Position numbers and translations under genes: made by a program | Notes under the pieces: model-generated | What the model was told of the DNA's origin: nothing | The model's input: the letters and a program-made list of their open reading frames with translations, nothing else | Databases searched by the model: none | Assembly (NCBI GenBank): GCA_963788205.1 | Contig: CAWBGG010000003.1 | Location: 21,083 to 85,082 of the forward strand | DNA: 64,000 nt | Reading direction: 5' to 3' | DNA from: an uncultured delta proteobacterium | Lineage (GTDB): Bacteria; Desulfobacterota; Binatia; Binatales; Binataceae | Shown: positions 1 through 64,000 of the stretch, piece by piece | Layout of the letters: each line of letters starts with the position of its first letter | How positions within the stretch are numbered: position 1 is the stretch's first letter

Positions 1-227
1 GCTTCAACTTCCCGATCGGGCTGGCCTTCATCCGCGATCTTACGTTCCGAATCGGCTTGGCCAACATCCGCAGCAATATCCCACAGCTCGCGCGGCTGGT
101 CGAAAGCGGCCGGCTGGATCCGCGCCCGATCATTAGCCATCGCCTGGCGCTCGACGATGCACCGCACGGATATCGGATCTTCGACGAGCGTACCGACAAC
201 GCGCTCAAGGTGTTGCTCAAACCATAG
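1..227 (+). CDS. Zinc-dependent alcohol dehydrogenase (MDR family), C-terminal part; 5' end outside window
   Basis: Frame 3 reads ...GRLDPRPIISHRLALDDAPHGYRIFDERTDNALKVLLKP*, a typical MDR C-terminus. Confidence 0.8.
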   Translation, partial: FNFPIGLAFIRDLTFRIGLANIRSNIPQLARLVESGRLDPRPIISHRLALDDAPHGYRIFDERTDNALKVLLKP

Positions 228-279
228 TGGCCCGTCAATCAGTCATTTCAGAATAAGCATTTCAGGATAAGGTGGTCCC

Positions 280-1092
280 GTGGCAGAAGAATTGATCAAG
301 GTTAGAGTCGAAGGCGAGATCGCCTACATCGCGCTTAATCGTCCGGACAAGCGCAATGCGATCAGCAACGCGGTGCTGCGCGCGATTCCGGACGCGCTGG
401 CCAACGCCGATCAACCCGGCGTGCGCGCGATCATTGTGTACGGCGAGGGCGCAGTGTTCTCGGCGGGAATTGATTTCAGCTCGTTTGGCGGCGAGGGCAG
501 CGTGCAGGGCAACTCCGGCGCCGGACGCGCGGACCTGAGCCGCTTTCGCAACTTCATTGCGGAATCGCAGGCGGCGCTCAATCGTTTCGAGGCGATCGAG
601 AAGCCCGTCATCGCCGCGCTGCACGGCTATGTTGGCGGACTAGGGCTGGAACTGGCGCTGGCCTGCGACGCGCGCATCGCGGCCGCCGGCACGCGGCTCG
701 GGATGCCCGAAACGCGCATCGGTTTGATCCCCGACGTTGGCGGCACCACGCGCCTGACGCGCACGGTCGGATATGCGCGGGCCAAGGAATTGATCATGAC
801 CGCGCGCATGATCGACGCCGAAGAGGCCTCGCAGATCGGTCTGGTGAATCGCGTGGTCGAGAGCGGGCGGCATATTCAGGCCGCCGAGGAGCTGGCGCGC
901 GAGATAGCGCGCAACGCTCCGCTTGCCGTCGGGCTCGCCAAGCGGATCATCGATCGCGGCCACGGGCTGGACAAGATGAGCTTCATGGAGCTCGAAGCTC
1001 TCGCACAGAGTGCGTTGCTTTTGACCGAGGACTTTGCGGAAGGTGCGCAGGCTCTCGCGCAGCGCCGCGATCCGAAATTCAAGGGACGCTGA
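280..1092 (+). CDS. Enoyl-CoA hydratase/isomerase family protein
   Basis: LNRPDKRNAI, FSAGID, GGLGLELALACD and MPETRIGLIPDVGG crotonase motifs. Confidence 0.92.
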   Translation: MAEELIKVRVEGEIAYIALNRPDKRNAISNAVLRAIPDALANADQPGVRAIIVYGEGAVFSAGIDFSSFGGEGSVQGNSGAGRADLSRFRNFIAESQAALNRFEAIEKPVIAALHGYVGGLGLELALACDARIAAAGTRLGMPETRIGLIPDVGGTTRLTRTVGYARAKELIMTARMIDAEEASQIGLVNRVVESGRHIQAAEELAREIARNAPLAVGLAKRIIDRGHGLDKMSFMELEALAQSALLLTEDFAEGAQALAQRRDPKFKGR

Positions 1093-2072
1093 GCCGAATC
1101 TCGATCTCGCCCTGCCAGCTTGCGCCGGGTGCGAGCTCGCGCGCACCCGCATCGATGCCGCGCGTGGCCAGGTTGAACGCGTCCGGCGCGCAGGAGTAGG
1201 GCTCGATTGCGACCACCGGACGATCGAGCGGCGCGTAAACTACCCAGTCGCCGAAGCCGCTGTCAGTCTCTTACTTCCACTGCGATCTTCATTGAAGAAT
1301 CGATCAGCCTACCGCAGATCATTCCGTCGGCGCCGGGCTCGGCCTCGTGGAATACATCATCGTAGCTTTCGTTGCCGAGCTGACGGGGCGATTTCAGATC
1401 GTACTTGCCGCTCACCGGCTCGTCGTGCCCGGTCGGGATCAGGTGTTCGTCCAGCATCCGCCGCTGCGCGCATGGTAACTGGATTTGCAAGCCGGCCCGC
1501 GTCCCGGACGGATTCAGCGGGGCGCGAAAATACGGATGCGCGCCGAAACCGAACGGCATCGGCGACGTTCCGGTGTTTGCGACCGTGGCCGTGATACGCA
1601 ATCCCTTGCCGATCTCATAATCCAGAGTGAGCCGGAACGGATACGGCCACACCGACGTGAGCTGCGGGTCGGACGCCGACTCGAGTTCGGCGGTGAAGTA
1701 GTACGGACCGCGGCGCGAGACTCGGAACGGGCGATCGCAGATCAAGCCGTGAATCGCGTGGCCACGCGCCGGCTCGTTGACCGGCAGCGCGTGCTCCTTG
1801 CCCTTCCATCTAAACTTGGCGTGAGCGATTCGCCCCGGCCATGGAAACAAAATCGGGATTCCGCTGGAATGCGGCTTGGCGGCCAGCGCCTCGACACTTG
1901 GGCTGCCCCAGATCACTTCGAGCGATCCAACCCGATAGCCGAGACAACCGCATCCGAGATCCGCAACAAAGCGCGCAGTCTCATTTTGTGCCTCTATCGC
2001 GATGATCTCCACGGCAAACTCCTGTCGCTCGAAACCGCCCTTATGCTTGCAGGCAACGCGGGCCGATCCCAC
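1079..2072 (-). CDS. Aldose 1-epimerase (galactose mutarotase-like), frameshift near 1268
   Basis: GIPILFPWPGRI, HAIHG and FGAHPYF motifs; the shifted frame continues ...WVVYAP...VAIEPYSCAPDAFN... to a stop at 1079. Confidence 0.85.
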
Positions 2073-2230
2073 TTGGCGCGCGGCTGTCTCTATCCTTAAG
2101 GATGCCAGTCTGGGCGCAGGTTCGTAAACCGCCCGTCCGCAAATGGGCGGCGCACCATCAGCGTCGGGTTAGATCAAACGGGGTTGCTGAACCGGTTCCA
2201 TGTGGCCCGGAACCGGAAGAGAAGACACGA

Positions 2231-2551
2231 TCAGCGGTCGCGATCGCGGCCGCCGCCCATTCCGCGTCGTTCGCCGCCACCGCCTCCACCACCACCGCCG
2301 CCGCTACGGGCCTGAGCTTCGTTGACGCGAATCGCGCGTCCTTTCAGATCTCGGCCGTTGAGCTTTTTGATTGCGGCGTCGGCGGCTTCATCGGTCGCCA
2401 TCTCGACGAAGCCGAATCCTCGCGAGCGATTGGTAGCGCGGTCGATGATCACTTGTGAACTCTCGACCTTGCCTGCCTCGGCGAAGACATCCTGCAAATC
2501 CTGATCGGTCACTCCCCAAGCCAGATTACCTACATACAGTCTGCGGCCCAT
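2231..2551 (-). CDS. RRM RNA-binding protein with Gly-rich tail
   Basis: RNP2 LYVGNL and RNP1 RGFGFVEM. Confidence 0.95.
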   Translation of the reverse strand: MGRRLYVGNLAWGVTDQDLQDVFAEAGKVESSQVIIDRATNRSRGFGFVEMATDEAADAAIKKLNGRDLKGRAIRVNEAQARSGGGGGGGGGGERRGMGGGRDRDR

Positions 2552-3152
2552 TAAGCTCTCCTAGCGCTCCTCTGCTCCGTTGCGCACTTCATTTTCTACT
2601 CCCGGCCAAGTGCTCGCAGCGAGCATCCAGGCAAGTAGGCAGGCGGCGCTTGCGCAGTTGCGCCTTATATAGCACCGCGAGCCTCGGAAATACAGATGTT
2701 CTGCCTATCACGAGTGGAGCCCAAAATGCCAAGGGTCGAGCCCTTTTGGCGTGCCAGCCTGATTGACAATTCCGGCGAAGCCTTCGATCCAACACCTAAC
2801 CAGACGGCTTTCCGCGCGGAATGGCGCGTCTCACGTTGCAAAAACGTCAGTTTCGGCATATGCGGTGGGAATCGCTATTGAGAAGGGCGGACCGAAGAGG
2901 TAGCAGGCAATAGGTATCGAGGCCGAAGCCCGAATTCGACTTTTGCTCATAACACCGCAATCTCTGCGTAACGCAGTTCTGCCCGACCATCGGCGGCGTA
3001 TGCGGTGCAAGGGAAACTCGCTGCAGAAATTCGCACGAGCGCCGGTGACCGATGTATAAGTACTCCGAAGTCGATTGGCGGGCACCATCGCGAAGGCGAC
3101 TGAATATAGCCGAAAAACGCCTGCGCATCGGTTTGAAATAAGGAGTCCAGTG

Positions 3153-3551
3153 ATGAAAGGAAGCTGCCTGTGCGGCGCCGTTGAGTATGAGGCGAGCGGC
3201 AGGCCCCTCAGTTTCGGGTTCGATCATTGCTCGCGATGCCGAAAATCCAGTGGCTCGGCATTTGCCGTCTGGCTGCTCTGCGAGCGAGCCAACTTCCGCT
3301 GGCTGGCCGGTGAGCCGCTCGTCACCGAATACGTTGCGCCGGTCAGGGATACGCCGCCTGGATACTCTCGGACTTTCTGCCGCGTATGCGGCGGCCCATT
3401 GCCCACTTCACGCGATGACGTAGTTATTATTCCGGCCGGGACGCTCGATGATGACCCCGGCTTGCGCCCGCAGGGTCACATATTCGTCGAGTGCAAGGCG
3501 CCGTGGTTTGAAATTACCGATACCCTGCCACGCTTCGCCCGCAAGCCATGA
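3153..3551 (+). CDS. GFA (CENP-V-like) family protein
   Basis: GSCLCGAV, HCSRCRK, FCRVCG, HIFVECKAPW; AGGAG upstream of the start. Confidence 0.9.
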   Translation: MKGSCLCGAVEYEASGRPLSFGFDHCSRCRKSSGSAFAVWLLCERANFRWLAGEPLVTEYVAPVRDTPPGYSRTFCRVCGGPLPTSRDDVVIIPAGTLDDDPGLRPQGHIFVECKAPWFEITDTLPRFARKP

Positions 3552-3612
3552 TCCCGGGGTCATCTGGCTGCCGCTATCTACTCCTCTACTACGTAGCTAC
3601 TCGCAATTGTGC

Positions 3613-3641
3613 TTGTACATCAGTCCCGAGTTGTGTACGTT
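3613..3641 (+). promoter_or_regulatory. Candidate sigma70 promoter for 3692..4072
   Basis: TTGTAC-N17-TACGTT with TG extension, in an AT-rich patch. Confidence 0.45.
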
Positions 3642-3691
3642 ACTAACATGTTAACTAGCACATCAAGCGGGGGAGAAGGAGCATCGTTCTA

Positions 3692-4072
3692 ATGCCACGA
3701 CGACGAACCAATGACGGAGCGCCGGGTTCGGCATTTTCGCAAATCCAGCGCCAGGCGCGCTCTCTGCTCTCCAACCTGCGCAAGGAAATTCGCGGCAAGG
3801 AAATAGAGCTCAGGCGTCTCAAAGAAGAAGAAGCCAGACTCGGTGGACTCACCGGAAAGGCCGCATCGATGGGCGCCGTCGGAGTGGGAGCGGGTAGAAT
3901 CAACTGGCGTGCGGTGCTCAGTCAGGTTCCCAAACAGTTCAAGGCCGCGGACGTTCGGCGCGTGCGTGGACTGAAAGATAAGCGGCCCTCCGAGATCTTC
4001 GCCGCGGTCACCCGCTGGATCGAGGCCGGAATGGTCAAACGGCGCGCGCGCGGCCAGTACGAGCGGACCTGA
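3692..4072 (+). CDS. Basic hypothetical protein; N-terminal coiled coil plus probable C-terminal HTH-like domain
   Basis: AAGGAG RBS; Arg/Lys-rich; heptad-like LRKEIRGKEIELRRLKEEEARL; ends ...AAVTRWIEAGMVKRRARGQYER. Confidence 0.7.
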   Translation: MPRRRTNDGAPGSAFSQIQRQARSLLSNLRKEIRGKEIELRRLKEEEARLGGLTGKAASMGAVGVGAGRINWRAVLSQVPKQFKAADVRRVRGLKDKRPSEIFAAVTRWIEAGMVKRRARGQYERT

Positions 4073-4281
4073 ACCGCGGCGCTTCCGGGCCGATCGCGAT
4101 CGCATAAGCGCCGGCGACAGTGCCTACCGCGTGCTGAGGGAAGACGGAGGCCTGAAACTATCCAGACCCAGCCGCTCAGCCAGTCGGATGCTTCGAGCGA
4201 TAAAGAGGCCCACTGACTTGTTCTCCCGCGATCGCGAAATTTGACAATTGCTGTCGGGAGGTGTTTCGGAGACAGCAAGAT

Positions 4282-4852
4282 ATGCGCAGGTTGCTGCTGC
4301 TCGCGAGCGTCACAGGATTTCTCGCCTGCTTGGTGCTACGCGGACAAGCACAGGCTGCCAGCCTCGACTTGGAAGGAACGGCATCGCTCGCGCCAAGCGG
4401 GGTATGCACGAAAACCAGTTGTTCGGGCAGTTTGACCGCTTCTCTAGCCGGCCCGCCAATCGGCACCACGAGCGAAACCCTCACGCTGAACCTGGTTCTT
4501 GATCCGCGCCAGGCGAGCACTGTCACGAGCTGCTACCCAACGGGCGGCTACGGGGGGATTGGGCAATGGCTATTCGGCAACTTTCGTCGGCGAGATCTGC
4601 CCCGCATACGATTACTTCAAGCTCAGCGGCACTGTCGGACTCAACACCGCCGACCTGTGCGCGTCACCGCGGCAGGTGCTGAGCGGGCAGCTCAGTGCGT
4701 ACGGACAGATCCATACAACCGGACCGACGCCTGCGCCGTCGCCTAAGCCAAGCCCGAAACACCCGGCGAACCCGATATGGCCGATCGATCAGGCGCTCGT
4801 GAGCATCATGGGCGTCGCGTCGCAATTGCCCGCGCCTTGTCCGTCGCCATAG
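4282..4852 (+). CDS. Secreted Cys-containing hypothetical protein, frameshift at a G-run near 4555; paralogue of 8329..9090
   Basis: Signal peptide MRRLLLLASVTGFLACLVLRGQAQA; two ORF halves join; motifs shared with 8329..9090. Confidence 0.65.
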
Positions 4853-4864
4853 AAAACCGGCGAG

Positions 4865-4904
4865 TTGTAGATTGCGGCAAAATCAGTAATTCGCCACACA
4901 CAGG
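4865..4904. repeat. 40-bp direct repeat, copy 1 (identical to 6208..6247)
   Basis: TTGTAGATTGCGGCAAAATCAGTAATTCGCCACACACAGG. Confidence 0.95.
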
Positions 4905-4965
4905 GAAAGCGGTTTCTCTGGGCGTTGCGTGCCGACCGGATGCGAAGCCCCCGCCCTCGGCCGCT

Positions 4966-5064
4966 GGAAAACGCCGTGGACCAAACCCGGCTAAAACCTT
5001 GCAGAGGAAAGGCCGTTTGGTGTACACGGTGAGTTGGATCGGAGAGGCAAAACGGAAATCCCGG
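4966..5064 (+). promoter_or_regulatory. Conserved ~100-bp promoter/leader; second copy at 49543..49638 (-)
   Basis: Aligns to the reverse complement of 49543..49638; contains TTGCAG-N18-TACACG. Confidence 0.65.
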
Positions 5065-5260
5065 TTTACCGCGACCCGATGGATGCCTGATGCGGCGCGC
5101 GACGAAACGAACGACCTGGAAACGCATGTGATCAATCTTGCGGATTGCAGCTAAAGGCAGATCGCCCCTGTCGCCGCAGAGGCGATCGCCTGAGCTTGCA
5201 AACCGCTTGATGGCGGTGCCAGTCTGAATCAGGATCAAAATCGATCATCCCCCTACTGAG

Positions 5261-5947
5261 ATGACACCGTTCGCGCCACGACTTGCGATCCTTCTCTTGC
5301 CGGCCATGCTGTTATTGGTCGCGCGGCAATCGCTGGCCGAGATGTGGTGTGGCGATGGTCCCGGAACGGCCCTCAGCCATCCTTGTACCGACGACGACGA
5401 CAGCCCGGCAGTGTCCGATGCGATCGCGAAGTATCAGGACCAGTGGATCCAGCTTGACGGAGTGTGGAGTATCCGCGAGGGCGACATATATGAAAATCGT
5501 GTCGCGGACATCGAGGTTCATGTCGAGCCCGCCTCTATGGACTCGGTGAGAAAACAGATTCCGCCATTCGTGGACGGGATTCCGGTCGTGCTTGTTCCGG
5601 GCAAGACGCCTGACGCCACGGGGGGGTTCTCGTCCTTCTCCGTCCGCTTATCAAGTGATCCGGCGGAAAACGCTCGGCGCGCCGAGCAAGAACGCGCTCA
5701 GCAAGAAAAAGATCGCGCGCGGGCTGAAGATTTGTACAATTCCTGCACCGCGGTTATGCAGAAGTACCGCGACGTCTGGGATAGCCTGCCGGGAGTGACG
5801 GGAATGGGTGCCAAGTGTGATGGCGACCATGGCTGCGATTTCACTACGATCCAGGTCACTGTCCAGCGCGAGCTTCTGCCCGAGGCTCGCCGGGAGATTC
5901 CAGACTCCGTGGACGGCGTGCGGATAGTGCTGACTCCTCTGGACTGA
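5261..5947 (+). CDS. Secreted hypothetical protein with two internal repeat domains
   Basis: Signal peptide; KYQDQW..GV..IEVHV..IPPFVDGIPVVL and KYRDVW..GV..IQVTV..IPDSVDGVRIVL. Confidence 0.75.
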   Translation: MTPFAPRLAILLLPAMLLLVARQSLAEMWCGDGPGTALSHPCTDDDDSPAVSDAIAKYQDQWIQLDGVWSIREGDIYENRVADIEVHVEPASMDSVRKQIPPFVDGIPVVLVPGKTPDATGGFSSFSVRLSSDPAENARRAEQERAQQEKDRARAEDLYNSCTAVMQKYRDVWDSLPGVTGMGAKCDGDHGCDFTTIQVTVQRELLPEARREIPDSVDGVRIVLTPLD

Positions 5948-6118
5948 ACTAAAACAAGGCGTCATGAGGGCGTCCAACCCGCTTATGCCGTTGATCTTAG
6001 CCTGGTAGTTTTCGCAGGCTGCTTGCGTTGCGAACGGCCCAACCTGCGCGAAGACCTCGCTACGAAGAATCAGAAAATACCAAACAAGCGGCGTCACCAG
6101 AAACGTCCGTTTTCGCAT
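5948..6118 (-). CDS. Possible small secreted peptide or remnant; frame runs on antisense into 5261..5947
   Basis: GGAG upstream; MRKRTFLVTPLVWYFLILRSEVFA-QVGPFATQAACE...TPCFS resembles a signal peptide plus a 2-Cys peptide. Confidence 0.35.
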
Positions 6119-6192
6119 GGGCGGTCGCTCCCCCGAATCCTTCCGAGCCGCCAGCGGCGTGCAACCCCGGCGCGCGCCAATCGCGCACCGTT

Positions 6193-6247
6193 CCTGTGTG
6201 AGGCAAATTGTAGATTGCGGCAAAATCAGTAATTCGCCACACACAGG
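6193..6247. repeat. 55-bp imperfect palindrome containing direct-repeat copy 2 (6208..6247)
   Basis: CCTGTGTGAGGCAAATTGTAGATT-GCGGCAA-AATCAGTAATTCGCCACACACAGG. Confidence 0.9.
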
Positions 6248-6364
6248 CCCAAAGCCCCAGTATCACATCACATTCGGAGTTTTGTGCAACGACAGTGGCA
6301 TTTCTGGTCTTGACTCGGTCGCTGAAACAGCTTTCCGCAAATCTGACCGACGCCGATTGGCCGC

Positions 6365-8092
6365 CTACTTTAGCCGAGTCGCGGTCTGCGCCGCGCGGGC
6401 TGTCGTCATATTGCCGGTGGGAGTAAAGGTATCCGTTCAACGGATCGTAGATTTCCGCAGTCGGGGTCGCCTGAGTCAGCATTTGGATGCAGGCTCCCAA
6501 GCTTGGCGGGGGCGGGCAGACAGGTGGCGGCAACGGAATGGCGGGAGTTGCTCCGCCCGCGATCAGCACCCGGCCGTCTTTCAACAGAGTGGCAGTATGC
6601 CCGATGCGCGGCATTGTCATGCTGCCGGTCGGTCTGAAAGTCCCCGTCGCGGGATCATAAAGTTCGGCGCTTTGCTGGATGCCCATGGTTCGACGCGAAT
6701 CCACCCACAATCAGCACTTCGCCGTTCATCAGTAGGGTGGCAGTGTGATCGCCGCGTCCGACCCCCATCGCTCCCGTCTCTGAGAAGGTTCCGCTGGCTG
6801 GGTCGTAAAGCTCGGCGTCGTTGAGGTCAGATTGATCGTCGCTGTTTCCTTGGCCACCAGCATCGAGTACCCGGCCATCGCTGAGAGTCGTTGCGCTGAA
6901 TGAAACCTCGCTCCCGACCCTGGCGACAATCAGGCTGCCTGTGAGCGCGAAAGTACCAGTCGAAGGATCGTAGAGACTCGGCGCTCTTGCTATCGTCTGG
7001 TGACGAGCCTACTACGAGTACCGCTCCGGACTGTAGCAGCGCAGCCTCGTGCCCGCTGCGGCGATGAATCATCTTGCCGGTGGGGGTGAAAGTCCCTGAA
7101 GAGGGATCGTAGAGCTCGGCCTTCGCGAGATTGAGGTAACCCTCACACGCCCCATAAGGGCTATTAGCCAGGCAGAACCATCCCTGCCCGCCTGCTACCA
7201 GCACCTGGCCGTTTGCAAGCCGGGTGGCGGTCTGACTTATGAGGACCAAATTAGTGTTGCCGGTTGGCTGGAAAGTAGCCGCCATTGGGTCATACAGCTC
7301 GGTCGTGTCCTCGCAAGTTATGACGCAGCCACTCAGCGACGGTCCGCAGAGCAACAGTTCCGGCGCGGTCGTGGTGCAAGTGCCGGCCGCGCCGACCATC
7401 AGCACCCCACCGTTGCCTAGAAGCGTGGTGGTCTGTCCGGCGCGAGGTGCGACCATGCCGCCGGTGGCCGCAAAAGTGCCTGAAGCGGAATCGTACAATT
7501 CGGCGGTAGCGATCGCGGAGCCGGAGTCGTCGGCACCGCCGGCAATGAGTACCGAACCAGCGTCGCCACTGGACGTAGCAGGCCAGAGCCGCCCGAGCAA
7601 TCTCAGTCTGTGCGGACTGCCTGCCGCATCGTCCGAGATCGTCAGCGTGCCCTTGCGCAATGCAGATTGCCCACCGCCGGAGACGTCCGTCGCCGGAACT
7701 GCGCCGTTGAAAGCGACTTCAAGCGTGCAACTGGAATCGCCGGCGAGCACGCTTCCGCAGGTATCACTTTCAAGGATGAAGCGCGCGCCCTTTACAGTGA
7801 CGCCGGTGATAGCTATCGGCGCGCTACTCTTGTTGAGCAGTGTGACGGACTGCCCTTGGCTGTGGCGCCGATCGAACGAGAGCTCGCGGGGACTATACGA
7901 CAATACCGGGCGAAGAGGCCCACCCTTCAATCCAAGCTCTGCCGCCCCGGCTCTGTAGGCCGGTATAGCGATAGAAATCACAGCAACGAGCAGCGTGATT
8001 AGCTGGTACGAAGTGACAACTGCGCAAGGCGTCGGCGATAATTTCGGCGCGCCGCCCCGTCTGCCGGATCTCCTCCTGCTCGTGGTTTTCAT
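6365..8092 (-). CDS. Secreted Ig-like (choice-of-anchor D/ASH-like) plus kelch-repeat protein, several frameshifts
   Basis: Repeated AELYDPxxGTFxxTGxMxxxRxGHTATLLxxGxVLIAGG across frames; GTLTISDDAAGSPH Ig-like motif; last frame ends TATRLK* at 6365. Confidence 0.8.
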
Positions 8093-8328
8093 CGCCTCGT
8101 TCGCGGCTTCAGAGCGATCCTCTCTCTCCTCGAAACTTTGCGCAAGTCGCCTGAAGACGTAGATTGGCATGCGAGCCTGCCGCTCCCGCGCGGGCAATCT
8201 GTGAGCGCCAACAACCGCATGCTGAAGTTCGACCGTCCTGCCGCGACCGCGCGGCGTTGAATTTGCAGGAGGGCTATGCCTCGGACTACGGTATAAGGGA
8301 GCAAGGCGGCGGCCCGGCCTGACGCGAA

Positions 8329-9090
8329 ATGAAAATGATGAAGCCAAGCGTATTGTGGATACTGTTGATCGTGGCTCCGCTTCCCGGAACTTATGCGCGC
8401 GCTCAATCCAGTCCAACTCTGAACCTCGAGGGAGTTGGCGGTGCGGCACCTGTTATATCCTCCGCGACACCGGGAAACGGTTGTGCGGCTGGTTTCTGCC
8501 AAGGTAGCTTTGCCGCCACGCTATCCGGCCAGCTCGCGGGCCCGGTTGATTCGCAGCCCCTGGCGATAAATCTCCAGGTCCAACTTCCCCTGCCGACGCC
8601 GACTTCGACACCAGCGAGCGCAAGCTCCAATGTGATTGCGGATCCCACAACCATCCAGGTCGCGAAGTCCAAGAAACCGCCCACTCTAAAGCAACGAGTC
8701 AAGGACCTTGAGCAAGAAGTGCAATCGCTTATGACCGGCTTCCAGAACCTCCAGCAGGAGGTCCTGAATCTTGAAGAGGGTGTCGGTGGCACTCCCTTCT
8801 ATGGAGCAGGATGCTATCCCGCCTCGGGCTCAGGCACTTTCGAGGGTAGTCAATACGACGTTGGTTTCGAAGGACTGTTCTGTTCGTCAGGCGGAATGGA
8901 GGAGTTAACCGGCGCCATTTGGATTGTTGCTCAGCCGCTGAGCGCAGAGAACGAAACCTGGGCCACCGGCACTCTGGTGGCGTCGGGCGCGCTCCACGTG
9001 GCCGCAGTCGGCAATCCGGTGGGGGGCAGCGGCCCGATGGTTGTCAGCGTGATCGGCGCTGTCGGCGAGGTTCCGGCAATAGTTCCGTGA
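8329..9090 (+). CDS. Secreted Cys-containing hypothetical protein with a coiled-coil insertion
   Basis: Signal peptide; LKQRVKDLEQEVQSLMTGFQNLQQEVLNLEE; paralogous to 4282..4852. Confidence 0.75.
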   Translation: MKMMKPSVLWILLIVAPLPGTYARAQSSPTLNLEGVGGAAPVISSATPGNGCAAGFCQGSFAATLSGQLAGPVDSQPLAINLQVQLPLPTPTSTPASASSNVIADPTTIQVAKSKKPPTLKQRVKDLEQEVQSLMTGFQNLQQEVLNLEEGVGGTPFYGAGCYPASGSGTFEGSQYDVGFEGLFCSSGGMEELTGAIWIVAQPLSAENETWATGTLVASGALHVAAVGNPVGGSGPMVVSVIGAVGEVPAIVP

Positions 9091-9187
9091 GTGCGGGTCT
9101 CTTGCTCGATGGATAACAAGTGTTCGGCCTCCGCGACCTCGCTCAGCTAATGTCGATGCCCACGCGCGGAGGCTGAAGCTCGCTTCC

Positions 9188-10238
9188 ATGGCGGCGGTCA
9201 AGACTGCGATAAAGACTATTGAGTGGCGTGCGGACAGCGTCCGCATGATCGACCAGCGGCTGCTTCCCGCGCGCGAGGTGATCCGAACCTACCGCGACTA
9301 CCGCGGTGTCGCGTCAGCGATCCGCTCGATGGTGATTCGGGGCGCCCCGGCGATCGGCGTGGCGGCTGCGATGGGCGTTGCGCTGGGGATCAAGGGATCG
9401 TGCGGAAGCCGCGCCAGAGTGCGCTTCGAGCGGGCCGCGGCGGTGCTCAAAGCGACCCGGCCGACCGCGGTGAATCTAGCCTGGGCGGTCGATCGGATGG
9501 GGCGCGTGCTGGAAGACAACTTGGCGCTTACCGCGCCCGCGCTGTTTCGCCGGATGCGCGATGAGGCCTTGGCGATCTGCAACGAGGACCTCGCCGCCAA
9601 TCGCAAGCTCGGGCGCTTCGGCGCCAACCTAATCGGCAATCCGGCGACCGTGTTGACCCATTGCAATGCCGGCGCGCTGGCTACCGCCGGTTACGGCACC
9701 GCGCTGGGTGTGGTGCGCGCGGCACGCGCGGCCGGCAAGCGGGTATCGGTCATCGCTGACGAGACTCGTCCCTATCTGCAGGGCGCGCGCCTGACCGCGT
9801 GGGAGCTGCACAAGGACCGCATTCCGGTCACCGTAATCGCCGACAACATGGCGGGCTCGGTGCTCGCGCGCGGCGGCGTCAGTTGCGTGATCGTGGGCGC
9901 CGATCGCATCGCGGCCAACGGTGACGTTGCGAACAAGATCGGCACTTACCCGCTGGCGGTGCTAGCCCATCGCCATCACGTTCCGTTCTACGTCGCGGCG
10001 CCGCTGTCTTCGATCGACTTCAACTGTCCGGGCGGCGAGTCGATTCCCATCGAACAACGATCGGAAAAGGAATTGACTGAATTTGCCTGGCCGCCGGATC
10101 ACGCCCCGGGGAGTTGGAATATTCAATCCGGCCTTCGACGTTACCCCGGCCGAATTAGTATCCGCGATCATCACCGAGCGCGGCATCGCCCGCGCTCCGT
10201 TCGCTGAGAGTCTGGCCGCGCTCAGGCCGGCACACTGA
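9188..10238 (+). CDS. mtnA: S-methyl-5-thioribose-1-phosphate isomerase, frameshift near 10087
   Basis: [42 protein letters not shown]; the shifted frame gives NPAFDVTP...IITERG. Confidence 0.93.
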
Positions 10239-10277
10239 GTCTTCCGCCTCCTGGGGCGCTTGCGGGCCAACCGGCTC

Positions 10278-10315
10278 AGTGTTGAATCGATGCGACTGCG
10301 CGCTGCCGAACTCAA
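10278..10315. repeat. 38-bp imperfect direct repeat, copy 1 (copy 2 at 10765..10802)
   Basis: AGTGTTGAATCGATGCGACTGCGCGCTGCCGAACTCAA. Confidence 0.75.
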
Positions 10316-10629
10316 TCAGGCCGCTCTGCTTTCTCCGGCCCCGTGCGTGCGCGCCTCGATGCTGCCGCAACGAGGGCCTTCTTCTTAAGGCGGCGAAGCT
10401 CCTCAGCCTTTGGGCTGGCCTGATCTTCGAGGAAGTCGAGGTGGCGATTGAACCAGCTTATTTTGCCGTAACGCTGGAACTCCAGGAAAAGCCCGTCGAG
10501 CAGCGCACATTCCGACGGCTGGAGTTTTGACCGGAGGGCACCATAACGGCGCCGCAAGCTGTCGTTGGTGGGTTCGGCCGCGCTGCTTTGGAAGCCTTGA
10601 GCGGCGATGTTGTCGCGTATTTGGGGCAT
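10312..10629 (-). CDS. Hypothetical protein (105 aa)
   Basis: ORF MPQIRDNIAA... with GGAG upstream; no recognised family. Confidence 0.5.
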   Translation of the reverse strand: MPQIRDNIAAQGFQSSAAEPTNDSLRRRYGALRSKLQPSECALLDGLFLEFQRYGKISWFNRHLDFLEDQASPKAEELRRLKKKALVAAASRRARTGPEKAERPD

Positions 10630-10764
10630 TTTTCGATTTTTCGCTCCGGGGTGAGCACAAACCGGCACACCCAATGACATAGTCAATATAGCACGATGCT
10701 CACGGGGCCGCATCGCAGCCAGCCGCGCCCGTTTTCGGCCCCGTCGGCAATGCGTCCCTCGATT

Positions 10765-10802
10765 AGTGTTGCATCGATGCGACTGTGCGCCGCACGAATC
10801 AA
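10765..10802. repeat. 38-bp imperfect direct repeat, copy 2
   Basis: AGTGTTGCATCGATGCGACTGTGCGCCGCACGAATCAA. Confidence 0.75.
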
Positions 10803-10901
10803 CTCTGCGTATTCGTTCGGTCGCAGTCTCGATTGCCAGGACGCAAATTTTATTGACAAATCGATATCGGTTGTTGCTATCTGGCACATCCGGCCGGCGG
10901 C

Positions 10902-12089
10902 GTGGGAGTTGCTTATGCTGTGGTGGTGGTCCCGCTCGGAATTCAGCGCTATCGGATCGCGCTAGGCCTGTGCCTGGCGATGTCGAGCGTCCTGTATCGC
11001 AGCAACGCGCTGTCTGCGCTCGGCTCGATCGTAACCGGCGATAGCAACTACGATCTTAGCGACCCCGTACCAACTAACCTAACGGTCCACTGGATAGCCG
11101 GCGGGCCGGACCCGGTGACCGGCGCCGTCCCACAAGCGCGCTCGCCGTTCTACGGCCACGGTGGACCATTGCACTGGGAAGTAGTGCTCGGCAGCGGCCG
11201 CTTTATCGATCACCAGACCGACTTCTACCTGCCCGGCGCGGTGCCGATAAATCTGACCCGCACCTATCGGCCGATGGACGATAGTCCACAGTCGTTCGGC
11301 CGTGGAACCAGCGACTCCTACGAGATCTCCGTCGAACAGGGCTCTCCGGCGGGGGTCTTCATGGATTTGGTATTGCCCGACGCAACCCGAATTCACTATC
11401 GGCGGATCTCGGCGGTCGCGGATCTCGCCGGCGCAGTGTACCTGAATGGCGCGACGCCGGGACCGTTCTTCGGCTCGACGATCTCAAGGCGTGGGCAGGG
11501 ATGGGATCTGAGGCTTTCCAACGGGACTGTCTTTGACTTTCGCGACTCGCCGGCAAATGAGTATCGCGGCTGCGCGGCGCTGGTAAGTATTACCAGCGCG
11601 CGTGGCGAGACCCTCGCGATCAAGCGTGACCGACTGGGCAACAAGCTCCGAATTACCTCGCCCGACGGCGGCACGCTGCTCTTCAGACACGACCGCCACA
11701 ACCGGATTATCGAGGTGCGCGACAACGAGGGCCAGGTTGCGGCTTACGCTTACGATCGCAGCGGGCGACTCGCGGCGGTTACCGACATCGCCGGCGGCAT
11801 CAGCCGCTACAGCTACGATACGGCCGGGGGAATCGTCGCGATCACAGATCCGGCCTGCTGGCGCTGGATGAAGATCACCTACGACCAGCATCATCGGGTC
11901 GTCGCTCAGGACGTCCTGACCGGGCGCCACAGCCGCCGGTACTTCTACAGCCTCGGCGCCGACGGCCGTATCGCAGCGGCGGATATCATCTTCGCCGACG
12001 GCAGCCGCGAGCATCACCGGCTCGACTCCCAGGGCTGCGAGGTGCTGCCGGCTGACGACCCGCCGCCCAGCCGCCTCGTTGACCTCTGA
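10902..12089 (+). CDS. Short RHS/YD-repeat protein with DUF6531-like N-terminus
   Basis: TDFYLPGAVPINLTRTYR...FGRG; YAYDRSGRLAAVTD, YSYDTAG and ITYDQHHRV repeats. Confidence 0.8.
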   Translation: MGVAYAVVVVPLGIQRYRIALGLCLAMSSVLYRSNALSALGSIVTGDSNYDLSDPVPTNLTVHWIAGGPDPVTGAVPQARSPFYGHGGPLHWEVVLGSGRFIDHQTDFYLPGAVPINLTRTYRPMDDSPQSFGRGTSDSYEISVEQGSPAGVFMDLVLPDATRIHYRRISAVADLAGAVYLNGATPGPFFGSTISRRGQGWDLRLSNGTVFDFRDSPANEYRGCAALVSITSARGETLAIKRDRLGNKLRITSPDGGTLLFRHDRHNRIIEVRDNEGQVAAYAYDRSGRLAAVTDIAGGISRYSYDTAGGIVAITDPACWRWMKITYDQHHRVVAQDVLTGRHSRRYFYSLGADGRIAAADIIFADGSREHHRLDSQGCEVLPADDPPPSRLVDL

Positions 12090-12181
12090 GCGCCTCTCTA
12101 TCGCCAAAACAGGAGCGGTCTTTAAGGCCCCTCCACGGCCCGGGCTTTTAGCGAAATCGCTGTCTGGCGCTTTCCCCGCCC

Positions 12182-12508
12182 TTACGCTGTCACTTCGTGT
12201 GCGGCGCTTTCAGCGCGCCGTACCCGGACCTTAACCTCTACGCGCGACCCGAGCCGATTGATGATCGACATCAGGCGATCGACGGTGAAGCGCCCGAGGT
12301 TCGCATTGCGAATGCGAGAGAAGTCGGTCGCCGCGATGCCGGTGCGGCTGTGCGCGGCGCGCACGCTCAAGCCGTCCCGATCGAGCGCCTTGATGATCTC
12401 AGCAGCCAGGATCGCTTTGAACTGTTGGGCATCCGCACTCTCATCTCCGAGGTCGCGAAAAACATTTCCGCTTCCTCGCACCGCTTCCAGCTTTTCTTTC
12501 TTCATCAC
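12182..12508 (-). CDS. XRE/HTH_37 (HigA-like) antitoxin or regulator
   Basis: GSGNVFRDLG...DFSRIRNANLGRFTVDRLM. Confidence 0.88.
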   Translation of the reverse strand: MMKKEKLEAVRGSGNVFRDLGDESADAQQFKAILAAEIIKALDRDGLSVRAAHSRTGIAATDFSRIRNANLGRFTVDRLMSIINRLGSRVEVKVRVRRAESAAHEVTA

Positions 12509-12521
12509 AACATCTCGCTTC

Positions 12522-12548
12522 TGTTGTCATATATGACAACACTGTCAA
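12522..12548 (-). promoter_or_regulatory. Perfect 20-bp operator palindrome plus TTGACA -35 box
   Basis: TGTTGTCATA|TATGACAACA at 12522..12541; TTGACA on the - strand at 12543..12548. Confidence 0.75.
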
Positions 12549-12560
12549 GCAAGCCCGCCA

Positions 12561-12702
12561 GACGGTGGTCAAGTTGGGCTTTGATGTTCCGAGCTGAAAG
12601 CCCGAAGCCTCGGTCGATTCCGCTTCCTGCCACCCACCTTCGCCGCACCCTAGGCGCAGGGGTCCTCAGCCGGCAATCGCAGAGCCGAAGTTGACCGCTA
12701 CC
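12561..12702 (+). mobile_element. MITE-like element copy A (lacks the inner hairpin module)
   Basis: Ends GGTGGTCAAGTT...AAGTTGACCGCTACC; body aligns with 53657..53926 and the reverse complement of 56490..56783. Confidence 0.75.
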
Positions 12703-12774
12703 CGCCGGACAGTAGTGGCCGGGTTTGGGCTCTTGATTCTCTAATTGAGACAAGCGATTCCTACGCTGTTGACT

Positions 12775-13269
12775 ATGATGCCCAGCACTGCCAGCGCCGA
12801 GATTCATATCGCGATGCCGCCTGATCGGGTGTGGGAGAAGTTGCGCGACTTGAGCAAGCCGCATCTCTATGTGCCCGGCCTCACCGGCTGTCAGATTACG
12901 ACCGCGCAGCGCGAAGGGGTGGGCGCGAGCCGGCGGGTATTTCAAAAGGGGCGCGCGCCGATGGACGAGACCGTGATCGAGTGGACGGAAGGGCAGGGCT
13001 TTGTGATTCGGCTGCATCAAGGCGACAAGTCTCCGCTCCCGTTCAAGGAAGCCCGCTTCATCTACCGAATCGACGCGGACATCGACGGCGGATCGATCTT
13101 CAAACCGGCGATTGTCTACACGCTGCGCGGCGGAGCCTTCGGGAAGCTGCTGGATCGCCTGGTGCTGAACCGGGTCATCACCGGGGTCGTGCGGAAGGTC
13201 GGTCTTAATCTCAAGCAGTACTACGAGACCGGCCAGCCCTCGAACCGGGCTTACCGGGACTCGAAGTAG
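12775..13269 (+). CDS. SRPBCC (polyketide cyclase-like) family protein
   Basis: IAMPPDRVWEKLRD...GVGASRRV...ETVIEW pattern. Confidence 0.8.
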   Translation: MMPSTASAEIHIAMPPDRVWEKLRDLSKPHLYVPGLTGCQITTAQREGVGASRRVFQKGRAPMDETVIEWTEGQGFVIRLHQGDKSPLPFKEARFIYRIDADIDGGSIFKPAIVYTLRGGAFGKLLDRLVLNRVITGVVRKVGLNLKQYYETGQPSNRAYRDSK

Positions 13270-13362
13270 GCGCCAGCCTGCGCGCGCATGATCGCTTGAA
13301 TTCACTTCAGGGTTGGGTCAGGCTTTTAAACTCGCATGGACGACTGACGAGCACGCTGCGAC

Positions 13363-14670
13363 GTGAGTGCAATCGGTACAGTGATCGAGGCGGCTCCCCG
13401 CTATGCCGCGCTGCTCCGATCGCAGTATTGGAAGCCTGAGCAACTCGACTCTTACCGCGAGCGTCACCTCGCAAAGACGCTCCGCGCCGCGGCGCAGATT
13501 CGGTTTTACGCCGAACGGCTGGGCGGCGCGCCCCGGGTCGAGGATCTTCATCGGCTTCCGGTCCTGCAACGCAGCGACATCGCGGCGCTGAGCCGCTCGC
13601 TCCGCTCGCTTTATCCGGTCGATACCCGCTACATCAGGTCGCGCTCATCCGGAACCAGCGGCGATGCGGTCGAGCTATTGTTCGATCGGTCTCATCAGCG
13701 CGGTCGATACGCCGCGCGGATCCGATATCTGCGGAGCGACGGATGGAATCCGCTAGCCCGCACCGCATGGTTCAACAGCAGCCGATTCATGGCGGGCAAT
13801 AGCGACTCTGCCGACGCGGCGTTTGCGAGAAGCCGGTTGATCCGCGTGGGCCTCACGTTCATTTCCAATTCCACTCCTTTTCACGAGCAGGTGAGAATCC
13901 TGGCGAAGCTCAAGCCGGCGTTCCTCTATGTGTATCCAAACGACCTCGACGGAATGCTGAGTGCTCTGGAGGAGTCTGGGCAGACGCTGCCCTCGCTGCG
14001 CCGGATTTTTTCGGGCGGAGAGGTCGTGACTGATTCGCTGCGCGATCGCGTCCGGCGGCGGTTGGGCCTGGAAACATTTGACAATTACGGCTCGACTGAA
14101 GCGTTCATGGCATGGCAATGCCCCACGGGCAGCTATCACATCAACGCCGAGCACGTTTTCCTCGAGGTCGTGGATGAAGCCGGCCGCCAAGTCGCTCCCG
14201 GTCAACACGGCCGCGTACTGGTTACGACCCTGGAGAACTACCTGATGCCCCTGGTGCGCTATGAAATCGGCGACTACGCTATCGCGACTGAAGGCAATTG
14301 CTCGTGCGGGCGGACTCTGCCGCTATTCGGACAGGTTCTCGGCCGCCAGATGAACCTCTTGCGAACGGTCGATGGCAGCCTGACCTCGGGCTGGCCGCTG
14401 GTGAACATCTTGCGGGACGTTCCGGAGCTGCGCTTGTTCCAGATCGTCCAGCGATCGGTCGACCAAATATCGGTGCGTTACGTCGCGGAGCAACCTATGG
14501 GCGCGCAGGCCGAAACTCGGATCCGAACCGGGTTCAGCGGTTTGCTGGGAGACCGTGCAGCCGTCGGATTTGAGCGTGTACCGCAAATTGCGCGCACTGC
14601 CGGGGGCAAGTTCATGCTCACGCTATCGGAAGTGCCGAGCCAGGCTGCGGTTGCGGCACATGAAAGGTAG
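13363..14670 (+). CDS. Phenylacetate-CoA ligase-like (PaaK/CapK) adenylate-forming protein
   Basis: RSSGTSG, DNYGSTE, MPLVRYEIGD, CSCGRTLP, RTAGGKF. Confidence 0.85.
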   Translation: MSAIGTVIEAAPRYAALLRSQYWKPEQLDSYRERHLAKTLRAAAQIRFYAERLGGAPRVEDLHRLPVLQRSDIAALSRSLRSLYPVDTRYIRSRSSGTSGDAVELLFDRSHQRGRYAARIRYLRSDGWNPLARTAWFNSSRFMAGNSDSADAAFARSRLIRVGLTFISNSTPFHEQVRILAKLKPAFLYVYPNDLDGMLSALEESGQTLPSLRRIFSGGEVVTDSLRDRVRRRLGLETFDNYGSTEAFMAWQCPTGSYHINAEHVFLEVVDEAGRQVAPGQHGRVLVTTLENYLMPLVRYEIGDYAIATEGNCSCGRTLPLFGQVLGRQMNLLRTVDGSLTSGWPLVNILRDVPELRLFQIVQRSVDQISVRYVAEQPMGAQAETRIRTGFSGLLGDRAAVGFERVPQIARTAGGKFMLTLSEVPSQAAVAAHER

Positions 14671-14863
14671 GCGATCGCGCAGATGGAGCGCCACGTAGCA
14701 GACGCGCTGGCGTGATCCGGGTCTGATCCCTGGTGCTTGCAGACCCCCTGCTGCAGATACAAAATACACCAAACCTCGTTCTCCATTGCCGGCCGACTCG
14801 ATTGGAGCGTAGAGAGGGGGGGTGCGGGGAAGAGCATAGTCAATAGGGAGATTGAGCGGGGAG

Positions 14864-16411
14864 ATGAAGATAGCAAAGCGGTTTGCTGATCCGTGCACAA
14901 CTCCAGGTTGTCACAGAGTTCGTGCGACAATGGTGCGGCGAGGGCTTGGCTCCTTGGTAGCCGCGCCTGGGCTGATTCTGGCTCTCGTTGCGACGGCCAA
15001 TGCGACCGTCCACTGCGTGAGCGCCAACGGCAAAGTGCCCAAGGCGACGGCCAAGCTCACCGGTTGCGCGGCCATGACTTCTTTTATGACGATCAGCAGC
15101 GCCGTTGCGGCCGCGGCTCCCGGCGATACCGTGTACGTCGTCAATGGAACCTACTCGGAGATGGTGACGATACCGGCCACGCTTACCGGGCTTTCGCTAA
15201 TCGGCGAGGAGTCGGGATGCCCGCTCGGCGGCTGCCCGCCGTTTCTACTTGGTGTCGGCGCGCTTGGAAAGCTGAAGACCATCATCAACGCGAGCAACTT
15301 GACCAACGGGATTTGGGATCAAGCCAGCAGCGTGACGATCAGCGGCTTCGCGGTCTCCAACGCCAATCACGAAGGCATCCTGGTGCAGGGCGCGCAGCCG
15401 ACTTGCACTACGGCCTCGCCGCCGGTCTGCACCCCTGCGGGTCCGTCGATCAACCACGTCACCATCAGCGACAATTCCATCACCGGCAACGACAAGCAGG
15501 CGACGCCGACGACTTGTCCGGGCGGTCCCGATCTCGAAGCGGGCGATTGCGGCGAGGGCTTGCATCTGGACGGCGTGGTGCTCTCGACCGTAGTGAACAA
15601 CACGGTTGACGGTAACGCCGGCGGAATCCTGATCACCGACGAGACCGACCCCAACCACGACAACCTGATTCTCGCCAACGACGTAGAGGGCAACAACACC
15701 GGCGCCGCTTGCGGTATCACGCTTCCCTCGCACACTCCCCAAGGCAGCTTCGCCAATGCGGGTGCGGCTTGCTTCGGCGTTTTCCACAACACCGTAGCGG
15801 GCAACATCTCCAAGGGTAACAGCAACGGGGCAGGGGTTGGAGTTTTCGCTCCCTTTCCCGGCAGCGCCGCGTACGAAAATGTCATCGCCGAAAACCAGCT
15901 AATCGGCAACGGCCAGCCGGGCGTCAGCTTTCACAGCCATGCTCCCGCCCAGAACCTCGGCGGCAACACGGTGGTCGGGAACACGATTCAGGGCAACGGA
16001 GCTGATCCGTCCCCCGGGCCGACCGAGACTGACGGTCCGGCCGCCGCGACGGGAATCGAGGTCTATGCCGATTTGACCGCGCCGCCGCTTGACGTGCAGA
16101 TCGAGGGCAACACGATCAGCGACGAGGCCAATGACATCTGGGTCGGCGCGCCAGGTTGGACCAACTGTGGATCGGCTGCCGCACCTTGTTACAATGTGTC
16201 CGCTTATCTCAACATTCTGGACGGCGGAAAAACTGCCGTGACGGGCGTGAACAACGTCGGAGCCAGCGCCGCGGTTTCGGTCGGTGCGGCCGACGATTAC
16301 TGGGGATGCTCCAGCGGCCCGGGTACAGCGAAGGGATGCTCGTCCACAACCGGCAACGTCAGTACGTCGCCGTTCCTGATCGCTCCGGATCTGGGTCCTT
16401 TTAGCAAGTAA
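14864..16411 (+). CDS. Secreted right-handed parallel beta-helix (NosD/pectin-lyase-like) protein; true start may be 14930
   Basis: Signal peptide, GDTVYVVNGTYSE, many N-x-I-x-G-N repeats, C-terminal DDYWG. Confidence 0.82.
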   Translation: MKIAKRFADPCTTPGCHRVRATMVRRGLGSLVAAPGLILALVATANATVHCVSANGKVPKATAKLTGCAAMTSFMTISSAVAAAAPGDTVYVVNGTYSEMVTIPATLTGLSLIGEESGCPLGGCPPFLLGVGALGKLKTIINASNLTNGIWDQASSVTISGFAVSNANHEGILVQGAQPTCTTASPPVCTPAGPSINHVTISDNSITGNDKQATPTTCPGGPDLEAGDCGEGLHLDGVVLSTVVNNTVDGNAGGILITDETDPNHDNLILANDVEGNNTGAACGITLPSHTPQGSFANAGAACFGVFHNTVAGNISKGNSNGAGVGVFAPFPGSAAYENVIAENQLIGNGQPGVSFHSHAPAQNLGGNTVVGNTIQGNGADPSPGPTETDGPAAATGIEVYADLTAPPLDVQIEGNTISDEANDIWVGAPGWTNCGSAAAPCYNVSAYLNILDGGKTAVTGVNNVGASAAVSVGAADDYWGCSSGPGTAKGCSSTTGNVSTSPFLIAPDLGPFSK

Positions 16412-16414
16412 AGC

Positions 16415-17029
16415 TCAGGGAGCCCTGCCGGATTTCCGAGCGACCGCGCTACGCAGGAAATGCATGCGGTCTTGCCCCCAGTAGAGCTTGCCGGCATAGA
16501 CGAAGCTCGGAACACCGAAGATTCGGTCGCGCTGGACCCCTAGGCGCCAACCGGCGGACGCCTCGGCACGAAGCTCTTCGGAATGAGCCGCGGAGAGGAT
16601 GGCCTCGGGGTCAAGACCGGCGCGACGGGCGGCGTCGGCGATGACGCTGTCATCGCCGAGGTCGAGGCCTTCGCCAAAACGCTTGCGGAACACTTCCAGC
16701 ATGAAGCTTTGCCCGGCGCCTTGGCGCTCTGCGCCGAGAAAGGCCGCGTGCGAGATCGACCAGTCGGGATCGGCTGCGGAAGGGAAGCGGACGGTCAGCC
16801 CGCGCTCGCGCGCCAGCCGCGCGATGTCCTGCACGATGTAGGCAACTTTGTCTGGCATCGCCGCAGGGTCGTTCGGGAAAAGCTCGGGCGTTGGATAGAT
16901 CGGAAGCCGCGCAATCTCTACCCCAAGGTCCCCCAGCTCCGATTCGAGCCGCTCGGTCGCGAGCCAGGCGTAGGGACTCCGGAAGCTGAAGTAGAACCGA
17001 ATCGAGTTCTGATTGCTGGAGTCAATCAT
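16415..17029 (-). CDS. 2-hydroxychromene-2-carboxylate isomerase/DsbA (kappa GST) family protein
   Basis: FYFSFRSPYAWL and IFGVPSF...YWGQDR. Confidence 0.9.
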   Translation of the reverse strand: MIDSSNQNSIRFYFSFRSPYAWLATERLESELGDLGVEIARLPIYPTPELFPNDPAAMPDKVAYIVQDIARLARERGLTVRFPSAADPDWSISHAAFLGAERQGAGQSFMLEVFRKRFGEGLDLGDDSVIADAARRAGLDPEAILSAAHSEELRAEASAGWRLGVQRDRIFGVPSFVYAGKLYWGQDRMHFLRSAVARKSGRAP

Positions 17030-17092
17030 GTCGTTCGGGGAATGCGCACCTTCGCCCGGCCCCGCTTGGCACGATCCACTAGAGGCGCGCCC

Positions 17093-17889
17093 TTACTCGC
17101 CCGACCAGTTGGGCTTGCGCTTTTGCGCAAACGCGAGCGGACCCTCGATCGCGTCTTTGGATCGAAACAGCTTTGAGGTCGCCTCGTAGCGTTTCGCCGT
17201 CGCCTCCTGGAGCGGCAATCCCAGCCCGCCCATCGCGGCCTCCTTGGAGGCCTGCACCGCCAGCGGCGAGCATTCGGCGATCTCCGCAGCCCATCGTTCC
17301 GCGGTCGCGATCAGGTCTTTGATGGGCACGACCTCGTTGGCGATGCCCCATCGATGGGCCTCGGCCGCTGTGATGTGCTTGCCGGTCAGCATCATGCCCA
17401 TCGCGATTTTAAGCGGGATATGACGCGGCAGGCGATGGACGCCGCCGCCGCAGCCAATAATCCGACCCACGGCTCCGGCAATCCAAAGCGCGCGTGCTCG
17501 GCCGCGATTATGATGTCGCACGAGAGCGCGATCTCGAATCCGCCGCCGAGCGCGAAGCCGTTGACCGCTGCGATGATCGGCTTGTTGATGTCGTAGCGCG
17601 CGGTAATCCCGGCGAAGCCGCCCTTCGCGCGAATCGCCGTTTCGCCGCCGCCGCGAAACTGCTCGGGATGCTCGGCCGTGTATTTCAAATCATTGCCCGC
17701 CGAGAAGGCCTTCTCGCCGGCGCCGGTCAGGATCGCGACCCACAATTGCTTGTCGGCCGCGAAATCGTCCCAGACCTGATCCATTTCGAGATGACAGGGC
17801 GGATGCAGCGCGTTCATCACCTCGGGACGGTTCAATGTGATGTGCGCGATATGGCCGCGCTTGTCGTATTTCACGAATTTCAAATCCAT
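17093..17889 (-). CDS. Enoyl-CoA hydratase (carnitinyl-CoA dehydratase-like), frameshift near 17450
   Basis: LNRPEVMNAL, FSAGNDLK, GGGFEIAL; the second frame ends EGPLAFAQKRKPNWSGE. Confidence 0.88.
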
Positions 17890-17924
17890 TGCTTGATTGG
17901 CCTCCTTGATCGGGATGAGACGGG

Positions 17925-18161
17925 CTATTTTTCCTCGCCGAGCAGTTCAAAGAACGCGTCGAGGCTGTGCATCAACTGGCGCTTGATTTGGGCGCGCGTG
18001 CCCTCGATGAGATGCATCGTGACCCGCACCGGGTTGCCTTCCTTCACCAGCACCTTCGCGTCCTCGACGCTCACCACGCTATCGGAGTCGAGCAGGCGCA
18101 GGCCGTAGATCAGTGTGAGCTTGGGCGACGCGCCTTTGACCAGCTTTAAACCCTGCGCCAT
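17925..18161 (-). CDS. Small hypothetical protein (78 aa)
   Basis: GGAGG RBS before MAQGLKLVK... Confidence 0.6.
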   Translation of the reverse strand: MAQGLKLVKGASPKLTLIYGLRLLDSDSVVSVEDAKVLVKEGNPVRVTMHLIEGTRAQIKRQLMHSLDAFFELLGEEK

Positions 18162-18314
18162 CGGGACCTCCAGCTTCGGGCAACGCCGCCTTATACCACA
18201 AAGCGCCCCGTTTGTTTCCATCCGGCCCATCGCGGCGCCACCACCCCGGGGCAGCGCTCCCCCCCGACGAAGCTGCGTTGACAAGACGGCAAGGCGCCGC
18301 GACAATCACCGTCC

Positions 18315-18737
18315 GTGGCGCCAGCACGTATCGTGGGCTGTTTGTTTCTCGTGATCCCGATCGCGATCGGTGGATGCGGCCTCGTCTATCGTGCTCACAC
18401 CGAGGTGCGCGCCTCGCACATGGAGAAGTATCTGCAGCCGGGCGAGAGCACGCTGGACGTTCACAGCGATTGGGGCGAGCCCGACATCAGGAACTACGTC
18501 GACAATCACGTCCAGGTGTGGAGCTATGCGGCCAAGGCCAACACCAACGACGTGACGGCGGCGCTCCTGTACACCGCGCCCAAGGAGGGTGACAGCGGAC
18601 GTTTTGTGGACCTCAAATTCGTCAACGGCCGGCTGGCGTCGTGGAGCGAGGCCGATCACGCGATGCCCAAGAAGGAAGGCACCAGTTTCGACTACGGGAT
18701 GAACCCCGGAGCGATGCCGCAGGCTGCGCACTATTAG
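18315..18737 (+). CDS. Putative lipoprotein (SmpA/BamE-like)
   Basis: Lipobox IGGC; LQPGES..DV...WGEPD...WSY...F.NGRL. Confidence 0.65.
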   Translation: MAPARIVGCLFLVIPIAIGGCGLVYRAHTEVRASHMEKYLQPGESTLDVHSDWGEPDIRNYVDNHVQVWSYAAKANTNDVTAALLYTAPKEGDSGRFVDLKFVNGRLASWSEADHAMPKKEGTSFDYGMNPGAMPQAAHY

Positions 18738-18890
18738 GGTGAAGAGGCTTCGCTAAGCGCCGTCTGTATACTTGCTAGTCGCTTATGCTACTGTGTCAGG
18801 CCAGACTCACGCTTGGTGCCGTTCTGGTGAGTTGACTGCTTCACGTGTAGGGTAGTGGGCGGAGCTTCGGGCAGAAACAAGCGGTAAACG

Positions 18891-20615
18891 ATGGCTACAG
18901 CGCGCAAGAGCTTCGAATCGATCCTGCTCGACCGCTCATGGATTTCCCAACAGGATCTCGACAAGGCCCGCCAGCGCAAGAAGCCCGGCCAGGAAATCGC
19001 CGACGTACTGGTCGAGATGGGCGCGTTGGAGCCGCAGCGCCTCGCGCGCGCTCTGGCCCAGGAATATCATTTTCCTTTCCAGGCCCATATCGACGAGCAC
19101 GCGCTGGACTCGGAACTGCTGCTCAAAGTTCCGATCAACTACGCCAAGAAGAACAAGCTGCTGCCGATCGAGAGCGGCGAGGATTCGGTGACCGTGGCGG
19201 TCGCCGATCCCGCCAATTACGAGCCGCTTGACGACCTGCGCCTGGTGTTCGGCAAGCAGATCAATCCGATCGTTGCGCCCGCCGAAGTCATCAGCGAGGC
19301 GATCAACCGCGCCTACGATCGCGCCTCGACCACTACGGCGCATGACCTGATGGTCGATCTCGAAGACGTCGGCCTCGACCGGGTCGCGAGCGAGCTCGCT
19401 TCGGAGCCGCTGGACCTGCTCGAGTCCGAAGACGCCGCACCGATCATAAAGCTGGTCAATGGTTTGCTCTCGCAGGCGGTCAAGGACCGCGCCAGCGACA
19501 TCCATATCGAGCCGTTCGAGACCGAGTTGATGGTGCGCTTCCGCGTGGACGGGATGCTCTACGACGTGCTGTCGCCCGCCAAGCGTTTTCAACCCGCGAT
19601 CATCTCGCGTACCAAGGTAATGTCAGGACTCAACATCGCGGAGAAGCGGCTGCCGCAGGACGGCCGGATTCGGCTCCGGATCGCCGGTCGTGATATCAAC
19701 GTCCGCGTCTCGGTGATTCCGACCGCCTTCGGCGAACGGATCGTGCTGCGCCTGCTCGACCGCGCGCAGGCGCTGGTCGATCTCAACCTCGACAAGCTGG
19801 GCTTTGTGGGCGATAACCTGCGCAAGCTCGACCGCCTGATCCGCCAGAGCCACGGTATCATCCTGGTTACGGGGCCGACCGGTTCAGGCAAAAGCACCAC
19901 GCTCTACGCCTCGCTCAGCCGGATCAATTCGCCCGAGAAGAACATCATCACCATTGAGGACCCGATCGAATACCAGTTGCGCGGCATCGGCCAGATGCAG
20001 GTCAATCCCAAGATCGATCTGACCTTCGCCAACGGCCTGCGATCGATCCTGCGCCAGGATCCCGACGTGATAATGGTCGGCGAGATCCGCGACGGCGAAA
20101 CCGCCGAGATCGCAATTCAATCGGCGCTCACCGGACATCTGGTCTTCTCCACCATCCATACCAATGACTCCTTTGGCGCGTTGACCCGCCTGGTCGAGAT
20201 GGGTATCGAGCCGTTTTTGGTCTCGTCGTCGATCTTGGCCGTGGTGGCGCAGCGGCTGGTGCGCACGCTCTGCCCGACCTGTCGCGAGCGCTACACGCCG
20301 CCGCCGGGAGAGCTTAGCCGCGTGGGGCTCAGGTCTGAGGACATCGCCACGCGGCAGGTGTTCCGCGCTGCCGCCAAGGGTTGCAAGAACTGCCGCTCGA
20401 CCGGCTATCGCGGACGCACGGCGATCAACGAATTGATGATGATGGACGACGATATTCGCGGCCTGGTGATGAAGAATGCCGACGCCGCGACGATCCGCCG
20501 CGCCTGCACCAGCCGGGGAATGAAGCTGCTGCGCGAAAACGGCACAGAACGCGTGCTGGCAGGCGAAACAACGTTTGAAGAACTGCTCCGCGTCACCCAG
20601 GAAGACATTTTGTAG
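18891..20615 (+). CDS. gspE: Type II secretion ATPase
   Basis: ASDIHIEP, GPTGSGKST, LRQDPDVIMVGEIRD, tetracysteine motif. Confidence 0.95.
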   Translation: MATARKSFESILLDRSWISQQDLDKARQRKKPGQEIADVLVEMGALEPQRLARALAQEYHFPFQAHIDEHALDSELLLKVPINYAKKNKLLPIESGEDSVTVAVADPANYEPLDDLRLVFGKQINPIVAPAEVISEAINRAYDRASTTTAHDLMVDLEDVGLDRVASELASEPLDLLESEDAAPIIKLVNGLLSQAVKDRASDIHIEPFETELMVRFRVDGMLYDVLSPAKRFQPAIISRTKVMSGLNIAEKRLPQDGRIRLRIAGRDINVRVSVIPTAFGERIVLRLLDRAQALVDLNLDKLGFVGDNLRKLDRLIRQSHGIILVTGPTGSGKSTTLYASLSRINSPEKNIITIEDPIEYQLRGIGQMQVNPKIDLTFANGLRSILRQDPDVIMVGEIRDGETAEIAIQSALTGHLVFSTIHTNDSFGALTRLVEMGIEPFLVSSSILAVVAQRLVRTLCPTCRERYTPPPGELSRVGLRSEDIATRQVFRAAAKGCKNCRSTGYRGRTAINELMMMDDDIRGLVMKNADAATIRRACTSRGMKLLRENGTERVLAGETTFEELLRVTQEDIL

Positions 20616-20751
20616 TCCCGGCTTCGGCCTTGCCGGAGCTATTTCCTCGATCAATTCAAGTGGTGTCGGAGGGGCTCGCCCCGTAGTATAATTTCTGTTT
20701 GCGCTCCGCTCGCGCGACGCTCGCGGCGCGCCAAGCCAGAGGACTTCGAAG

Positions 20752-21974
20752 ATGCCGGTATTTGCTTATCGCGGTCTGTCGAACGACGGCCGATCAGTCA
20801 ACGGCGTAGTCGATGCTGACAGCCCGCGCAACGCCCGCAGCAAGCTGCGCGGGATGGGCGTGTTTCCGACCGATCTGAACGAAGAAGCTGTTGCCCGCTC
20901 CAGGTCGATCCGCGAGCGGCTGCCGGCCTTTGGCCGCCGTATCACACCGGCCGAAATAACCATGATGACCCGCCAGCTAAGCGCCTTGCTCGGCGCGGGT
21001 GTGCAACTGGTCAACGCGCTGGGCACGCTCGCTGAGCAGTCCGGCCGCAACGCGATGCACAGGATGCTCTCGCAGGTGCGCGAGCGCGTGCGCGAAGGTA
21101 CCTCGCTCGCCGACGCGTTTGCGGCCCATGCCGGCGTGTTCTCCGATCTGTACGTCAGCATGGTGCGGGCCGGCGAGCAGGCTGCCGCGCTCGAAACCGT
21201 GCTCGACCGCCTGGCCGACTATGCCGAGGCGCAGGCGGAGTTCGTCGCCAAGGTAAAGGGCGCGCTGACCTATCCCGTGGTCCTGATGCTGGTTAGCGCC
21301 GCAATCATGGGCTTTCTGGTCGCCTATGTCGTGCCGCAGGTGGCGACGGTCTTTGAGCAGAGCAAGGCCGCCTTGCCGCTCGCCACTCAGTTCCTGATCC
21401 TGTTTTCAGCCTCTTCCTGACCGGCTACTGGTGGCTGCTCGCGCTGCTGCTGGCCGGGTTCGTGGCCGTAATCATATGGGCCTTCACGAATCCCAAGGGC
21501 CGCCGCATCTGGGACACCTGGATACTGCGGGTGCCGTACATCGGCCAGACCATCACGCTTACCATCTGCGCGCGCTTCGCGCGCACGCTGGGCACGTTGC
21601 TCGCCAGCGGCGTACTGCTGCTGCCGGCGCTCGACGCCGTGAAACTGGTCATCACCAACGGCCTGATGCGCGACGCGGTTGAGAAGTCCCGCAACGAAAT
21701 CCGCGAGGGTCATGGCATGGGCCAGACGCTCGCGGCCAGCAAGCTCTTCCCGCCGCTCCTGATCGAAATGATCCGGGTCGGTGAGCGCACCGGCGAGCTC
21801 GAGCCCTTGCTGGAGCGTGCCGCCGACGCCTACGAACGCGAGGTCGCCGCTTCGCTCAACCAGATGACGACCTTGCTCCAACCCATTATGACCATCGTGA
21901 TGGCGGGTGTTATCCTGTTCATGATGATGGCCGTGCTGATGCCGATTTTCCAGCTCAATCAGCTGGTCCAGTGA
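20752..21974 (+). CDS. gspF: T2SS inner-membrane platform protein, frameshift near 21410
   Basis: MPVFAYRG, SMVRAGE, ALTYP, EMIRVGERTG, MPIFQLNQLV. Confidence 0.9.
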
Positions 21975-21997
21975 GTCTGGTCCAGGAGGTACGCGTT

Positions 21998-22426
21998 ATG
22001 AAACGCAGGCGCAATACCGAAGAGGGTTTCACCCTCATCGAGATCATGGTCGTAATCCTGATTCTGGGCTTGCTGGCCACTATCGTTGTGCAGAGCCTGC
22101 GCGGGGCCACCGACAAGGCCAAGCGCACCAAGGCGATGGCCGATCTTCATGAGCTTCAGACCGCGCTGGACCGCTACTACCTGGACAGTGGGTTCTACCC
22201 GACCACCGATCAGGGTTTGCAGGCGCTGGTCTCGCCACCGTCGGGTGGCCGGGTTCCCGCCAACTACGAAGACGGCGGCTACATCCAGCGCGTGCCGGCA
22301 GATCCCTGGGGTAGTCAGTACTTCTACCAGAGTGACGGCAGCACCTATACGCTCAAGTCGTTTGGGGCCGACGGCGTCGAAGGTGGCGAGGGTAAGAACG
22401 CCGACATTGACGCGAGCCAGCAGTAG
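21998..22426 (+). CDS. gspG: T2SS major pseudopilin
   Basis: G|FTLIEIMVV, YPTTDQGLQAL, DPWG, SFGADG..GGEG.NADI; GGAGG RBS. Confidence 0.95.
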   Translation: MKRRRNTEEGFTLIEIMVVILILGLLATIVVQSLRGATDKAKRTKAMADLHELQTALDRYYLDSGFYPTTDQGLQALVSPPSGGRVPANYEDGGYIQRVPADPWGSQYFYQSDGSTYTLKSFGADGVEGGEGKNADIDASQQ

Positions 22427-22544
22427 CTGGGCCCCCTAAACGCGCAAAACCTAACGTGCAAAAACCTATCGTGAAAGACCCGTCGTGATCGACCGGATTG
22501 GCGTCTCTCTTTCGGCCCGCGCCCGCGCGCGGCTGGGCTGCGCT

Positions 22545-23072
22545 ATGCGCACCCCGCGCGGCTTCACGATCCTCGAGATCGCGATCGTCCTGTTCATCAT
22601 GGGGCTGGTCATCTCGATGGCCCTGCCGCGCTTTGCCGGGATCCGCTCAGCGCATCTCAGGAGCGAATCGCGCCGGCTCGGCCGCCGCGCCGCTTATCTC
22701 TACAGCCGGGCGATGTCCGACAAAGTCGTGCTGCGGCTGACCTTTGATATCGACACCGATTCCTATGCCGTATCGCGGCTGGATCCTTACTCTCCCAAGC
22801 CGGTGTTCGCGCCCGACACCGAGCCCGGCTTCAGACCGGTGATGCTGCCGGCGGGCGTGCGCCTGCGCGACGTGATCGTCGAGGGCACCGGCGCGGTGAC
22901 CCGCGGCACTGCCAACTGTTTCTTCTATCCCGAGGGTTACGTCAACGCGACCTACGTTCATCTGATCGACGACTCCGGCACCGTCTTCACGCTCAACTTC
23001 AATCCGCTTACCGGCCGGGTCGCGATCGCCGACTCGGACGTCGGCCCGTCGCCCACGATGGTATTGCGATGA
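22545..23072 (+). CDS. gspH: T2SS minor pseudopilin H
   Basis: G|FTILEIAIV, FYPEG, NPLTGRV; operon position. Confidence 0.85.
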   Translation: MRTPRGFTILEIAIVLFIMGLVISMALPRFAGIRSAHLRSESRRLGRRAAYLYSRAMSDKVVLRLTFDIDTDSYAVSRLDPYSPKPVFAPDTEPGFRPVMLPAGVRLRDVIVEGTGAVTRGTANCFFYPEGYVNATYVHLIDDSGTVFTLNFNPLTGRVAIADSDVGPSPTMVLR

Positions 23073-23474
23073 CGCGCGGCGCATTCTCGCCCGGCTTCAC
23101 CCTGATCGAGGTGATGATCTCGGTGGCGATCCTGTCGATCGCGCTGGTCGCGCTGCTCGCCCTCGATCACCAGGATTTGCAAAGCGTCATCCACGCCCAG
23201 GACATGTCGCGGGCCGCGGTGCTCTCGCAGGCGCTGATGACGCAGGTTGAGCTGGGAGGGTTTCCCCGACCTGGGGACCCGCAGCGGCAATTTCCAGCAG
23301 CTTTACCGGAACAAGTATCCGAATTTCAAATGGCGCCAGGTGGTTACCAAGTCGGGCGCATTTCCCGATGTACACAAGGTGACGATCACGGTCTTCTACG
23401 GGCCGAAATTCTCGGGCAGCTTCGATCTGGTCGAATTCCTGCACGACCCGAATTACCAGGAAACTCCGCAATAG
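23069..23474 (+). CDS. gspI: T2SS minor pseudopilin I, frameshift near 23260
   Basis: G|FTLIEVMIS; the second frame gives FKWRQVV...KVTITV. Confidence 0.8.
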
Positions 23475-23476
23475 CC

Positions 23477-24161
23477 ATGCCTGGACGCAGAAAAATGGCC
23501 GGCGCGAGCGGATTCACCCTCCTCGAGATGATGCTGGCGCTCGGGATTCTTGCGCTGGTCCTGGCGATGCTTGCTGAATCCTTCAACGTGGTCGCGCACG
23601 GCAAGATCCACGCGGAAGCGCGTATCGATGCGGCCCAGGCTGGCCGCACGATCCTGTGGCAGATGGGCCAGGAGATTAACGGTGCCGTCCGCGCCATCCC
23701 GAACACGCCCAACGCGCAGCCCAACATGCTCCTGATCGGCGCGGGCCACATGCACTCCGGCAGCGCGATCGACAGCCTTACTATCTCGACCCTCGGCGCC
23801 GGCCATCATCGCTCGGTATTCGGCTTCAGCACCGAGGAGCTGGTTACTTATTCAGCGCAGCCCCAATCCCGACCATCGTGGATGGTATCTGCTGACGCGC
23901 ACGCAGCAGAGCGCCCTGGAGCCGCCCGGGGGGAGTAACGCCGACCTCGGTGGTGCTGGCCGATAATCTGCTCGCGCTGCATATCCGCTACTTCGACGGG
24001 CAGATCTGGAATGAAGCTGGAACTCCCAGGACACGGCGAATTCAATCGCCCTGCCCGCGGCGATCTCGATCGATGTCGAGATGGCCAGCGCGATGGGACC
24101 GCCGATGGAGATGTCCACCCAGATCGCAGTCCCGATGTCGCCCCAGTTCTTTTTGCGATGA
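23477..24161 (+). CDS. gspJ: T2SS minor pseudopilin J, several frameshifts; end approximate
   Basis: G|FTLLEMMLAL; later VLADNLLALHIRYFDGQIW. Confidence 0.75.
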
Positions 24162-25136
24162 GAACCAAACGCAAAACCGAACGCGGCATCGCGCTACTCG
24201 CCACCCTGATGGGCATCACGCTGATGACCATCACGGTGATGGATCTGACTTCAACCGCGATGCTGGGTGCGCGGGCCGCCGCCAATCAGGCCAACGGGCC
24301 TGCGCGCCGCATACCTGGCGCGCTCCGGGGTCAATGTCGGATTGGCGCTGCTCGCCGAGCATTCGCGCCAGCAGGCCGACCAGAACGAACCCCCGGTCGA
24401 GGGGCTCAACCAGGAATGGTCGCTGCCCTATCCGGCGCTCCCGGTCGGCGGCGGCTTCGCCTCGGTATCAATCGTGGACGAAGAGCGTAAACTCAATATC
24501 AATTATCTGGTCAATCCTGACGGCAGCCAGAATGCGCAATTCGAGCCGGTTCTCGAACGGCTGTTCGTGACCCTCGGACTATCGATCGATATCATTCCGG
24601 CGATCATCAACTGGCTCGATCCCGATAGCATTCCCGACGGACCGACCGGCGCCGAGGCGGACTACTACATGCATCTCTTTCCGCCCTATGCCCCGCGCAA
24701 CGGCCCGATGCCGACGATCGGCGATCTCAGGATGATTCGCGGGATTGACGACCCCACCTTCATGAAATTGAGCCGCGTCCTGACGGTGTTCGCCGATCAG
24801 CCGCAGACCGGCGACCAGCAGTTGCCGAAGGTCAATATCAATACGGCGCCGCCCGAGGTGATCGTTTCGCTCGCGCCGGATTTGGCGGCCAGCCCCTCGC
24901 TGATGGACCAGTTTCTGGCGGCGCGCGCCGAGCAGCCGCTGGGGGCCGGCGGGGAGCAGTCCTCGGCCTTCACCCAATTCCTTGCCGGCTCGGCTGCCTC
25001 ATTCACCTACCGAAGTTCTTTGTTTACCATAGAGGGCCGGGGTTCTTATGCCGGGGCGCGCAAACTGGTCTTCGCGACGGTGCGTCATCAAAACGCCCCC
25101 GGTCCGTCGCAGCTTTTGCAATGGCGTGAGGATTAA
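24158..25136 (+). CDS. gspK: T2SS minor pseudopilin K, frameshift near 24298
   Basis: RG|IALLATL, DEERKLNIN, NWLDPD, GAEADYY, KVNINTAP. Confidence 0.88.
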
Positions 25137-25151
25137 AGGAGCCAGAGCCGG

Positions 25152-26615
25152 ATGGCGATGAGGGTGCTCGCTCTTGAGATAGCTGGAGAGCAGGTCCGCG
25201 CGGCCGTGGCCGAGCGCTCCTGGGACTCGTTCCGGCTGCTGGGGAACTTTGAAGATGCGCGCGCGGCCGGTGAGGCCGACGCGGTGCCGGCGGTTGCCTC
25301 GCGTGCTCGCCGCCGCCGGCAAACCCGATGTCGCAATCTCGGCGATTCCCGGCGAACTGGTAGCCCATCGCGTCTTGACCTTGCCCTTCAAGGACGCGCG
25401 CAAGCTCAAGCAGGTGGTTGGATTCGCGCTCGACATTGCCGTTGCCGATCGACGACGCGGTCGCCACCTTCATCCGAATCGGGCAGGACGAAGAGGGCAC
25501 GCAGGTCCTTGCGGCGGTCGTGCGCCAACGACCTGCAGGACCATCTCGCGTTGCTGGCGCGGGCCGGGCTCGATCCCAAAGTCGTAACGCCGGACCGCTG
25601 GCGCTGGCCAGGCTGCTGACTCGCGCTTCGACCGGTGAGCGCAACGGCGACGGCCCGAGCGCGCATCTGGTTTTGAACATCGATCAGGCACGCACGTCGC
25701 TGGTGCTGCTGGACCCCAGCGGCGCGCCGCGCGCGCTACGGACGCTGCCCGCCGGCTTGCAGCTCAACGGCCACGCCGGGCTGTCGGAGCACGACGCCTC
25801 GATCGTCAGCGCCGCGCGCCAGACGCTGTTGGCCCACGGCGCCGAGTTTGAAGCGCCCGACCTGCTGATCGCCGGTCCGGCCGCCGCGATGCCCGAGGTT
25901 AAGACCGAGATTGTCGGCGCACTCGCCGCGGTGCGCGACAGCCGCGTGCTCGACAGCCTGGGCGCTTCAGAAGGTTTCCCCGGCGACTGGTTGCGCTTCG
26001 GCACCTGTATCGCGATGCTGCTTGGCGAAGCGCCGGTGACTTCAATCGATCTGTTGAACTTCCGCCAGGACGAGTTCACTTTCCGCAGGCCGCACTTTCG
26101 ACGCCGCCCCGCTCTACACCTCGGCGTTGCTGGCGATCGGCGTCACGGTGCTGCTGGTGCTTCATGCGGCGCTATCGACTTTCGGCAGCATCCGCCACTT
26201 GCACGCCCTGGACCAGCAAATCGCGATAATCGCGGCTCCCGCGCTCGGCGCGCATCTCCGCCAACATTCGCGGCACGCTGCGTTCGGGAATTGCCGACAT
26301 GCGCGCCCAGTTGAAGCTGATGGGCGGTGGCAGCACGCCCAGTGCGCCGCTGAACGTCTTGTTCGCATTGTCGAGCGCGATTCCTCCGCGCCTGCCGCTT
26401 GAATTTTCCGACATCGAGATCGATGAGTCCTCGGTGAAGCTCGACGGCGAGGCCGATTCATTCGGCACTATCGACCAGGTCAAGAAGTCGCTGCCGCCCA
26501 GAGCCATCGCTTCGCCGATATCGAGGTCAACGACGCCAAAGTCACCGGCAATTCGGGCAAGGTTGATTTCCATTTGAGCGCCGCGATCGGCGAAACCCTG
26601 GTGCCGGAGAACTAA
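25152..26615 (+). CDS. gspL: T2SS protein L (PilM/PilN-like), multiple frameshifts
   Basis: Fragments RVLTLPFKD, LLNFRQDEF, LDGEADSFGTIDQVK; operon position. Confidence 0.72.
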
Positions 26616-26628
26616 CGGAGAACTAACG

Positions 26629-27297
26629 ATGGCGCGTGGAACAACCGAACGAGCCGAGCGTCTGGCGATTTCGATCCTGAAGCGTGTCGGTTCGTTTTAT
26701 GAACCGTACGCCGCTGGCGGATCCGGCCCTATTTTCAGCCCTACGTGGCCCGCGTGCGCACGCGCTATGAGCGCATGGAGCCGCGCGAGAAGGCCCTGGT
26801 CCAGATCGCGAGCGCGGTGGTGGCGGTGTTTGCGGCCTACAATCTGGTCTACGCGCCCTTTCAGAGCCTGCGCCAGGATCTGCGCGACCGGACCGAGACG
26901 CGCGAGCGCCAGGTCAACGAGGTCCGCCGCCTGGTGCAGCAATATCGGCAACTCGGCCTGGAAGTCGCTGCCGCCAAGAAGCGCACCGTCCAGCAGGGCC
27001 GCGACTTCTCCCTGTTTTCGGCGGTAGAGGGCAAGCTTACCGATACCGTAGGCGTCGCCAAAGTCAGCGTCGATCACGCCGGGCGAGGACAAGAAGATCT
27101 CCAAGGACCTGGTTCAGCACAACGTCGATATCTCGCTGGCGGGCGTGAGCCTGCCCGAAATAGTCAACACGCTGTACGGAATCGATACGCTTCCGGTTCC
27201 GGTGCTGATCTCCGATCTGCATATCAAGCGCGGCCAGTTGGTCACCAATGCCTTCGACGTGCAGATGACTTGCGTGGCGATTGGCAAGAATGGCTGA
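26629..27297 (+). CDS. gspM: T2SS protein M, frameshifted
   Basis: RYERMEPREKALV followed by a TM segment and coiled coil; operon position. Confidence 0.72.
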
Positions 27298-27306
27298 GCT
27301 GCAAGA

Positions 27307-28147
27307 ATGGCTGAGCTGTTAGAGCGCCTGCGTTCCAGCAAGCGGCTGCTCTACACGGTCTTTGGCTTCGTCCTGTTCCTGATGTTCCTGGTCGCCGATT
27401 TTCCCTACGGCGACATGGTCTCCTCGCTGCTCGCCCCCTCCGGCCTCAGGCTCGACTACCAGGACCAGCATCTGAACCTTCCCTTCGGAGCGCGCTTCGA
27501 CGACGTAACGTTGCGTTATGCAGAAGGCTCTGCCAGCGGATCGATGCTGGTCGAGAGCAGCAACGTGGCGGTTTCGCCGACTCTCGGATCGCTGCTCTTT
27601 GGGCGCCCCGGGCTACGGATGGTTGCGAATCTGCGCGACGGATGGCTGCGCGTGACGCTCAGCACGCGCGGCAGCGCCACCGCTGCCAGCTTCACTGCGC
27701 ATGAGGTCGGACTGGCCAGCTTCGGTACGCTAAGCCAGTTCGCGAAGGGCAGCCTGTCGGGCGAGGGATAGATCGAGCCTCGACGACGGCAAGCCGCTCG
27801 ACGGCAAGGGGATGGTCGAGTTGTCGGGCAAGGCGCTGGCGGTGCATTTCGGACCGGCGCTGCCGCCGATCGAGCTCGACCAGGCCAACGGCAAGCTCCG
27901 GATGGACAATGGCGTGGTGACGATCGAGAACCTGCAGGGGCACGGGCGCGACCTTTCGATTAGCGCGAGTGGAACGATTCAGCTCGCGCCCGAGCTTTTG
28001 CGCAGTATCGTGGACCTGAGCGTGACGCTCAACCCAACGCCGTCGGGCTCGCGGCGCTTCGGCGCATTGCTCGGCTTCCTGCCCCATCCGCCCGGCTCCC
28101 AGCCCTACACCGTACGCGGCCCGCTGGGGCTCCCGTCGATCAGCTGA
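27307..28147 (+). CDS. gspN: T2SS protein N (deltaproteobacterial type), frameshift near 27765
   Basis: FLVADFPY N-terminus; ...SGTIQL...VRGPLGLPSIS C-terminus. Confidence 0.75.
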
Positions 28148-28162
28148 ACCGGTGCGATCCGC

Positions 28163-28269
28163 CTGGTGCCGTTCCAACTATTCGCGCCTAAGCGGGGCGG
28201 TTTGGCTGAGTGAGCGGGGAAAGCACACGGCTCGCTATAATTCGGAACAACAAGTTGGAACGGCACTAG
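28163..28269. mobile_element. 107-bp MITE-like element with 17-bp terminal inverted repeats
   Basis: CTGGTGCCGTTCCAACT ... AGTTGGAACGGCACTAG (1 mismatch); internal TATAAT at 28236. Confidence 0.7.
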
Positions 28270-29033
28270 GCCGGGGCGGCGGCGAAAAAAGGCCCGACCG
28301 CCTCTTTGTAGAGTTTGTCGCCAGGCGCGTTCAGATGGTCGCGGCCTTCCAGCCGCACCAGCTCCGCGCCCGGAATAGCTCCGGCCAGAGGCTCCCCGCT
28401 TCCCACCAGCTCGTCCTTGGTCCCGACCACGATCATGACCGGTATCCGAATCGTGCCGATCGTTGCCGGATCGAGCGCCGGCAGATCGCCCGACATGCAG
28501 GCCGCCAGTGCCTTAAGGTCGTTGCGGTTCGCTTCGGCGAACTGGCGGAACTGGCGCGCTATCGGCTCGGCAACGTCCTCGGCGCGCTCGGCGAGCAGGG
28601 CCTTGGCGATCACTCCGCGCCGGCGCGGATCGGCCATCGAGTTCGCGCCGCCCGTTCCGCCTCCGATCCCGCCCAGCACCGCCGCGCGAATCCGGCCGGG
28701 ATACGAAAGTATGACGCCGAGCGAGATCCACGCGCCCATCGAATAACCCATCAGCAGCGCGCGGGGAACCTTGAGATGGTCGAGCAGCCGCACCACGTCG
28801 CCGGTCATATTTGCCTGGCCGTAGGCTTCCGGCTCATGCGGCTTGGCGCTCAGGCCGTGGCCACGGCAATCCATCGCGATCACCCGGTAATTCGGCGCCA
28901 GAAAATCGAGCCATCCGGTGAGCTCCCAGTTCTGCTTGAGGTTGGAGGCGAAGCCATGAACCAGCACCACCGGCGCTCCGCTTCCGCGCTCTTCGTAATG
29001 AATCGCGACTCCGTTTGAATCGAACGACGGCAT
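28266..29033 (-). CDS. Alpha/beta hydrolase
   Basis: LVHGF, DCRGHG, GYSMG nucleophile, D and H of the triad. Confidence 0.92.
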   Translation of the reverse strand: MPSFDSNGVAIHYEERGSGAPVVLVHGFASNLKQNWELTGWLDFLAPNYRVIAMDCRGHGLSAKPHEPEAYGQANMTGDVVRLLDHLKVPRALLMGYSMGAWISLGVILSYPGRIRAAVLGGIGGGTGGANSMADPRRRGVIAKALLAERAEDVAEPIARQFRQFAEANRNDLKALAACMSGDLPALDPATIGTIRIPVMIVVGTKDELVGSGEPLAGAIPGAELVRLEGRDHLNAPGDKLYKEAVGPFFAAAPA

Positions 29034-29141
29034 CTGGATCTCCTCCGCGCCGGTCTCGCGCTATGCTGTGCAGCCTTGCACGCGCTCGCCGGGACCTGAA
29101 CCCTGTTACCACGAGCCCCCAGCGCGCGGCCAGCGCCATCG

Positions 29142-29231
29142 CGGCAAGCTGGCTTGCAAAGCTGCGGCACCGCCGCTAACGCCGGCATGCACCGTCGCTG
29201 CGCATCGCGAGTTCGGGCCGCGCCGAGCGAT
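29142..29231 (+). repeat. Promoter-containing direct repeat, copy 1 (90 bp)
   Basis: 78/90 identical to 33805..33894. Confidence 0.9.
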
Positions 29232-29288
29232 GCGCTCGGGGGACCGCAGGCGAGTCACTGGCAGGCTCGATGTGCTTTAATCGCGGTC

Positions 29289-29777
29289 ATGGGCGCCACA
29301 CACACCTTGCGCGTGAACGACAAACGGTACGAGGTGGCTGTCGACTATGAAGACACGCCCCTGCTCTACGTTCTTCGCAACGATCTGGGCCTCAAGGGCA
29401 CGCGATTCGGATGCGGCGAGGGAAATTGCGGCGCTTGCACGGTGCTGATCGATGGCCGCGCCCAGCGCTCCTGCGAGCTGCCGGTCTGGTCCGTGGAAGG
29501 CAAGTCGATCATGACGATCGAAGGGCTCGGCGCGAGCGACCGGCTGCATCCACTGCAGCAGGCCTTCCTCGATTTCCAGGCCGGCCAGTGCGGCTACTGC
29601 CTCTCCGGGATCATCATGACGGCGGTAGAACTGATCCAAGCGGGCGGCGAACCGTCGCGGCAGAAGATTGTCGAGGCACTCGATCGCAATCTCTGCCGAT
29701 GCGGGGCTCACGCCCGAATCATCGGTGCGATAGAGGCGGCGTGGAAGAAGTCATGCGAGGAAACACACCGTGACTGA
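29289..29777 (+). CDS. (2Fe-2S) small subunit of a molybdenum hydroxylase
   Basis: GCGEGNCGAC...C, QCGYC, NLCRCG. Confidence 0.92.
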   Translation: MGATHTLRVNDKRYEVAVDYEDTPLLYVLRNDLGLKGTRFGCGEGNCGACTVLIDGRAQRSCELPVWSVEGKSIMTIEGLGASDRLHPLQQAFLDFQAGQCGYCLSGIIMTAVELIQAGGEPSRQKIVEALDRNLCRCGAHARIIGAIEAAWKKSCEETHRD

Positions 29778-31890
29778 GCAGCGGCTGCCTTGGAGCATCC
29801 ACGAGAATCCGTCGCTCGACCAATGGGTCGATTTCAGCCAATGGGGTGTCGCGCGCGTGTTTTCCGCCAAGGTCGAGCTCGGACAGGGCATCGTGACCGC
29901 GGTCGCACAAATCGCCGCCGAGGAATTGAGGCTCCCGATGTCGCAGGTCGTGCTGGTCTCGGGCGACACTCGCTGTTGCCCCAACGAGAGCTACACCGTC
30001 GGCAGCATGTCGATCGAGATCGGCGGAACGTCGGTCAGGATGGCGTGCGCAGAAGCGCGATATGCGCTCGTCGAGCAGGCGGCGCACTTGCTCCAAGCCG
30101 ATCCGTCGCGAATCACCGTTGATGGCGGCCTGATCCTGATGGATGGCAAACCGTCCGGCCTGGATTACTGGCAAGTCGCGGCGCACGTGGACTGGAAACG
30201 CCCGGTCACCGGCGCGATCGCCTTCACTCCACCAGGGGCGCACATCGGTCGCAGCGTCCCGCGGCTGGACCTTCCATCGAAGCTGGCCGGCGGCGCATTC
30301 ATCCACGACCTGGAGATGCCCGGCATGCTGCACGGACGCGTGCTACGGCCGCCGTCGTACGGCGCCCGCCTGGAATCGCTCGATCGCTCGCGGGCCCAGG
30401 CGCTGCCCGGCGTGGTCAACATCTGGTGCAGCGGCGATTTCGTCGGGGTCTGCTGTGAACGGGAATACCAAGCCGTCAAGGCCTTGGAAGCGCTGCGCGC
30501 AGGCGCGCGCTGGCTCGAGAGCGAAACGGCTCACGATGGCCGAAGCTGGAAGGAATTACTCCCTTCGCTTCGCGCCATCGATTCCGAAGCGGAGGTTGGT
30601 ACGCACCCGGCGTCCGTGGCGAACCTGCGGCGAGTGTCCGCCACTTACTCGAAGCCGCCGCTGGCACACGCGTCGATGGCGCCCTCATGCGCGATTGCTC
30701 GCTTCGACGACGATCGGGTTACGGTCTGGACCCATTCGCAGGGAGTCTTTCCACTGCGGGACGCACTGGCCGGCGCCTTGGGACTAGAGCGCGAACCAAT
30801 CGCTGTGATTCATGTGCAGGGCGCCGGAGTGTACGGCCATAACGGCGCCGATGACGCCGCGCTCGATGCTGCCTTGCTCGCGCGGCAGGTTCCTGGCCTC
30901 CCGGTGCGGTTGCAGTGGACGCGCGATGACGAACTCGCCTGGTCGCCGCTCGGTTCGCCGATGGTCTTGAAGATCGACGGCGCGGTGACGCCCGCCGGCC
31001 ATATCGCTGAGTGGACCGCGAATATCTGGAGCGGACCGCATGGCCGGCAACCCTCGCGCGGCGCGGTCAATCTGTTGGGCGCGTCTCACATCGATCCGCC
31101 GATTCCGTTCCCTGAAGCTTACGAAATGCTCGGCGCATTCGCCGGCGGCGCGCGCAACTCCGAGCCCGCCTACGACTTGGCCCATCGCAAGATAGTCCTG
31201 CATAGCCTGCCGGGCCTCCCGTTCCGCACCTCATCGCTGCGCACTCTCGGGGGCTACGCGAATGTATTCGCCACCGAGTCATTCATGGATGAACTGGCTT
31301 CGGCCGCCGGCGCCGACCCGGTCGAGTTTAGGCTGCGCCATCTCTCGGATCCTCGCGCCCGTCAGGTGATCGAGACCGCAGCGCGGCTCTCGGAGTGGCA
31401 ACCCGATGCCGAGCGTGGGACCGGACGCGCGAAGGGGATCGGCTTCAGTCGCTACAAGAACACCGCAGCCTACGTAGCCGTAGTTGCGGAGGTCAACGTC
31501 GAGATCGAGCCGCGAGTCACCAACGCCTGGTGTGCAGTCAACGCGGGATTGGCGATCAATCCGGATGGCGTCATCAATCAGATCGAGGGCGGCATCGTGC
31601 AATCGATTAGCTGGACGCTGAAAGAAGAGGCCGGTTTCGATGGCCGCCGCGTGACTACCCGTAACTGGGATCAGTATCGCATTCTTCGCTTCAGCGAGGC
31701 GCCGGAACTGAAGGTCGAATTGATCCAGCGGCAGGAGTGCCCGCCGCTGGGCGTGGGCGAGGCGGCTCAGGGCCCCGCGGCCGCGGCGGTGGCGAATGCG
31801 GTCGCGCGCGCTCTCGACTTGCGAATCCGTGACCTGCCGATTACACGCGCGAGGATAATCGCTGCGACCAGCGGCGCAACCTCGCCCTGA
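29770..31890 (+). CDS. Molybdopterin-binding large subunit (nicotinate/isoquinoline dehydrogenase-like)
   Basis: KVELGQG, HASMAPS, YGHNGADDAA, NPDGVINQIEGG, GVGEAAQGP. Confidence 0.9.
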   Translation: MTEQRLPWSIHENPSLDQWVDFSQWGVARVFSAKVELGQGIVTAVAQIAAEELRLPMSQVVLVSGDTRCCPNESYTVGSMSIEIGGTSVRMACAEARYALVEQAAHLLQADPSRITVDGGLILMDGKPSGLDYWQVAAHVDWKRPVTGAIAFTPPGAHIGRSVPRLDLPSKLAGGAFIHDLEMPGMLHGRVLRPPSYGARLESLDRSRAQALPGVVNIWCSGDFVGVCCEREYQAVKALEALRAGARWLESETAHDGRSWKELLPSLRAIDSEAEVGTHPASVANLRRVSATYSKPPLAHASMAPSCAIARFDDDRVTVWTHSQGVFPLRDALAGALGLEREPIAVIHVQGAGVYGHNGADDAALDAALLARQVPGLPVRLQWTRDDELAWSPLGSPMVLKIDGAVTPAGHIAEWTANIWSGPHGRQPSRGAVNLLGASHIDPPIPFPEAYEMLGAFAGGARNSEPAYDLAHRKIVLHSLPGLPFRTSSLRTLGGYANVFATESFMDELASAAGADPVEFRLRHLSDPRARQVIETAARLSEWQPDAERGTGRAKGIGFSRYKNTAAYVAVVAEVNVEIEPRVTNAWCAVNAGLAINPDGVINQIEGGIVQSISWTLKEEAGFDGRRVTTRNWDQYRILRFSEAPELKVELIQRQECPPLGVGEAAQGPAAAAVANAVARALDLRIRDLPITRARIIAATSGATSP

Positions 31891-31896
31891 CCACCT

Positions 31897-31941
31897 TGGC
31901 TTGCAAAGCCGCGGCGCTGCCGCTAAGACCAGCATGCACCG
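31897..31941 (+). repeat. Promoter-containing direct repeat, copy 2 (45-bp core)
   Basis: TGGCTTGCAAAGCCGCGGCGCTGCCGCTAAGACCAGCATGCACCG. Confidence 0.9.
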
Positions 31942-31987
31942 AGATTGTTCGCCGCGCTCCGCCTGATCAAGGCCGCACCGGATCGTA

Positions 31988-33697
31988 TCAGCGCTCGCCG
32001 GGCGTGAGCTGGGGGGTAAGCTCAGTACTTGCGGTTGCTCCAGCGTTCACGGTGATGGAAGCTGGATTCCCGAAGGCGGGTGTGGCCTCGACCGCATCTG
32101 AAGACGACGTATACCAACGGACATAATCCGCCATCATTGGTTGCGGGTTGATCAGGCCACCGGTCGAACCGCCCAAGGTGCCGCCGACCGCCACATTCAT
32201 GATCAGGAAAATATCGGCATCAAATGGCCACGTGTCTCCCTGCGGAAGGTCGCCTGCCGTGACAATGAAAAACGGTGCTGATGGATTGTCCACATAAAAC
32301 TCCATCATGTCCGCGGACCAAATCACCCCGTAGGTATGGAAGGCGGTGTCCGATTGCTGGCCGCTGGGGAACTCGTAAGTCTCCGGGATTCCGGTACCTC
32401 CAGTCTCGGCCGTGTGAATAGTCAACACGACCCCTGCGGGACCTGGTCCGTAGGCAACTTGAGCGGACCAGTCCTCCATGAAATCCGCTTCGCCGCAATT
32501 GGGCCACGAAGTCTCTGGGTAGTCGCTGCCGAGGGACCAAAAGGCGGGCCAAAGGCCTGGCTTGGTCGTATCAGGAATATGGAGACTGGCCTCGATCAGG
32601 CCGTACTGAAAGTTTTCTAGGCCTTCCGTCTTCATGCGGGTTGAGAGCCATGTTTCATTGTTGTTGATCGGCTGAATCACGAGGTGCCCGTCACCATCGA
32701 TATATACGGTGTTGGTAGTAGTGCTGAACTCAGTCGGACACTGTGACGGATTACCCGGGTATCCCGGAGGCCCGCAGTAGACTTCCACCTCCTTGTTGCC
32801 CCAACCATGATTGTTCCCGAGGTCAAAACTCCACACGGTGGTGTCCGGAGGAGCTGCAGCGCCGTTAAATTCCTGACACCATTGCGGCGTCCACGTCACC
32901 GACCCCGTTGTAATGGTGGGAACGCCGCTGCAGCTTGGGGTGGTGGTGCAGGTCACCGCCACGTTCGTGACATTCGCCCGGCCTACCGTTCCGGTGCTGT
33001 TCTTTACGGAGCAGGGTTGGGCGGGAGCAGCAGGCTGACTAAGAACTGTGACGCTGTAGGTGCTCCCGGCGGCGATCTTGCTGCTGAACGTGAAAGAACC
33101 GTTCGCGGTTACCGCGAGGTTGTTACTCCCGTTGTTCTGAAGGACGAGCCCCGAGCCGCTAAGGGCCGAGACCGTACCGCCGATGGTGTGCTCTGCCGGC
33201 GATGGCGTCGCCGTGGCTTTCCCGTGCAAATCGACGCTAGCCCTGGTTGGCCCGCTGGTCGCACTACTGGTGATAAGGATGGTCCCGTCCACGTTCTTGC
33301 CGGGTTCGTCGGGGGTGAACTCAACGTCGACCGCAATGCTGCTCTCGCTGCCGCCCTCTCCCTTGCCGGGAATCGTAGTGTCCCCGCCGCCCGACGTGAT
33401 GACGTAGTGGGGATTCGAGGGCGGGCCGACGCTTACGTCCAGCGGCAGCTTCCCGTCGTTCGTGATGGTGAAGTGCCGGGTCTCGGAGGTCTTTTTGTCG
33501 AGGTTGAGGTCGTAGATCAGCGTCGTGGCCGAGATAGAAAGTTTACTTACGGCTGCCTTGCCGTCTGGTGGCGCATCTTCATCCGATTGCGTCAACGCCG
33601 GGCGCGCAGACGCGGCCAGCACAAGTAGCAGCGAGAAACTGAGGCCCGCGATTGACCGCGTAATCGACTTGAAGCGCGTCGCCTGTGCCTCCTTCAT
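31988..33697 (-). CDS. Secreted Ig-like plus GH16 (laminarinase-like) glycoside hydrolase
   Basis: Signal peptide; GLWPAFW..G...WP.CGEADFME (ExDxxE), FHTYGVIW, MNVAVGG, DYVRWY. Confidence 0.88.
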   Translation of the reverse strand: MKEAQATRFKSITRSIAGLSFSLLLVLAASARPALTQSDEDAPPDGKAAVSKLSISATTLIYDLNLDKKTSETRHFTITNDGKLPLDVSVGPPSNPHYVITSGGGDTTIPGKGEGGSESSIAVDVEFTPDEPGKNVDGTILITSSATSGPTRASVDLHGKATATPSPAEHTIGGTVSALSGSGLVLQNNGSNNLAVTANGSFTFSSKIAAGSTYSVTVLSQPAAPAQPCSVKNSTGTVGRANVTNVAVTCTTTPSCSGVPTITTGSVTWTPQWCQEFNGAAAPPDTTVWSFDLGNNHGWGNKEVEVYCGPPGYPGNPSQCPTEFSTTTNTVYIDGDGHLVIQPINNNETWLSTRMKTEGLENFQYGLIEASLHIPDTTKPGLWPAFWSLGSDYPETSWPNCGEADFMEDWSAQVAYGPGPAGVVLTIHTAETGGTGIPETYEFPSGQQSDTAFHTYGVIWSADMMEFYVDNPSAPFFIVTAGDLPQGDTWPFDADIFLIMNVAVGGTLGGSTGGLINPQPMMADYVRWYTSSSDAVEATPAFGNPASITVNAGATASTELTPQLTPGER

Positions 33698-33804
33698 ACT
33701 CCGCTCGGAAAACACTCCAGTTTCGCGCGGCAGGCGTCAACCAGGGTGAGCGAAACCGCGCGGCGATGTTTCGCCACCCGAGGGCGGCGAAGTTGTAAAC
33801 CAAA

Positions 33805-33894
33805 CGGCAAGCTGGCTTGCAAAGCCGCGGCACTGCGGCTAAGACCAGCATGCACCGGCGCTGCGCGTCGCGATTTCGCGGCGCGTCGAGCGAT
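33805..33894 (+). promoter_or_regulatory. Direct repeat copy 3; candidate sigma70 promoter for 33917..34213
   Basis: TTGCAA (33817)-N17-TAAGAC (33840). Confidence 0.75.
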
Positions 33895-33916
33895 CAAACC
33901 GACCAAGGAGCAAGCG

Positions 33917-34213
33917 ATGTCGATAATCGTGGTCGCCAGATTAAAGGCCAAACAGGGCAGTGAAAAAATCCTCGAAGATGCGTGCCGCGCGATGGTGCCC
34001 AACGTCCGTGGCGAGGCCGGAACCGAGAGCTATATCTGTCACCGCTCGGTCCCCGATCCCACGGTTTTTCTCTTCTATGAGGTCTACAAGGACCAGGCCG
34101 CATTCGAGGCCCACGGCAACACGCCGTACATGGCCGAGTTCCTAAAGGCCCTGCGTGGCAACCTCGACGGCCACCCGCAGATCGACATGCTGAGCGTGCT
34201 GGACAAGAAATAG
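33917..34213 (+). CDS. Putative quinol monooxygenase (ABM domain)
   Basis: AAGGAG RBS; FLFYEVYKDQAAFEAHGNTPY. Confidence 0.9.
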   Translation: MSIIVVARLKAKQGSEKILEDACRAMVPNVRGEAGTESYICHRSVPDPTVFLFYEVYKDQAAFEAHGNTPYMAEFLKALRGNLDGHPQIDMLSVLDKK

Positions 34214-34243
34214 GATTGCCGCCGCGCCACTCGTCCTGGCGCG

Positions 34244-35107
34244 CTAGCCCAGGAACGCGAGAATCTCGCGATTCACGATCTCCGGCGCTTCGCGCTGGCA
34301 GAAATGGCCACAGCGTTCGAGTTTCTTGAACGTCAGACGCTTAAAGTAATCCTTTAGGTTGTCGCTCCACGCGACCGGGATGATCGAGTCGCTGTCGCCC
34401 CACAGCACCATCGTGGGATGTTCGATCGTCCAGCCCGGCGTCAGCGCGGTGATCGGCGCGCGCCGGAACGCCCGATAGTTGTTGAACCCTCCGCGCAGCG
34501 CGCCGGGCTGGCTGAACGCCTCGACATACTGCGCGACCTCCGCGTCGCTGAAGAGGTTTTTGTCGTACGACCAGTGGGAGAGAAAGTGGCGCAAGTAGAG
34601 TTCGGTCGCGCGCCGCGATGAGCCCACCAGATCTTCCGCCAACTGCAACTGGTGGAAACTCTGGTACCAGGTCTCCTGGATGTGCGTGATGTCGAACCAT
34701 CGCATCCCGACGCCGGGGTACGGCGGATCGAACAACACCAACCGGCGCAACGCGTTGGGATACTTGAGCGCGAACGCCTGCGCCACGATCGCGCCAATGT
34801 CGTATGCAACGATATCGACCGTGCCCAGCTTGAGCGCGCCGATGAGCCCCATCACGTCGCCGGCGTGAGCCTCGTCGGTGTAGCCCTGCTCGGGCGGCAG
34901 GTCGGGCTTGTCGGAGTACCCGAAGCCGCGCAGGTCCGGCGCGATCACGTCGAAGCGGCGGGCGAGCTCGCCGATGTTGAGATGCCAGTCGAACCAGAAC
35001 CCCGGCCATCCATGCAGCAGAATGACGGGCGTGCCCTGCCCCTCGCGCACGTAATGAATCTTGATCGCGCCGACCTGCGCATTATGGTGATGAAATTGCT
35101 CGGCCAT
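34244..35107 (-). CDS. Alpha/beta hydrolase (epoxide hydrolase-like)
   Basis: HGWP, PDLRGFG, YDIG Asp nucleophile, NNYR, CGHF. Confidence 0.9.
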   Translation of the reverse strand: MAEQFHHHNAQVGAIKIHYVREGQGTPVILLHGWPGFWFDWHLNIGELARRFDVIAPDLRGFGYSDKPDLPPEQGYTDEAHAGDVMGLIGALKLGTVDIVAYDIGAIVAQAFALKYPNALRRLVLFDPPYPGVGMRWFDITHIQETWYQSFHQLQLAEDLVGSSRRATELYLRHFLSHWSYDKNLFSDAEVAQYVEAFSQPGALRGGFNNYRAFRRAPITALTPGWTIEHPTMVLWGDSDSIIPVAWSDNLKDYFKRLTFKKLERCGHFCQREAPEIVNREILAFLG

Positions 35108-35238
35108 TTGCTTCCTCCGCTCGGCGATGACGCTGATGCCGATCCGAAGCAGTAGCGCGTCGCGGACGCGGTTTTCAATCCGCCGACGGCGCGCTATAGA
35201 CTCGATACAGGAGAAACTCTGGAGAGGATGAAACTCTG

Positions 35239-36531
35239 ATGCCGGCGAGACTCGCGCTCCTGGGCGGCCAGCCCGTCCGCACCCGTCCCTTCACGCGCTG
35301 GCCCATCTTCGACGAGCGTGAACGCGCCGAGCTGGATGACGTGCTGCGCTCGGGGAGTTGGGGCGGCTTTCCGTCGCCCAATCGCAAGGCGCGAGAATTT
35401 GTGGCGCGCTTCGCGTCGATGCAAAGCGTGCAGTATGCGATCCCTACTTCGTCGGGCACCAGCGCGCTGGAAGTCGCGCTCAAGGCGCTCGGCGTCGGCG
35501 CCGGCGACGAAGTGATCGTCCCGGCGATCACCTTCTGCGCCACCGCTTACGCCGCGGTCGCCTGCATGGCGCGTCCAATCTTTGCCGACGTGCGCGCCGA
35601 CAGCGTCTGTATCGATCCCGATTCGGTCAGCCGCCTGATCACGCCGCGCACCCGCGCGATCGTGCCGGTCCACTACGGCGCGACCGTCGCCGACCTCGAC
35701 GCGCTAATTGAAACCGCGCGCGGCCGCTCGATCGCGATCGTCGAGGACTGCGCGCACGTGCCGGGTGCGCAATGGCGCGGCCGAGGCGTCGGCGGATGGG
35801 GCGCGCTCGGATGCTTCAGCTTTCAGTCCTCAAAGCCGATGACCGCGGGCGAGGGCGGGTTGATCACGACCAACGATCCGGAGCTGGGAAACCGCTGCCA
35901 ATCGTTGATCAACTGCGGGCGCCGGCGCCCCGGCGAGAGTTTCGCGATGCCGCTGCTCGGCGCGAACTATCGGATGACCGAGTGGCAGTGCGCGATCCTG
36001 CTCGCCCAGCTCGAGCGGCTGCCCCATCAGATCGAGCTCAAGCGCGCGATGGCGGAGCGGCTGCGCGCGGCGCTGGGAAAAATCCCCGGCGTGATTCCGC
36101 TCGTGCCCGACGCGCGCGTCACCCGGCCGGTGATCTACGCGTTCCTTTTCCGCGTCGATCCCGAAGCGCTGGGCGTTTCGCGTAATCGCTTTTTGCGCGC
36201 GCTGCAAGCTGAAGGCGTCCCATGCGGAATCGGCAACGAGCCGGTCTATCGCTCGCCGCTGTTTCCGCTCGATGCGCCCGCGTATCAACGCGCGTGCGAG
36301 GCCGCGGGTGCTAGGGCCGCAGCCGCGCGCGAATTCCAATGCCCGGTCGCGGAGCGGCTGTTCGGGCATGAGCTGGTCGCGATTCCGCATGAGTTCCTGC
36401 TCGGCGGCGCCGATGACGTGGACCAGATTGTCGCCGCGATTGAAAAGGTGGCCGCCAATACCGGCGAGCTGGCGAGCGCGAAAATCGATCGCGCGGCGCT
36501 CGAAGTTTCTCCCGCTCGGGCGCCATCCTGA
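35239..36531 (+). CDS. DegT/DnrJ/EryC1/StrS PLP aminotransferase
   Basis: SGTSAL, EDCAH, FSFQSSKPMTAGEGG, NYRM. Confidence 0.92.
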   Translation: MPARLALLGGQPVRTRPFTRWPIFDERERAELDDVLRSGSWGGFPSPNRKAREFVARFASMQSVQYAIPTSSGTSALEVALKALGVGAGDEVIVPAITFCATAYAAVACMARPIFADVRADSVCIDPDSVSRLITPRTRAIVPVHYGATVADLDALIETARGRSIAIVEDCAHVPGAQWRGRGVGGWGALGCFSFQSSKPMTAGEGGLITTNDPELGNRCQSLINCGRRRPGESFAMPLLGANYRMTEWQCAILLAQLERLPHQIELKRAMAERLRAALGKIPGVIPLVPDARVTRPVIYAFLFRVDPEALGVSRNRFLRALQAEGVPCGIGNEPVYRSPLFPLDAPAYQRACEAAGARAAAAREFQCPVAERLFGHELVAIPHEFLLGGADDVDQIVAAIEKVAANTGELASAKIDRAALEVSPARAPS

Positions 36532-36554
36532 GTTCCGCTCAAAGGGATTTCCCG

Positions 36555-37913
36555 ATGCTGCTGGCAGGCGCCGCAAGAATCAGGCTCGACCCGCCGCTTG
36601 GCCTCGCGATGGCGGGCTATGGGAGCCGAATCGGCCGCGCCGCCGCCGTGCACGACGATCTCGCGGTGCAGGCGCTGGTGATTGGCGACGGGCAAAACAA
36701 GCTCGCAATCGCCGGCCTCGATCTGCTCGGAATCGGGATGCGGATTGCCGACGACGCCTGCGCGCGCGTCGCCGCCGAATCGGACCTCAGCGCCGACGCG
36801 ATTTTGATCGGCGCCACGCATACCCATTCGGGCCCGTCGTTCAATATCTTCGCAACTCCCAAGCCCGGAGCGCAGGCCGGTCCCGATCGCGATATCGATT
36901 GGGAGCTGGACCTGCCGCGCAAAATCGCGGCGGCGATTCTCGAGGCTGATCGCAATCTGGAACCCGCGCGAATCAGGGTCGCGGGCGCGCATTTTACGCT
37001 CGGCGCCAACCGCCGCCTGCTCACTCCGAGCGGCGAGACCCGCCTGTTCTCCAATTACGCGGGCGTTGCCGATCCCGAGGTCAAGGCGCTCGGCGTCTAC
37101 ACGCGTGACGGCGGCGGGGCGCTCGCGTTCGTCCTCAACTATGCCTGCCACGGCGTGATGCTGTGTGAGGACAATCTTGATTACTCGCGCGACTATCCCG
37201 GCTTCGCGCAGGATGAAATCGAGCGGCTGGCGGCGGCGAACGGCCGCCGCCCGATCGCGATTTTCTTAAACGGCGCGACCGGCAATATCGACCCGCGCCG
37301 GCGCGGGACCTTCGAGGCCGCGTCCGAAGCCGGGACCGAAATGGGCCGCGCAGCTTTCGAGGCGCTGGAGCATGCTCCCGATGTCGCGCAGGCCGCCGTC
37401 GCGGCGCGCCGGATTCCGCTCACGCTCAGGCTCAAGGACCTGAGCGCCGCGCTCGCCACCGCGCGCGCCTACGTCGAGCAGACGGCGTTGTCGTTGAAGG
37501 CGCACCCGGGTGGGCAGTATCGAGCCGAACGCCTGCGTACCGAAAATGAACGCGCGCGGCGGGCCTTGAGCGCGATCGAGAATCTGGAGCGGATCAACCA
37601 TCGCGATCGCCGCGTCAATCCGGAGCGCGGCGAGCTCGCGACGCGCGTGACCGTCGCCCGCGTCGGCGAGATCGCGATCGTCGGCCTTCCCGGTGAGCCG
37701 TTCGTCGAGCTCGGGCTCGCCCTCAAGGCGAATCCGTATTTCCCGCATACTTTTGTGGCCGGCTACTGCAACGACCTGATTCTCTATATTCCGACCCGCG
37801 AGGCCTACGCGCAGGGCGGCTACGAAGTCGAGATGGCGCGGGTCGCGCCCGGCTCGGGCGAGCAGATGGTCGCCTCCGCGCTGAGGTGTCTCGGCGAGTT
37901 GCGCGCCGCCTGA
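36555..37913 (+). CDS. Neutral/alkaline ceramidase N-terminal-domain protein
   Basis: MAGYG, HDDL, ATHTHSGP, NYACH, PGEPF, YIPT...GGYE. Confidence 0.82.
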   Translation: MLLAGAARIRLDPPLGLAMAGYGSRIGRAAAVHDDLAVQALVIGDGQNKLAIAGLDLLGIGMRIADDACARVAAESDLSADAILIGATHTHSGPSFNIFATPKPGAQAGPDRDIDWELDLPRKIAAAILEADRNLEPARIRVAGAHFTLGANRRLLTPSGETRLFSNYAGVADPEVKALGVYTRDGGGALAFVLNYACHGVMLCEDNLDYSRDYPGFAQDEIERLAAANGRRPIAIFLNGATGNIDPRRRGTFEAASEAGTEMGRAAFEALEHAPDVAQAAVAARRIPLTLRLKDLSAALATARAYVEQTALSLKAHPGGQYRAERLRTENERARRALSAIENLERINHRDRRVNPERGELATRVTVARVGEIAIVGLPGEPFVELGLALKANPYFPHTFVAGYCNDLILYIPTREAYAQGGYEVEMARVAPGSGEQMVASALRCLGELRAA

Positions 37914-37939
37914 CCTCGCCAGATCCGTTCGCCGACACC

Positions 37940-38329
37940 ATGGAAATTCTCGGCACCGGCATCGATATGATCGAGGTCGAACGCGTGCGAGACGCGCTCG
38001 AGCGGGAGAGAACCGGCGCGCGCTTTCGCGCCCGCGTGTTCACCGCGCGTGAAATCGCCTACTGCGAGTCGCGCGGCCGCGCCCGCTACCAGAGCTATGC
38101 CGCGCGCTTCGCGGCCAAGGAAGCGGCGATGAAGGCGCTGGGCACCGGATGGAACCGTAACGTCGGATGGAGCGCTATTGAGGTGGCGCGTGAACGCGGC
38201 CATGCCCCGACGATCGTGCTCTCGGGCAAGGCCGCCGCCTTCGCCGCCCGCAAGGGCGTCAAGCGCTTTCACCTGAGTATCACGCACACCGCGACCAGCG
38301 CGATCGCCCACGTGATCGCGGAGGGGTAG
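37940..38329 (+). CDS. acpS: Holo-ACP synthase
   Basis: GTGIDMIE, RFAAKEAAMKALGTG, LSITH. Confidence 0.95.
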   Translation: MEILGTGIDMIEVERVRDALERERTGARFRARVFTAREIAYCESRGRARYQSYAARFAAKEAAMKALGTGWNRNVGWSAIEVARERGHAPTIVLSGKAAAFAARKGVKRFHLSITHTATSAIAHVIAEG

Positions 38330-38415
38330 GGGACAATCAGCGGCCTGTCGCGCTGCGTTACGGAAACTCGCTATCCTTATCTCTTCGCGATGCGATCCCT
38401 TCGCGTCGCTCAATC

Positions 38416-40989
38416 GTGCCGGTCAAAAACTCACCGCTCATCGCTCAGTACCTGCGCGTCAAGCAGAGCGTGCCCGACGCGATCCTGTTTTTCCGCCTCG
38501 GCGACTTTTACGAGATGTTCTTTGAAGACGCCGAGATCGGCTCGCGAATCCTCGATATCCAGCTTACCTCGCGCTCCAAAGACGGCGTGCCGCTGGCCGG
38601 CGTCCCGCATCATTCGGTCGAACCCTATATCGCCAAGCTCCTGAAAGCCGGGATGAAGGTCGCGATTTGCGAGCAGGCCGGCCCCGACACCGCCGCCAAG
38701 GGTCTGATGGCGCGCGAGATTGTGCGCGTGATCACGCCGGGGACCGTCGGCGAAGAAACTGTGCTGGCCGCCGGCGAGAAGAACTTCCTGTGCTCGGTCG
38801 CTCCCGACGGCGAAGGTTACGCGCTCGCCGCGCTCGACGTTTCGACCGGCGAATTCATCGCGGCGCGAATCGCCGGGCTCTCTAACCTGCGCGAGGAGAT
38901 CTCGCGCCTGCAACCGCGCGAAATCATCGTGCCCGCCGAGGCTGAGAAGCTGGCCGACGTGCTCGCCGGGCTCGGTGGTCCGATCACGCAGCTCGACACG
39001 GCCGCGATCGCCGCCGGACGCGAGACGCTCGCGCGCCGCCTGGGCTGCGACGCCAACCTGATCGATACCGCCGGCCAGGCGCTCGGCGCCGCCGCGGGCG
39101 CCGCGCTGCATTACGTCGAGCAGACCTTCGGCCGCGAGCTGGCCCACCTTCGGCCGCTGCGCCTGTATCGCGCCGCCGAATACATGCGGGTCGACGAGAC
39201 CAGCCGGCGTCATCTGGAGCTGGTTATATCGAGCGACGGCGAGAAGAAGGGCACGCTGCTTTTCGTGCTGGACGAATCCGCGACGCCGATCGGCACGCGC
39301 ACGATCGGCCAGTGGATCGTCTATCCGCTGCTCGACCGCGCCCTGATCGCGGCCCGCCACGACGCCGTGGAGGAATTCCTCGAGGCTGATTTGGGCGGCG
39401 ACGCCGACGCCGCGATGCGCCGGATCGGCGATTTGGAACGCCTGGCCGGCAGGATCGGCAGCATGCGCGCCTCACCGCGCGACTGCCTCAAGCTCTCTCA
39501 GGCGCTCGACGCGGTCGCGACGTTGAAGCAGTCGCTCACGAGCTGCAAGAGCGCGCTGGTGCGCGAGCTGGCCGCGCGGCTTGATCCCGAGCCCGAGCTT
39601 TCGCGAATCATCAGCGCCACGCTCACCGACGAACCGCCGCAGAGCGCGCGCGACGGCAACGTAATCCGCAACGGCTTTGACCCCTCGATCGACGAGCTGC
39701 GCTCGCTGGCCAGCGGGGCGCGCGGCGTGATCGCCAGGCTCGAAGCACGCGAGCGCGATCGCAGCCAAATCCCGTCGTTGAAAGTCCGCTTCAACCAAAT
39801 CTTCGGCTACTACATCGAGGTGACCAAGCCGCATCTCGATCGCGTCCCGCCCGATTACGAGCGCAAGCAGACCCTGGTCGGTGCGGAGCGCTTCACCACG
39901 CCGGAGCTCAAGGAGCTCGAGCGCAAGATTCTCGGCGCCGAGTCCGGCCTGAAAGAATTGGAGCTCCAGCTTTTCACCAAACTCCAGCGCGACCTCAATG
40001 CGCATACCGCCACGATTGTCGCGACCGCGGCCGCGGTGGGCGAATTGGACGCGCTGATCGCGCTGGCCAAAGTCGCGGGGCGGCGCGGCTACGTGCGCCC
40101 AGTGATCGACGGCGGAGCCGGGCTGTCGATCCGCGACGGACGCCATCCGGTGCTCGAGGCCGGGATGAAGCGCGGCGAGTTCGTGCCCAACGACTTGGAG
40201 ACCGACCCGGACACGCGCCAGTTGCTCCTGATCACCGGGCCGAACATGGCGGGCAAATCGACCTATCTCCGGCAGGTCGCGCTGATCGTGATCATGGCGC
40301 AGATGGGCAGCTTCGTGCCCGCCACCGCGGCGACGATGGGAATCGTCGACCGTGTCCAGACCCGAATCGGCGCGCGCGACGAGCTGCGGCGCGGCGAATC
40401 GACCTTCATGGTCGAGATGCGCGAGACGGCGAACCTGCTCGCCGACCTCACGCCGCGCAGCCTGTTGCTGCTCGACGAAGTCGGCCGCGGCACCAGCACC
40501 TTCGACGGCCTGGCGATCGCGTGGGCGGTCGCCGAATACCTGCACGAATCGACCCGCGCCAAGGTGCTGTTCGCGACCCATTTTCACGAGCTGACCGATC
40601 TTGTGCGCGAATGCCGGCGAGTGAAAAATCTTTCGATGGCGGTGCGGGAGTGGGGTGGCGAGGTCTTGTTCTTAAGACGCGTGGTCGAGGCCGCGGCCAG
40701 CCGCAGCTATGGAATCGAGGTCGCGCGGCTCGCCGGCCTGCCCTCGAGCGTTGTCGAACGCGCGCGTCAGATTCTGCGCAACCTCGAACAGGGTGAGCTC
40801 GACGAAGCCGGGATGCCGCGCCTGGCGCACGCGCCGGAACCAGGTGGCGCCGCGCAGATGGGGCTCTTCACGCCGTCTGAGCGGCGCGTGATCGACGAGC
40901 TTGCGATCGTGGATGTCGATCGCCTCACGCCGATCGATGCGCTGGGAATCCTCGCCAGGTTGAAGACCCGATTGCGCGGCGAGAGTTGA
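38416..40989 (+). CDS. mutS: DNA mismatch repair protein MutS
   Basis: GDFYEMFFEDA, TGPNMAGKST, STFMVEM, DEVGRGTST, FATHFHEL. Confidence 0.98.
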   Translation: MPVKNSPLIAQYLRVKQSVPDAILFFRLGDFYEMFFEDAEIGSRILDIQLTSRSKDGVPLAGVPHHSVEPYIAKLLKAGMKVAICEQAGPDTAAKGLMAREIVRVITPGTVGEETVLAAGEKNFLCSVAPDGEGYALAALDVSTGEFIAARIAGLSNLREEISRLQPREIIVPAEAEKLADVLAGLGGPITQLDTAAIAAGRETLARRLGCDANLIDTAGQALGAAAGAALHYVEQTFGRELAHLRPLRLYRAAEYMRVDETSRRHLELVISSDGEKKGTLLFVLDESATPIGTRTIGQWIVYPLLDRALIAARHDAVEEFLEADLGGDADAAMRRIGDLERLAGRIGSMRASPRDCLKLSQALDAVATLKQSLTSCKSALVRELAARLDPEPELSRIISATLTDEPPQSARDGNVIRNGFDPSIDELRSLASGARGVIARLEARERDRSQIPSLKVRFNQIFGYYIEVTKPHLDRVPPDYERKQTLVGAERFTTPELKELERKILGAESGLKELELQLFTKLQRDLNAHTATIVATAAAVGELDALIALAKVAGRRGYVRPVIDGGAGLSIRDGRHPVLEAGMKRGEFVPNDLETDPDTRQLLLITGPNMAGKSTYLRQVALIVIMAQMGSFVPATAATMGIVDRVQTRIGARDELRRGESTFMVEMRETANLLADLTPRSLLLLDEVGRGTSTFDGLAIAWAVAEYLHESTRAKVLFATHFHELTDLVRECRRVKNLSMAVREWGGEVLFLRRVVEAAASRSYGIEVARLAGLPSSVVERARQILRNLEQGELDEAGMPRLAHAPEPGGAAQMGLFTPSERRVIDELAIVDVDRLTPIDALGILARLKTRLRGES

Positions 40990-42312
40990 ACGGCCCCCGA
41001 TCGCGAACCGGGAAAGTGTGGCGGATGAGCGGGATGTGGTCGAAATCGGGCGCCAGCGCGGCAGCAGCGTTCTGCGCCGTGCTAATCGCGTTGGGTTCGT
41101 CAGCCTTCGGCGCGGCTGCGGCGGTAATCACCACCGTGAGCGCCGAACGCCGCGGCGACGTGGTTGAAATCCACTTCAAACTCATCGGCGCGCCGAAGCT
41201 GCGCCTGACCGGACGCGGCAATCAGCTCACGATCGATCTCGGCCGCACCCGGCTCGAAATCCCGCCGCGTCCGCTATTCGGCAATGAGCCTGCGCCGCTC
41301 GCTTCGCTGCGAGCGATCGAAAATCCCGGCGGCGATTCGGAACTGATTATCGAGGTCAGCGGCAAGACCGACTACGCACTCGCCCAGCCTCCCGGCGAGA
41401 TCCTGATTCGCCTGGCGGCCCGCGGGAAAGGTTGGCAACCTCGATGCGCCGCTGAGCGTGGCGCGCCCGCCGGGGGCTGTGCTCGAACGCTCCGCCGCTC
41501 CGCGCCCGGTCGCGAATCCCGTCGCACCTGCCGACACCGCGGCCAACGCGGACATTCGCAGCGCCGCCATCCGCGACTCCGGGCTTGAACGGGTTGCGGG
41601 ACCCGCGCGAGTCGTGATCGATCCCGGCCATGGCGGTCACGATCCGGGCGCTCGCGATGCGAGCGGTCGCATTGCCGAGAAGGATTTGGCGCTCGCGATC
41701 TCGCTCCTGCTGGCGCACGCGCTGGAGGCTCGCGGCGTGAGCGTCGCGATGACGCGCGAGACCGATACCTTTCTGACGCTGCCCGAGCGCACGCGGCTGG
41801 CCGATCGCGACGATGCCGACCTGTTCGTCTCGATCCATCTGAACTCCAGCCCCAACCCGCGCACCAGCGGAATCGAGGTTTACTACCTCAACAACACCAC
41901 CGACCGTGCGGCGCTACGGCTGGCCAAGATTGAAAACATGGCGGGGAACGGGGCGGCAAACGGCTATGGCGCACAAGGGCAAGCCAACTTAAACTACATT
42001 TTGAGTGATTTGCGTCAGAACTATAAGGCCGGCGAGTCGGCCTCGCTGGCGCGCGTGATCGATTCGCAAACGGTGGCCGAATTGAACGACGCCTTTAGGC
42101 TTCAGGTGAACCCGCTCGGCGCGAAAATGGGGCCGTTCTATGTCCTGGTCGGTGCGCATATGCCCGCGGTGCTGGTCGAATGCGGCTTTCTGTCGAATCC
42201 CATCGAAGCGGCGCAGATGGCTCAGGCGACCTATCAGGAGCGGCTTGCCGACGGGATCGCCGCCGCCGTAGTCCGTTACCTCAACGCCGATCTCGCCTCG
42301 GGAAACCTGTGA
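40986..42312 (+). CDS. N-acetylmuramoyl-L-alanine amidase (Amidase_3 with AMIN-like N-terminus), frameshift near 41427
   Basis: IDPGHGGHDPGA, EKD, FVSIHLN, PAVLVECGF. Confidence 0.9.
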
Positions 42313-45062
42313 GCGAGTTTTTTTCTCCGGCCGATCAGACGGGCCCGCCCGCAATCCCGGCCGGACTGCGCGGTGAAGCGGCGCTGAGCGCAGAGCTGCA
42401 AGCCCGCCGCACGCCCGGCGCGACGGCTCGCGCCTATCTTGAAGCGGTGCGCGCGGAGTTGTTCCAGCGCCATCTGGCGGGCGCCAGCGGCACCGAAATC
42501 GTCGCCGCGTCGACCCAGGCGATGGACGACCTGGTCCGCGCGCTGTTCCGCTATGCCGATGCCGAGCACGGGCGCAAGCTCAGCCTGCCGCGCCTTAACC
42601 AGCGCGTCGCGATCATCGCGCGCGGCGGCTACGGCCGCGCGGAGCTCAACGTCCACTCGGATATCGACCTGCTTTTTCTGCATGACTGGAAAGTCGGACC
42701 GTACCTCGAGATCGTGGCTGAAACGGTGCTGAACGCGCTCTGGGATGCGGGCCTGACGGTCGGGAACGCGACCCGCAACCTGCGCGAGTGCGTCAAGATG
42801 GCGGCTGACGATCTGAAGGAAAAGACCGCGCTAATCGACTCGCGCTTTCTGGCCGGCGACGAGCGGCTGTGGGCAGAGCTCGATAAGGCGATGATCTCCG
42901 ACGTGCTTAACCGCAATCAGTTGAAGTTCTTCAAGGCCAAGCTCGAGGAAACCCGCGAGCGCCATCGCCGCTACGGCGATTCGGTCTACCTGCTCGAACC
43001 GCAGATCAAGGAAGGCGAGGGCGGCCTGCGCGACCTGCATACCGCATTGTGGCTGGCCAAGGTCAAGTACAAGGTCCATTCGCTCGAAGAGTTGGTGCAG
43101 AAGGCGGTCATCACCGAAGCCGAATGCGACGAGGTGCGCCAGGCGCGCGACTTTCTCTGGCGGGTGCGCAACTCGCTGCACTTCGCCAGCGGCCGCCATC
43201 AGGACCATCTCACCTTCGAGTACCAGGATCGGATCGCGCCGCTGATGGGCCTGGGCGAGGGAACTGCGGCTGCCGATCGGCTGATGAATTCCTACTATCA
43301 GTCGGCCAGCACGATCCTGCGCTTCTCCGAAGGGCTGATCGCGCGCGTTACCGAGGGGCCCGAGCCGGGGCGCTTTTTTCGCCGCAGCGCGCCGCGCCAG
43401 ATCCGGCCCGGGGTCGTTATCCATCAGCAATTGCTGGGCATCGCCGACCCCGCGCTCTTCAAGCGCGAGCCGCTCAACCTGCTGACGATCTTCGCCGACT
43501 GTGAGGCCCACGGCGTGGGACTTTCCGGCAGCGCCTACCAGGCCGTGCGCGATAATGTCGGCCTGATCGATGAGGCATTCCGCCGCGACCCGCGCACCGG
43601 CAAGGAACTGATGCGGATTCTTTCGGCGCCGGCGCGCGTCGCCGAGACGCTCGAGGCGATGCATCTGGCGGGCGTGCTGGGCGCGATCATTCCCGAGTTT
43701 GGCAAGCTCTACGCGCGCGTGCTCCACGACCTCTACCACATCTATACCGTCGATCGGCATTCGCTGGTCGCGGTGCGCGAGCTGGAAAAGCTCCGCGCCG
43801 GCGAGTTCAAGCAAGGCAATTCGCTGCTCACCGAGGTGGCCCGCGAGCTCGATTCGATCCCGTTGGTTTTCCTCGCGCTGCTGCTGCACGACATCGGCAA
43901 GGGCCACGGCCACGACCATCACGAACGCGGCGCCACGCTCACCGCCGAGGTCTGCCACCGGCTGGGCCTGGACGGCGAGGAGACCGACCTGGTCGTGTTC
44001 CTGGTGCGCAATCATCTGCTGATGTCGCAGGTGGCGCAGAAGGGCGATATCGACGACGACCACACGGTGGCCGAGTTCGTGCGCACCGCGGGCTCGATCG
44101 ACCGGCTGAAGGCGCTGCTGCTGCTGACCTTTGCCGACATGCGCGCGGTGGCGCCCAACGTCTACAACAACTGGCGCGACATGTTGTTGAGCGAACTCTA
44201 CATGCGATCGCTGAAGATCCTGGAGCAGGGCGACCGCGAGGCGGTTGATCCTGCGCGCCGGCTCGCGCTGGTCAAGTCCGCCGCCGCCGCGCAGCTCGCG
44301 GCCGCCGGCGCGCCCGGGCCCGAGATCGAAAAGTTCCTGGAGCTGATGCCCGACCGCTACTTTCTGATCACGCCCGAAAACGACCTCGCGCTGCACTTCG
44401 ATCTGATGCGCGCGCTGGGCGACCGCCTGACCGTGTGCCGCCATCGCCATTTCCGCGAGCGCGAGTTCAGCGAGTTCATCGTCGTAACGCGCGATCAGCC
44501 CGGCCTGTTCTCGAAGATCGCCGGCGTGCTGACCGCCAACAACCTCAACATCCTTTCCGCCCGGATCACGACCCGCACCGACGCCATCGTGATGGACGTG
44601 TTCAGGGTCGCGCACGGCAGCGGCGGCATCGCGCTGGAAGAGGAGCGCTGGCAGCGGGTCGAACGCGACCTCGATCGCGTTATCAGCGGCGAAGTCGACA
44701 TCGAGCGCCTGGTCGCCGACGCGCATGTCGCGCAGAGCTCGGGGCGCAAGTTCGTGCGCCGCCTGGCCACCGAGGTGACGGTCGATAATCGCTCCTCCGA
44801 GCAGTTCACGGTGGTCGACGTTTTCACCCAGGACCGCGTGGGACTGCTGTTCGCGATCACGCACACGCTGTTCAAGCTCGGCCTGCGGATTCATCTGGCG
44901 CGAATCTCCACCAACGCCGATCAGGCGCTGGATGTTTTTTACGTGAGCGATCGCGCCGGCAACAAGATCATCGATCTCGAACGGATGCGCGAGCTGCGCG
45001 GGGCGCTGCTCGCCAGGCTGGAGGGCGAGGCGGCGGCGGTGGTGGAGGGCACTTCGGCTTGA
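42309..45062 (+). CDS. glnD: [Protein-PII] uridylyltransferase
   Basis: GGYGR..L...SDIDL, KEGEGGLRD, HDIGKG, two ACT domains. Confidence 0.96.
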   Translation: MSEFFSPADQTGPPAIPAGLRGEAALSAELQARRTPGATARAYLEAVRAELFQRHLAGASGTEIVAASTQAMDDLVRALFRYADAEHGRKLSLPRLNQRVAIIARGGYGRAELNVHSDIDLLFLHDWKVGPYLEIVAETVLNALWDAGLTVGNATRNLRECVKMAADDLKEKTALIDSRFLAGDERLWAELDKAMISDVLNRNQLKFFKAKLEETRERHRRYGDSVYLLEPQIKEGEGGLRDLHTALWLAKVKYKVHSLEELVQKAVITEAECDEVRQARDFLWRVRNSLHFASGRHQDHLTFEYQDRIAPLMGLGEGTAAADRLMNSYYQSASTILRFSEGLIARVTEGPEPGRFFRRSAPRQIRPGVVIHQQLLGIADPALFKREPLNLLTIFADCEAHGVGLSGSAYQAVRDNVGLIDEAFRRDPRTGKELMRILSAPARVAETLEAMHLAGVLGAIIPEFGKLYARVLHDLYHIYTVDRHSLVAVRELEKLRAGEFKQGNSLLTEVARELDSIPLVFLALLLHDIGKGHGHDHHERGATLTAEVCHRLGLDGEETDLVVFLVRNHLLMSQVAQKGDIDDDHTVAEFVRTAGSIDRLKALLLLTFADMRAVAPNVYNNWRDMLLSELYMRSLKILEQGDREAVDPARRLALVKSAAAAQLAAAGAPGPEIEKFLELMPDRYFLITPENDLALHFDLMRALGDRLTVCRHRHFREREFSEFIVVTRDQPGLFSKIAGVLTANNLNILSARITTRTDAIVMDVFRVAHGSGGIALEEERWQRVERDLDRVISGEVDIERLVADAHVAQSSGRKFVRRLATEVTVDNRSSEQFTVVDVFTQDRVGLLFAITHTLFKLGLRIHLARISTNADQALDVFYVSDRAGNKIIDLERMRELRGALLARLEGEAAAVVEGTSA

Positions 45063-46018
45063 AAGCGCCGGACTGGGACGACGTCATCGAGCGCCATCTG
45101 AACCGCCGCGCGGTCGAGGGCGGCTTGGGCCGCAATTCGCGCGAAGCCTACGGGCACGATCTGCGCGAGTTCCAGACCTTTTGCCGCAAGGCCGGCGCGC
45201 AGCCCGCTACGATCGAGCCGCGCACGCTGACCGGCTATCTCGAAAGCATGGCCGAGCGGGGACTCTCGCCCGCCAGCCAGCGCCGCCATCTGGCGACTAT
45301 CCGCGGGCTTCTCCGCGATCTGGTCGAGCTCGGAATCCTCGCGCGCGACCCGTCGATCAACGTCAAGCTGCGGCCCCATCCGCGCCCCCTGCCGCGCACG
45401 ATGAGCCGCACCGATATCGAGCTGCTGCTCGAAGCGACCGACCAATCGACTCTGCGCGGGATGCGCGATCGCGCGATGCTCGAGCTGGCCTACGGATGCG
45501 GGTTGCGCGTGTCGGAGCTGGTGGGCCTTAAGCTCAACCAGATGAATCTCGCCCACGGACTGATTGTCGTGCTCGGCAAGGGTAACAAGGAGCGATTGGT
45601 GCCGATCGGCGGCGCCGCGAAACGCGCGCTCAGAGAGTATCTCCGCGAGCGCAGCCGGCCGGTCGAAAGAAAAAAACCCGCCGCGCGCGCGTCCAAGCCC
45701 AGCGACGCCGTTTTCCTGACCCGCTTGGGGCGCTCGATGACGCGGCAGGCGTTTTTCAAGTCGCTCAAGGGCTACGCCGCCAGCGATCCGCGCCTTGGAT
45801 GGATCAGTCCGCACACGCTGCGGCATTGCTTCGCCACCCACCTGCTGGAGGGCGGCGCCGACCTGCGCGCGGTGCAGGAGATGCTCGGCCACAGCGATAT
45901 CTCGACCACGCAGATCTACACCCACCTATCCAAGAGCCACCTGCGCAAAGTCCATCGGACGTTCCACCCGCGCGCCACGATCGCAAAGGCGGCGCGGCGT
46001 AACGCAGGCCTCAATTGA
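45059..46018 (+). CDS. xerD: Site-specific tyrosine recombinase XerD
   Basis: GLRVSEL, GKGNKER, SPHTLRHCFATHLLEGGADLRAVQEMLGH..ISTTQIYTH; housekeeping context. Confidence 0.88.
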   Translation: MKAPDWDDVIERHLNRRAVEGGLGRNSREAYGHDLREFQTFCRKAGAQPATIEPRTLTGYLESMAERGLSPASQRRHLATIRGLLRDLVELGILARDPSINVKLRPHPRPLPRTMSRTDIELLLEATDQSTLRGMRDRAMLELAYGCGLRVSELVGLKLNQMNLAHGLIVVLGKGNKERLVPIGGAAKRALREYLRERSRPVERKKPAARASKPSDAVFLTRLGRSMTRQAFFKSLKGYAASDPRLGWISPHTLRHCFATHLLEGGADLRAVQEMLGHSDISTTQIYTHLSKSHLRKVHRTFHPRATIAKAARRNAGLN

Positions 46019-46680
46019 ACGATCCGGGACAGTTCATTGCGGAGCTGTCGATCTGGGCGCTCCCGACGATCTTCGCGATCATCCTGCACGAAGTGATGCA
46101 TGGCGTGGTCGCGCGCGGACTCGGCGACGATACGGCGGCGCGCGCCGGCCGGCTGACGCTCAACCCGCTCTCGCATATCGATCCGTTCGGGACCGTCCTG
46201 CTGCCCGCGATGCTGCTCTTTCTGCACCTGCCGGTATTCGGCTACGCCAAGCCGGTGCCGGTAAACTTCGCGCGGCTGCGAAACGGGCGGATTGGGATGG
46301 GGATGGTGGCCGCAGCCGGCCCGCTGACCAATTTCACGCTCGCGATCCTGAGCGGGAGGGTGTGTTCGCTGGGCGTGAGTATGTATGGGCCGCCCCCGAT
46401 AGCGAGCGGCGGCCTTGGCTCGAGCGTCGCCGACCCGCTGATTCGCATGGCGGCGGCGTCGGTGATCATCAATGTGGCCTTGATGGTGTTCAATCTGTTG
46501 CCGCTGCTGCCGCTCGACGGCGGACGCGTGATGGCTGCACTCCTGCCGCTGGGAATGGCACGGGCCTACGCGCGCCTTGAACCCTACGGCTTTCTCATCC
46601 TGCTCCTCCTGCTGTATACCCATTGGGTCGGCGCGATCATCAACCCGATCATCAACACGCTCGCGCAGGCGCTATTGTGA
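46015..46680 (+). CDS. Site-2 protease (M50) family protein
   Basis: HEVMH, AAAGP..N, NLLPLLPLDG. Confidence 0.93.
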   Translation: MNDPGQFIAELSIWALPTIFAIILHEVMHGVVARGLGDDTAARAGRLTLNPLSHIDPFGTVLLPAMLLFLHLPVFGYAKPVPVNFARLRNGRIGMGMVAAAGPLTNFTLAILSGRVCSLGVSMYGPPPIASGGLGSSVADPLIRMAAASVIINVALMVFNLLPLLPLDGGRVMAALLPLGMARAYARLEPYGFLILLLLLYTHWVGAIINPIINTLAQALL

Positions 46681-47471
46681 GCGACGATACACTTGGCGAA
46701 GGCCAACCGGCTTCGGTCGCGACCGCTCTGGAAAGCGGCCTGCGCTTCCGCCTGCCCGTTTACGAGGGCCCGCTCGATCTCCTGCTCCATCTGCTCAAGA
46801 AGAACGAGCTCGATCCGCATGAGCTCGCGGCCAGCGTGATCACCGAGCAGTTCCTCGCCCATATCGAGCTGCTCGGATCGTTGAACCTCGACATCGCGGG
46901 CGAGTATCTGGTGATGTCGGCGACGCTGCTATTGATCAAGTCGTTCTCACTCCTGCCCGAACCCGCCGCGGCCGATACCGACGAAGCCGAGGACCTCAAG
47001 CGCGACCTGGTTGCACGCCTGATCGAATATCAACGCTATCGCGAGGCCGCGCAGAAGCTGGGTGAGCGTGCGATCCTGGGCCGCGACGTGTTCGTCTCGC
47101 CCGGCGAGAAGACCGCGGGCGCGCCCGAGTCCGAGGCGCCGATTCGGGTTTCGGTGTTCGAGCTGGTCGAAGCGATGGGCGCGATTCTCAAGCGAATCGG
47201 CGACAAGATCCCGCGCCAGATCACGCCGCGCGACATCCCGATCGCGCAATGTATCCCGCGCGTGCTCGCGGCCTTGGCCGATCGCGAGCGGCTTAAATTT
47301 GAGGAGCTGTTCGAGGATCTGTCCGATCGCTCATTGGTAATCGCGACCTTCATCGCGCTGCTCGAATTGTGCCGGCGCGGCGAGGTCCGCGCCTGGCAGG
47401 AGACGCGCTCGGGCCCGATTTTCCTGACCCGCGCAACGCCGCGAAGCGCCGCCACAGAGACGGCCGGCTGA
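46677..47471 (+). CDS. scpA: Segregation/condensation protein A
   Basis: YEGPLDLLLHL, FIALLEL. Confidence 0.93.
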   Translation: MSDDTLGEGQPASVATALESGLRFRLPVYEGPLDLLLHLLKKNELDPHELAASVITEQFLAHIELLGSLNLDIAGEYLVMSATLLLIKSFSLLPEPAAADTDEAEDLKRDLVARLIEYQRYREAAQKLGERAILGRDVFVSPGEKTAGAPESEAPIRVSVFELVEAMGAILKRIGDKIPRQITPRDIPIAQCIPRVLAALADRERLKFEELFEDLSDRSLVIATFIALLELCRRGEVRAWQETRSGPIFLTRATPRSAATETAG

Positions 47472-47478
47472 TTCAACT

Positions 47479-48150
47479 GTGGATGAAGAGCGTCTTAAGG
47501 CGATCCTGGAGAGCCTGCTGTTCGCGGCGGGCGAGCCGGTCTCGATCGCGCGGCTGGCTGCGGTGCTCGAAAACGTCGCGCCGAAGGACATCCGGCAAGC
47601 GCTCTCCGCGATGGCTGCGGCTTATGCCTCGGGCACGCGCGGGATGGTGCTGGAGGAAGTCGCCGGCGGCTACCAGTTGCGCACGCCCAAGGAGCACGCG
47701 CTCTACGTGCGCAAGCTGCTCGCCACAAAACCGCCCCGCCTGAGCCGCCCGCTGCTGGAGACGCTGGCAATAATCGCCTATCGCCAGCCGATAACGCGCC
47801 CGGAGATCGAGCAGTTGCGCGGCGTGGATTGCGGCGGCGTGCTCGACACTCTCATCGAGCGGCGCCTGGTCAAAATCGCCGGACGCAAGGACGCGCCGGG
47901 ACGCCCGATGGTTTACGCCACTACGCCCGAATTTCTCGAGACCTTTGGGCTCAAGGACCTGGAGCAATTGCCCGACTTGGGCGAGCTGCGCGAGATCGAC
48001 GCCGCGATCGGCGAGATGTCTTCGGTTGCGGAACCGGAAAGCGAGATCTCGCCGCAATTGGAACTGATCGACCCGATGGGCGCGGCGCCGCAGCCGGCGC
48101 CGGAGCAAGAACCGCCCGCGGACGAAAGCTCCGACGAGCCGCGCGACTAG
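47479..48150 (+). CDS. scpB: SMC-Scp complex subunit ScpB
   Basis: ETLAIIAYRQPITR.EIEQLRGV, TTPEFL..FGL. Confidence 0.95.
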   Translation: MDEERLKAILESLLFAAGEPVSIARLAAVLENVAPKDIRQALSAMAAAYASGTRGMVLEEVAGGYQLRTPKEHALYVRKLLATKPPRLSRPLLETLAIIAYRQPITRPEIEQLRGVDCGGVLDTLIERRLVKIAGRKDAPGRPMVYATTPEFLETFGLKDLEQLPDLGELREIDAAIGEMSSVAEPESEISPQLELIDPMGAAPQPAPEQEPPADESSDEPRD

Positions 48151-48358
48151 GAAACCAAACCACATCCACGCAAATCGCCAGTCCGCCGGGCCCGAGAACA
48201 CGATGCGCTTCGGACAGGAGTTGCCCGGTAGATTCGCGGTTGAGGAGATTGAGCACGTAATTTGAAACGTAGCGATCGAAGCGGCCGTCCGGCTCGCCGA
48301 TGGTTACGTTTCCATCGTACAGGCGCACTTCGGCTCGGTCGGAACCTTCCGATGTCAC
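48151..48358 (-). pseudogene. Fragment of a class I SAM-dependent methyltransferase
   Basis: DGRFDRYVSNYVLNLL...EAHRVLGPGG; motif I absent; frame runs into scpB. Confidence 0.6.
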
Positions 48359-48421
48359 GACCCGAAGAATACCTCGCGTCTCGGCGGAATGCGGCGGCCC
48401 GGCGAAGTTTGGCGGTGTCCG

Positions 48422-49135
48422 TCAGGCCAGCCAGCGGAAGGACTGCTGAATAGACGCCCGACCATTGTTCATAACGCAAATGCCATGGGCCATAATCACG
48501 CCGATGGGATCCCAGGCGAGTGTTTTGTTCAGCGCTTCCCGGGCGATGCGCCGCCGAACGAAGCTCAGGCGCCATTCCAGGGGCGCCATCCCGTACGGCT
48601 CCGTGATTCGCCACAGGCGCGCCATCGTGGTTCTCCAACCGCGCCAGCCGGGCGTGTCGCGCAAAAACTCCGGCGAGAAATTCTGGATCAGATCGGCGAA
48701 CAGCGCCGTCCGCGAGGGCCGGTGGAAAAATATGACCTCATCCATAAAGAGGCTTCCGCGAAAAACCGCCTGATCTATTTCCCGCTCCCACTCCTTGGGC
48801 GGCAGGTCGCCCAGCTCGCCGCCGAAGTCGAGGTCGCGGCGCTTGCGCGCAAGCGCCGGCAGACCCCATAGCTTCGCGCTCGGATAGGCCGCCTTCCACT
48901 CGCCCAGGAACAGGTGATGGATCTTGTTGGGTGAGGCAAGATGCGCCGGCTTGCCCAGGGCTTCCACTTCATCCCTCAATTGTGGGTCAAGATGGATTGG
49001 CGACCAGATCCACAAGCCCCCGTAGGACAGGCGCGCCATCGCCATCCGCGTCGGATACGGGAAGGAATAGAAGTCAACGACTGGACCATCGGCGATCCAT
49101 AGTCCATCGCCGAACTGCCGCAATCTGTCCGGCAT
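48422..49135 (-). CDS. DUF4336 family protein
   Basis: YPTRM..RL..GGLW..SP, SPNKIHHLFL, EVIFFH..SRT. Confidence 0.85.
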   Translation of the reverse strand: MPDRLRQFGDGLWIADGPVVDFYSFPYPTRMAMARLSYGGLWIWSPIHLDPQLRDEVEALGKPAHLASPNKIHHLFLGEWKAAYPSAKLWGLPALARKRRDLDFGGELGDLPPKEWEREIDQAVFRGSLFMDEVIFFHRPSRTALFADLIQNFSPEFLRDTPGWRGWRTTMARLWRITEPYGMAPLEWRLSFVRRRIAREALNKTLAWDPIGVIMAHGICVMNNGRASIQQSFRWLA

Positions 49136-49140
49136 CAGGC

Positions 49141-49506
49141 CTACGCGGCGGCGATCCACTCCCGGGCCTCGGATACCTGGGCGGTCGGGAAAACTCGCAG
49201 CTCTCCGGGTATCAGAAAGCGAAAAGCGCCCACCACATGCCTGATCCAGTCGACGTTGGTCACGACGGCCATCCGTTCCCAACGTGAAAGATGCTGAATT
49301 CCGATTTTGAAGTCTTCCCAATCGGCGCCCAAATCGATTCCGGCGAATTGCGAGCCCAGTTCGTAATAGAGCCGCAGCTTGGCACTTCGTTTCACTGACT
49401 TCTCTATTGCCGGTATCACAGCCTCAAGGTAGTCTTTTCTCGTCACCCGTCCCTTGGCGACCAGCCCCACTACATTGTCGGGAAGGCCCTCGATAATCTC
49501 GATCAT
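49141..49506 (-). CDS. STAS/SEC14 (SpoIIAA-like) protein
   Basis: GRVTRKDY, WERMAVVTNVDWI, AREWI. Confidence 0.88.
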   Translation of the reverse strand: MIEIIEGLPDNVVGLVAKGRVTRKDYLEAVIPAIEKSVKRSAKLRLYYELGSQFAGIDLGADWEDFKIGIQHLSRWERMAVVTNVDWIRHVVGAFRFLIPGELRVFPTAQVSEAREWIAAA

Positions 49507-49542
49507 CGCGTGTCCTCTGGTTGCTCTTCTGACAGTGCTTAT

Positions 49543-49638
49543 CCCGGATTTCCGTTTTACTCTCCGATTTCAACTTGCTTTGTAGACCCACGCGGCTTCC
49601 TCGGCAAGGCTTTAGCCCGGTTGGTACACGGTGTTCCC
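49543..49638 (-). promoter_or_regulatory. Conserved promoter/leader, copy 2
   Basis: TTGCCG-N17-TACAAA on the - strand; aligns with 4966..5064. Confidence 0.65.
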
Positions 49639-49738
49639 GGGCGGGGCCGGGCGTAAAGAGAGCGCGTGCCAGGTGGGACCAGTGCGGGTGGGGATCCGCC
49701 GTCGTCCAAGGGTCAGACCTGGGTGAGCCCGGCCCGGC

Positions 49739-50638
49739 TCACTCCAGCGGCAATCGAAACGGGGTCTCGCGCAGATGGGCGCGCAGGTCGGCGAGCATCT
49801 TGCCGGCCAACTCGCGTGCGCTCTTGCCCGCCGCTGGGCTCAGCCGTGCCAGACGCTGAAGGTCGCGCCGCGAAGCGCTGGCGCGCCTGATCGCATCCTC
49901 GCCCATCGGGTCCAACCTGCGGACCGGGGACTTCGGTGCGCGATCGAGCAGGCCCGCGATCGCCTCGCATGAAGCATCGGCAAACATTTCCGCGTCGCGC
50001 CGATCTATATTGCCGGGCCCCGCCAGCGCCTTGATTATCCGGTCCCATCCGCGAATCCGCCGCAGGCCGCCCTCGAAAATCATGCGATGGGCCGAAAATG
50101 GAACGAGGGGTGAATCGACCGCCCGATCGAGCATCGCATCCAGCGGGCCGAAGTCGAGCCTCAGAACCTTCAAGAGGAGATCCAGGTAGGCTGGCTCTTG
50201 GATACTGTCGAAGCACGCCTCGGTATAGATGTGACCGCCGAAACGCGAGCCGAAGTCTCCGATCAGACAGGCGGGCAGAAAAAAATTGTGCGCCACCACG
50301 TCGGCGCCGAGATGCGCCAGATAGCCCATCGCAAACGCGATCTGCTGATCGCCGCGGGCCGATTCGAGCAAGGTCAGTCCTGTATCCCAGTTGTGCGAAT
50401 GGCGTCGAAGCCGGCTCTGCAGGCGGCGCCCCTGCACGATATCCGGCGCCAGCGAGCCGTAAAGGAAAACCTCTGGCAGGTTAAGAAGCGCGGCTTGAAG
50501 GGGATGGTCGGGGGTGATAGCCGTCGCAAGCACCTGCATCCCCAACGCGATGTGCGTGACCGGACCCCAGGCCAGGGCCGGGCCCGGCATCAGTACGATG
50601 ATCGCGGTCGCCAGCGGGGTTAAGATGAGGAAGATCAT
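49739..50638 (-). CDS. Zinc-dependent phospholipase C family protein
   Basis: A|WGPVTH, GSLAPD, GYLAHLGADVVAHN, H.YTE. Confidence 0.85.
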   Translation of the reverse strand: MIFLILTPLATAIIVLMPGPALAWGPVTHIALGMQVLATAITPDHPLQAALLNLPEVFLYGSLAPDIVQGRRLQSRLRRHSHNWDTGLTLLESARGDQQIAFAMGYLAHLGADVVAHNFFLPACLIGDFGSRFGGHIYTEACFDSIQEPAYLDLLLKVLRLDFGPLDAMLDRAVDSPLVPFSAHRMIFEGGLRRIRGWDRIIKALAGPGNIDRRDAEMFADASCEAIAGLLDRAPKSPVRRLDPMGEDAIRRASASRRDLQRLARLSPAAGKSARELAGKMLADLRAHLRETPFRLPLE

Positions 50639-50694
50639 GCGCGGGGGTGAGTCGTTGATACGGTGCCGCGCTGAGGGGGCATATTTTCAATCCT

Positions 50695-51498
50695 ATGGAG
50701 CATAAAGGGCCTGCGCCAGATCGGCGCGTGATCTTCGCCTCGCTACGCGACTACGTGGAGCAGATCCGCGAGGAGGGACTCGAGGGTCTTCCCGCGACGC
50801 CGAGCAAGCCATCGGTTGCTCCACCCAAGGCGGCTCCCCAATCGCCGGCGCCAGCGCGCGAGCCGTCCGCGGCGCCCACGGCGATCGAGCTTTTTTCCGC
50901 CTATCCCGGGCTGGAGAAGACCGCCGATCTCCGTGCGCTGCGCGAGTTCATCGGCGATTGCAAGCGATGCAAGCTTGCGCCGACGCGCACCAATCTGGTG
51001 TTCGGGGTCGGCAACCCGTCGGCCGAGTTGATGTTCGTCGGCGAAGGTCCCGGCGCCGATGAAGACGCGCGCGGCGAGCCGTTCGTGGGCCGCGCAGGGC
51101 AGTTGCTTACCGACATCATCGAGCGCGGGATGGGGATGGCGCGCGCCAACGTCTATATCTGCAACGTCGTCAAATGCAGGCCGCCCGAGAATCGCAATCC
51201 CGAACCCGACGAAGTTGCGGCCTGCGAGCCGTTTCTGTTTCGGCAGATCGATCTCGTCCGCCCGCAAGTGATCGTCGGACTGGGAACCTTCGCCGTGCAG
51301 TCGCTGTTGAAGGTCAAAACCCCGATCAGCCGGTTGCGCGGAACGTGGCAGCAAGTGCGCGGCATCCGCATGATGCCGACCTTTCATCCCGCCTACTTGC
51401 TTCGCAGCCCGGGCGAGAAGCGAACGGTCTGGGCGGATATACAGGAAGTGATGAAGGTGCTCGGGCGTCCGATCCCCAAGCGCGGCGAACGCCCGTGA
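50695..51498 (+). CDS. Uracil-DNA glycosylase, family 4
   Basis: CKRC, GEGPG.DED, PFVGRAG, KCRPP, HPAYLLR. Confidence 0.93.
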
Positions 51499-52802
51499 CT
51501 ACGCGCCTATCACGGCCCGGATTGGCGCTGGCTGGTGCGATCGCGCTGGCGACCGTGTTCTGCGGCGGCGCTGCCGCGGCTGAGGACTGGGTCGAGTTGA
51601 TCAAAATCGATGGGTCGATCAATCCCGCGTCGGCGGATTTCATCGAGGAGTCGCTCGGCGACGCTGCGGCGCGCGGCGCCAAAGCGCTGGTGATCGAGCT
51701 CGATACCCCCGGTGGCCTGCTCACCTCGACCCAGCGAATCGTGAAGGATCTGCTGGGCGCGCCGCTACCGGTGATCGTTTACGTCGCGCCGTCGGGCGCG
51801 GGCGCCGCTTCAGCCGGGACGTTCATCACCGAGGCGGCCAATATCGCCGCGATGGCGCCGGGAACGACGATCGGCGCGGCCCATCCGGTGGGCACCGGCG
51901 GCGAGGACGAAAAGGGCGTGCTCGGCGAGAAGATCGAGAATTTTACCGCCTCGTTCGCGCGCTCGATCGCTCAGCAGCGCGGCCGCAACCAGGATTGGGT
52001 TGTGGATGCGGTGCGAAAGAGCGTCGCGATTGACGATAGTGAAGCGCTCGCCAAGCATGTGATCGATATCGTCGCCCCCGACTTGCCGAGCCTGCTCAAG
52101 CAGGCCTCCGGACGGCAGGTCACGGTCAACGGCACAACCGTAACGCTGGCGCTTGCCGGCGCGGCCGTGCGCCAGCGGCGGATGACGTTTGGCCAGCGAT
52201 TGTTCGACGCGCTTGCCGACCCGAACATTATGTACCTGCTGCTGATGGCGGGAATCCTGGGGCTCTACTTCGAGTTTTCGCATCCGGGCGTATTCCTGCC
52301 CGGCGTGGTCGGCGCGATCTGCCTGCTGCTGGCGTTGGCGTCGTTCGAGGTCTTACCGATCAATATCGCGGCGCTGCTCCTGGTCGTGCTGGGCGCGATG
52401 ATGCTCGCCTCGGAGGCGTTCGTGACCAGCTATGGTGTGATGGGCCTGGGCGGCGTGGCCGCGCTGGTGCTCGGCTCGCTCTTTTTGATCGACACGTCGC
52501 GCGGCGATCTCGAAGTGAGCCGGGGTATCATCGCAGGTGGCGCGATCGGGCTGAGCGCGATAATCCTGGTCGTCGGTTACGTAGTCGCGCGCGACCGCAG
52601 CCGCGCGGCGCATACCGGACGCGAAGGTCTGATCGGCGAAATCGGCGAGGTGCGCGAGGCGATCACACCGGGCGCGCCGGGCCGGGTTTTTATCCACGGC
52701 GAGATCTGGCGCGCGGTCAGTGACCAACCGATCGGCGCGGGCGCGCGCGCCTGCGTCACGGCGGTTAGAGGGCTGGAAATCGAAGTCAAGCGCGCATCCT
52801 GA
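51495..52802 (+). CDS. nfeD: NfeD family membrane-bound serine protease
   Basis: LDTPGG, AASAG, IGAAHPV, TM block, GEIWRA OB-fold. Confidence 0.92.
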   Translation: MTTRLSRPGLALAGAIALATVFCGGAAAAEDWVELIKIDGSINPASADFIEESLGDAAARGAKALVIELDTPGGLLTSTQRIVKDLLGAPLPVIVYVAPSGAGAASAGTFITEAANIAAMAPGTTIGAAHPVGTGGEDEKGVLGEKIENFTASFARSIAQQRGRNQDWVVDAVRKSVAIDDSEALAKHVIDIVAPDLPSLLKQASGRQVTVNGTTVTLALAGAAVRQRRMTFGQRLFDALADPNIMYLLLMAGILGLYFEFSHPGVFLPGVVGAICLLLALASFEVLPINIAALLLVVLGAMMLASEAFVTSYGVMGLGGVAALVLGSLFLIDTSRGDLEVSRGIIAGGAIGLSAIILVVGYVVARDRSRAAHTGREGLIGEIGEVREAITPGAPGRVFIHGEIWRAVSDQPIGAGARACVTAVRGLEIEVKRAS

Positions 52803-52858
52803 TTTAATTCTCACTGCATTCCGGAGCGCACGGGCGGAGAGCTGAAGGAGAAGCGAAT

Positions 52859-53650
52859 ATGGCGGGCGTCGGCGTAATCATCGTGATCTTCGTGGTGTTT
52901 CTGATGAGCAGCATCAAGGTGCTCAACGAATACGAGCGCGGCGTGATTTTCCGCCTGGGCCGGCTCACGCCCTATCGCGGTCCCGGCATGATCATCCTGA
53001 TTCCGGTGCTCGAACGGATGGTGCGAATCGATCTGCGCACCGTGCCGCTCGAAATTCCGCCGCAGGACGTGATCACCCGCGACAATGTGACGGTGAAAGT
53101 CAGCGCGGTGCTCTACTTCCGCGTGATCGATCCGTCGCGCGCGGTGACCGAAGTCAACAACTACCTGTTCGCGACGCTGCAACTGGCGCAAACCACGCTG
53201 CGCTCGGTCGGCGGCCAGAGCGAGCTCGACGACCTGCTGAGCCAGCGTGACAAGCTCAACGCGCGCATCCAGGAGGTCGTAGATCTGCAGACCGAGCCAT
53301 GGGGAATCAAGGTGACGCTGATCGAGATCAAGAACATCGACCTGCCGCAGGACATGCAGCGCGCGATCGCGGCGCAGGCCGAGGCCGAGCGCGAACGGCG
53401 CGCCAAAGTGATCGCGGCCGAGGGCGAATTCCAGGCGTCACAGCGGCTGTCCGAAGCCGCCGACATCATGAGCCGCAATCCGATTACGCTCCAGCTCCGT
53501 TACCTGCAGACCCTGGCCGAGATCGCGACCGAGCACAACTCGACCACCGTCTTTCCGCTGCCGATCGATCTGTTCGAGCCGTTTGTGCGCATGAGACAGA
53601 TGATGCCTTCACCGGCGCCGGCGGCCGGCGGCGACAAAGGCAAGACTTGA
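52859..53650 (+). CDS. Slipin/stomatin (SPFH) protein
   Basis: [38 protein letters not shown]; follows nfeD. Confidence 0.95.
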
Positions 53651-53656
53651 GCCCGC

Positions 53657-53926
53657 GGTAGGTGGTCAAGTTCACCGTTGCCGTTCCGAGTTGAGAGTCC
53701 GAAGCCTCGAGCGGTCAAGTTCGCTTCCCGGCGTGAGTGGCGGGAGATTCTTCGCTGCGCAGACTCCGCTCAGAATGACGTTGAATGAGGCTCTCTGGAA
53801 TCTACCAAACGAGACCATTTGGCGTCATTCTGAGCGGAGCGAAGAATCTCACACCACTCACTTTCTAGCCACTCCGGGCGCAGCAGTCCTCGGCCGGCAA
53901 TCGCGGGGCCGAACTTGACCACTACC
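53657..53926 (+). mobile_element. MITE-like element copy B with inner REP-like hairpin (53733..53861)
   Basis: GGTAGGTGGTCAAGTTC...GAACTTGACCACTACC; inner GAGATTCTTCG..CTCAGAATGAC / GTCATTCTGAG..GAAGAATCTC. Confidence 0.8.
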
Positions 53927-53977
53927 GAGGAGGCGATCGTCTCGTCTCGTCCGGCCGCTTATGGCAATCTCTCCCCG

Positions 53978-54571
53978 ATGGGCAAGCGTCCGGCCGGCAA
54001 GCTGATTTTGGTTCGTCACGGCGAGAGCGAGGGCAATCGCGATCGTATTTTCACGACCACACCCGCCGAACTGGCATTGACTGATCTCGGCCGCCGCCAG
54101 GCCGAAGACGCTGCGGTCGCAATCGGCCGCCGCTTCGCACCCGAGCTGGTGATATCGAGTCCGTATCTGCGGGCGCTTGACACCGCGAAGATCATCGCCG
54201 CCGGCCTGGAGCTTCCGCTCGCGGTCGAGCGCGACTTGCACGAGATGGACATGGGAAGCCTCAGGGGCAAGCCATACGACGTCGTACAGACATTTCCCGA
54301 CTACGATGCGGCGCGACGATGGCTCTGGAAGCCGCCAGGGGGCGAGAGCTTCGAGGGCGTGAAGCAGCGCGTCGCGCCCGTGATGGACCGGCTCGCCCGC
54401 GCGCATCCGGGCAAGGAAATCGTGATCGTGAGCCACGGCGGCGTGATGCTCTCCCTATGGGCGCACGTCACCGGTAGTTGGGAAAGCGCGATAGTCCCTG
54501 AGAATTGCCAAATCGTCGTGATCGAGCACGCCGGCGGCCGTTACAGCCGCCCGCAGACCGTCAGAGACTGA
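53978..54571 (+). CDS. Histidine phosphatase family protein
   Basis: LVRHGES, SSPYLRA, GGES, VSHGG. Confidence 0.92.
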   Translation: MGKRPAGKLILVRHGESEGNRDRIFTTTPAELALTDLGRRQAEDAAVAIGRRFAPELVISSPYLRALDTAKIIAAGLELPLAVERDLHEMDMGSLRGKPYDVVQTFPDYDAARRWLWKPPGGESFEGVKQRVAPVMDRLARAHPGKEIVIVSHGGVMLSLWAHVTGSWESAIVPENCQIVVIEHAGGRYSRPQTVRD

Positions 54572-55316
54572 GCACCGAATCGAGAAACTCGACCGAGCGC
54601 AGCCGGCGATCGAGCACGCCGGCGATGAAGCGTGCGATCACCAATGCGCCGTCGGCCCGGGAGGCTTCAGCTTCGGAGTCCATCCCGATCGCGCCCAGGC
54701 GGGCGAGCGCGGCCGCGCTCCTTGATTCGATCCTGACTGCGGGCGCCGTCACCGCGGGGCGGCATCGCAGGCACACCACGCTGCCGTGCGCCGGAACGAA
54801 ATAGGTCTGATGGTCACCCGCTTCGGTCGGCGCGGCGCAGGTGCGGCATCGCGCGAATTCCAGTCCGTAGCCCGCCCACGCCAGCATCTTCAGCTCGTAC
54901 GCCTGCCGGATCGCGAGCGACGCGTTCCGGCGGCATAACGCCGCCAACGCCTGGGTCAAAATTCCATACGCGCCGGCCGCATCGGCCTCCTCCGAGGTGA
55001 GCGCTTCGGCCAGCTCCAGCATGTAACTGCCGAGCGCGAAACGGGCAAGGTCGTCGTCGAGCGTGAATTGCGGCAGTTCGGCCGCCTCGGCGCGCGTGAT
55101 GAAGACCAACTGGCCGTTGGGACGGCGGCGGAAGTAGAGCATCACGTGCGCGAAGGGCTCGAGCTTGCGCTCAAAGCGCGCGCGCGACTTCCTGGCGCCC
55201 TTGGCGATTCCACCCAGCTTGCCGTAGTTGCGCGTTAGCAGGGTGACGATGCGATCGGACTCGGAGTAGTCGCGCGCGCGCAGCGCGATCGCGGCGGATA
55301 CTTCTTCAGCCGGCAT
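54561..55316 (-). CDS. recO: DNA repair protein RecO
   Basis: DYSESDRIVTLLT...GK....AKGARKS; CxxC...CxxC. Confidence 0.93.
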   Translation of the reverse strand: MPAEEVSAAIALRARDYSESDRIVTLLTRNYGKLGGIAKGARKSRARFERKLEPFAHVMLYFRRRPNGQLVFITRAEAAELPQFTLDDDLARFALGSYMLELAEALTSEEADAAGAYGILTQALAALCRRNASLAIRQAYELKMLAWAGYGLEFARCRTCAAPTEAGDHQTYFVPAHGSVVCLRCRPAVTAPAVRIESRSAAALARLGAIGMDSEAEASRADGALVIARFIAGVLDRRLRSVEFLDSVLSL

Positions 55317-55319
55317 CGT

Positions 55320-56441
55320 TCACATCCGGCGCAGCATCGTCTGCTGAATTTCGCGGACCTTGCCGCGCATCGCTTCGACGCTCGCGATCGCGCGCCCTTC
55401 CTCGCCGGCCTCGCGCATCAGGCTGTCGAGCTTGACCAGAATGTTCGCGATCTTCGTATGCGCCTCGATCAGCGCGCGATGCCGCAGCTCCTCGCTCTCC
55501 CATCCGCGCTCGGCGTATTCGCGCAACTCCTCGCTCTGGATAAGCAATTCGCGCGCCTCCTCTTCGTAGCCCTTGACCAGCCGGCGGATCTCGTCGCGCA
55601 CCTTGGGCCGCTCCTCGGGATCCTTCCACAACACGTGCTCCAGGAACATCAGGTCGTCCTCGGCCACACTGCCGCGGCCCATCACGAGCGCGTGCGCGCG
55701 CAGCAAATCGAGCGAGTTGCGCCAGCGCCGATCCGAGGCGATGATCTGGACCCGCCCTAGCTCGCGCCGCAGCTCGCCGATCGCGCGCATCGTCGCGGCC
55801 GGAATCGTGACCGCGCGCGCCGCTGCCGACAACTCGCCGCGCTCGGCGAAGCTCAGCGTCGTGCGGACCGGCGCCGGACGGCCTTCGAGCATCTTGAGAA
55901 AGTGGAAGTCCTCGGCGATGTAATCGACCACGAAGCGCAGCATGAAGCGATCGTAAAGCGCGGTCAGCTCCTCCTCATCGGGCAACTCGTTGGACGCACC
56001 AAACATCGTGACCAGCGGCACGGCGACCCGCTCGCGGCCGTTGTGAAAGACCCGCTCGTTGATCAAAGTGAGCAGCGCGTTGAGGATCGAGGAGTTGGCC
56101 TTGAAGATTTCGTCGAGAAACGCGATATGCGCCTCCGGCAGCTTGTGGCTGGTCACGCGGCGATAGTCGTCTTCTTCGAGTCCCTTCAAACTGACCGCGC
56201 CGAAGATCTCCTCGGGGGTGCTGAACTTGGTAAGAAGCCACTGGAAATATCGGGCGCCTTCAATTCTGAGGCACAAGCCATCGGCCAGCATCGACTTGGC
56301 CGTTCCCGGTGGGCCGATAATCAGAACGTGACTGGCCGAGAGCAGCGCGCATAGGGCGCCGTCGATCAGCTCGGCCCGCTCGAAGAACTCGCGATTGAGT
56401 TCCGCGCGGATTAGCGCGAGCTTGGCGGCGGCGTCGGACAT
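55320..56441 (-). CDS. MoxR/RavA-type AAA+ ATPase
   Basis: GPPGTAKS, LLTKFSTPEEIFG, FLDEIFKANSSILN, ASNELP, ALYDRF, SDRRW. Confidence 0.9.
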   Translation of the reverse strand: MSDAAAKLALIRAELNREFFERAELIDGALCALLSASHVLIIGPPGTAKSMLADGLCLRIEGARYFQWLLTKFSTPEEIFGAVSLKGLEEDDYRRVTSHKLPEAHIAFLDEIFKANSSILNALLTLINERVFHNGRERVAVPLVTMFGASNELPDEEELTALYDRFMLRFVVDYIAEDFHFLKMLEGRPAPVRTTLSFAERGELSAAARAVTIPAATMRAIGELRRELGRVQIIASDRRWRNSLDLLRAHALVMGRGSVAEDDLMFLEHVLWKDPEERPKVRDEIRRLVKGYEEEARELLIQSEELREYAERGWESEELRHRALIEAHTKIANILVKLDSLMREAGEEGRAIASVEAMRGKVREIQQTMLRRM

Positions 56442-56489
56442 CGTAGGTTCGTTCTACCAAAGCCCGCCGCGCGACTTAAGGCCACCTGC

Positions 56490-56783
56490 GGCAGTGCTCA
56501 AGGCTTGGTCTGCGATCGCTCCAGCCGACGACTCCTGCACTTGGAGCGCGGCGAGGGTGAATGGTATGAGATTCTTCGCTGCGCAGACTCCGCTCAGAAT
56601 GACGCCAAATGGTACAGTTGGTAGATTCCAGAGAGCCCCGTTCAACGTCATTCTGAGCGTAGCGAGGGCTTTCGCCCGAGCGAAGTCGAAGAATCTCATG
56701 CCATTCACGCTGCGAAGCGGACTCGACCGATCGAGGCTTTGGGCTTTCAGCTCGCAACGGCCACGTTAAACTCGGCCAGTACC
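56490..56783 (-). mobile_element. MITE-like element copy C (inverted) with inner REP-like hairpin (56557..56708)
   Basis: Reverse complement aligns end-to-end with copy B, including the hairpin spacer. Confidence 0.8.
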
Positions 56784-56884
56784 CCATCTGCCGCCGGCTT
56801 CGCGCCTTGCCCGCTCCGGCGTGAGGACGCTACAACGATGCGAGGGCGTGCGGGCGCGGCGCGCAGTCCGCATCGGAGGACGCG

Positions 56885-58081
56885 ATGGACAAGGCACTGG
56901 CCGGCATCAAGATTCTCGATCTCACCCAGTTCGAGGCGGGAACCTCATGCACCGAGCTGCTGGCGTGGCTCGGCGCCGACGTTATCAAGCTCGAATCGCC
57001 TGGCCGCGGCGAGCAGGGCCGCTGGTCGCTGAGCGAGAAGCCGGGCGTCGATTCTTACTACTTTATGTTACTCAACGCCAACAAACGCGGCATCACGCTC
57101 AACCTCAAGAGCGCGCAAGGCCGTGATATGTTTCTCGGCCTCGTCCGGAAAGTCGATATTCTGGCCGAGAATTTTTCGCTCGGCACGCTGGAGGGCCTCG
57201 ATCTCGGCTACGAGTCGCTGCGCAAACTAAACCCGCGCCTGATCTATCTGACTATCAAGGGCTTCGGCACTTGGGGGCCGTATAGCCGGTACAAGAGCTT
57301 CGACATGATCGCGCAGGCCTGTGGCGGCGCGATGTCGGTGACAGGCTTTCCGGGTTCTCCACCGCTCAAGCCCGGACCGACGATCGGCGATACCGGCACC
57401 GGCGTGCACGCGGCGGCGGCCGTGCTGGCCGCGTATATCCAGCGCGAACGTACCGGCAAGGGGCAGCAGGTCGAGGTCGCGATGCAGGAGGCGGTGCTGA
57501 ACTTCGTCCGCGTTCCGATGATGGGGACGTACTATACGCATCAGCCCGTCCGCCGCAACGGCAACGCTGTCGGCGCGGTTCCCGGCGATACCTTCAAATG
57601 CGCGCCTGGCGGCGACAACGATTATGCGTTCATCTTCTGCAGCACGCCCGAGATGTGGAAAAGTCTCTGCGCTGCGATGGGGCGTGCGGAGCTGGCCCAG
57701 GACGATCGCTTCAAGGATGCTGGCTCGCGGCGCAAGAACGCCGACGCGCTAGCAGCCATCATCAACGAATGGACTGCCAGTCACACCAAGCATCAGGTGA
57801 TGAAGACCCTCGGCGAGGCTGGCGTTCCGTGCGGCGCGGTGCTCGACACGGTCGAGCTTCTCAACGATCCGCACCTGCGCGAGCGCGGCATGATCACGAC
57901 GATCAACCATCCGGTGCGCGGGGAATTCACGATGCCGGGATGTCCGGTCAAGCTCGAAGACTCCAGCGTCGAGGTCAAGAGTGCGCCGCTGCTCGGCCAG
58001 CACAACGGCGAGGTCTACGGCGAATTCCTCGGCCTGGGCGCCGGCGAGCTCGAAGAGCTCAAGCGCCAGGGCGTGATCTAA
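56885..58081 (+). CDS. Class III CoA-transferase (formyl-CoA transferase-like)
   Basis: LDLTQFEAG, LGADVIK, LNANKR, ENF, IGDTGTG, APLLGQH. Confidence 0.92.
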   Translation: MDKALAGIKILDLTQFEAGTSCTELLAWLGADVIKLESPGRGEQGRWSLSEKPGVDSYYFMLLNANKRGITLNLKSAQGRDMFLGLVRKVDILAENFSLGTLEGLDLGYESLRKLNPRLIYLTIKGFGTWGPYSRYKSFDMIAQACGGAMSVTGFPGSPPLKPGPTIGDTGTGVHAAAAVLAAYIQRERTGKGQQVEVAMQEAVLNFVRVPMMGTYYTHQPVRRNGNAVGAVPGDTFKCAPGGDNDYAFIFCSTPEMWKSLCAAMGRAELAQDDRFKDAGSRRKNADALAAIINEWTASHTKHQVMKTLGEAGVPCGAVLDTVELLNDPHLRERGMITTINHPVRGEFTMPGCPVKLEDSSVEVKSAPLLGQHNGEVYGEFLGLGAGELEELKRQGVI

Positions 58082-58104
58082 GCCTGCTTCGTCGGACGCG
58101 AACG

Positions 58105-59697
58105 ATGGCGGGTGATCTTTTCGACGCGATCGAATTTCTCCAACGCGACGGCGACGCGTTGCTGAAGCGCTTTGTCCGCGCCCATCGCGGCGCGGTCCAT
58201 GCCGAGATGCGCTTCGAGGTGGTCTACAGCCAATCGAGCGCGGCCGACAACGGCGAGGCGCGCCACAGCACCGAGAGCGAAGACGCGTTCCTCGGCGTCA
58301 GCGTATGGGTCGCGGCGATCGGAACCGGTCGGCGCGGACCGAATTCCGAATGCGTTGCCGCGGGGCAGGGTGGATGCGAGATCGGTCGGCTCGCACGCGA
58401 TTCCCGCAAGCTCGCCGCCGCGATCAACTCCGCGTTGGGCGACGCCTACGATCGCGCTCGCGCCAGCGCGCGCGAGAAGGCGAGTCTGCTGGCGCATCGC
58501 GAGTCGCTCGGGGCAATGCAATGGAGTGCCGCAGCACGATCGCCGATTCGCGATGAAATTCCCGCGATCTATCGTCGCGACCCGCGCGCGCTCGATCCCG
58601 ATGAGCTCAAGAAATTGTGCCGCGAGGCCTCGGCGGCGGTGAAAGGGCTCGGTCCCCAAATCGCGTTCAACTGGGTCGGCGCGACCAGCGAGCTGCGCCA
58701 CGAAATCTTTGTCAGCAGCGACGGATCCGTTATCAGCCAGGCTTTCGCGTTCTCGCAAGGCGATTGTTACGTCGTCGCGCAGAGTGGTGACGGCCATCAG
58801 GAAAGCTACGACACGATCGGCCAGCAGCGCGGGCTCGAATGCCTGGCGGAGGGCTATCGCAGCGAGCTGATGCCGAATCCCGACCTGCAGACGTTCGCGT
58901 TCGAGCTGGCGCAAGAAGCGCGCGAGTTGGCTGCCGCGCCGCTCTTGAATCCGCCCGATCACGAGGTCACAGTCGTCACCGATCCGCATTTCAACGCACT
59001 GGTCGCGCACGAGATCGTGGGCCATCCCTGCGAGGCCGATCGCGCGCTCAAGATGGAAGCGGCGTACGCGGGCCGCAGCTGGTTCCTGCGCTCGCTGCGC
59101 GACAGCGAAGCCGGCCATCGCGTGGCCTCACCGCTGTTGTCGGCGTGCTCTGATCCGGGCCTCGACGGCTATGGCCAATACCGCTACGACCACGAGGGCA
59201 CGCCGGGCCGGCGCGTGATGCATTTCGAGCGCGGCGTGTTCCGTGACTTCCTGAATTCGCGCGCGACCGCCGCGGTGCTCGGCGCGCAGCCCAACGGATC
59301 GGCGCGGGCGGCCGACGCGCGCTACGTCCCGCTGATCCGGATGTCCAACACCTTCTTCATGCCGGGCGAGCGCAGCCCCGCCGAGATAATCGGCGAAGTC
59401 GACCGCGGCTATTACGTTTGCGGCAGCCGCATTCCCTCGATCGCCGAGTCGCGCGAGAACTTTCGGATCTCGGCGCGGCGAGTCTATGAAATCGAGCGCG
59501 GGCGGCTGGGCCGGCTGTTTCGCTCCGGCAGCGTGACCAGCGACAGCAAGCGTTTTTTCATGAACGTTGACGCAGTCGGCAACGATCTGCGCCTGATCGC
59601 GATCCCGAATTGCGGCAAGGGCCAGCCGATGCAGGCCAAGCGGATGTCCAACGGCGGGCCAACGCTGCGCTCGCGCGCCCGCCTGGCCGGCGGATAG
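58105..59697 (+). CDS. tldD: TldD metalloprotease subunit
   Basis: HEIVGH (HExxxH), YDHEG, RMSNT, CGKGQP. Confidence 0.85.
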   Translation: MAGDLFDAIEFLQRDGDALLKRFVRAHRGAVHAEMRFEVVYSQSSAADNGEARHSTESEDAFLGVSVWVAAIGTGRRGPNSECVAAGQGGCEIGRLARDSRKLAAAINSALGDAYDRARASAREKASLLAHRESLGAMQWSAAARSPIRDEIPAIYRRDPRALDPDELKKLCREASAAVKGLGPQIAFNWVGATSELRHEIFVSSDGSVISQAFAFSQGDCYVVAQSGDGHQESYDTIGQQRGLECLAEGYRSELMPNPDLQTFAFELAQEARELAAAPLLNPPDHEVTVVTDPHFNALVAHEIVGHPCEADRALKMEAAYAGRSWFLRSLRDSEAGHRVASPLLSACSDPGLDGYGQYRYDHEGTPGRRVMHFERGVFRDFLNSRATAAVLGAQPNGSARAADARYVPLIRMSNTFFMPGERSPAEIIGEVDRGYYVCGSRIPSIAESRENFRISARRVYEIERGRLGRLFRSGSVTSDSKRFFMNVDAVGNDLRLIAIPNCGKGQPMQAKRMSNGGPTLRSRARLAGG

Positions 59698-59699
59698 CG

Positions 59700-61214
59700 A
59701 TGCGGACTCTCAACGAACTCAAAGCCTTCGCGCGCGAGGCGGCCGGGCTGCTTGCGCGCGAAAAGGATTACTCCGCCTTTGAGGTTTACTGTTCGAGCAC
59801 GGAGCAGCTCATCGCCCGCCTCAACTACACTTCTGATATCCCTTGCGCCGGAGTCGAGGAGGCCAAGTCGCTGGGGGCCGACGGCTTTGCGATTCGGATC
59901 GTATCGGCACACGATCGGCACGAGGCCGGCGCCGCCTTCGAGGCCGCGGACTTCAGCCTGGAGAGCGTGCGCAACGTGCTGGCACGGGCGCGCCGCGCGC
60001 GAGTCGCCGATCCGCATTTCCCTGGCTTGCCGACCAGGCCGCGGCACCTCGCGGCGAACACACCGCCGGCGAACGATCTGATGCGCGCCCGCAACGAGCC
60101 GGTCGTCGCGGCGGCATGGCAAATCGTGCGCAACGCGATCGAGGCCTTTGGCGCGAACCGGCCAGCGACAGAAACTCCCGGCCTGATCGTGGGCGGCGAC
60201 CTGTCGCTGATCCGCGATCGGGTTGTGATCGCCAGCTCGAACTTCGGCGACCTGCGCTGCGATCAGGGCGCGTACTTCACCTCGTCGGTCGCGGCGCTGA
60301 TCGAGTCGCTCGAGGCCAAGGGCACGGCCAGCGCGATCGGGGCTTCGCTCGCCGAGATGCGGCGCGTCGCGCCAACGCTGGGCCGCGACGCCGTTGCGCG
60401 GGCGCTACGCTCGGGACGCGGTGAGCATCCAGCGGCAGGCCAGTATCGCGTCCTGCTCGGTCCGCAGCCGGTCGCCGAGATCCTCAACTATATGGTGATG
60501 GGTTCGCTGACCACGGGCGCCTTTCACGCTGCCAGCTCCTGTTATCATGGGCGCTTCGGCGATCGCGTGATGAACGCGCGGCTGTCGCTGATCGATGACC
60601 CGGCTTTCGCCGGCGGCGCGCTCGCACGGCGTATCACCTGTGAGGGCCTGCCCGCGCGCCGCGTGCGATTAGTCCAGGACGGTCGGCTGATCGGACTGCT
60701 CTCCAATTTCTACGGTGCACATCGGCTCGCGACCAACAAGGATCGCGCCGAAAAGCTCGGTCCGCACGGCAACGCGGCGAAATTCGGTGCGCACAGCGGC
60801 TATCGACTCGGTGAGGGCGGCGGCCGGCGCTTCGACTCGAATCCGGGCGCGGCGGGCACCAACGTCGTGATGCGGGCGCGGGAGGGACTTGACGAGCGCG
60901 CGATGCTCAAGGCGGTCGGCAACGGCATCTATGTCGGGCGCGTTTGGTACACCTATCCGATCAATGGCCAGCGCGCGGGCCAGTTCACCTGCACCGTCAG
61001 CGGCGACTCGTATTTGATCCGCGACGGCGCGCTCGCCGCGCCGCTGGCGCCCAACAGCCTGCGGATTGATGCGCATATCGATCAGGTGTTCGACGCCGTG
61101 GTCGCGGCGGGCAAGCGATCCCATCCGGCGCTGATTTGGGGCTCGCCCGAGGCCTACTACGTCCCGGCGCTGGTCGCGGACAAGCTAGCGCTATCGCCGG
61201 TCGGCGAGAAGTAG
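59700..61214 (+). CDS. PmbA/TldE family subunit
   Basis: GQYRVLLGP..V, LIDDP, EG; no HExxxH; follows tldD. Confidence 0.8.
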   Translation: MRTLNELKAFAREAAGLLAREKDYSAFEVYCSSTEQLIARLNYTSDIPCAGVEEAKSLGADGFAIRIVSAHDRHEAGAAFEAADFSLESVRNVLARARRARVADPHFPGLPTRPRHLAANTPPANDLMRARNEPVVAAAWQIVRNAIEAFGANRPATETPGLIVGGDLSLIRDRVVIASSNFGDLRCDQGAYFTSSVAALIESLEAKGTASAIGASLAEMRRVAPTLGRDAVARALRSGRGEHPAAGQYRVLLGPQPVAEILNYMVMGSLTTGAFHAASSCYHGRFGDRVMNARLSLIDDPAFAGGALARRITCEGLPARRVRLVQDGRLIGLLSNFYGAHRLATNKDRAEKLGPHGNAAKFGAHSGYRLGEGGGRRFDSNPGAAGTNVVMRAREGLDERAMLKAVGNGIYVGRVWYTYPINGQRAGQFTCTVSGDSYLIRDGALAAPLAPNSLRIDAHIDQVFDAVVAAGKRSHPALIWGSPEAYYVPALVADKLALSPVGEK

Positions 61215-61349
61215 GCCTCCGTCTTGCTTCGCCATTCCATGAGCTTGGCGCGCGCGAGCAGACAGACAAATCGCTTCGCGTAGGTTCTTCGGCCTCGCTG
61301 CGCTTGCCTCAGAATGGCAAGCAGGGCTCCCCTTAGGTGTCATCCTGAG

Positions 61350-62803
61350 AGTTTGTGAAGAAATTCGATTTTGGAGCGCCGAGGGGGCGTGGGCGAGAAT
61401 GGGCGTGGGGAATTGGCGTTTGGTCGGTCGGTTGCTCGGCCGATTGGGCTTCATGATGCCGGCCGCTTCACAACCAGCCCAGCCTGATCGACCGCATCAG
61501 ATTGTAGGTCAGTGCCGACCAGATTACGACGGTCAGCACCTTGCTCATGCCGCGCACCAGCAGGTGGTCAAGTCCGCGCCAGGTTTTGAGGTCGGCGTTG
61601 ACCAGTTCGGCGCTGGCGGCGCGCTCCTTATAGATCTGCTTGCCTTCGGCCGAGGCCATGCGCTGGCGATAGGCAGCGATGGCCGGGGAGTCGCCGGGTT
61701 GCGGGCTGAGCGGATTGATATGGTAAGTCCGGTTCTCGTGCGGCGGGGAAAACACTTCCACCCCGCGTGCGGCGGCGCGCTCGACCGCCTCGAAGTTCAT
61801 GTAACCGCCGTCCGCCAGGTGCTGTTGAGGAGCGCGCCCGGTGCGCCGCTCGAGCTCATCGAGCATGGGTTCCAACTGCCGGTTGTCGCTGCCGCGGTTG
61901 CAAACCCCGGTCCCCACGATGATCAGACTTTGGGTATCGGTGCCGAACTGCAGGTTGTAAGCGGGGCGAAAGCCGCCGTCGCCCAGCTTCATCACCCGCG
62001 CCTGGGGATCGGTGGTCGAAACCCTGACTTCGCGCCCGCGCTGGGGATGGTTCTTGGCCTGGCTGCGCTGCGCGCTCAATTGCTCCAACTCCGCCAGCGC
62101 CTGGCTGACACGCTGCTCGCGTTGGCGGGCCGCGCGCTGCCGTGCGGCTTGGACGCGCGCGCTGCGCTGCGGGTCGAGTTGCTCCTCCCGCTGGAGCGCT
62201 TCAAGATGGGCACGCGCAGCCTGGAGATGGCGCTCCAAGGTGGGCTGGCGATGGAACGAGGCCTGCCCCGCACTAGCCCGCACGCGGGTTCCGTCCTGCG
62301 CCACTCGATAAAGCCGCACCAGCCCCTTGTGGGTCAGCACCGCCAACACCTGACTCATCAAATCGTCCACCGCCGCACTGCTGCGAAAGTCGCTCAGGGT
62401 GTGATAGTTGACCGTTACCCCGCCGCAGATCCAGCGATACGCGTCATGCGCCTGGCTAAGCCGCGCGAGCTCCCGCGCGCTGCTCACCCCCTGGCTCAGC
62501 CCATACAGCCACAGCGCCAACAGGATCTTGGGGTCGGTCGCATCTCTACCCGCGCTTCCTTCGCGGGCCTTGATCGGCGCGTGAAACCGTTCCAGATCCA
62601 GCCCCTCCAGAATCCGCCAGATCGCCCGCGCCGGATGATCCGCAGCCAGCAACGACTCCAGATCGCACGGGCGCAGCAAAAGCTGCCGCCGATTCGCCTC
62701 CCGCAACCGCACCGCCTCGTCCATCACCGCACCTCCGCCTCACTCCCATCATCCACTTCTCAATCGCAAATGCGATCCTTCGAAGCCGAAAAATTCACAA
62801 ACT
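61350..62803 (-). mobile_element. IS1182-family insertion sequence
   Basis: TIRs AGTTTGTGAA / TTCACAAACT flanked by CTGAG duplication; exact boundary ambiguous by 1-2 bp. Confidence 0.9.
61468..62727 (-). CDS. IS1182-family transposase
   Basis: DHPARAI, SSAREL, YHTLSDFR, QDGTRVRA, STTDPQAR, PAYNLQ, ADGGY, Y.ER...AE. Confidence 0.92.
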   Translation of the reverse strand: MMDEAVRLREANRRQLLLRPCDLESLLAADHPARAIWRILEGLDLERFHAPIKAREGSAGRDATDPKILLALWLYGLSQGVSSARELARLSQAHDAYRWICGGVTVNYHTLSDFRSSAAVDDLMSQVLAVLTHKGLVRLYRVAQDGTRVRASAGQASFHRQPTLERHLQAARAHLEALQREEQLDPQRSARVQAARQRAARQREQRVSQALAELEQLSAQRSQAKNHPQRGREVRVSTTDPQARVMKLGDGGFRPAYNLQFGTDTQSLIIVGTGVCNRGSDNRQLEPMLDELERRTGRAPQQHLADGGYMNFEAVERAAARGVEVFSPPHENRTYHINPLSPQPGDSPAIAAYRQRMASAEGKQIYKERAASAELVNADLKTWRGLDHLLVRGMSKVLTVVIWSALTYNLMRSIRLGWL

Positions 62804-62854
62804 CTGAGGTGAGCGTAGCGATGCCGAAGGATCTACGCGGAGGTAAGTATCCCC

Positions 62855-62883
62855 TTGACGGCAGTACCGGAAACTGCTAGATT
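62855..62883 (+). promoter_or_regulatory. Sigma70-like promoter of the IS1595 transposase
   Basis: TTGACG-N17-TAGATT, with ATG 6 bp downstream. Confidence 0.7.
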
Positions 62884-62889
62884 TGGAGC

Positions 62890-63849
62890 ATGAGCAAGGT
62901 TAATCGAAACTTTCCACGACGTTCCGGCGCTTCCGAGAGCAGCTATTCGCGCACGGAATTCGAGCGCCAGTTTCCCGACGATGCCACGTGCTTGGATTGG
63001 CTCGTTAAGAAGCTCTACCCAAATGGCGTCTTCTGCCCGACGTGCAAGACCATCACGAAGCATCATCGCGAGAGCGGCCGTCCATCTTACGCTTGCCAGA
63101 ACTGCGGGCATCACGAACACCCGATGAAAGGCACGATCTTTGAGGATTCGGCCACGTCGCTGAAACTCTGGTTTCTTGCGATCTATATCATGTCGGCAAC
63201 GCGGTGCGGGATCAGCGCCAAGCAATTGGAGCGGGAGATTGGCGTTACTTACAAATGCGCATGGCGCATGTTCAACCGGATTCGCTCGCTGTTGGACGAA
63301 AATGGCGACAGCAGCTTCAAGTTGTCGGGCAAAGTCGAGAGCGATGAAAGTCTCTACGGCGGAAAGAGCGAGAACCGGCACCTCGGAAAGCGCGGCGGCC
63401 ACAAGGAACACTACAAAGGGAAAACCGCCGTGCTCGGCATGGTCGAACGCGGCGGGCGCGTCGTTACCAAGGTGCTTCCGACTCCGCCAACGTCCGGTGA
63501 TATTCTCCCGCACCTGAGAGCCAACATTGTGCCTCAGACCATGATCTTCACGGACGAAGCGCGCCTCTATGATCCGCTTAGCATGATGGGCTATGGGCAT
63601 CGGCGTGTGAATCATTCTGCGCAGGTCTACGTAGACGGCGATGCGCATACCAACACGATTGAGGGCTTTTGGAGTCTCACGAAGAACGGAATTCGTGGGG
63701 TCTATCACAGCGTCAGTGCCAAGTATTTGCAGATGTACCTGAATGAGTACGCCTTCAGGTTCAACCGGAGAAAGAGCTTGCATCTTGAGCAACCGATGTT
63801 CGATGCGTTCGCGGAGCGGATCACGAAGAAGGTGTCAGCTTCCGCGTAG
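62890..63849 (+). CDS. IS1595-family transposase
   Basis: CPTC..CQNC Zn ribbon, VESDES.YGG, FTDE...Y, HTNTIEGFW, YLNEYAFRFNRR. Confidence 0.95.
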   Translation: MSKVNRNFPRRSGASESSYSRTEFERQFPDDATCLDWLVKKLYPNGVFCPTCKTITKHHRESGRPSYACQNCGHHEHPMKGTIFEDSATSLKLWFLAIYIMSATRCGISAKQLEREIGVTYKCAWRMFNRIRSLLDENGDSSFKLSGKVESDESLYGGKSENRHLGKRGGHKEHYKGKTAVLGMVERGGRVVTKVLPTPPTSGDILPHLRANIVPQTMIFTDEARLYDPLSMMGYGHRRVNHSAQVYVDGDAHTNTIEGFWSLTKNGIRGVYHSVSAKYLQMYLNEYAFRFNRRKSLHLEQPMFDAFAERITKKVSASA

Positions 63850-64000
63850 CTTTCTCCAAGTCGCTAAAGAACTGATCTCGTTCCGGCTCTGGAATTGGAA
63901 TGTCACGATTCTTCCGCTTTCGTTTCCGGGCTGGCCGGGAGATCGCAGCTTCAACTGGCGCGTATCTGTTTTTGCGCTTCTTCAATTGCTCGACTGCCAC
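63821..64000 (-). CDS. Small basic hypothetical protein convergent on the transposase; may extend beyond the window
   Basis: Open frame VAVEQLKKRKNRY...RKRKRKNRDIPIPEPERDQFFSDLEKATRKLTPSS*. Confidence 0.5.
   Translation of the reverse strand: MAVEQLKKRKNRYAPVEAAISRPARKRKRKNRDIPIPEPERDQFFSDLEKATRKLTPSS

Follow-up and report, generated by a model that had tools for sequence, protein, structure and literature searches.

This locus raises the question of how two gene units came to lie upstream of a resident monooxygenase gene with a copy of one and the same DNA segment before, between and behind them, and whether this layout, which resembles an integron array, was made by an integron-like process. 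The window, meaning the whole stretch of 64,000 nucleotides that was analysed, belongs to the genome under study (G000, 4.83 Mb), which we compared with related genomes (G001 and following) and with metagenome contigs (L093-L097). With R denoting the repeated segment, the site is composed as follows.

28266-29033, minus strand: abh1, resident alpha/beta hydrolase of the left flank (Pfam Abhydrolase_1, E 2.8e-22)
29034-29141, no strand: unique upstream spacer U, running without a break into R copy 1, as it does in L094, a relative with the empty site
29142-29231, plus strand: R copy 1, full 90 bp
29232-29288, plus strand: Mo-hydroxylase leader, travelling with the unit (homology to relatives' units)
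29289-29777, plus strand: small [2Fe-2S] subunit of the Mo-hydroxylase (Pfam Fer2_2, E 2.5e-25, and Fer2)
29770-31890, plus strand: large molybdopterin-binding subunit (Pfam MoCoBD_2, E 5e-41; MoCoBD_1, E 6e-22)
31897-31941, plus strand: R copy 2, limited to the 45-bp core (positions 9-53 of R)
31942-31964, no strand: orphan 23 nt at the joint, without significant match in G000
31965-32000, plus strand: 36-nt filler, 34/36 identical to a hydrolase coding piece (G000:C9:706803-706838)
31988-33697, minus strand: secreted GH16 glycoside hydrolase (Pfam Glyco_hydro_16, E 7.1e-11); the ORF extends to a GTG at 33715
33698-33804, no strand: GH16 upstream DNA, part of the insert; no homolog in the relatives or at other places in G000
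33805-33894, plus strand: R copy 3, full 90 bp, still joined to the ABM gene
33917-34213, plus strand: ABM-family monooxygenase, resident (Pfam ABM, E 6.9e-18)
34244-35107, minus strand: abh2, resident alpha/beta hydrolase of the right flank (Pfam)

The Pfam matches bear out the gene content given in the first-pass annotation, namely a hydrolase, a Mo-hydroxylase pair, a reverse-oriented GH16 gene and a monooxygenase; the NCBIfam matches of the small Mo-hydroxylase subunit are all below the cut-offs. GH16 likely starts at the ATG 33695-33697 with GGAG ahead of it, start and signal peptide being read from the sequence, and its GC3 is 0.71 compared with 0.77-0.85 in the neighbouring genes. No full-length ortholog of it was found in 60 relatives or in 164 family genomes. 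The same annotation had described three direct intergenic copies of R (90, 45 and 90 bp), the second placed six bases past the stop codon of the large subunit, and both descriptions hold, the stop being the TGA at 31888-31890.

R is confined to this site, as in the whole genome (4,832,001 bases, 9 contigs) it matches at these three places only and the next best match is 22 nt long (E 0.07); in 100 shuffles the copies gave 0 matches. All copies are 87-96% alike. Copies 1 and 3 agree at 78/90 positions, copies 2 and 3 have 2 mismatches over the 44-45 positions of the core, and the longest exact words shared between copies measure 21, 20 and 13 nt. In copies 2 and 3 the core is TTGCAA-N17-TAAGAC, and copy 1 has TAACGC as its second box, just as first reported; the core also holds the short palindromes TTGCAA, GCATGC and GCAAGC..GCTTGC. 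Copy 1 carries five private changes in the core, three of them in a block that is invariant across the other copies and all relatives, and copy 2 is identical to the core in L097 at 43/43 positions. That copy 2 is a full but diverged 90-bp copy was dismissed, since the tail past 31941 shows no significant likeness to the right half of R (shuffle fractions 0.19 and 0.36).

An assembly artefact is unlikely because contigs built from short reads of public soil runs bridge the joints (X1, 31770-32153, with no other letter; X1, 33175-34067, with one; X2, 29184-29598, with none). The reads come from four DNA runs of one study, possibly of the source sample, for which no RNA run is listed.

In the relatives the same site is uninterrupted. 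abh1, one R and the ABM gene are contiguous in the same-genus genomes G001 and G002 and in the metagenome contigs L094 and L093, all of them ~80% to ~90% identical to G000, so that the simple hydrolase/monooxygenase locus first obtained by collapsing the repeats on paper does exist, and alleles with no insert and a single R are at hand where alternative alleles had been called for. abh1 is syntenic in G001, G002, L094 and L096 and also in L093, where it lies at the contig end, and L096 runs from abh1 into R and ends there. Window 28221-29229 aligns unbroken to L094 1-1002 (91.6%) and window 33805-34213 to L094 916-1325 (89%), the flanks together being 89-92% identical. The full gene order is thus not fixed around one R copy in the relatives; G000 has gained a 4.66-kb insert with the Mo-hydroxylase operon and GH16, and the target R was duplicated with it.

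R also stands ahead of ABM where abh1 is absent, in L097 and G003 with one copy each, and therefore belongs to the ABM gene. Its core lies upstream of ABM in G001, G002, G003, L093, L094 and L097, and judged by this conservation R is an upstream control element of the ABM gene in this Binataceae genus, with a putative regulatory role. A DNA search of 60 relatives and G000 gave matches with E<=0.01 in 25/61 genomes, among which the core was matched in G001, G002 and G003 only; G023 has a single 33-nt match (E 7.9e-4) overlapping the left edge of the core, and the matches of the remaining relatives are pieces of 22-41 nt, mostly from the GC-rich right half of R. Scanning for the core pattern yielded 4 loci in the genome contig collection, 3 of them of the same genus, and 5 metagenome contigs. 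A core match in a Bryobacteraceae MAG with none of the locus genes among its long ORFs was taken as chance, and L095 was dropped as it has no match to the locus genes or DNA. Throughout the scanned collections the core is found upstream of ABM only and in this genus only. The claim that genes were captured into the monooxygenase upstream region with duplication of this region is supported by the empty sites and by a core that does not occur at unlinked loci.

The word promoter is applied to R as a name only, not as a finding. The core agrees with the sigma-70 consensus at 7/12 positions, the final T of the -10 box being absent, and a simple sigma-70 scan of 28900-34300 gave no promoter; any promoter activity of the copies, including antisense firing of copy 2, would be putative. 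An Rfam scan of the same region with E up to 1 gave no family, leaving a riboswitch or small-RNA reading without support, and a terminator scan gave terminator-like sites that are uninformative.

Copies 1 and 3 have at least 4 derived states in common compared with L094 and L097, which places the duplication later than that split; the insertion would have happened in the G000 lineage after its separation from the ~90% identical relatives. At one position copies 1 and 3 both have A and copy 2 has kept the ancestral G; a single event, two events or gene conversion afterwards would explain this equally well.

The Mo-hydroxylase operon is present in a single copy in G000. The unit (window 29231-31900) also occurs in G002, G003, G004, G014 and G018, without synteny and at a different locus in each, and neither flanking repeats nor R were found around it in the sister species G002, G003 and G004. 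Homology begins at 29231 (to G002), 29246 (to G004) and 29266 (to G003), and the genus-conserved leader motif TGCTTTAAT stands ~8 nt before the ATG in a leader in which no Shine-Dalgarno sequence was found. As the unit brings its own conserved upstream motif, R copy 1 may be dispensable for driving it.

The joints are telling for the mechanism. At 29231|29232 the two sides have about 1 nt in common, and at ~31896|31897 they have 3-4 nt (TGG/C). The 36-nt filler derives from within the coding sequence of an alpha/beta-hydrolase gene on another contig, C9 (whole-genome E 2.4e-8; in relatives the best match is only 88% over 32 nt), and GH16 takes its final 4 codons and its stop from the minus strand of this filler. 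At the insert ends neither inverted terminal repeats nor common end motifs were found, there is no integrase within or beside the insert, and no recombinase dedicated to the insertion was found.

With moderate confidence we attribute the locus to an illegitimate insertion of the 4.66-kb patchwork into R with a long target duplication, by template switching or end-joining capture. The Mo-hydroxylase operon with its leader, the 45-bp partial R, the 23-nt orphan, the filler and the inverted GH16 would have been joined by sequence-independent recombination, and the target would have been copied in the process, giving R before, inside and after the insert. Regarding the enzymology, we infer serial template switching during replication or repair as the most likely process, which is consistent with microhomology at the joints, a templated filler and three target copies; next in likelihood is a Ku-dependent process in which several fragments were captured at a break with staggered ends, Ku (PF02735) being encoded at G000:C7:403325-403858 (E 5.3e-47). 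As a result abh1 and ABM would retain their native upstream DNA and an R copy would stand upstream of both incoming units. Template switching within the genome predicts a remaining donor operon, and with one operon copy in G000 the donor would be lost or foreign. The end-joining variant would need widely staggered breaks to give the 45-144 nt duplications seen in this genome, and breaks with such overhangs are not known to be an NHEJ substrate.

A stepwise Campbell-type capture, with circles made of a unit and R integrating by single crossover in R and able to loop out again, is an unlikely origin of the locus. Two such crossovers would give the order R-unit-R-unit-R, the 87-96% likeness would be expected if donor and recipient R had diverged, and copy 2 without the derived base of copies 1 and 3 looks as if it were of another age or source. 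However, no R lies beside the unit in G002, G003 and G004, which leaves an R-bearing circle without a visible source, and a crossover inside R would not give joints at the ends of R together with filler DNA, nor does it agree with a copy 2 of just 45 bp followed by unrelated DNA. Efficient RecA recombination in E. coli requires roughly 23-27 bp, more than the longest exact words between the copies, and a search of the four sequencing runs for alleles skipping a cassette gave no such contig. One 943-nt "skip" contig was ignored, having only 21 letters on one side.

It is highly improbable that a site-specific system acting in trans, either integron-like or as in integrase-less island accretion, used the core as attachment site. 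Arrays of alternating sites and units are typical of integrons and of ICE/CIME accretion, and three site copies separating two units, the short palindromes in the core and 8 tyrosine-recombinase matches in G000 would agree with it, but 0/8 of these reach the cut-off of the integron integrase (TIGR02249), and the only one in the window (45059-46018) is of the XerC/D type (NF001399, 316.6 bits vs a cut-off of 279) and lies 11 kb away. The core being restricted to ABM in this genus and the use of unrelated sequences of 46-158 nt by other repeat-flanked insertions in G000 also speak against a common attachment site. The absence of an integrase noted at first therefore stands for the integron type across the whole genome, whereas the integron-like mechanism is contradicted by the missing integron integrase and attC, by the operon lacking the repeat in relatives and by microhomology joints with filler. 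What is shared with integrons is the site-unit-site-unit-site layout beside a resident promoter-like element. In integrons, attC is carried by the cassette, and cassettes are promoterless and have one orientation; here the sites are direct copies of host ABM upstream DNA, no intI or hairpin attC is present, the units are full genes that occur without the site in other genomes, GH16 is inverted and the Mo-hydroxylase unit has its own conserved leader. Accretion at ICE/CIME att sites involves an integrase and a reused att core, in contrast to a core that is unique in G000 and has no adjoining integrase. A transposon would bring a transposase and terminal inverted repeats and would duplicate a short, fixed 2-15 bp of target; here the target copy is 90 bp, and no transposase domain (Pfam) was found in the five ORFs abh1, the two Mo-hydroxylase subunits, GH16 and ABM. 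From the initial interpretation we thus keep the capture into the upstream region with its duplication and the collapsed locus, and give up the integron analogy as mechanism.

A reading in which G000 preserves the ancestral, filled locus and recombination between R copies removed the genes from the relatives is hardly credible: direct repeats can mediate deletion and the site is variable in the genus, but G001, G002, L093, L094, L096, L097 and G003 are all single-copy, no filled state was seen in basal lineages, copies 1 and 3 have derived states that L094 and L097 lack, the operon is located elsewhere in three sister species, and the triplication would still have to arise first.

Illegitimate insertion with target duplication can also be set against systems described by others. 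Putative mobile promoters (Matus-Garcia, Nijveen and van Passel 2012) are defined by >=80% identity over >=50 nt within -150..-50 of non-paralogous genes, do not involve an IS element and have their mechanism left open by the authors (commentary PMC3575422). Copies 1 and 3 form such a pair, as they are 87% identical over 90 nt upstream of non-paralogous genes of one genome without an IS element, with copy 1 at -147..-58 of the 2Fe-2S gene and copy 3 at -112..-23 of ABM, 63 nt of the latter lying inside the zone. In contrast to a mobile promoter, the promoter region here, as the relatives show, stayed in place and received the genes, with duplication of the target, and a third, partial R copy faces no gene start.

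The clustered joints with 1-4 nt of microhomology, the distant templated insertion, the duplication and triplication and the inverted segment resemble FoSTeS/MMBIR. A bacterial MMBIR model exists, and cases are mostly known from human disease loci and from E. coli amplification, unlike the fixed gene gain in a wild soil bacterium seen here, with a source that is not kept in the genome and a layout that recurs at many loci. Iterative template switches (FoSTeS/MMBIR) are described as yielding triplications in complex rearrangements (PMC11293582).

In Sinorhizobium, NHEJ has been shown to capture foreign DNA, among it two tandem cassettes (Dupuy et al. 2019, PMC6379672); like that at our locus, this integration is homology-independent and integrase-free, and several fragments can be joined per break. 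The breaks in these experiments were made with I-SceI and had 4-nt overhangs, and long target duplications are not reported in the text examined (PMC6379672). In the Cit+ case (Blount et al. 2012, as cited in PMC3575422) a promoter was captured by tandem duplication, and according to this secondary account a duplicated promoter stands before a different gene and the resident keeps its own copy, as it does here. A tandem duplication leaves a second gene copy upstream, whereas here the left flank is contiguous with that of the relatives and the captured genes are single-copy.

The layout is not restricted to this locus. Among unique short local repeat pairs in G000, 56 are direct vs 3 inverted, compared with 14 direct vs 14 inverted for dispersed repeat families, and the other repeat-flanked insertions have no common ends; inspection of 21 repeat pairs by eye gave no shared motifs at repeat or insert ends. 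At 3/6 other tested loci an empty single-copy site was found in relatives (locus a, 91 nt; locus e, 79 nt; locus d, 144 nt, seen empty in three relatives). The other three gave no clean empty site, locus c being a mosaic, locus f uninformative and the gene flanked at locus j lying elsewhere in G003. Both copies are upstream of same-strand starts in 13/31 pairs and placed otherwise in 18, as counted with a crude GC3 caller that misses low-GC3 genes like GH16. The genome-wide tally suggests that an insert bracketed by a long target copy is common in this lineage. Tentatively, and with more doubt than for the locus itself, Binataceae might gain and shuffle gene units, even a Cas9 locus, by an undescribed, integrase-free and sequence-independent process that duplicates a target of 45-160 bp, the ABM element being one fossil and 26 loci in G000 others. 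A limited search of the open-access literature turned up no report of bacterial gene insertions without integrase that are bracketed by target duplications of 45-160 bp. If such a process exists, a hit on a control region leaves newcomer and resident each with a copy.

How bacteria take in foreign genes without integrase or homology, and how these genes come to be expressed while the resident gene stays unsilenced, is poorly documented outside laboratory models. For the insertion, this locus is a fully resolved natural example, as both states of the site, empty and filled, can be seen along with the joints and the filler. Should the pattern hold across Binatota, it would be a measurable mode of gene gain and could account for many unexplained "mobile promoter" pairs in prokaryotes.

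In the sister species G002, a 76-bp duplicate of the 3' end of abh2 flanks a block of Cas9, Cas1, Cas2 and array. The spacer between ABM and abh2 is a second variable spot among the relatives, measuring 30 bp in G000 against ~675 bp (L094), ~940 bp (L093), 1.2 kb (G001) and 6.2 kb (G002).

The three direct copies of repeat R, the upstream element of the ABM monooxygenase gene, that were claimed in the first-pass annotation are present in the window sequence, and Pfam agrees with the gene calls around them.

29142–29231, R copy 1
31897–31941, R copy 2 (45-bp core only)
33805–33894, R copy 3

Alignment of copies 1 and 3 gave the same 78/90 identity as claimed before, copies 2 and 3 show 2 mismatches in the 44–45-nt core, and the core indeed reads TTGCAA-N17-TAAGAC with the TAACGC variant in copy 1. 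Shuffled sequences gave no match comparable to the pairing of the R copies. A search for the core throughout the source genome G000 (4.83 Mb in 9 contigs, 90.6% complete) matched only the three copies at the locus, the next-best match being 22 nt with an E-value of 0.07. Short-read contigs cover the joints at 31770–32153 with 0 and at 33175–34067 with 1 other letter (soil run X1) and at 29184–29598 with 0 other letters (soil run X2), and as they span the joints an assembly artefact is unlikely; the joint-bridging contigs come from four public soil runs of a single study, possibly the MAG's own source. No Rfam family was matched at the locus and a simple sigma-70 scan of it gave no promoter match; by position and conservation R is a putative promoter.

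By DNA search, three of the genus's four other species (G001–G003) have the R core; pattern scans recovered these MAGs again, plus four related metagenome contigs (L093, L094, L096 and L097). The collapsed hydrolase/monooxygenase locus postulated from the window alone does exist: the left resident alpha/beta hydrolase gene abh1, a single R and ABM follow each other uninterrupted in G001, G002, L093 and L094, and in L096 abh1 is followed by R, where the contig ends. In L094, the closest relative, positions 1–1002 align with window 28221–29229 at 91.6% and positions 916–1325 with window 33805–34213 at 89%. Since both alignments converge, its single 87-nt segment is the counterpart of copies 1 and 3. 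These empty sites support the evolutionary reading given earlier, a capture into a control region with duplication, by which the resident gene retains its upstream DNA. R precedes ABM also where abh1 is missing (L097 and G003) and thus belongs to ABM. Throughout ten aligned sequences GGCTTGCAAA and GCTAAGACCAGCATGC are conserved except in copy 1, with a variable spacer between them. R and ABM without abh1 lie at L097 2247–2641, and in G003 (excerpt L061, 9950–12357) both stand in a wholly different gene neighbourhood, so ABM and R together also form a unit that can change place.

The insert consists of a Mo-hydroxylase operon and an inverted GH16 gene. The two-gene Mo-hydroxylase unit (~29231–31900), single-copy in G000, shows 85–89% DNA identity to units in G002, G003 and G004, which are located at three other loci with flanks unlike one another and unlike the window and without flanking repeats; in two further genera (G014 and G018) it is again found among different neighbours. 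It possesses a leader of ~57 nt that has a genus-conserved TGCTTTAAT ~8 nt upstream of the start codon and lacks a Shine-Dalgarno sequence, and this conserved leader suggests that the unit carries a promoter of its own. The large subunit is broken across several frames in G002 (C10:550796–552935) and contains stops in G003 (C12:25784–27880; two TGA codons in one fragment, and a TAG and a TAA in a second), representing either pseudogenes or long-read assembly errors. No full-length GH16 ortholog was found in 60 relatives, with partial matches in 9 of 61 genomes; from 164 family genomes 3 matched, each with the N-terminal part alone (43–57% identity). The GC3 of the gene is 0.71 vs 0.77–0.85 for its neighbours. 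None of the conclusions depends on G020, a genome marked as unpublished.

At the left joint the R end (...GAGCGAT) is followed by the operon leader as in G002, with ~1 base in common. At the operon end G000 reads TGACCACCT joined to TGGCTTGC, G002 runs on as TGACCACTTGGGCGCC, and 3–4 bases are common with R. Copy 2 is directly followed by 23 nt that have no significant match in G000 and then by 36 nt of which 34 are identical to G000:C9:706803–706838, from within the coding sequence of an alpha/beta-hydrolase gene (E-value 2.4e-8 vs G000; the top match in relatives is just 88% over 32 nt). The plus strand of this filler encodes ...IKAAPDRIS..., the same as the C9 protein, and its minus strand encodes the end of GH16 (final four codons plus stop). 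Beyond its core, copy 2 shows no significant similarity to the right half of R (shuffle fractions 0.19 and 0.36), and the reading of this tail as a decayed remnant was rejected. With its joints and templated filler, the locus is thus a composite of six or more segments whose junctions lie at or close to microhomologies.

These features fit illegitimate recombination, and the locus appears most like microhomology-mediated complex rearrangements or end-joining captures. One candidate process would be serial template switching, the MMBIR/FoSTeS model. Iterative switches producing triplications are described for a human example (PMC11293582). The other would be a Ku-dependent capture of several fragments; a Ku gene is present in G000, and capture of foreign DNA, including two tandem cassettes, is shown for Sinorhizobium (PMC6379672). 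We rate template switching somewhat higher, as it would readily explain both the partial third copy nested in the insert and the varying lengths of the duplications. Homologous loop-in of circles bearing R is improbable, since the Mo-hydroxylase operon of G002–G004 has no adjacent R that could serve as source and a crossover inside R would not put the joints at the R ends with filler DNA. The whole-genome search of G000, in line with the earlier remark, revealed no integron integrase above the cut-off. A transposon was rejected as the insert has no terminal inverted repeats, and an integrase island because no integrase stands in or next to the insert and the R core occurs nowhere else in G000. 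The window has a single tyrosine recombinase gene, which looks like a housekeeping one without link to the insertion:

45059–46018, + strand, XerC/D-type tyrosine recombinase (NF001399, 316.6 bits)

Of the integron analogy the topology therefore stands but not the mechanism, as every testable integron-defining feature failed at the locus. Under the working criterion published in PMC3575422, by which DNA upstream of non-paralogous genes must be at least 80% identical over at least 50 nt, copies 1 and 3 count as a putative mobile promoter pair; that work leaves the origin of such pairs open, and here the relatives show it.

Relative to L094 and L097, copies 1 and 3 share four or more derived states (CGGCA, GGCAC, a one-base insertion with TCGCG, and GCGAT) and are therefore sister copies made after the split from these contigs. 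They differ from each other at 12 of 90 sites and from L094 or L097 at 10–14, so the event is old. Private changes in the 44-nt core amount to five in copy 1 (three in the otherwise invariant block), 0–1 in copy 2 and 1–2 in copy 3; copy 1 looks relaxed, which agrees with the operon having its own leader. At one site copy 2 retains the ancestral G and both other copies carry A, a difference that a second event, homoplasy or gene conversion may have caused.

The locus by itself is well resolved and moderately new; it is the recurrence of insertions with long target duplications in G000, along with the Cas9 locus of a sister species, that merits follow-up. Unique local repeats of 45–160 nt in G000 have the direct orientation in nearly every case. 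Self-comparison of G000 gave the following tally, which is a lead and not an insertion count because some local direct repeats surely derive from tandem gene duplication.

Repeat pairs in G000 (40–160 nt, at least 85% identity, 0.8–15 kb apart)
All 93 pairs: 76 direct, 17 inverted
Unique non-tRNA pairs: 56 direct, 3 inverted
Unique non-tRNA pairs with low codon periodicity in both copies (26 loci): 33 direct, 2 inverted
Dispersed (MITE-like) families as orientation control: 14 direct, 14 inverted

Six other repeat-flanked loci were compared with G001–G004, and three of them (a, e and d) have an empty site with a single copy in relatives. No motif common to repeat ends or insert ends was seen.

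Repeat-flanked loci in G000
a, C2:605269/614843: 91-nt repeat, 9.5-kb insert; G001 has the empty site with one copy
e, C9:264009/266393: 79-nt repeat spanning RBS and first codons, 2.3-kb insert; G001 has the empty site
d, C7:656966/660275: 144-nt repeat (gene 3' end), 3.2-kb insert; one copy in G001, G002 and G003
c, C9:484552/485533/489181: also triple, 75–99 nt, 0.9 and 3.5 kb between copies; mosaic, one flanked gene missing in G004
j, C7:46658/48798: 142 nt, ~2 kb between copies; flanked gene elsewhere in G003 (92% identity)
f, C5:28891/32642: 76 nt, 3.7 kb between copies

Also among the 26 loci is C4:95961/100487/107438. In the window, a 46-nt direct repeat (95.7%; 4859–4904 and 6202–6247, corresponding to G000:C3:25941–25986 and 27284–27329) flanks a ~228-aa gene and may represent a further instance of this arrangement.

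The spacer between ABM and the right hydrolase gene abh2 is occupied in G002 by a complete type II CRISPR-Cas block (positions in excerpt L059, G002:C17:152000–171999):

10475–16649, whole block
10556–11895, CRISPR array, 21 repeats of ~36 nt
11946–12290, - strand, Cas2
12423–13433, - strand, Cas1
13375–16377, - strand, Cas9 (1000 aa)

The block is bracketed by a direct duplication of the abh2 3' end over 76 bp (87% identity), an insertion signature that the window shows as well. In G001 the same spacer holds an Abhydrolase_3 esterase gene (excerpt L060, 10528–11703, - strand), which lies on another contig in G000 (C6:157333–158428, 89% DNA identity) and is another single-gene unit with a differing address in sister species. 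Just 3' of ABM a dispersed, partly palindromic repeat of ~100 nt is found in G001 (L060 10404–10510) and G002 (L059 10338–10440), which is also scattered over G000 (e.g. C2:1189608, C2:1191047 and C5:644129), and another dispersed family, ~125 nt long, is present dozens of times in G002 and G003.
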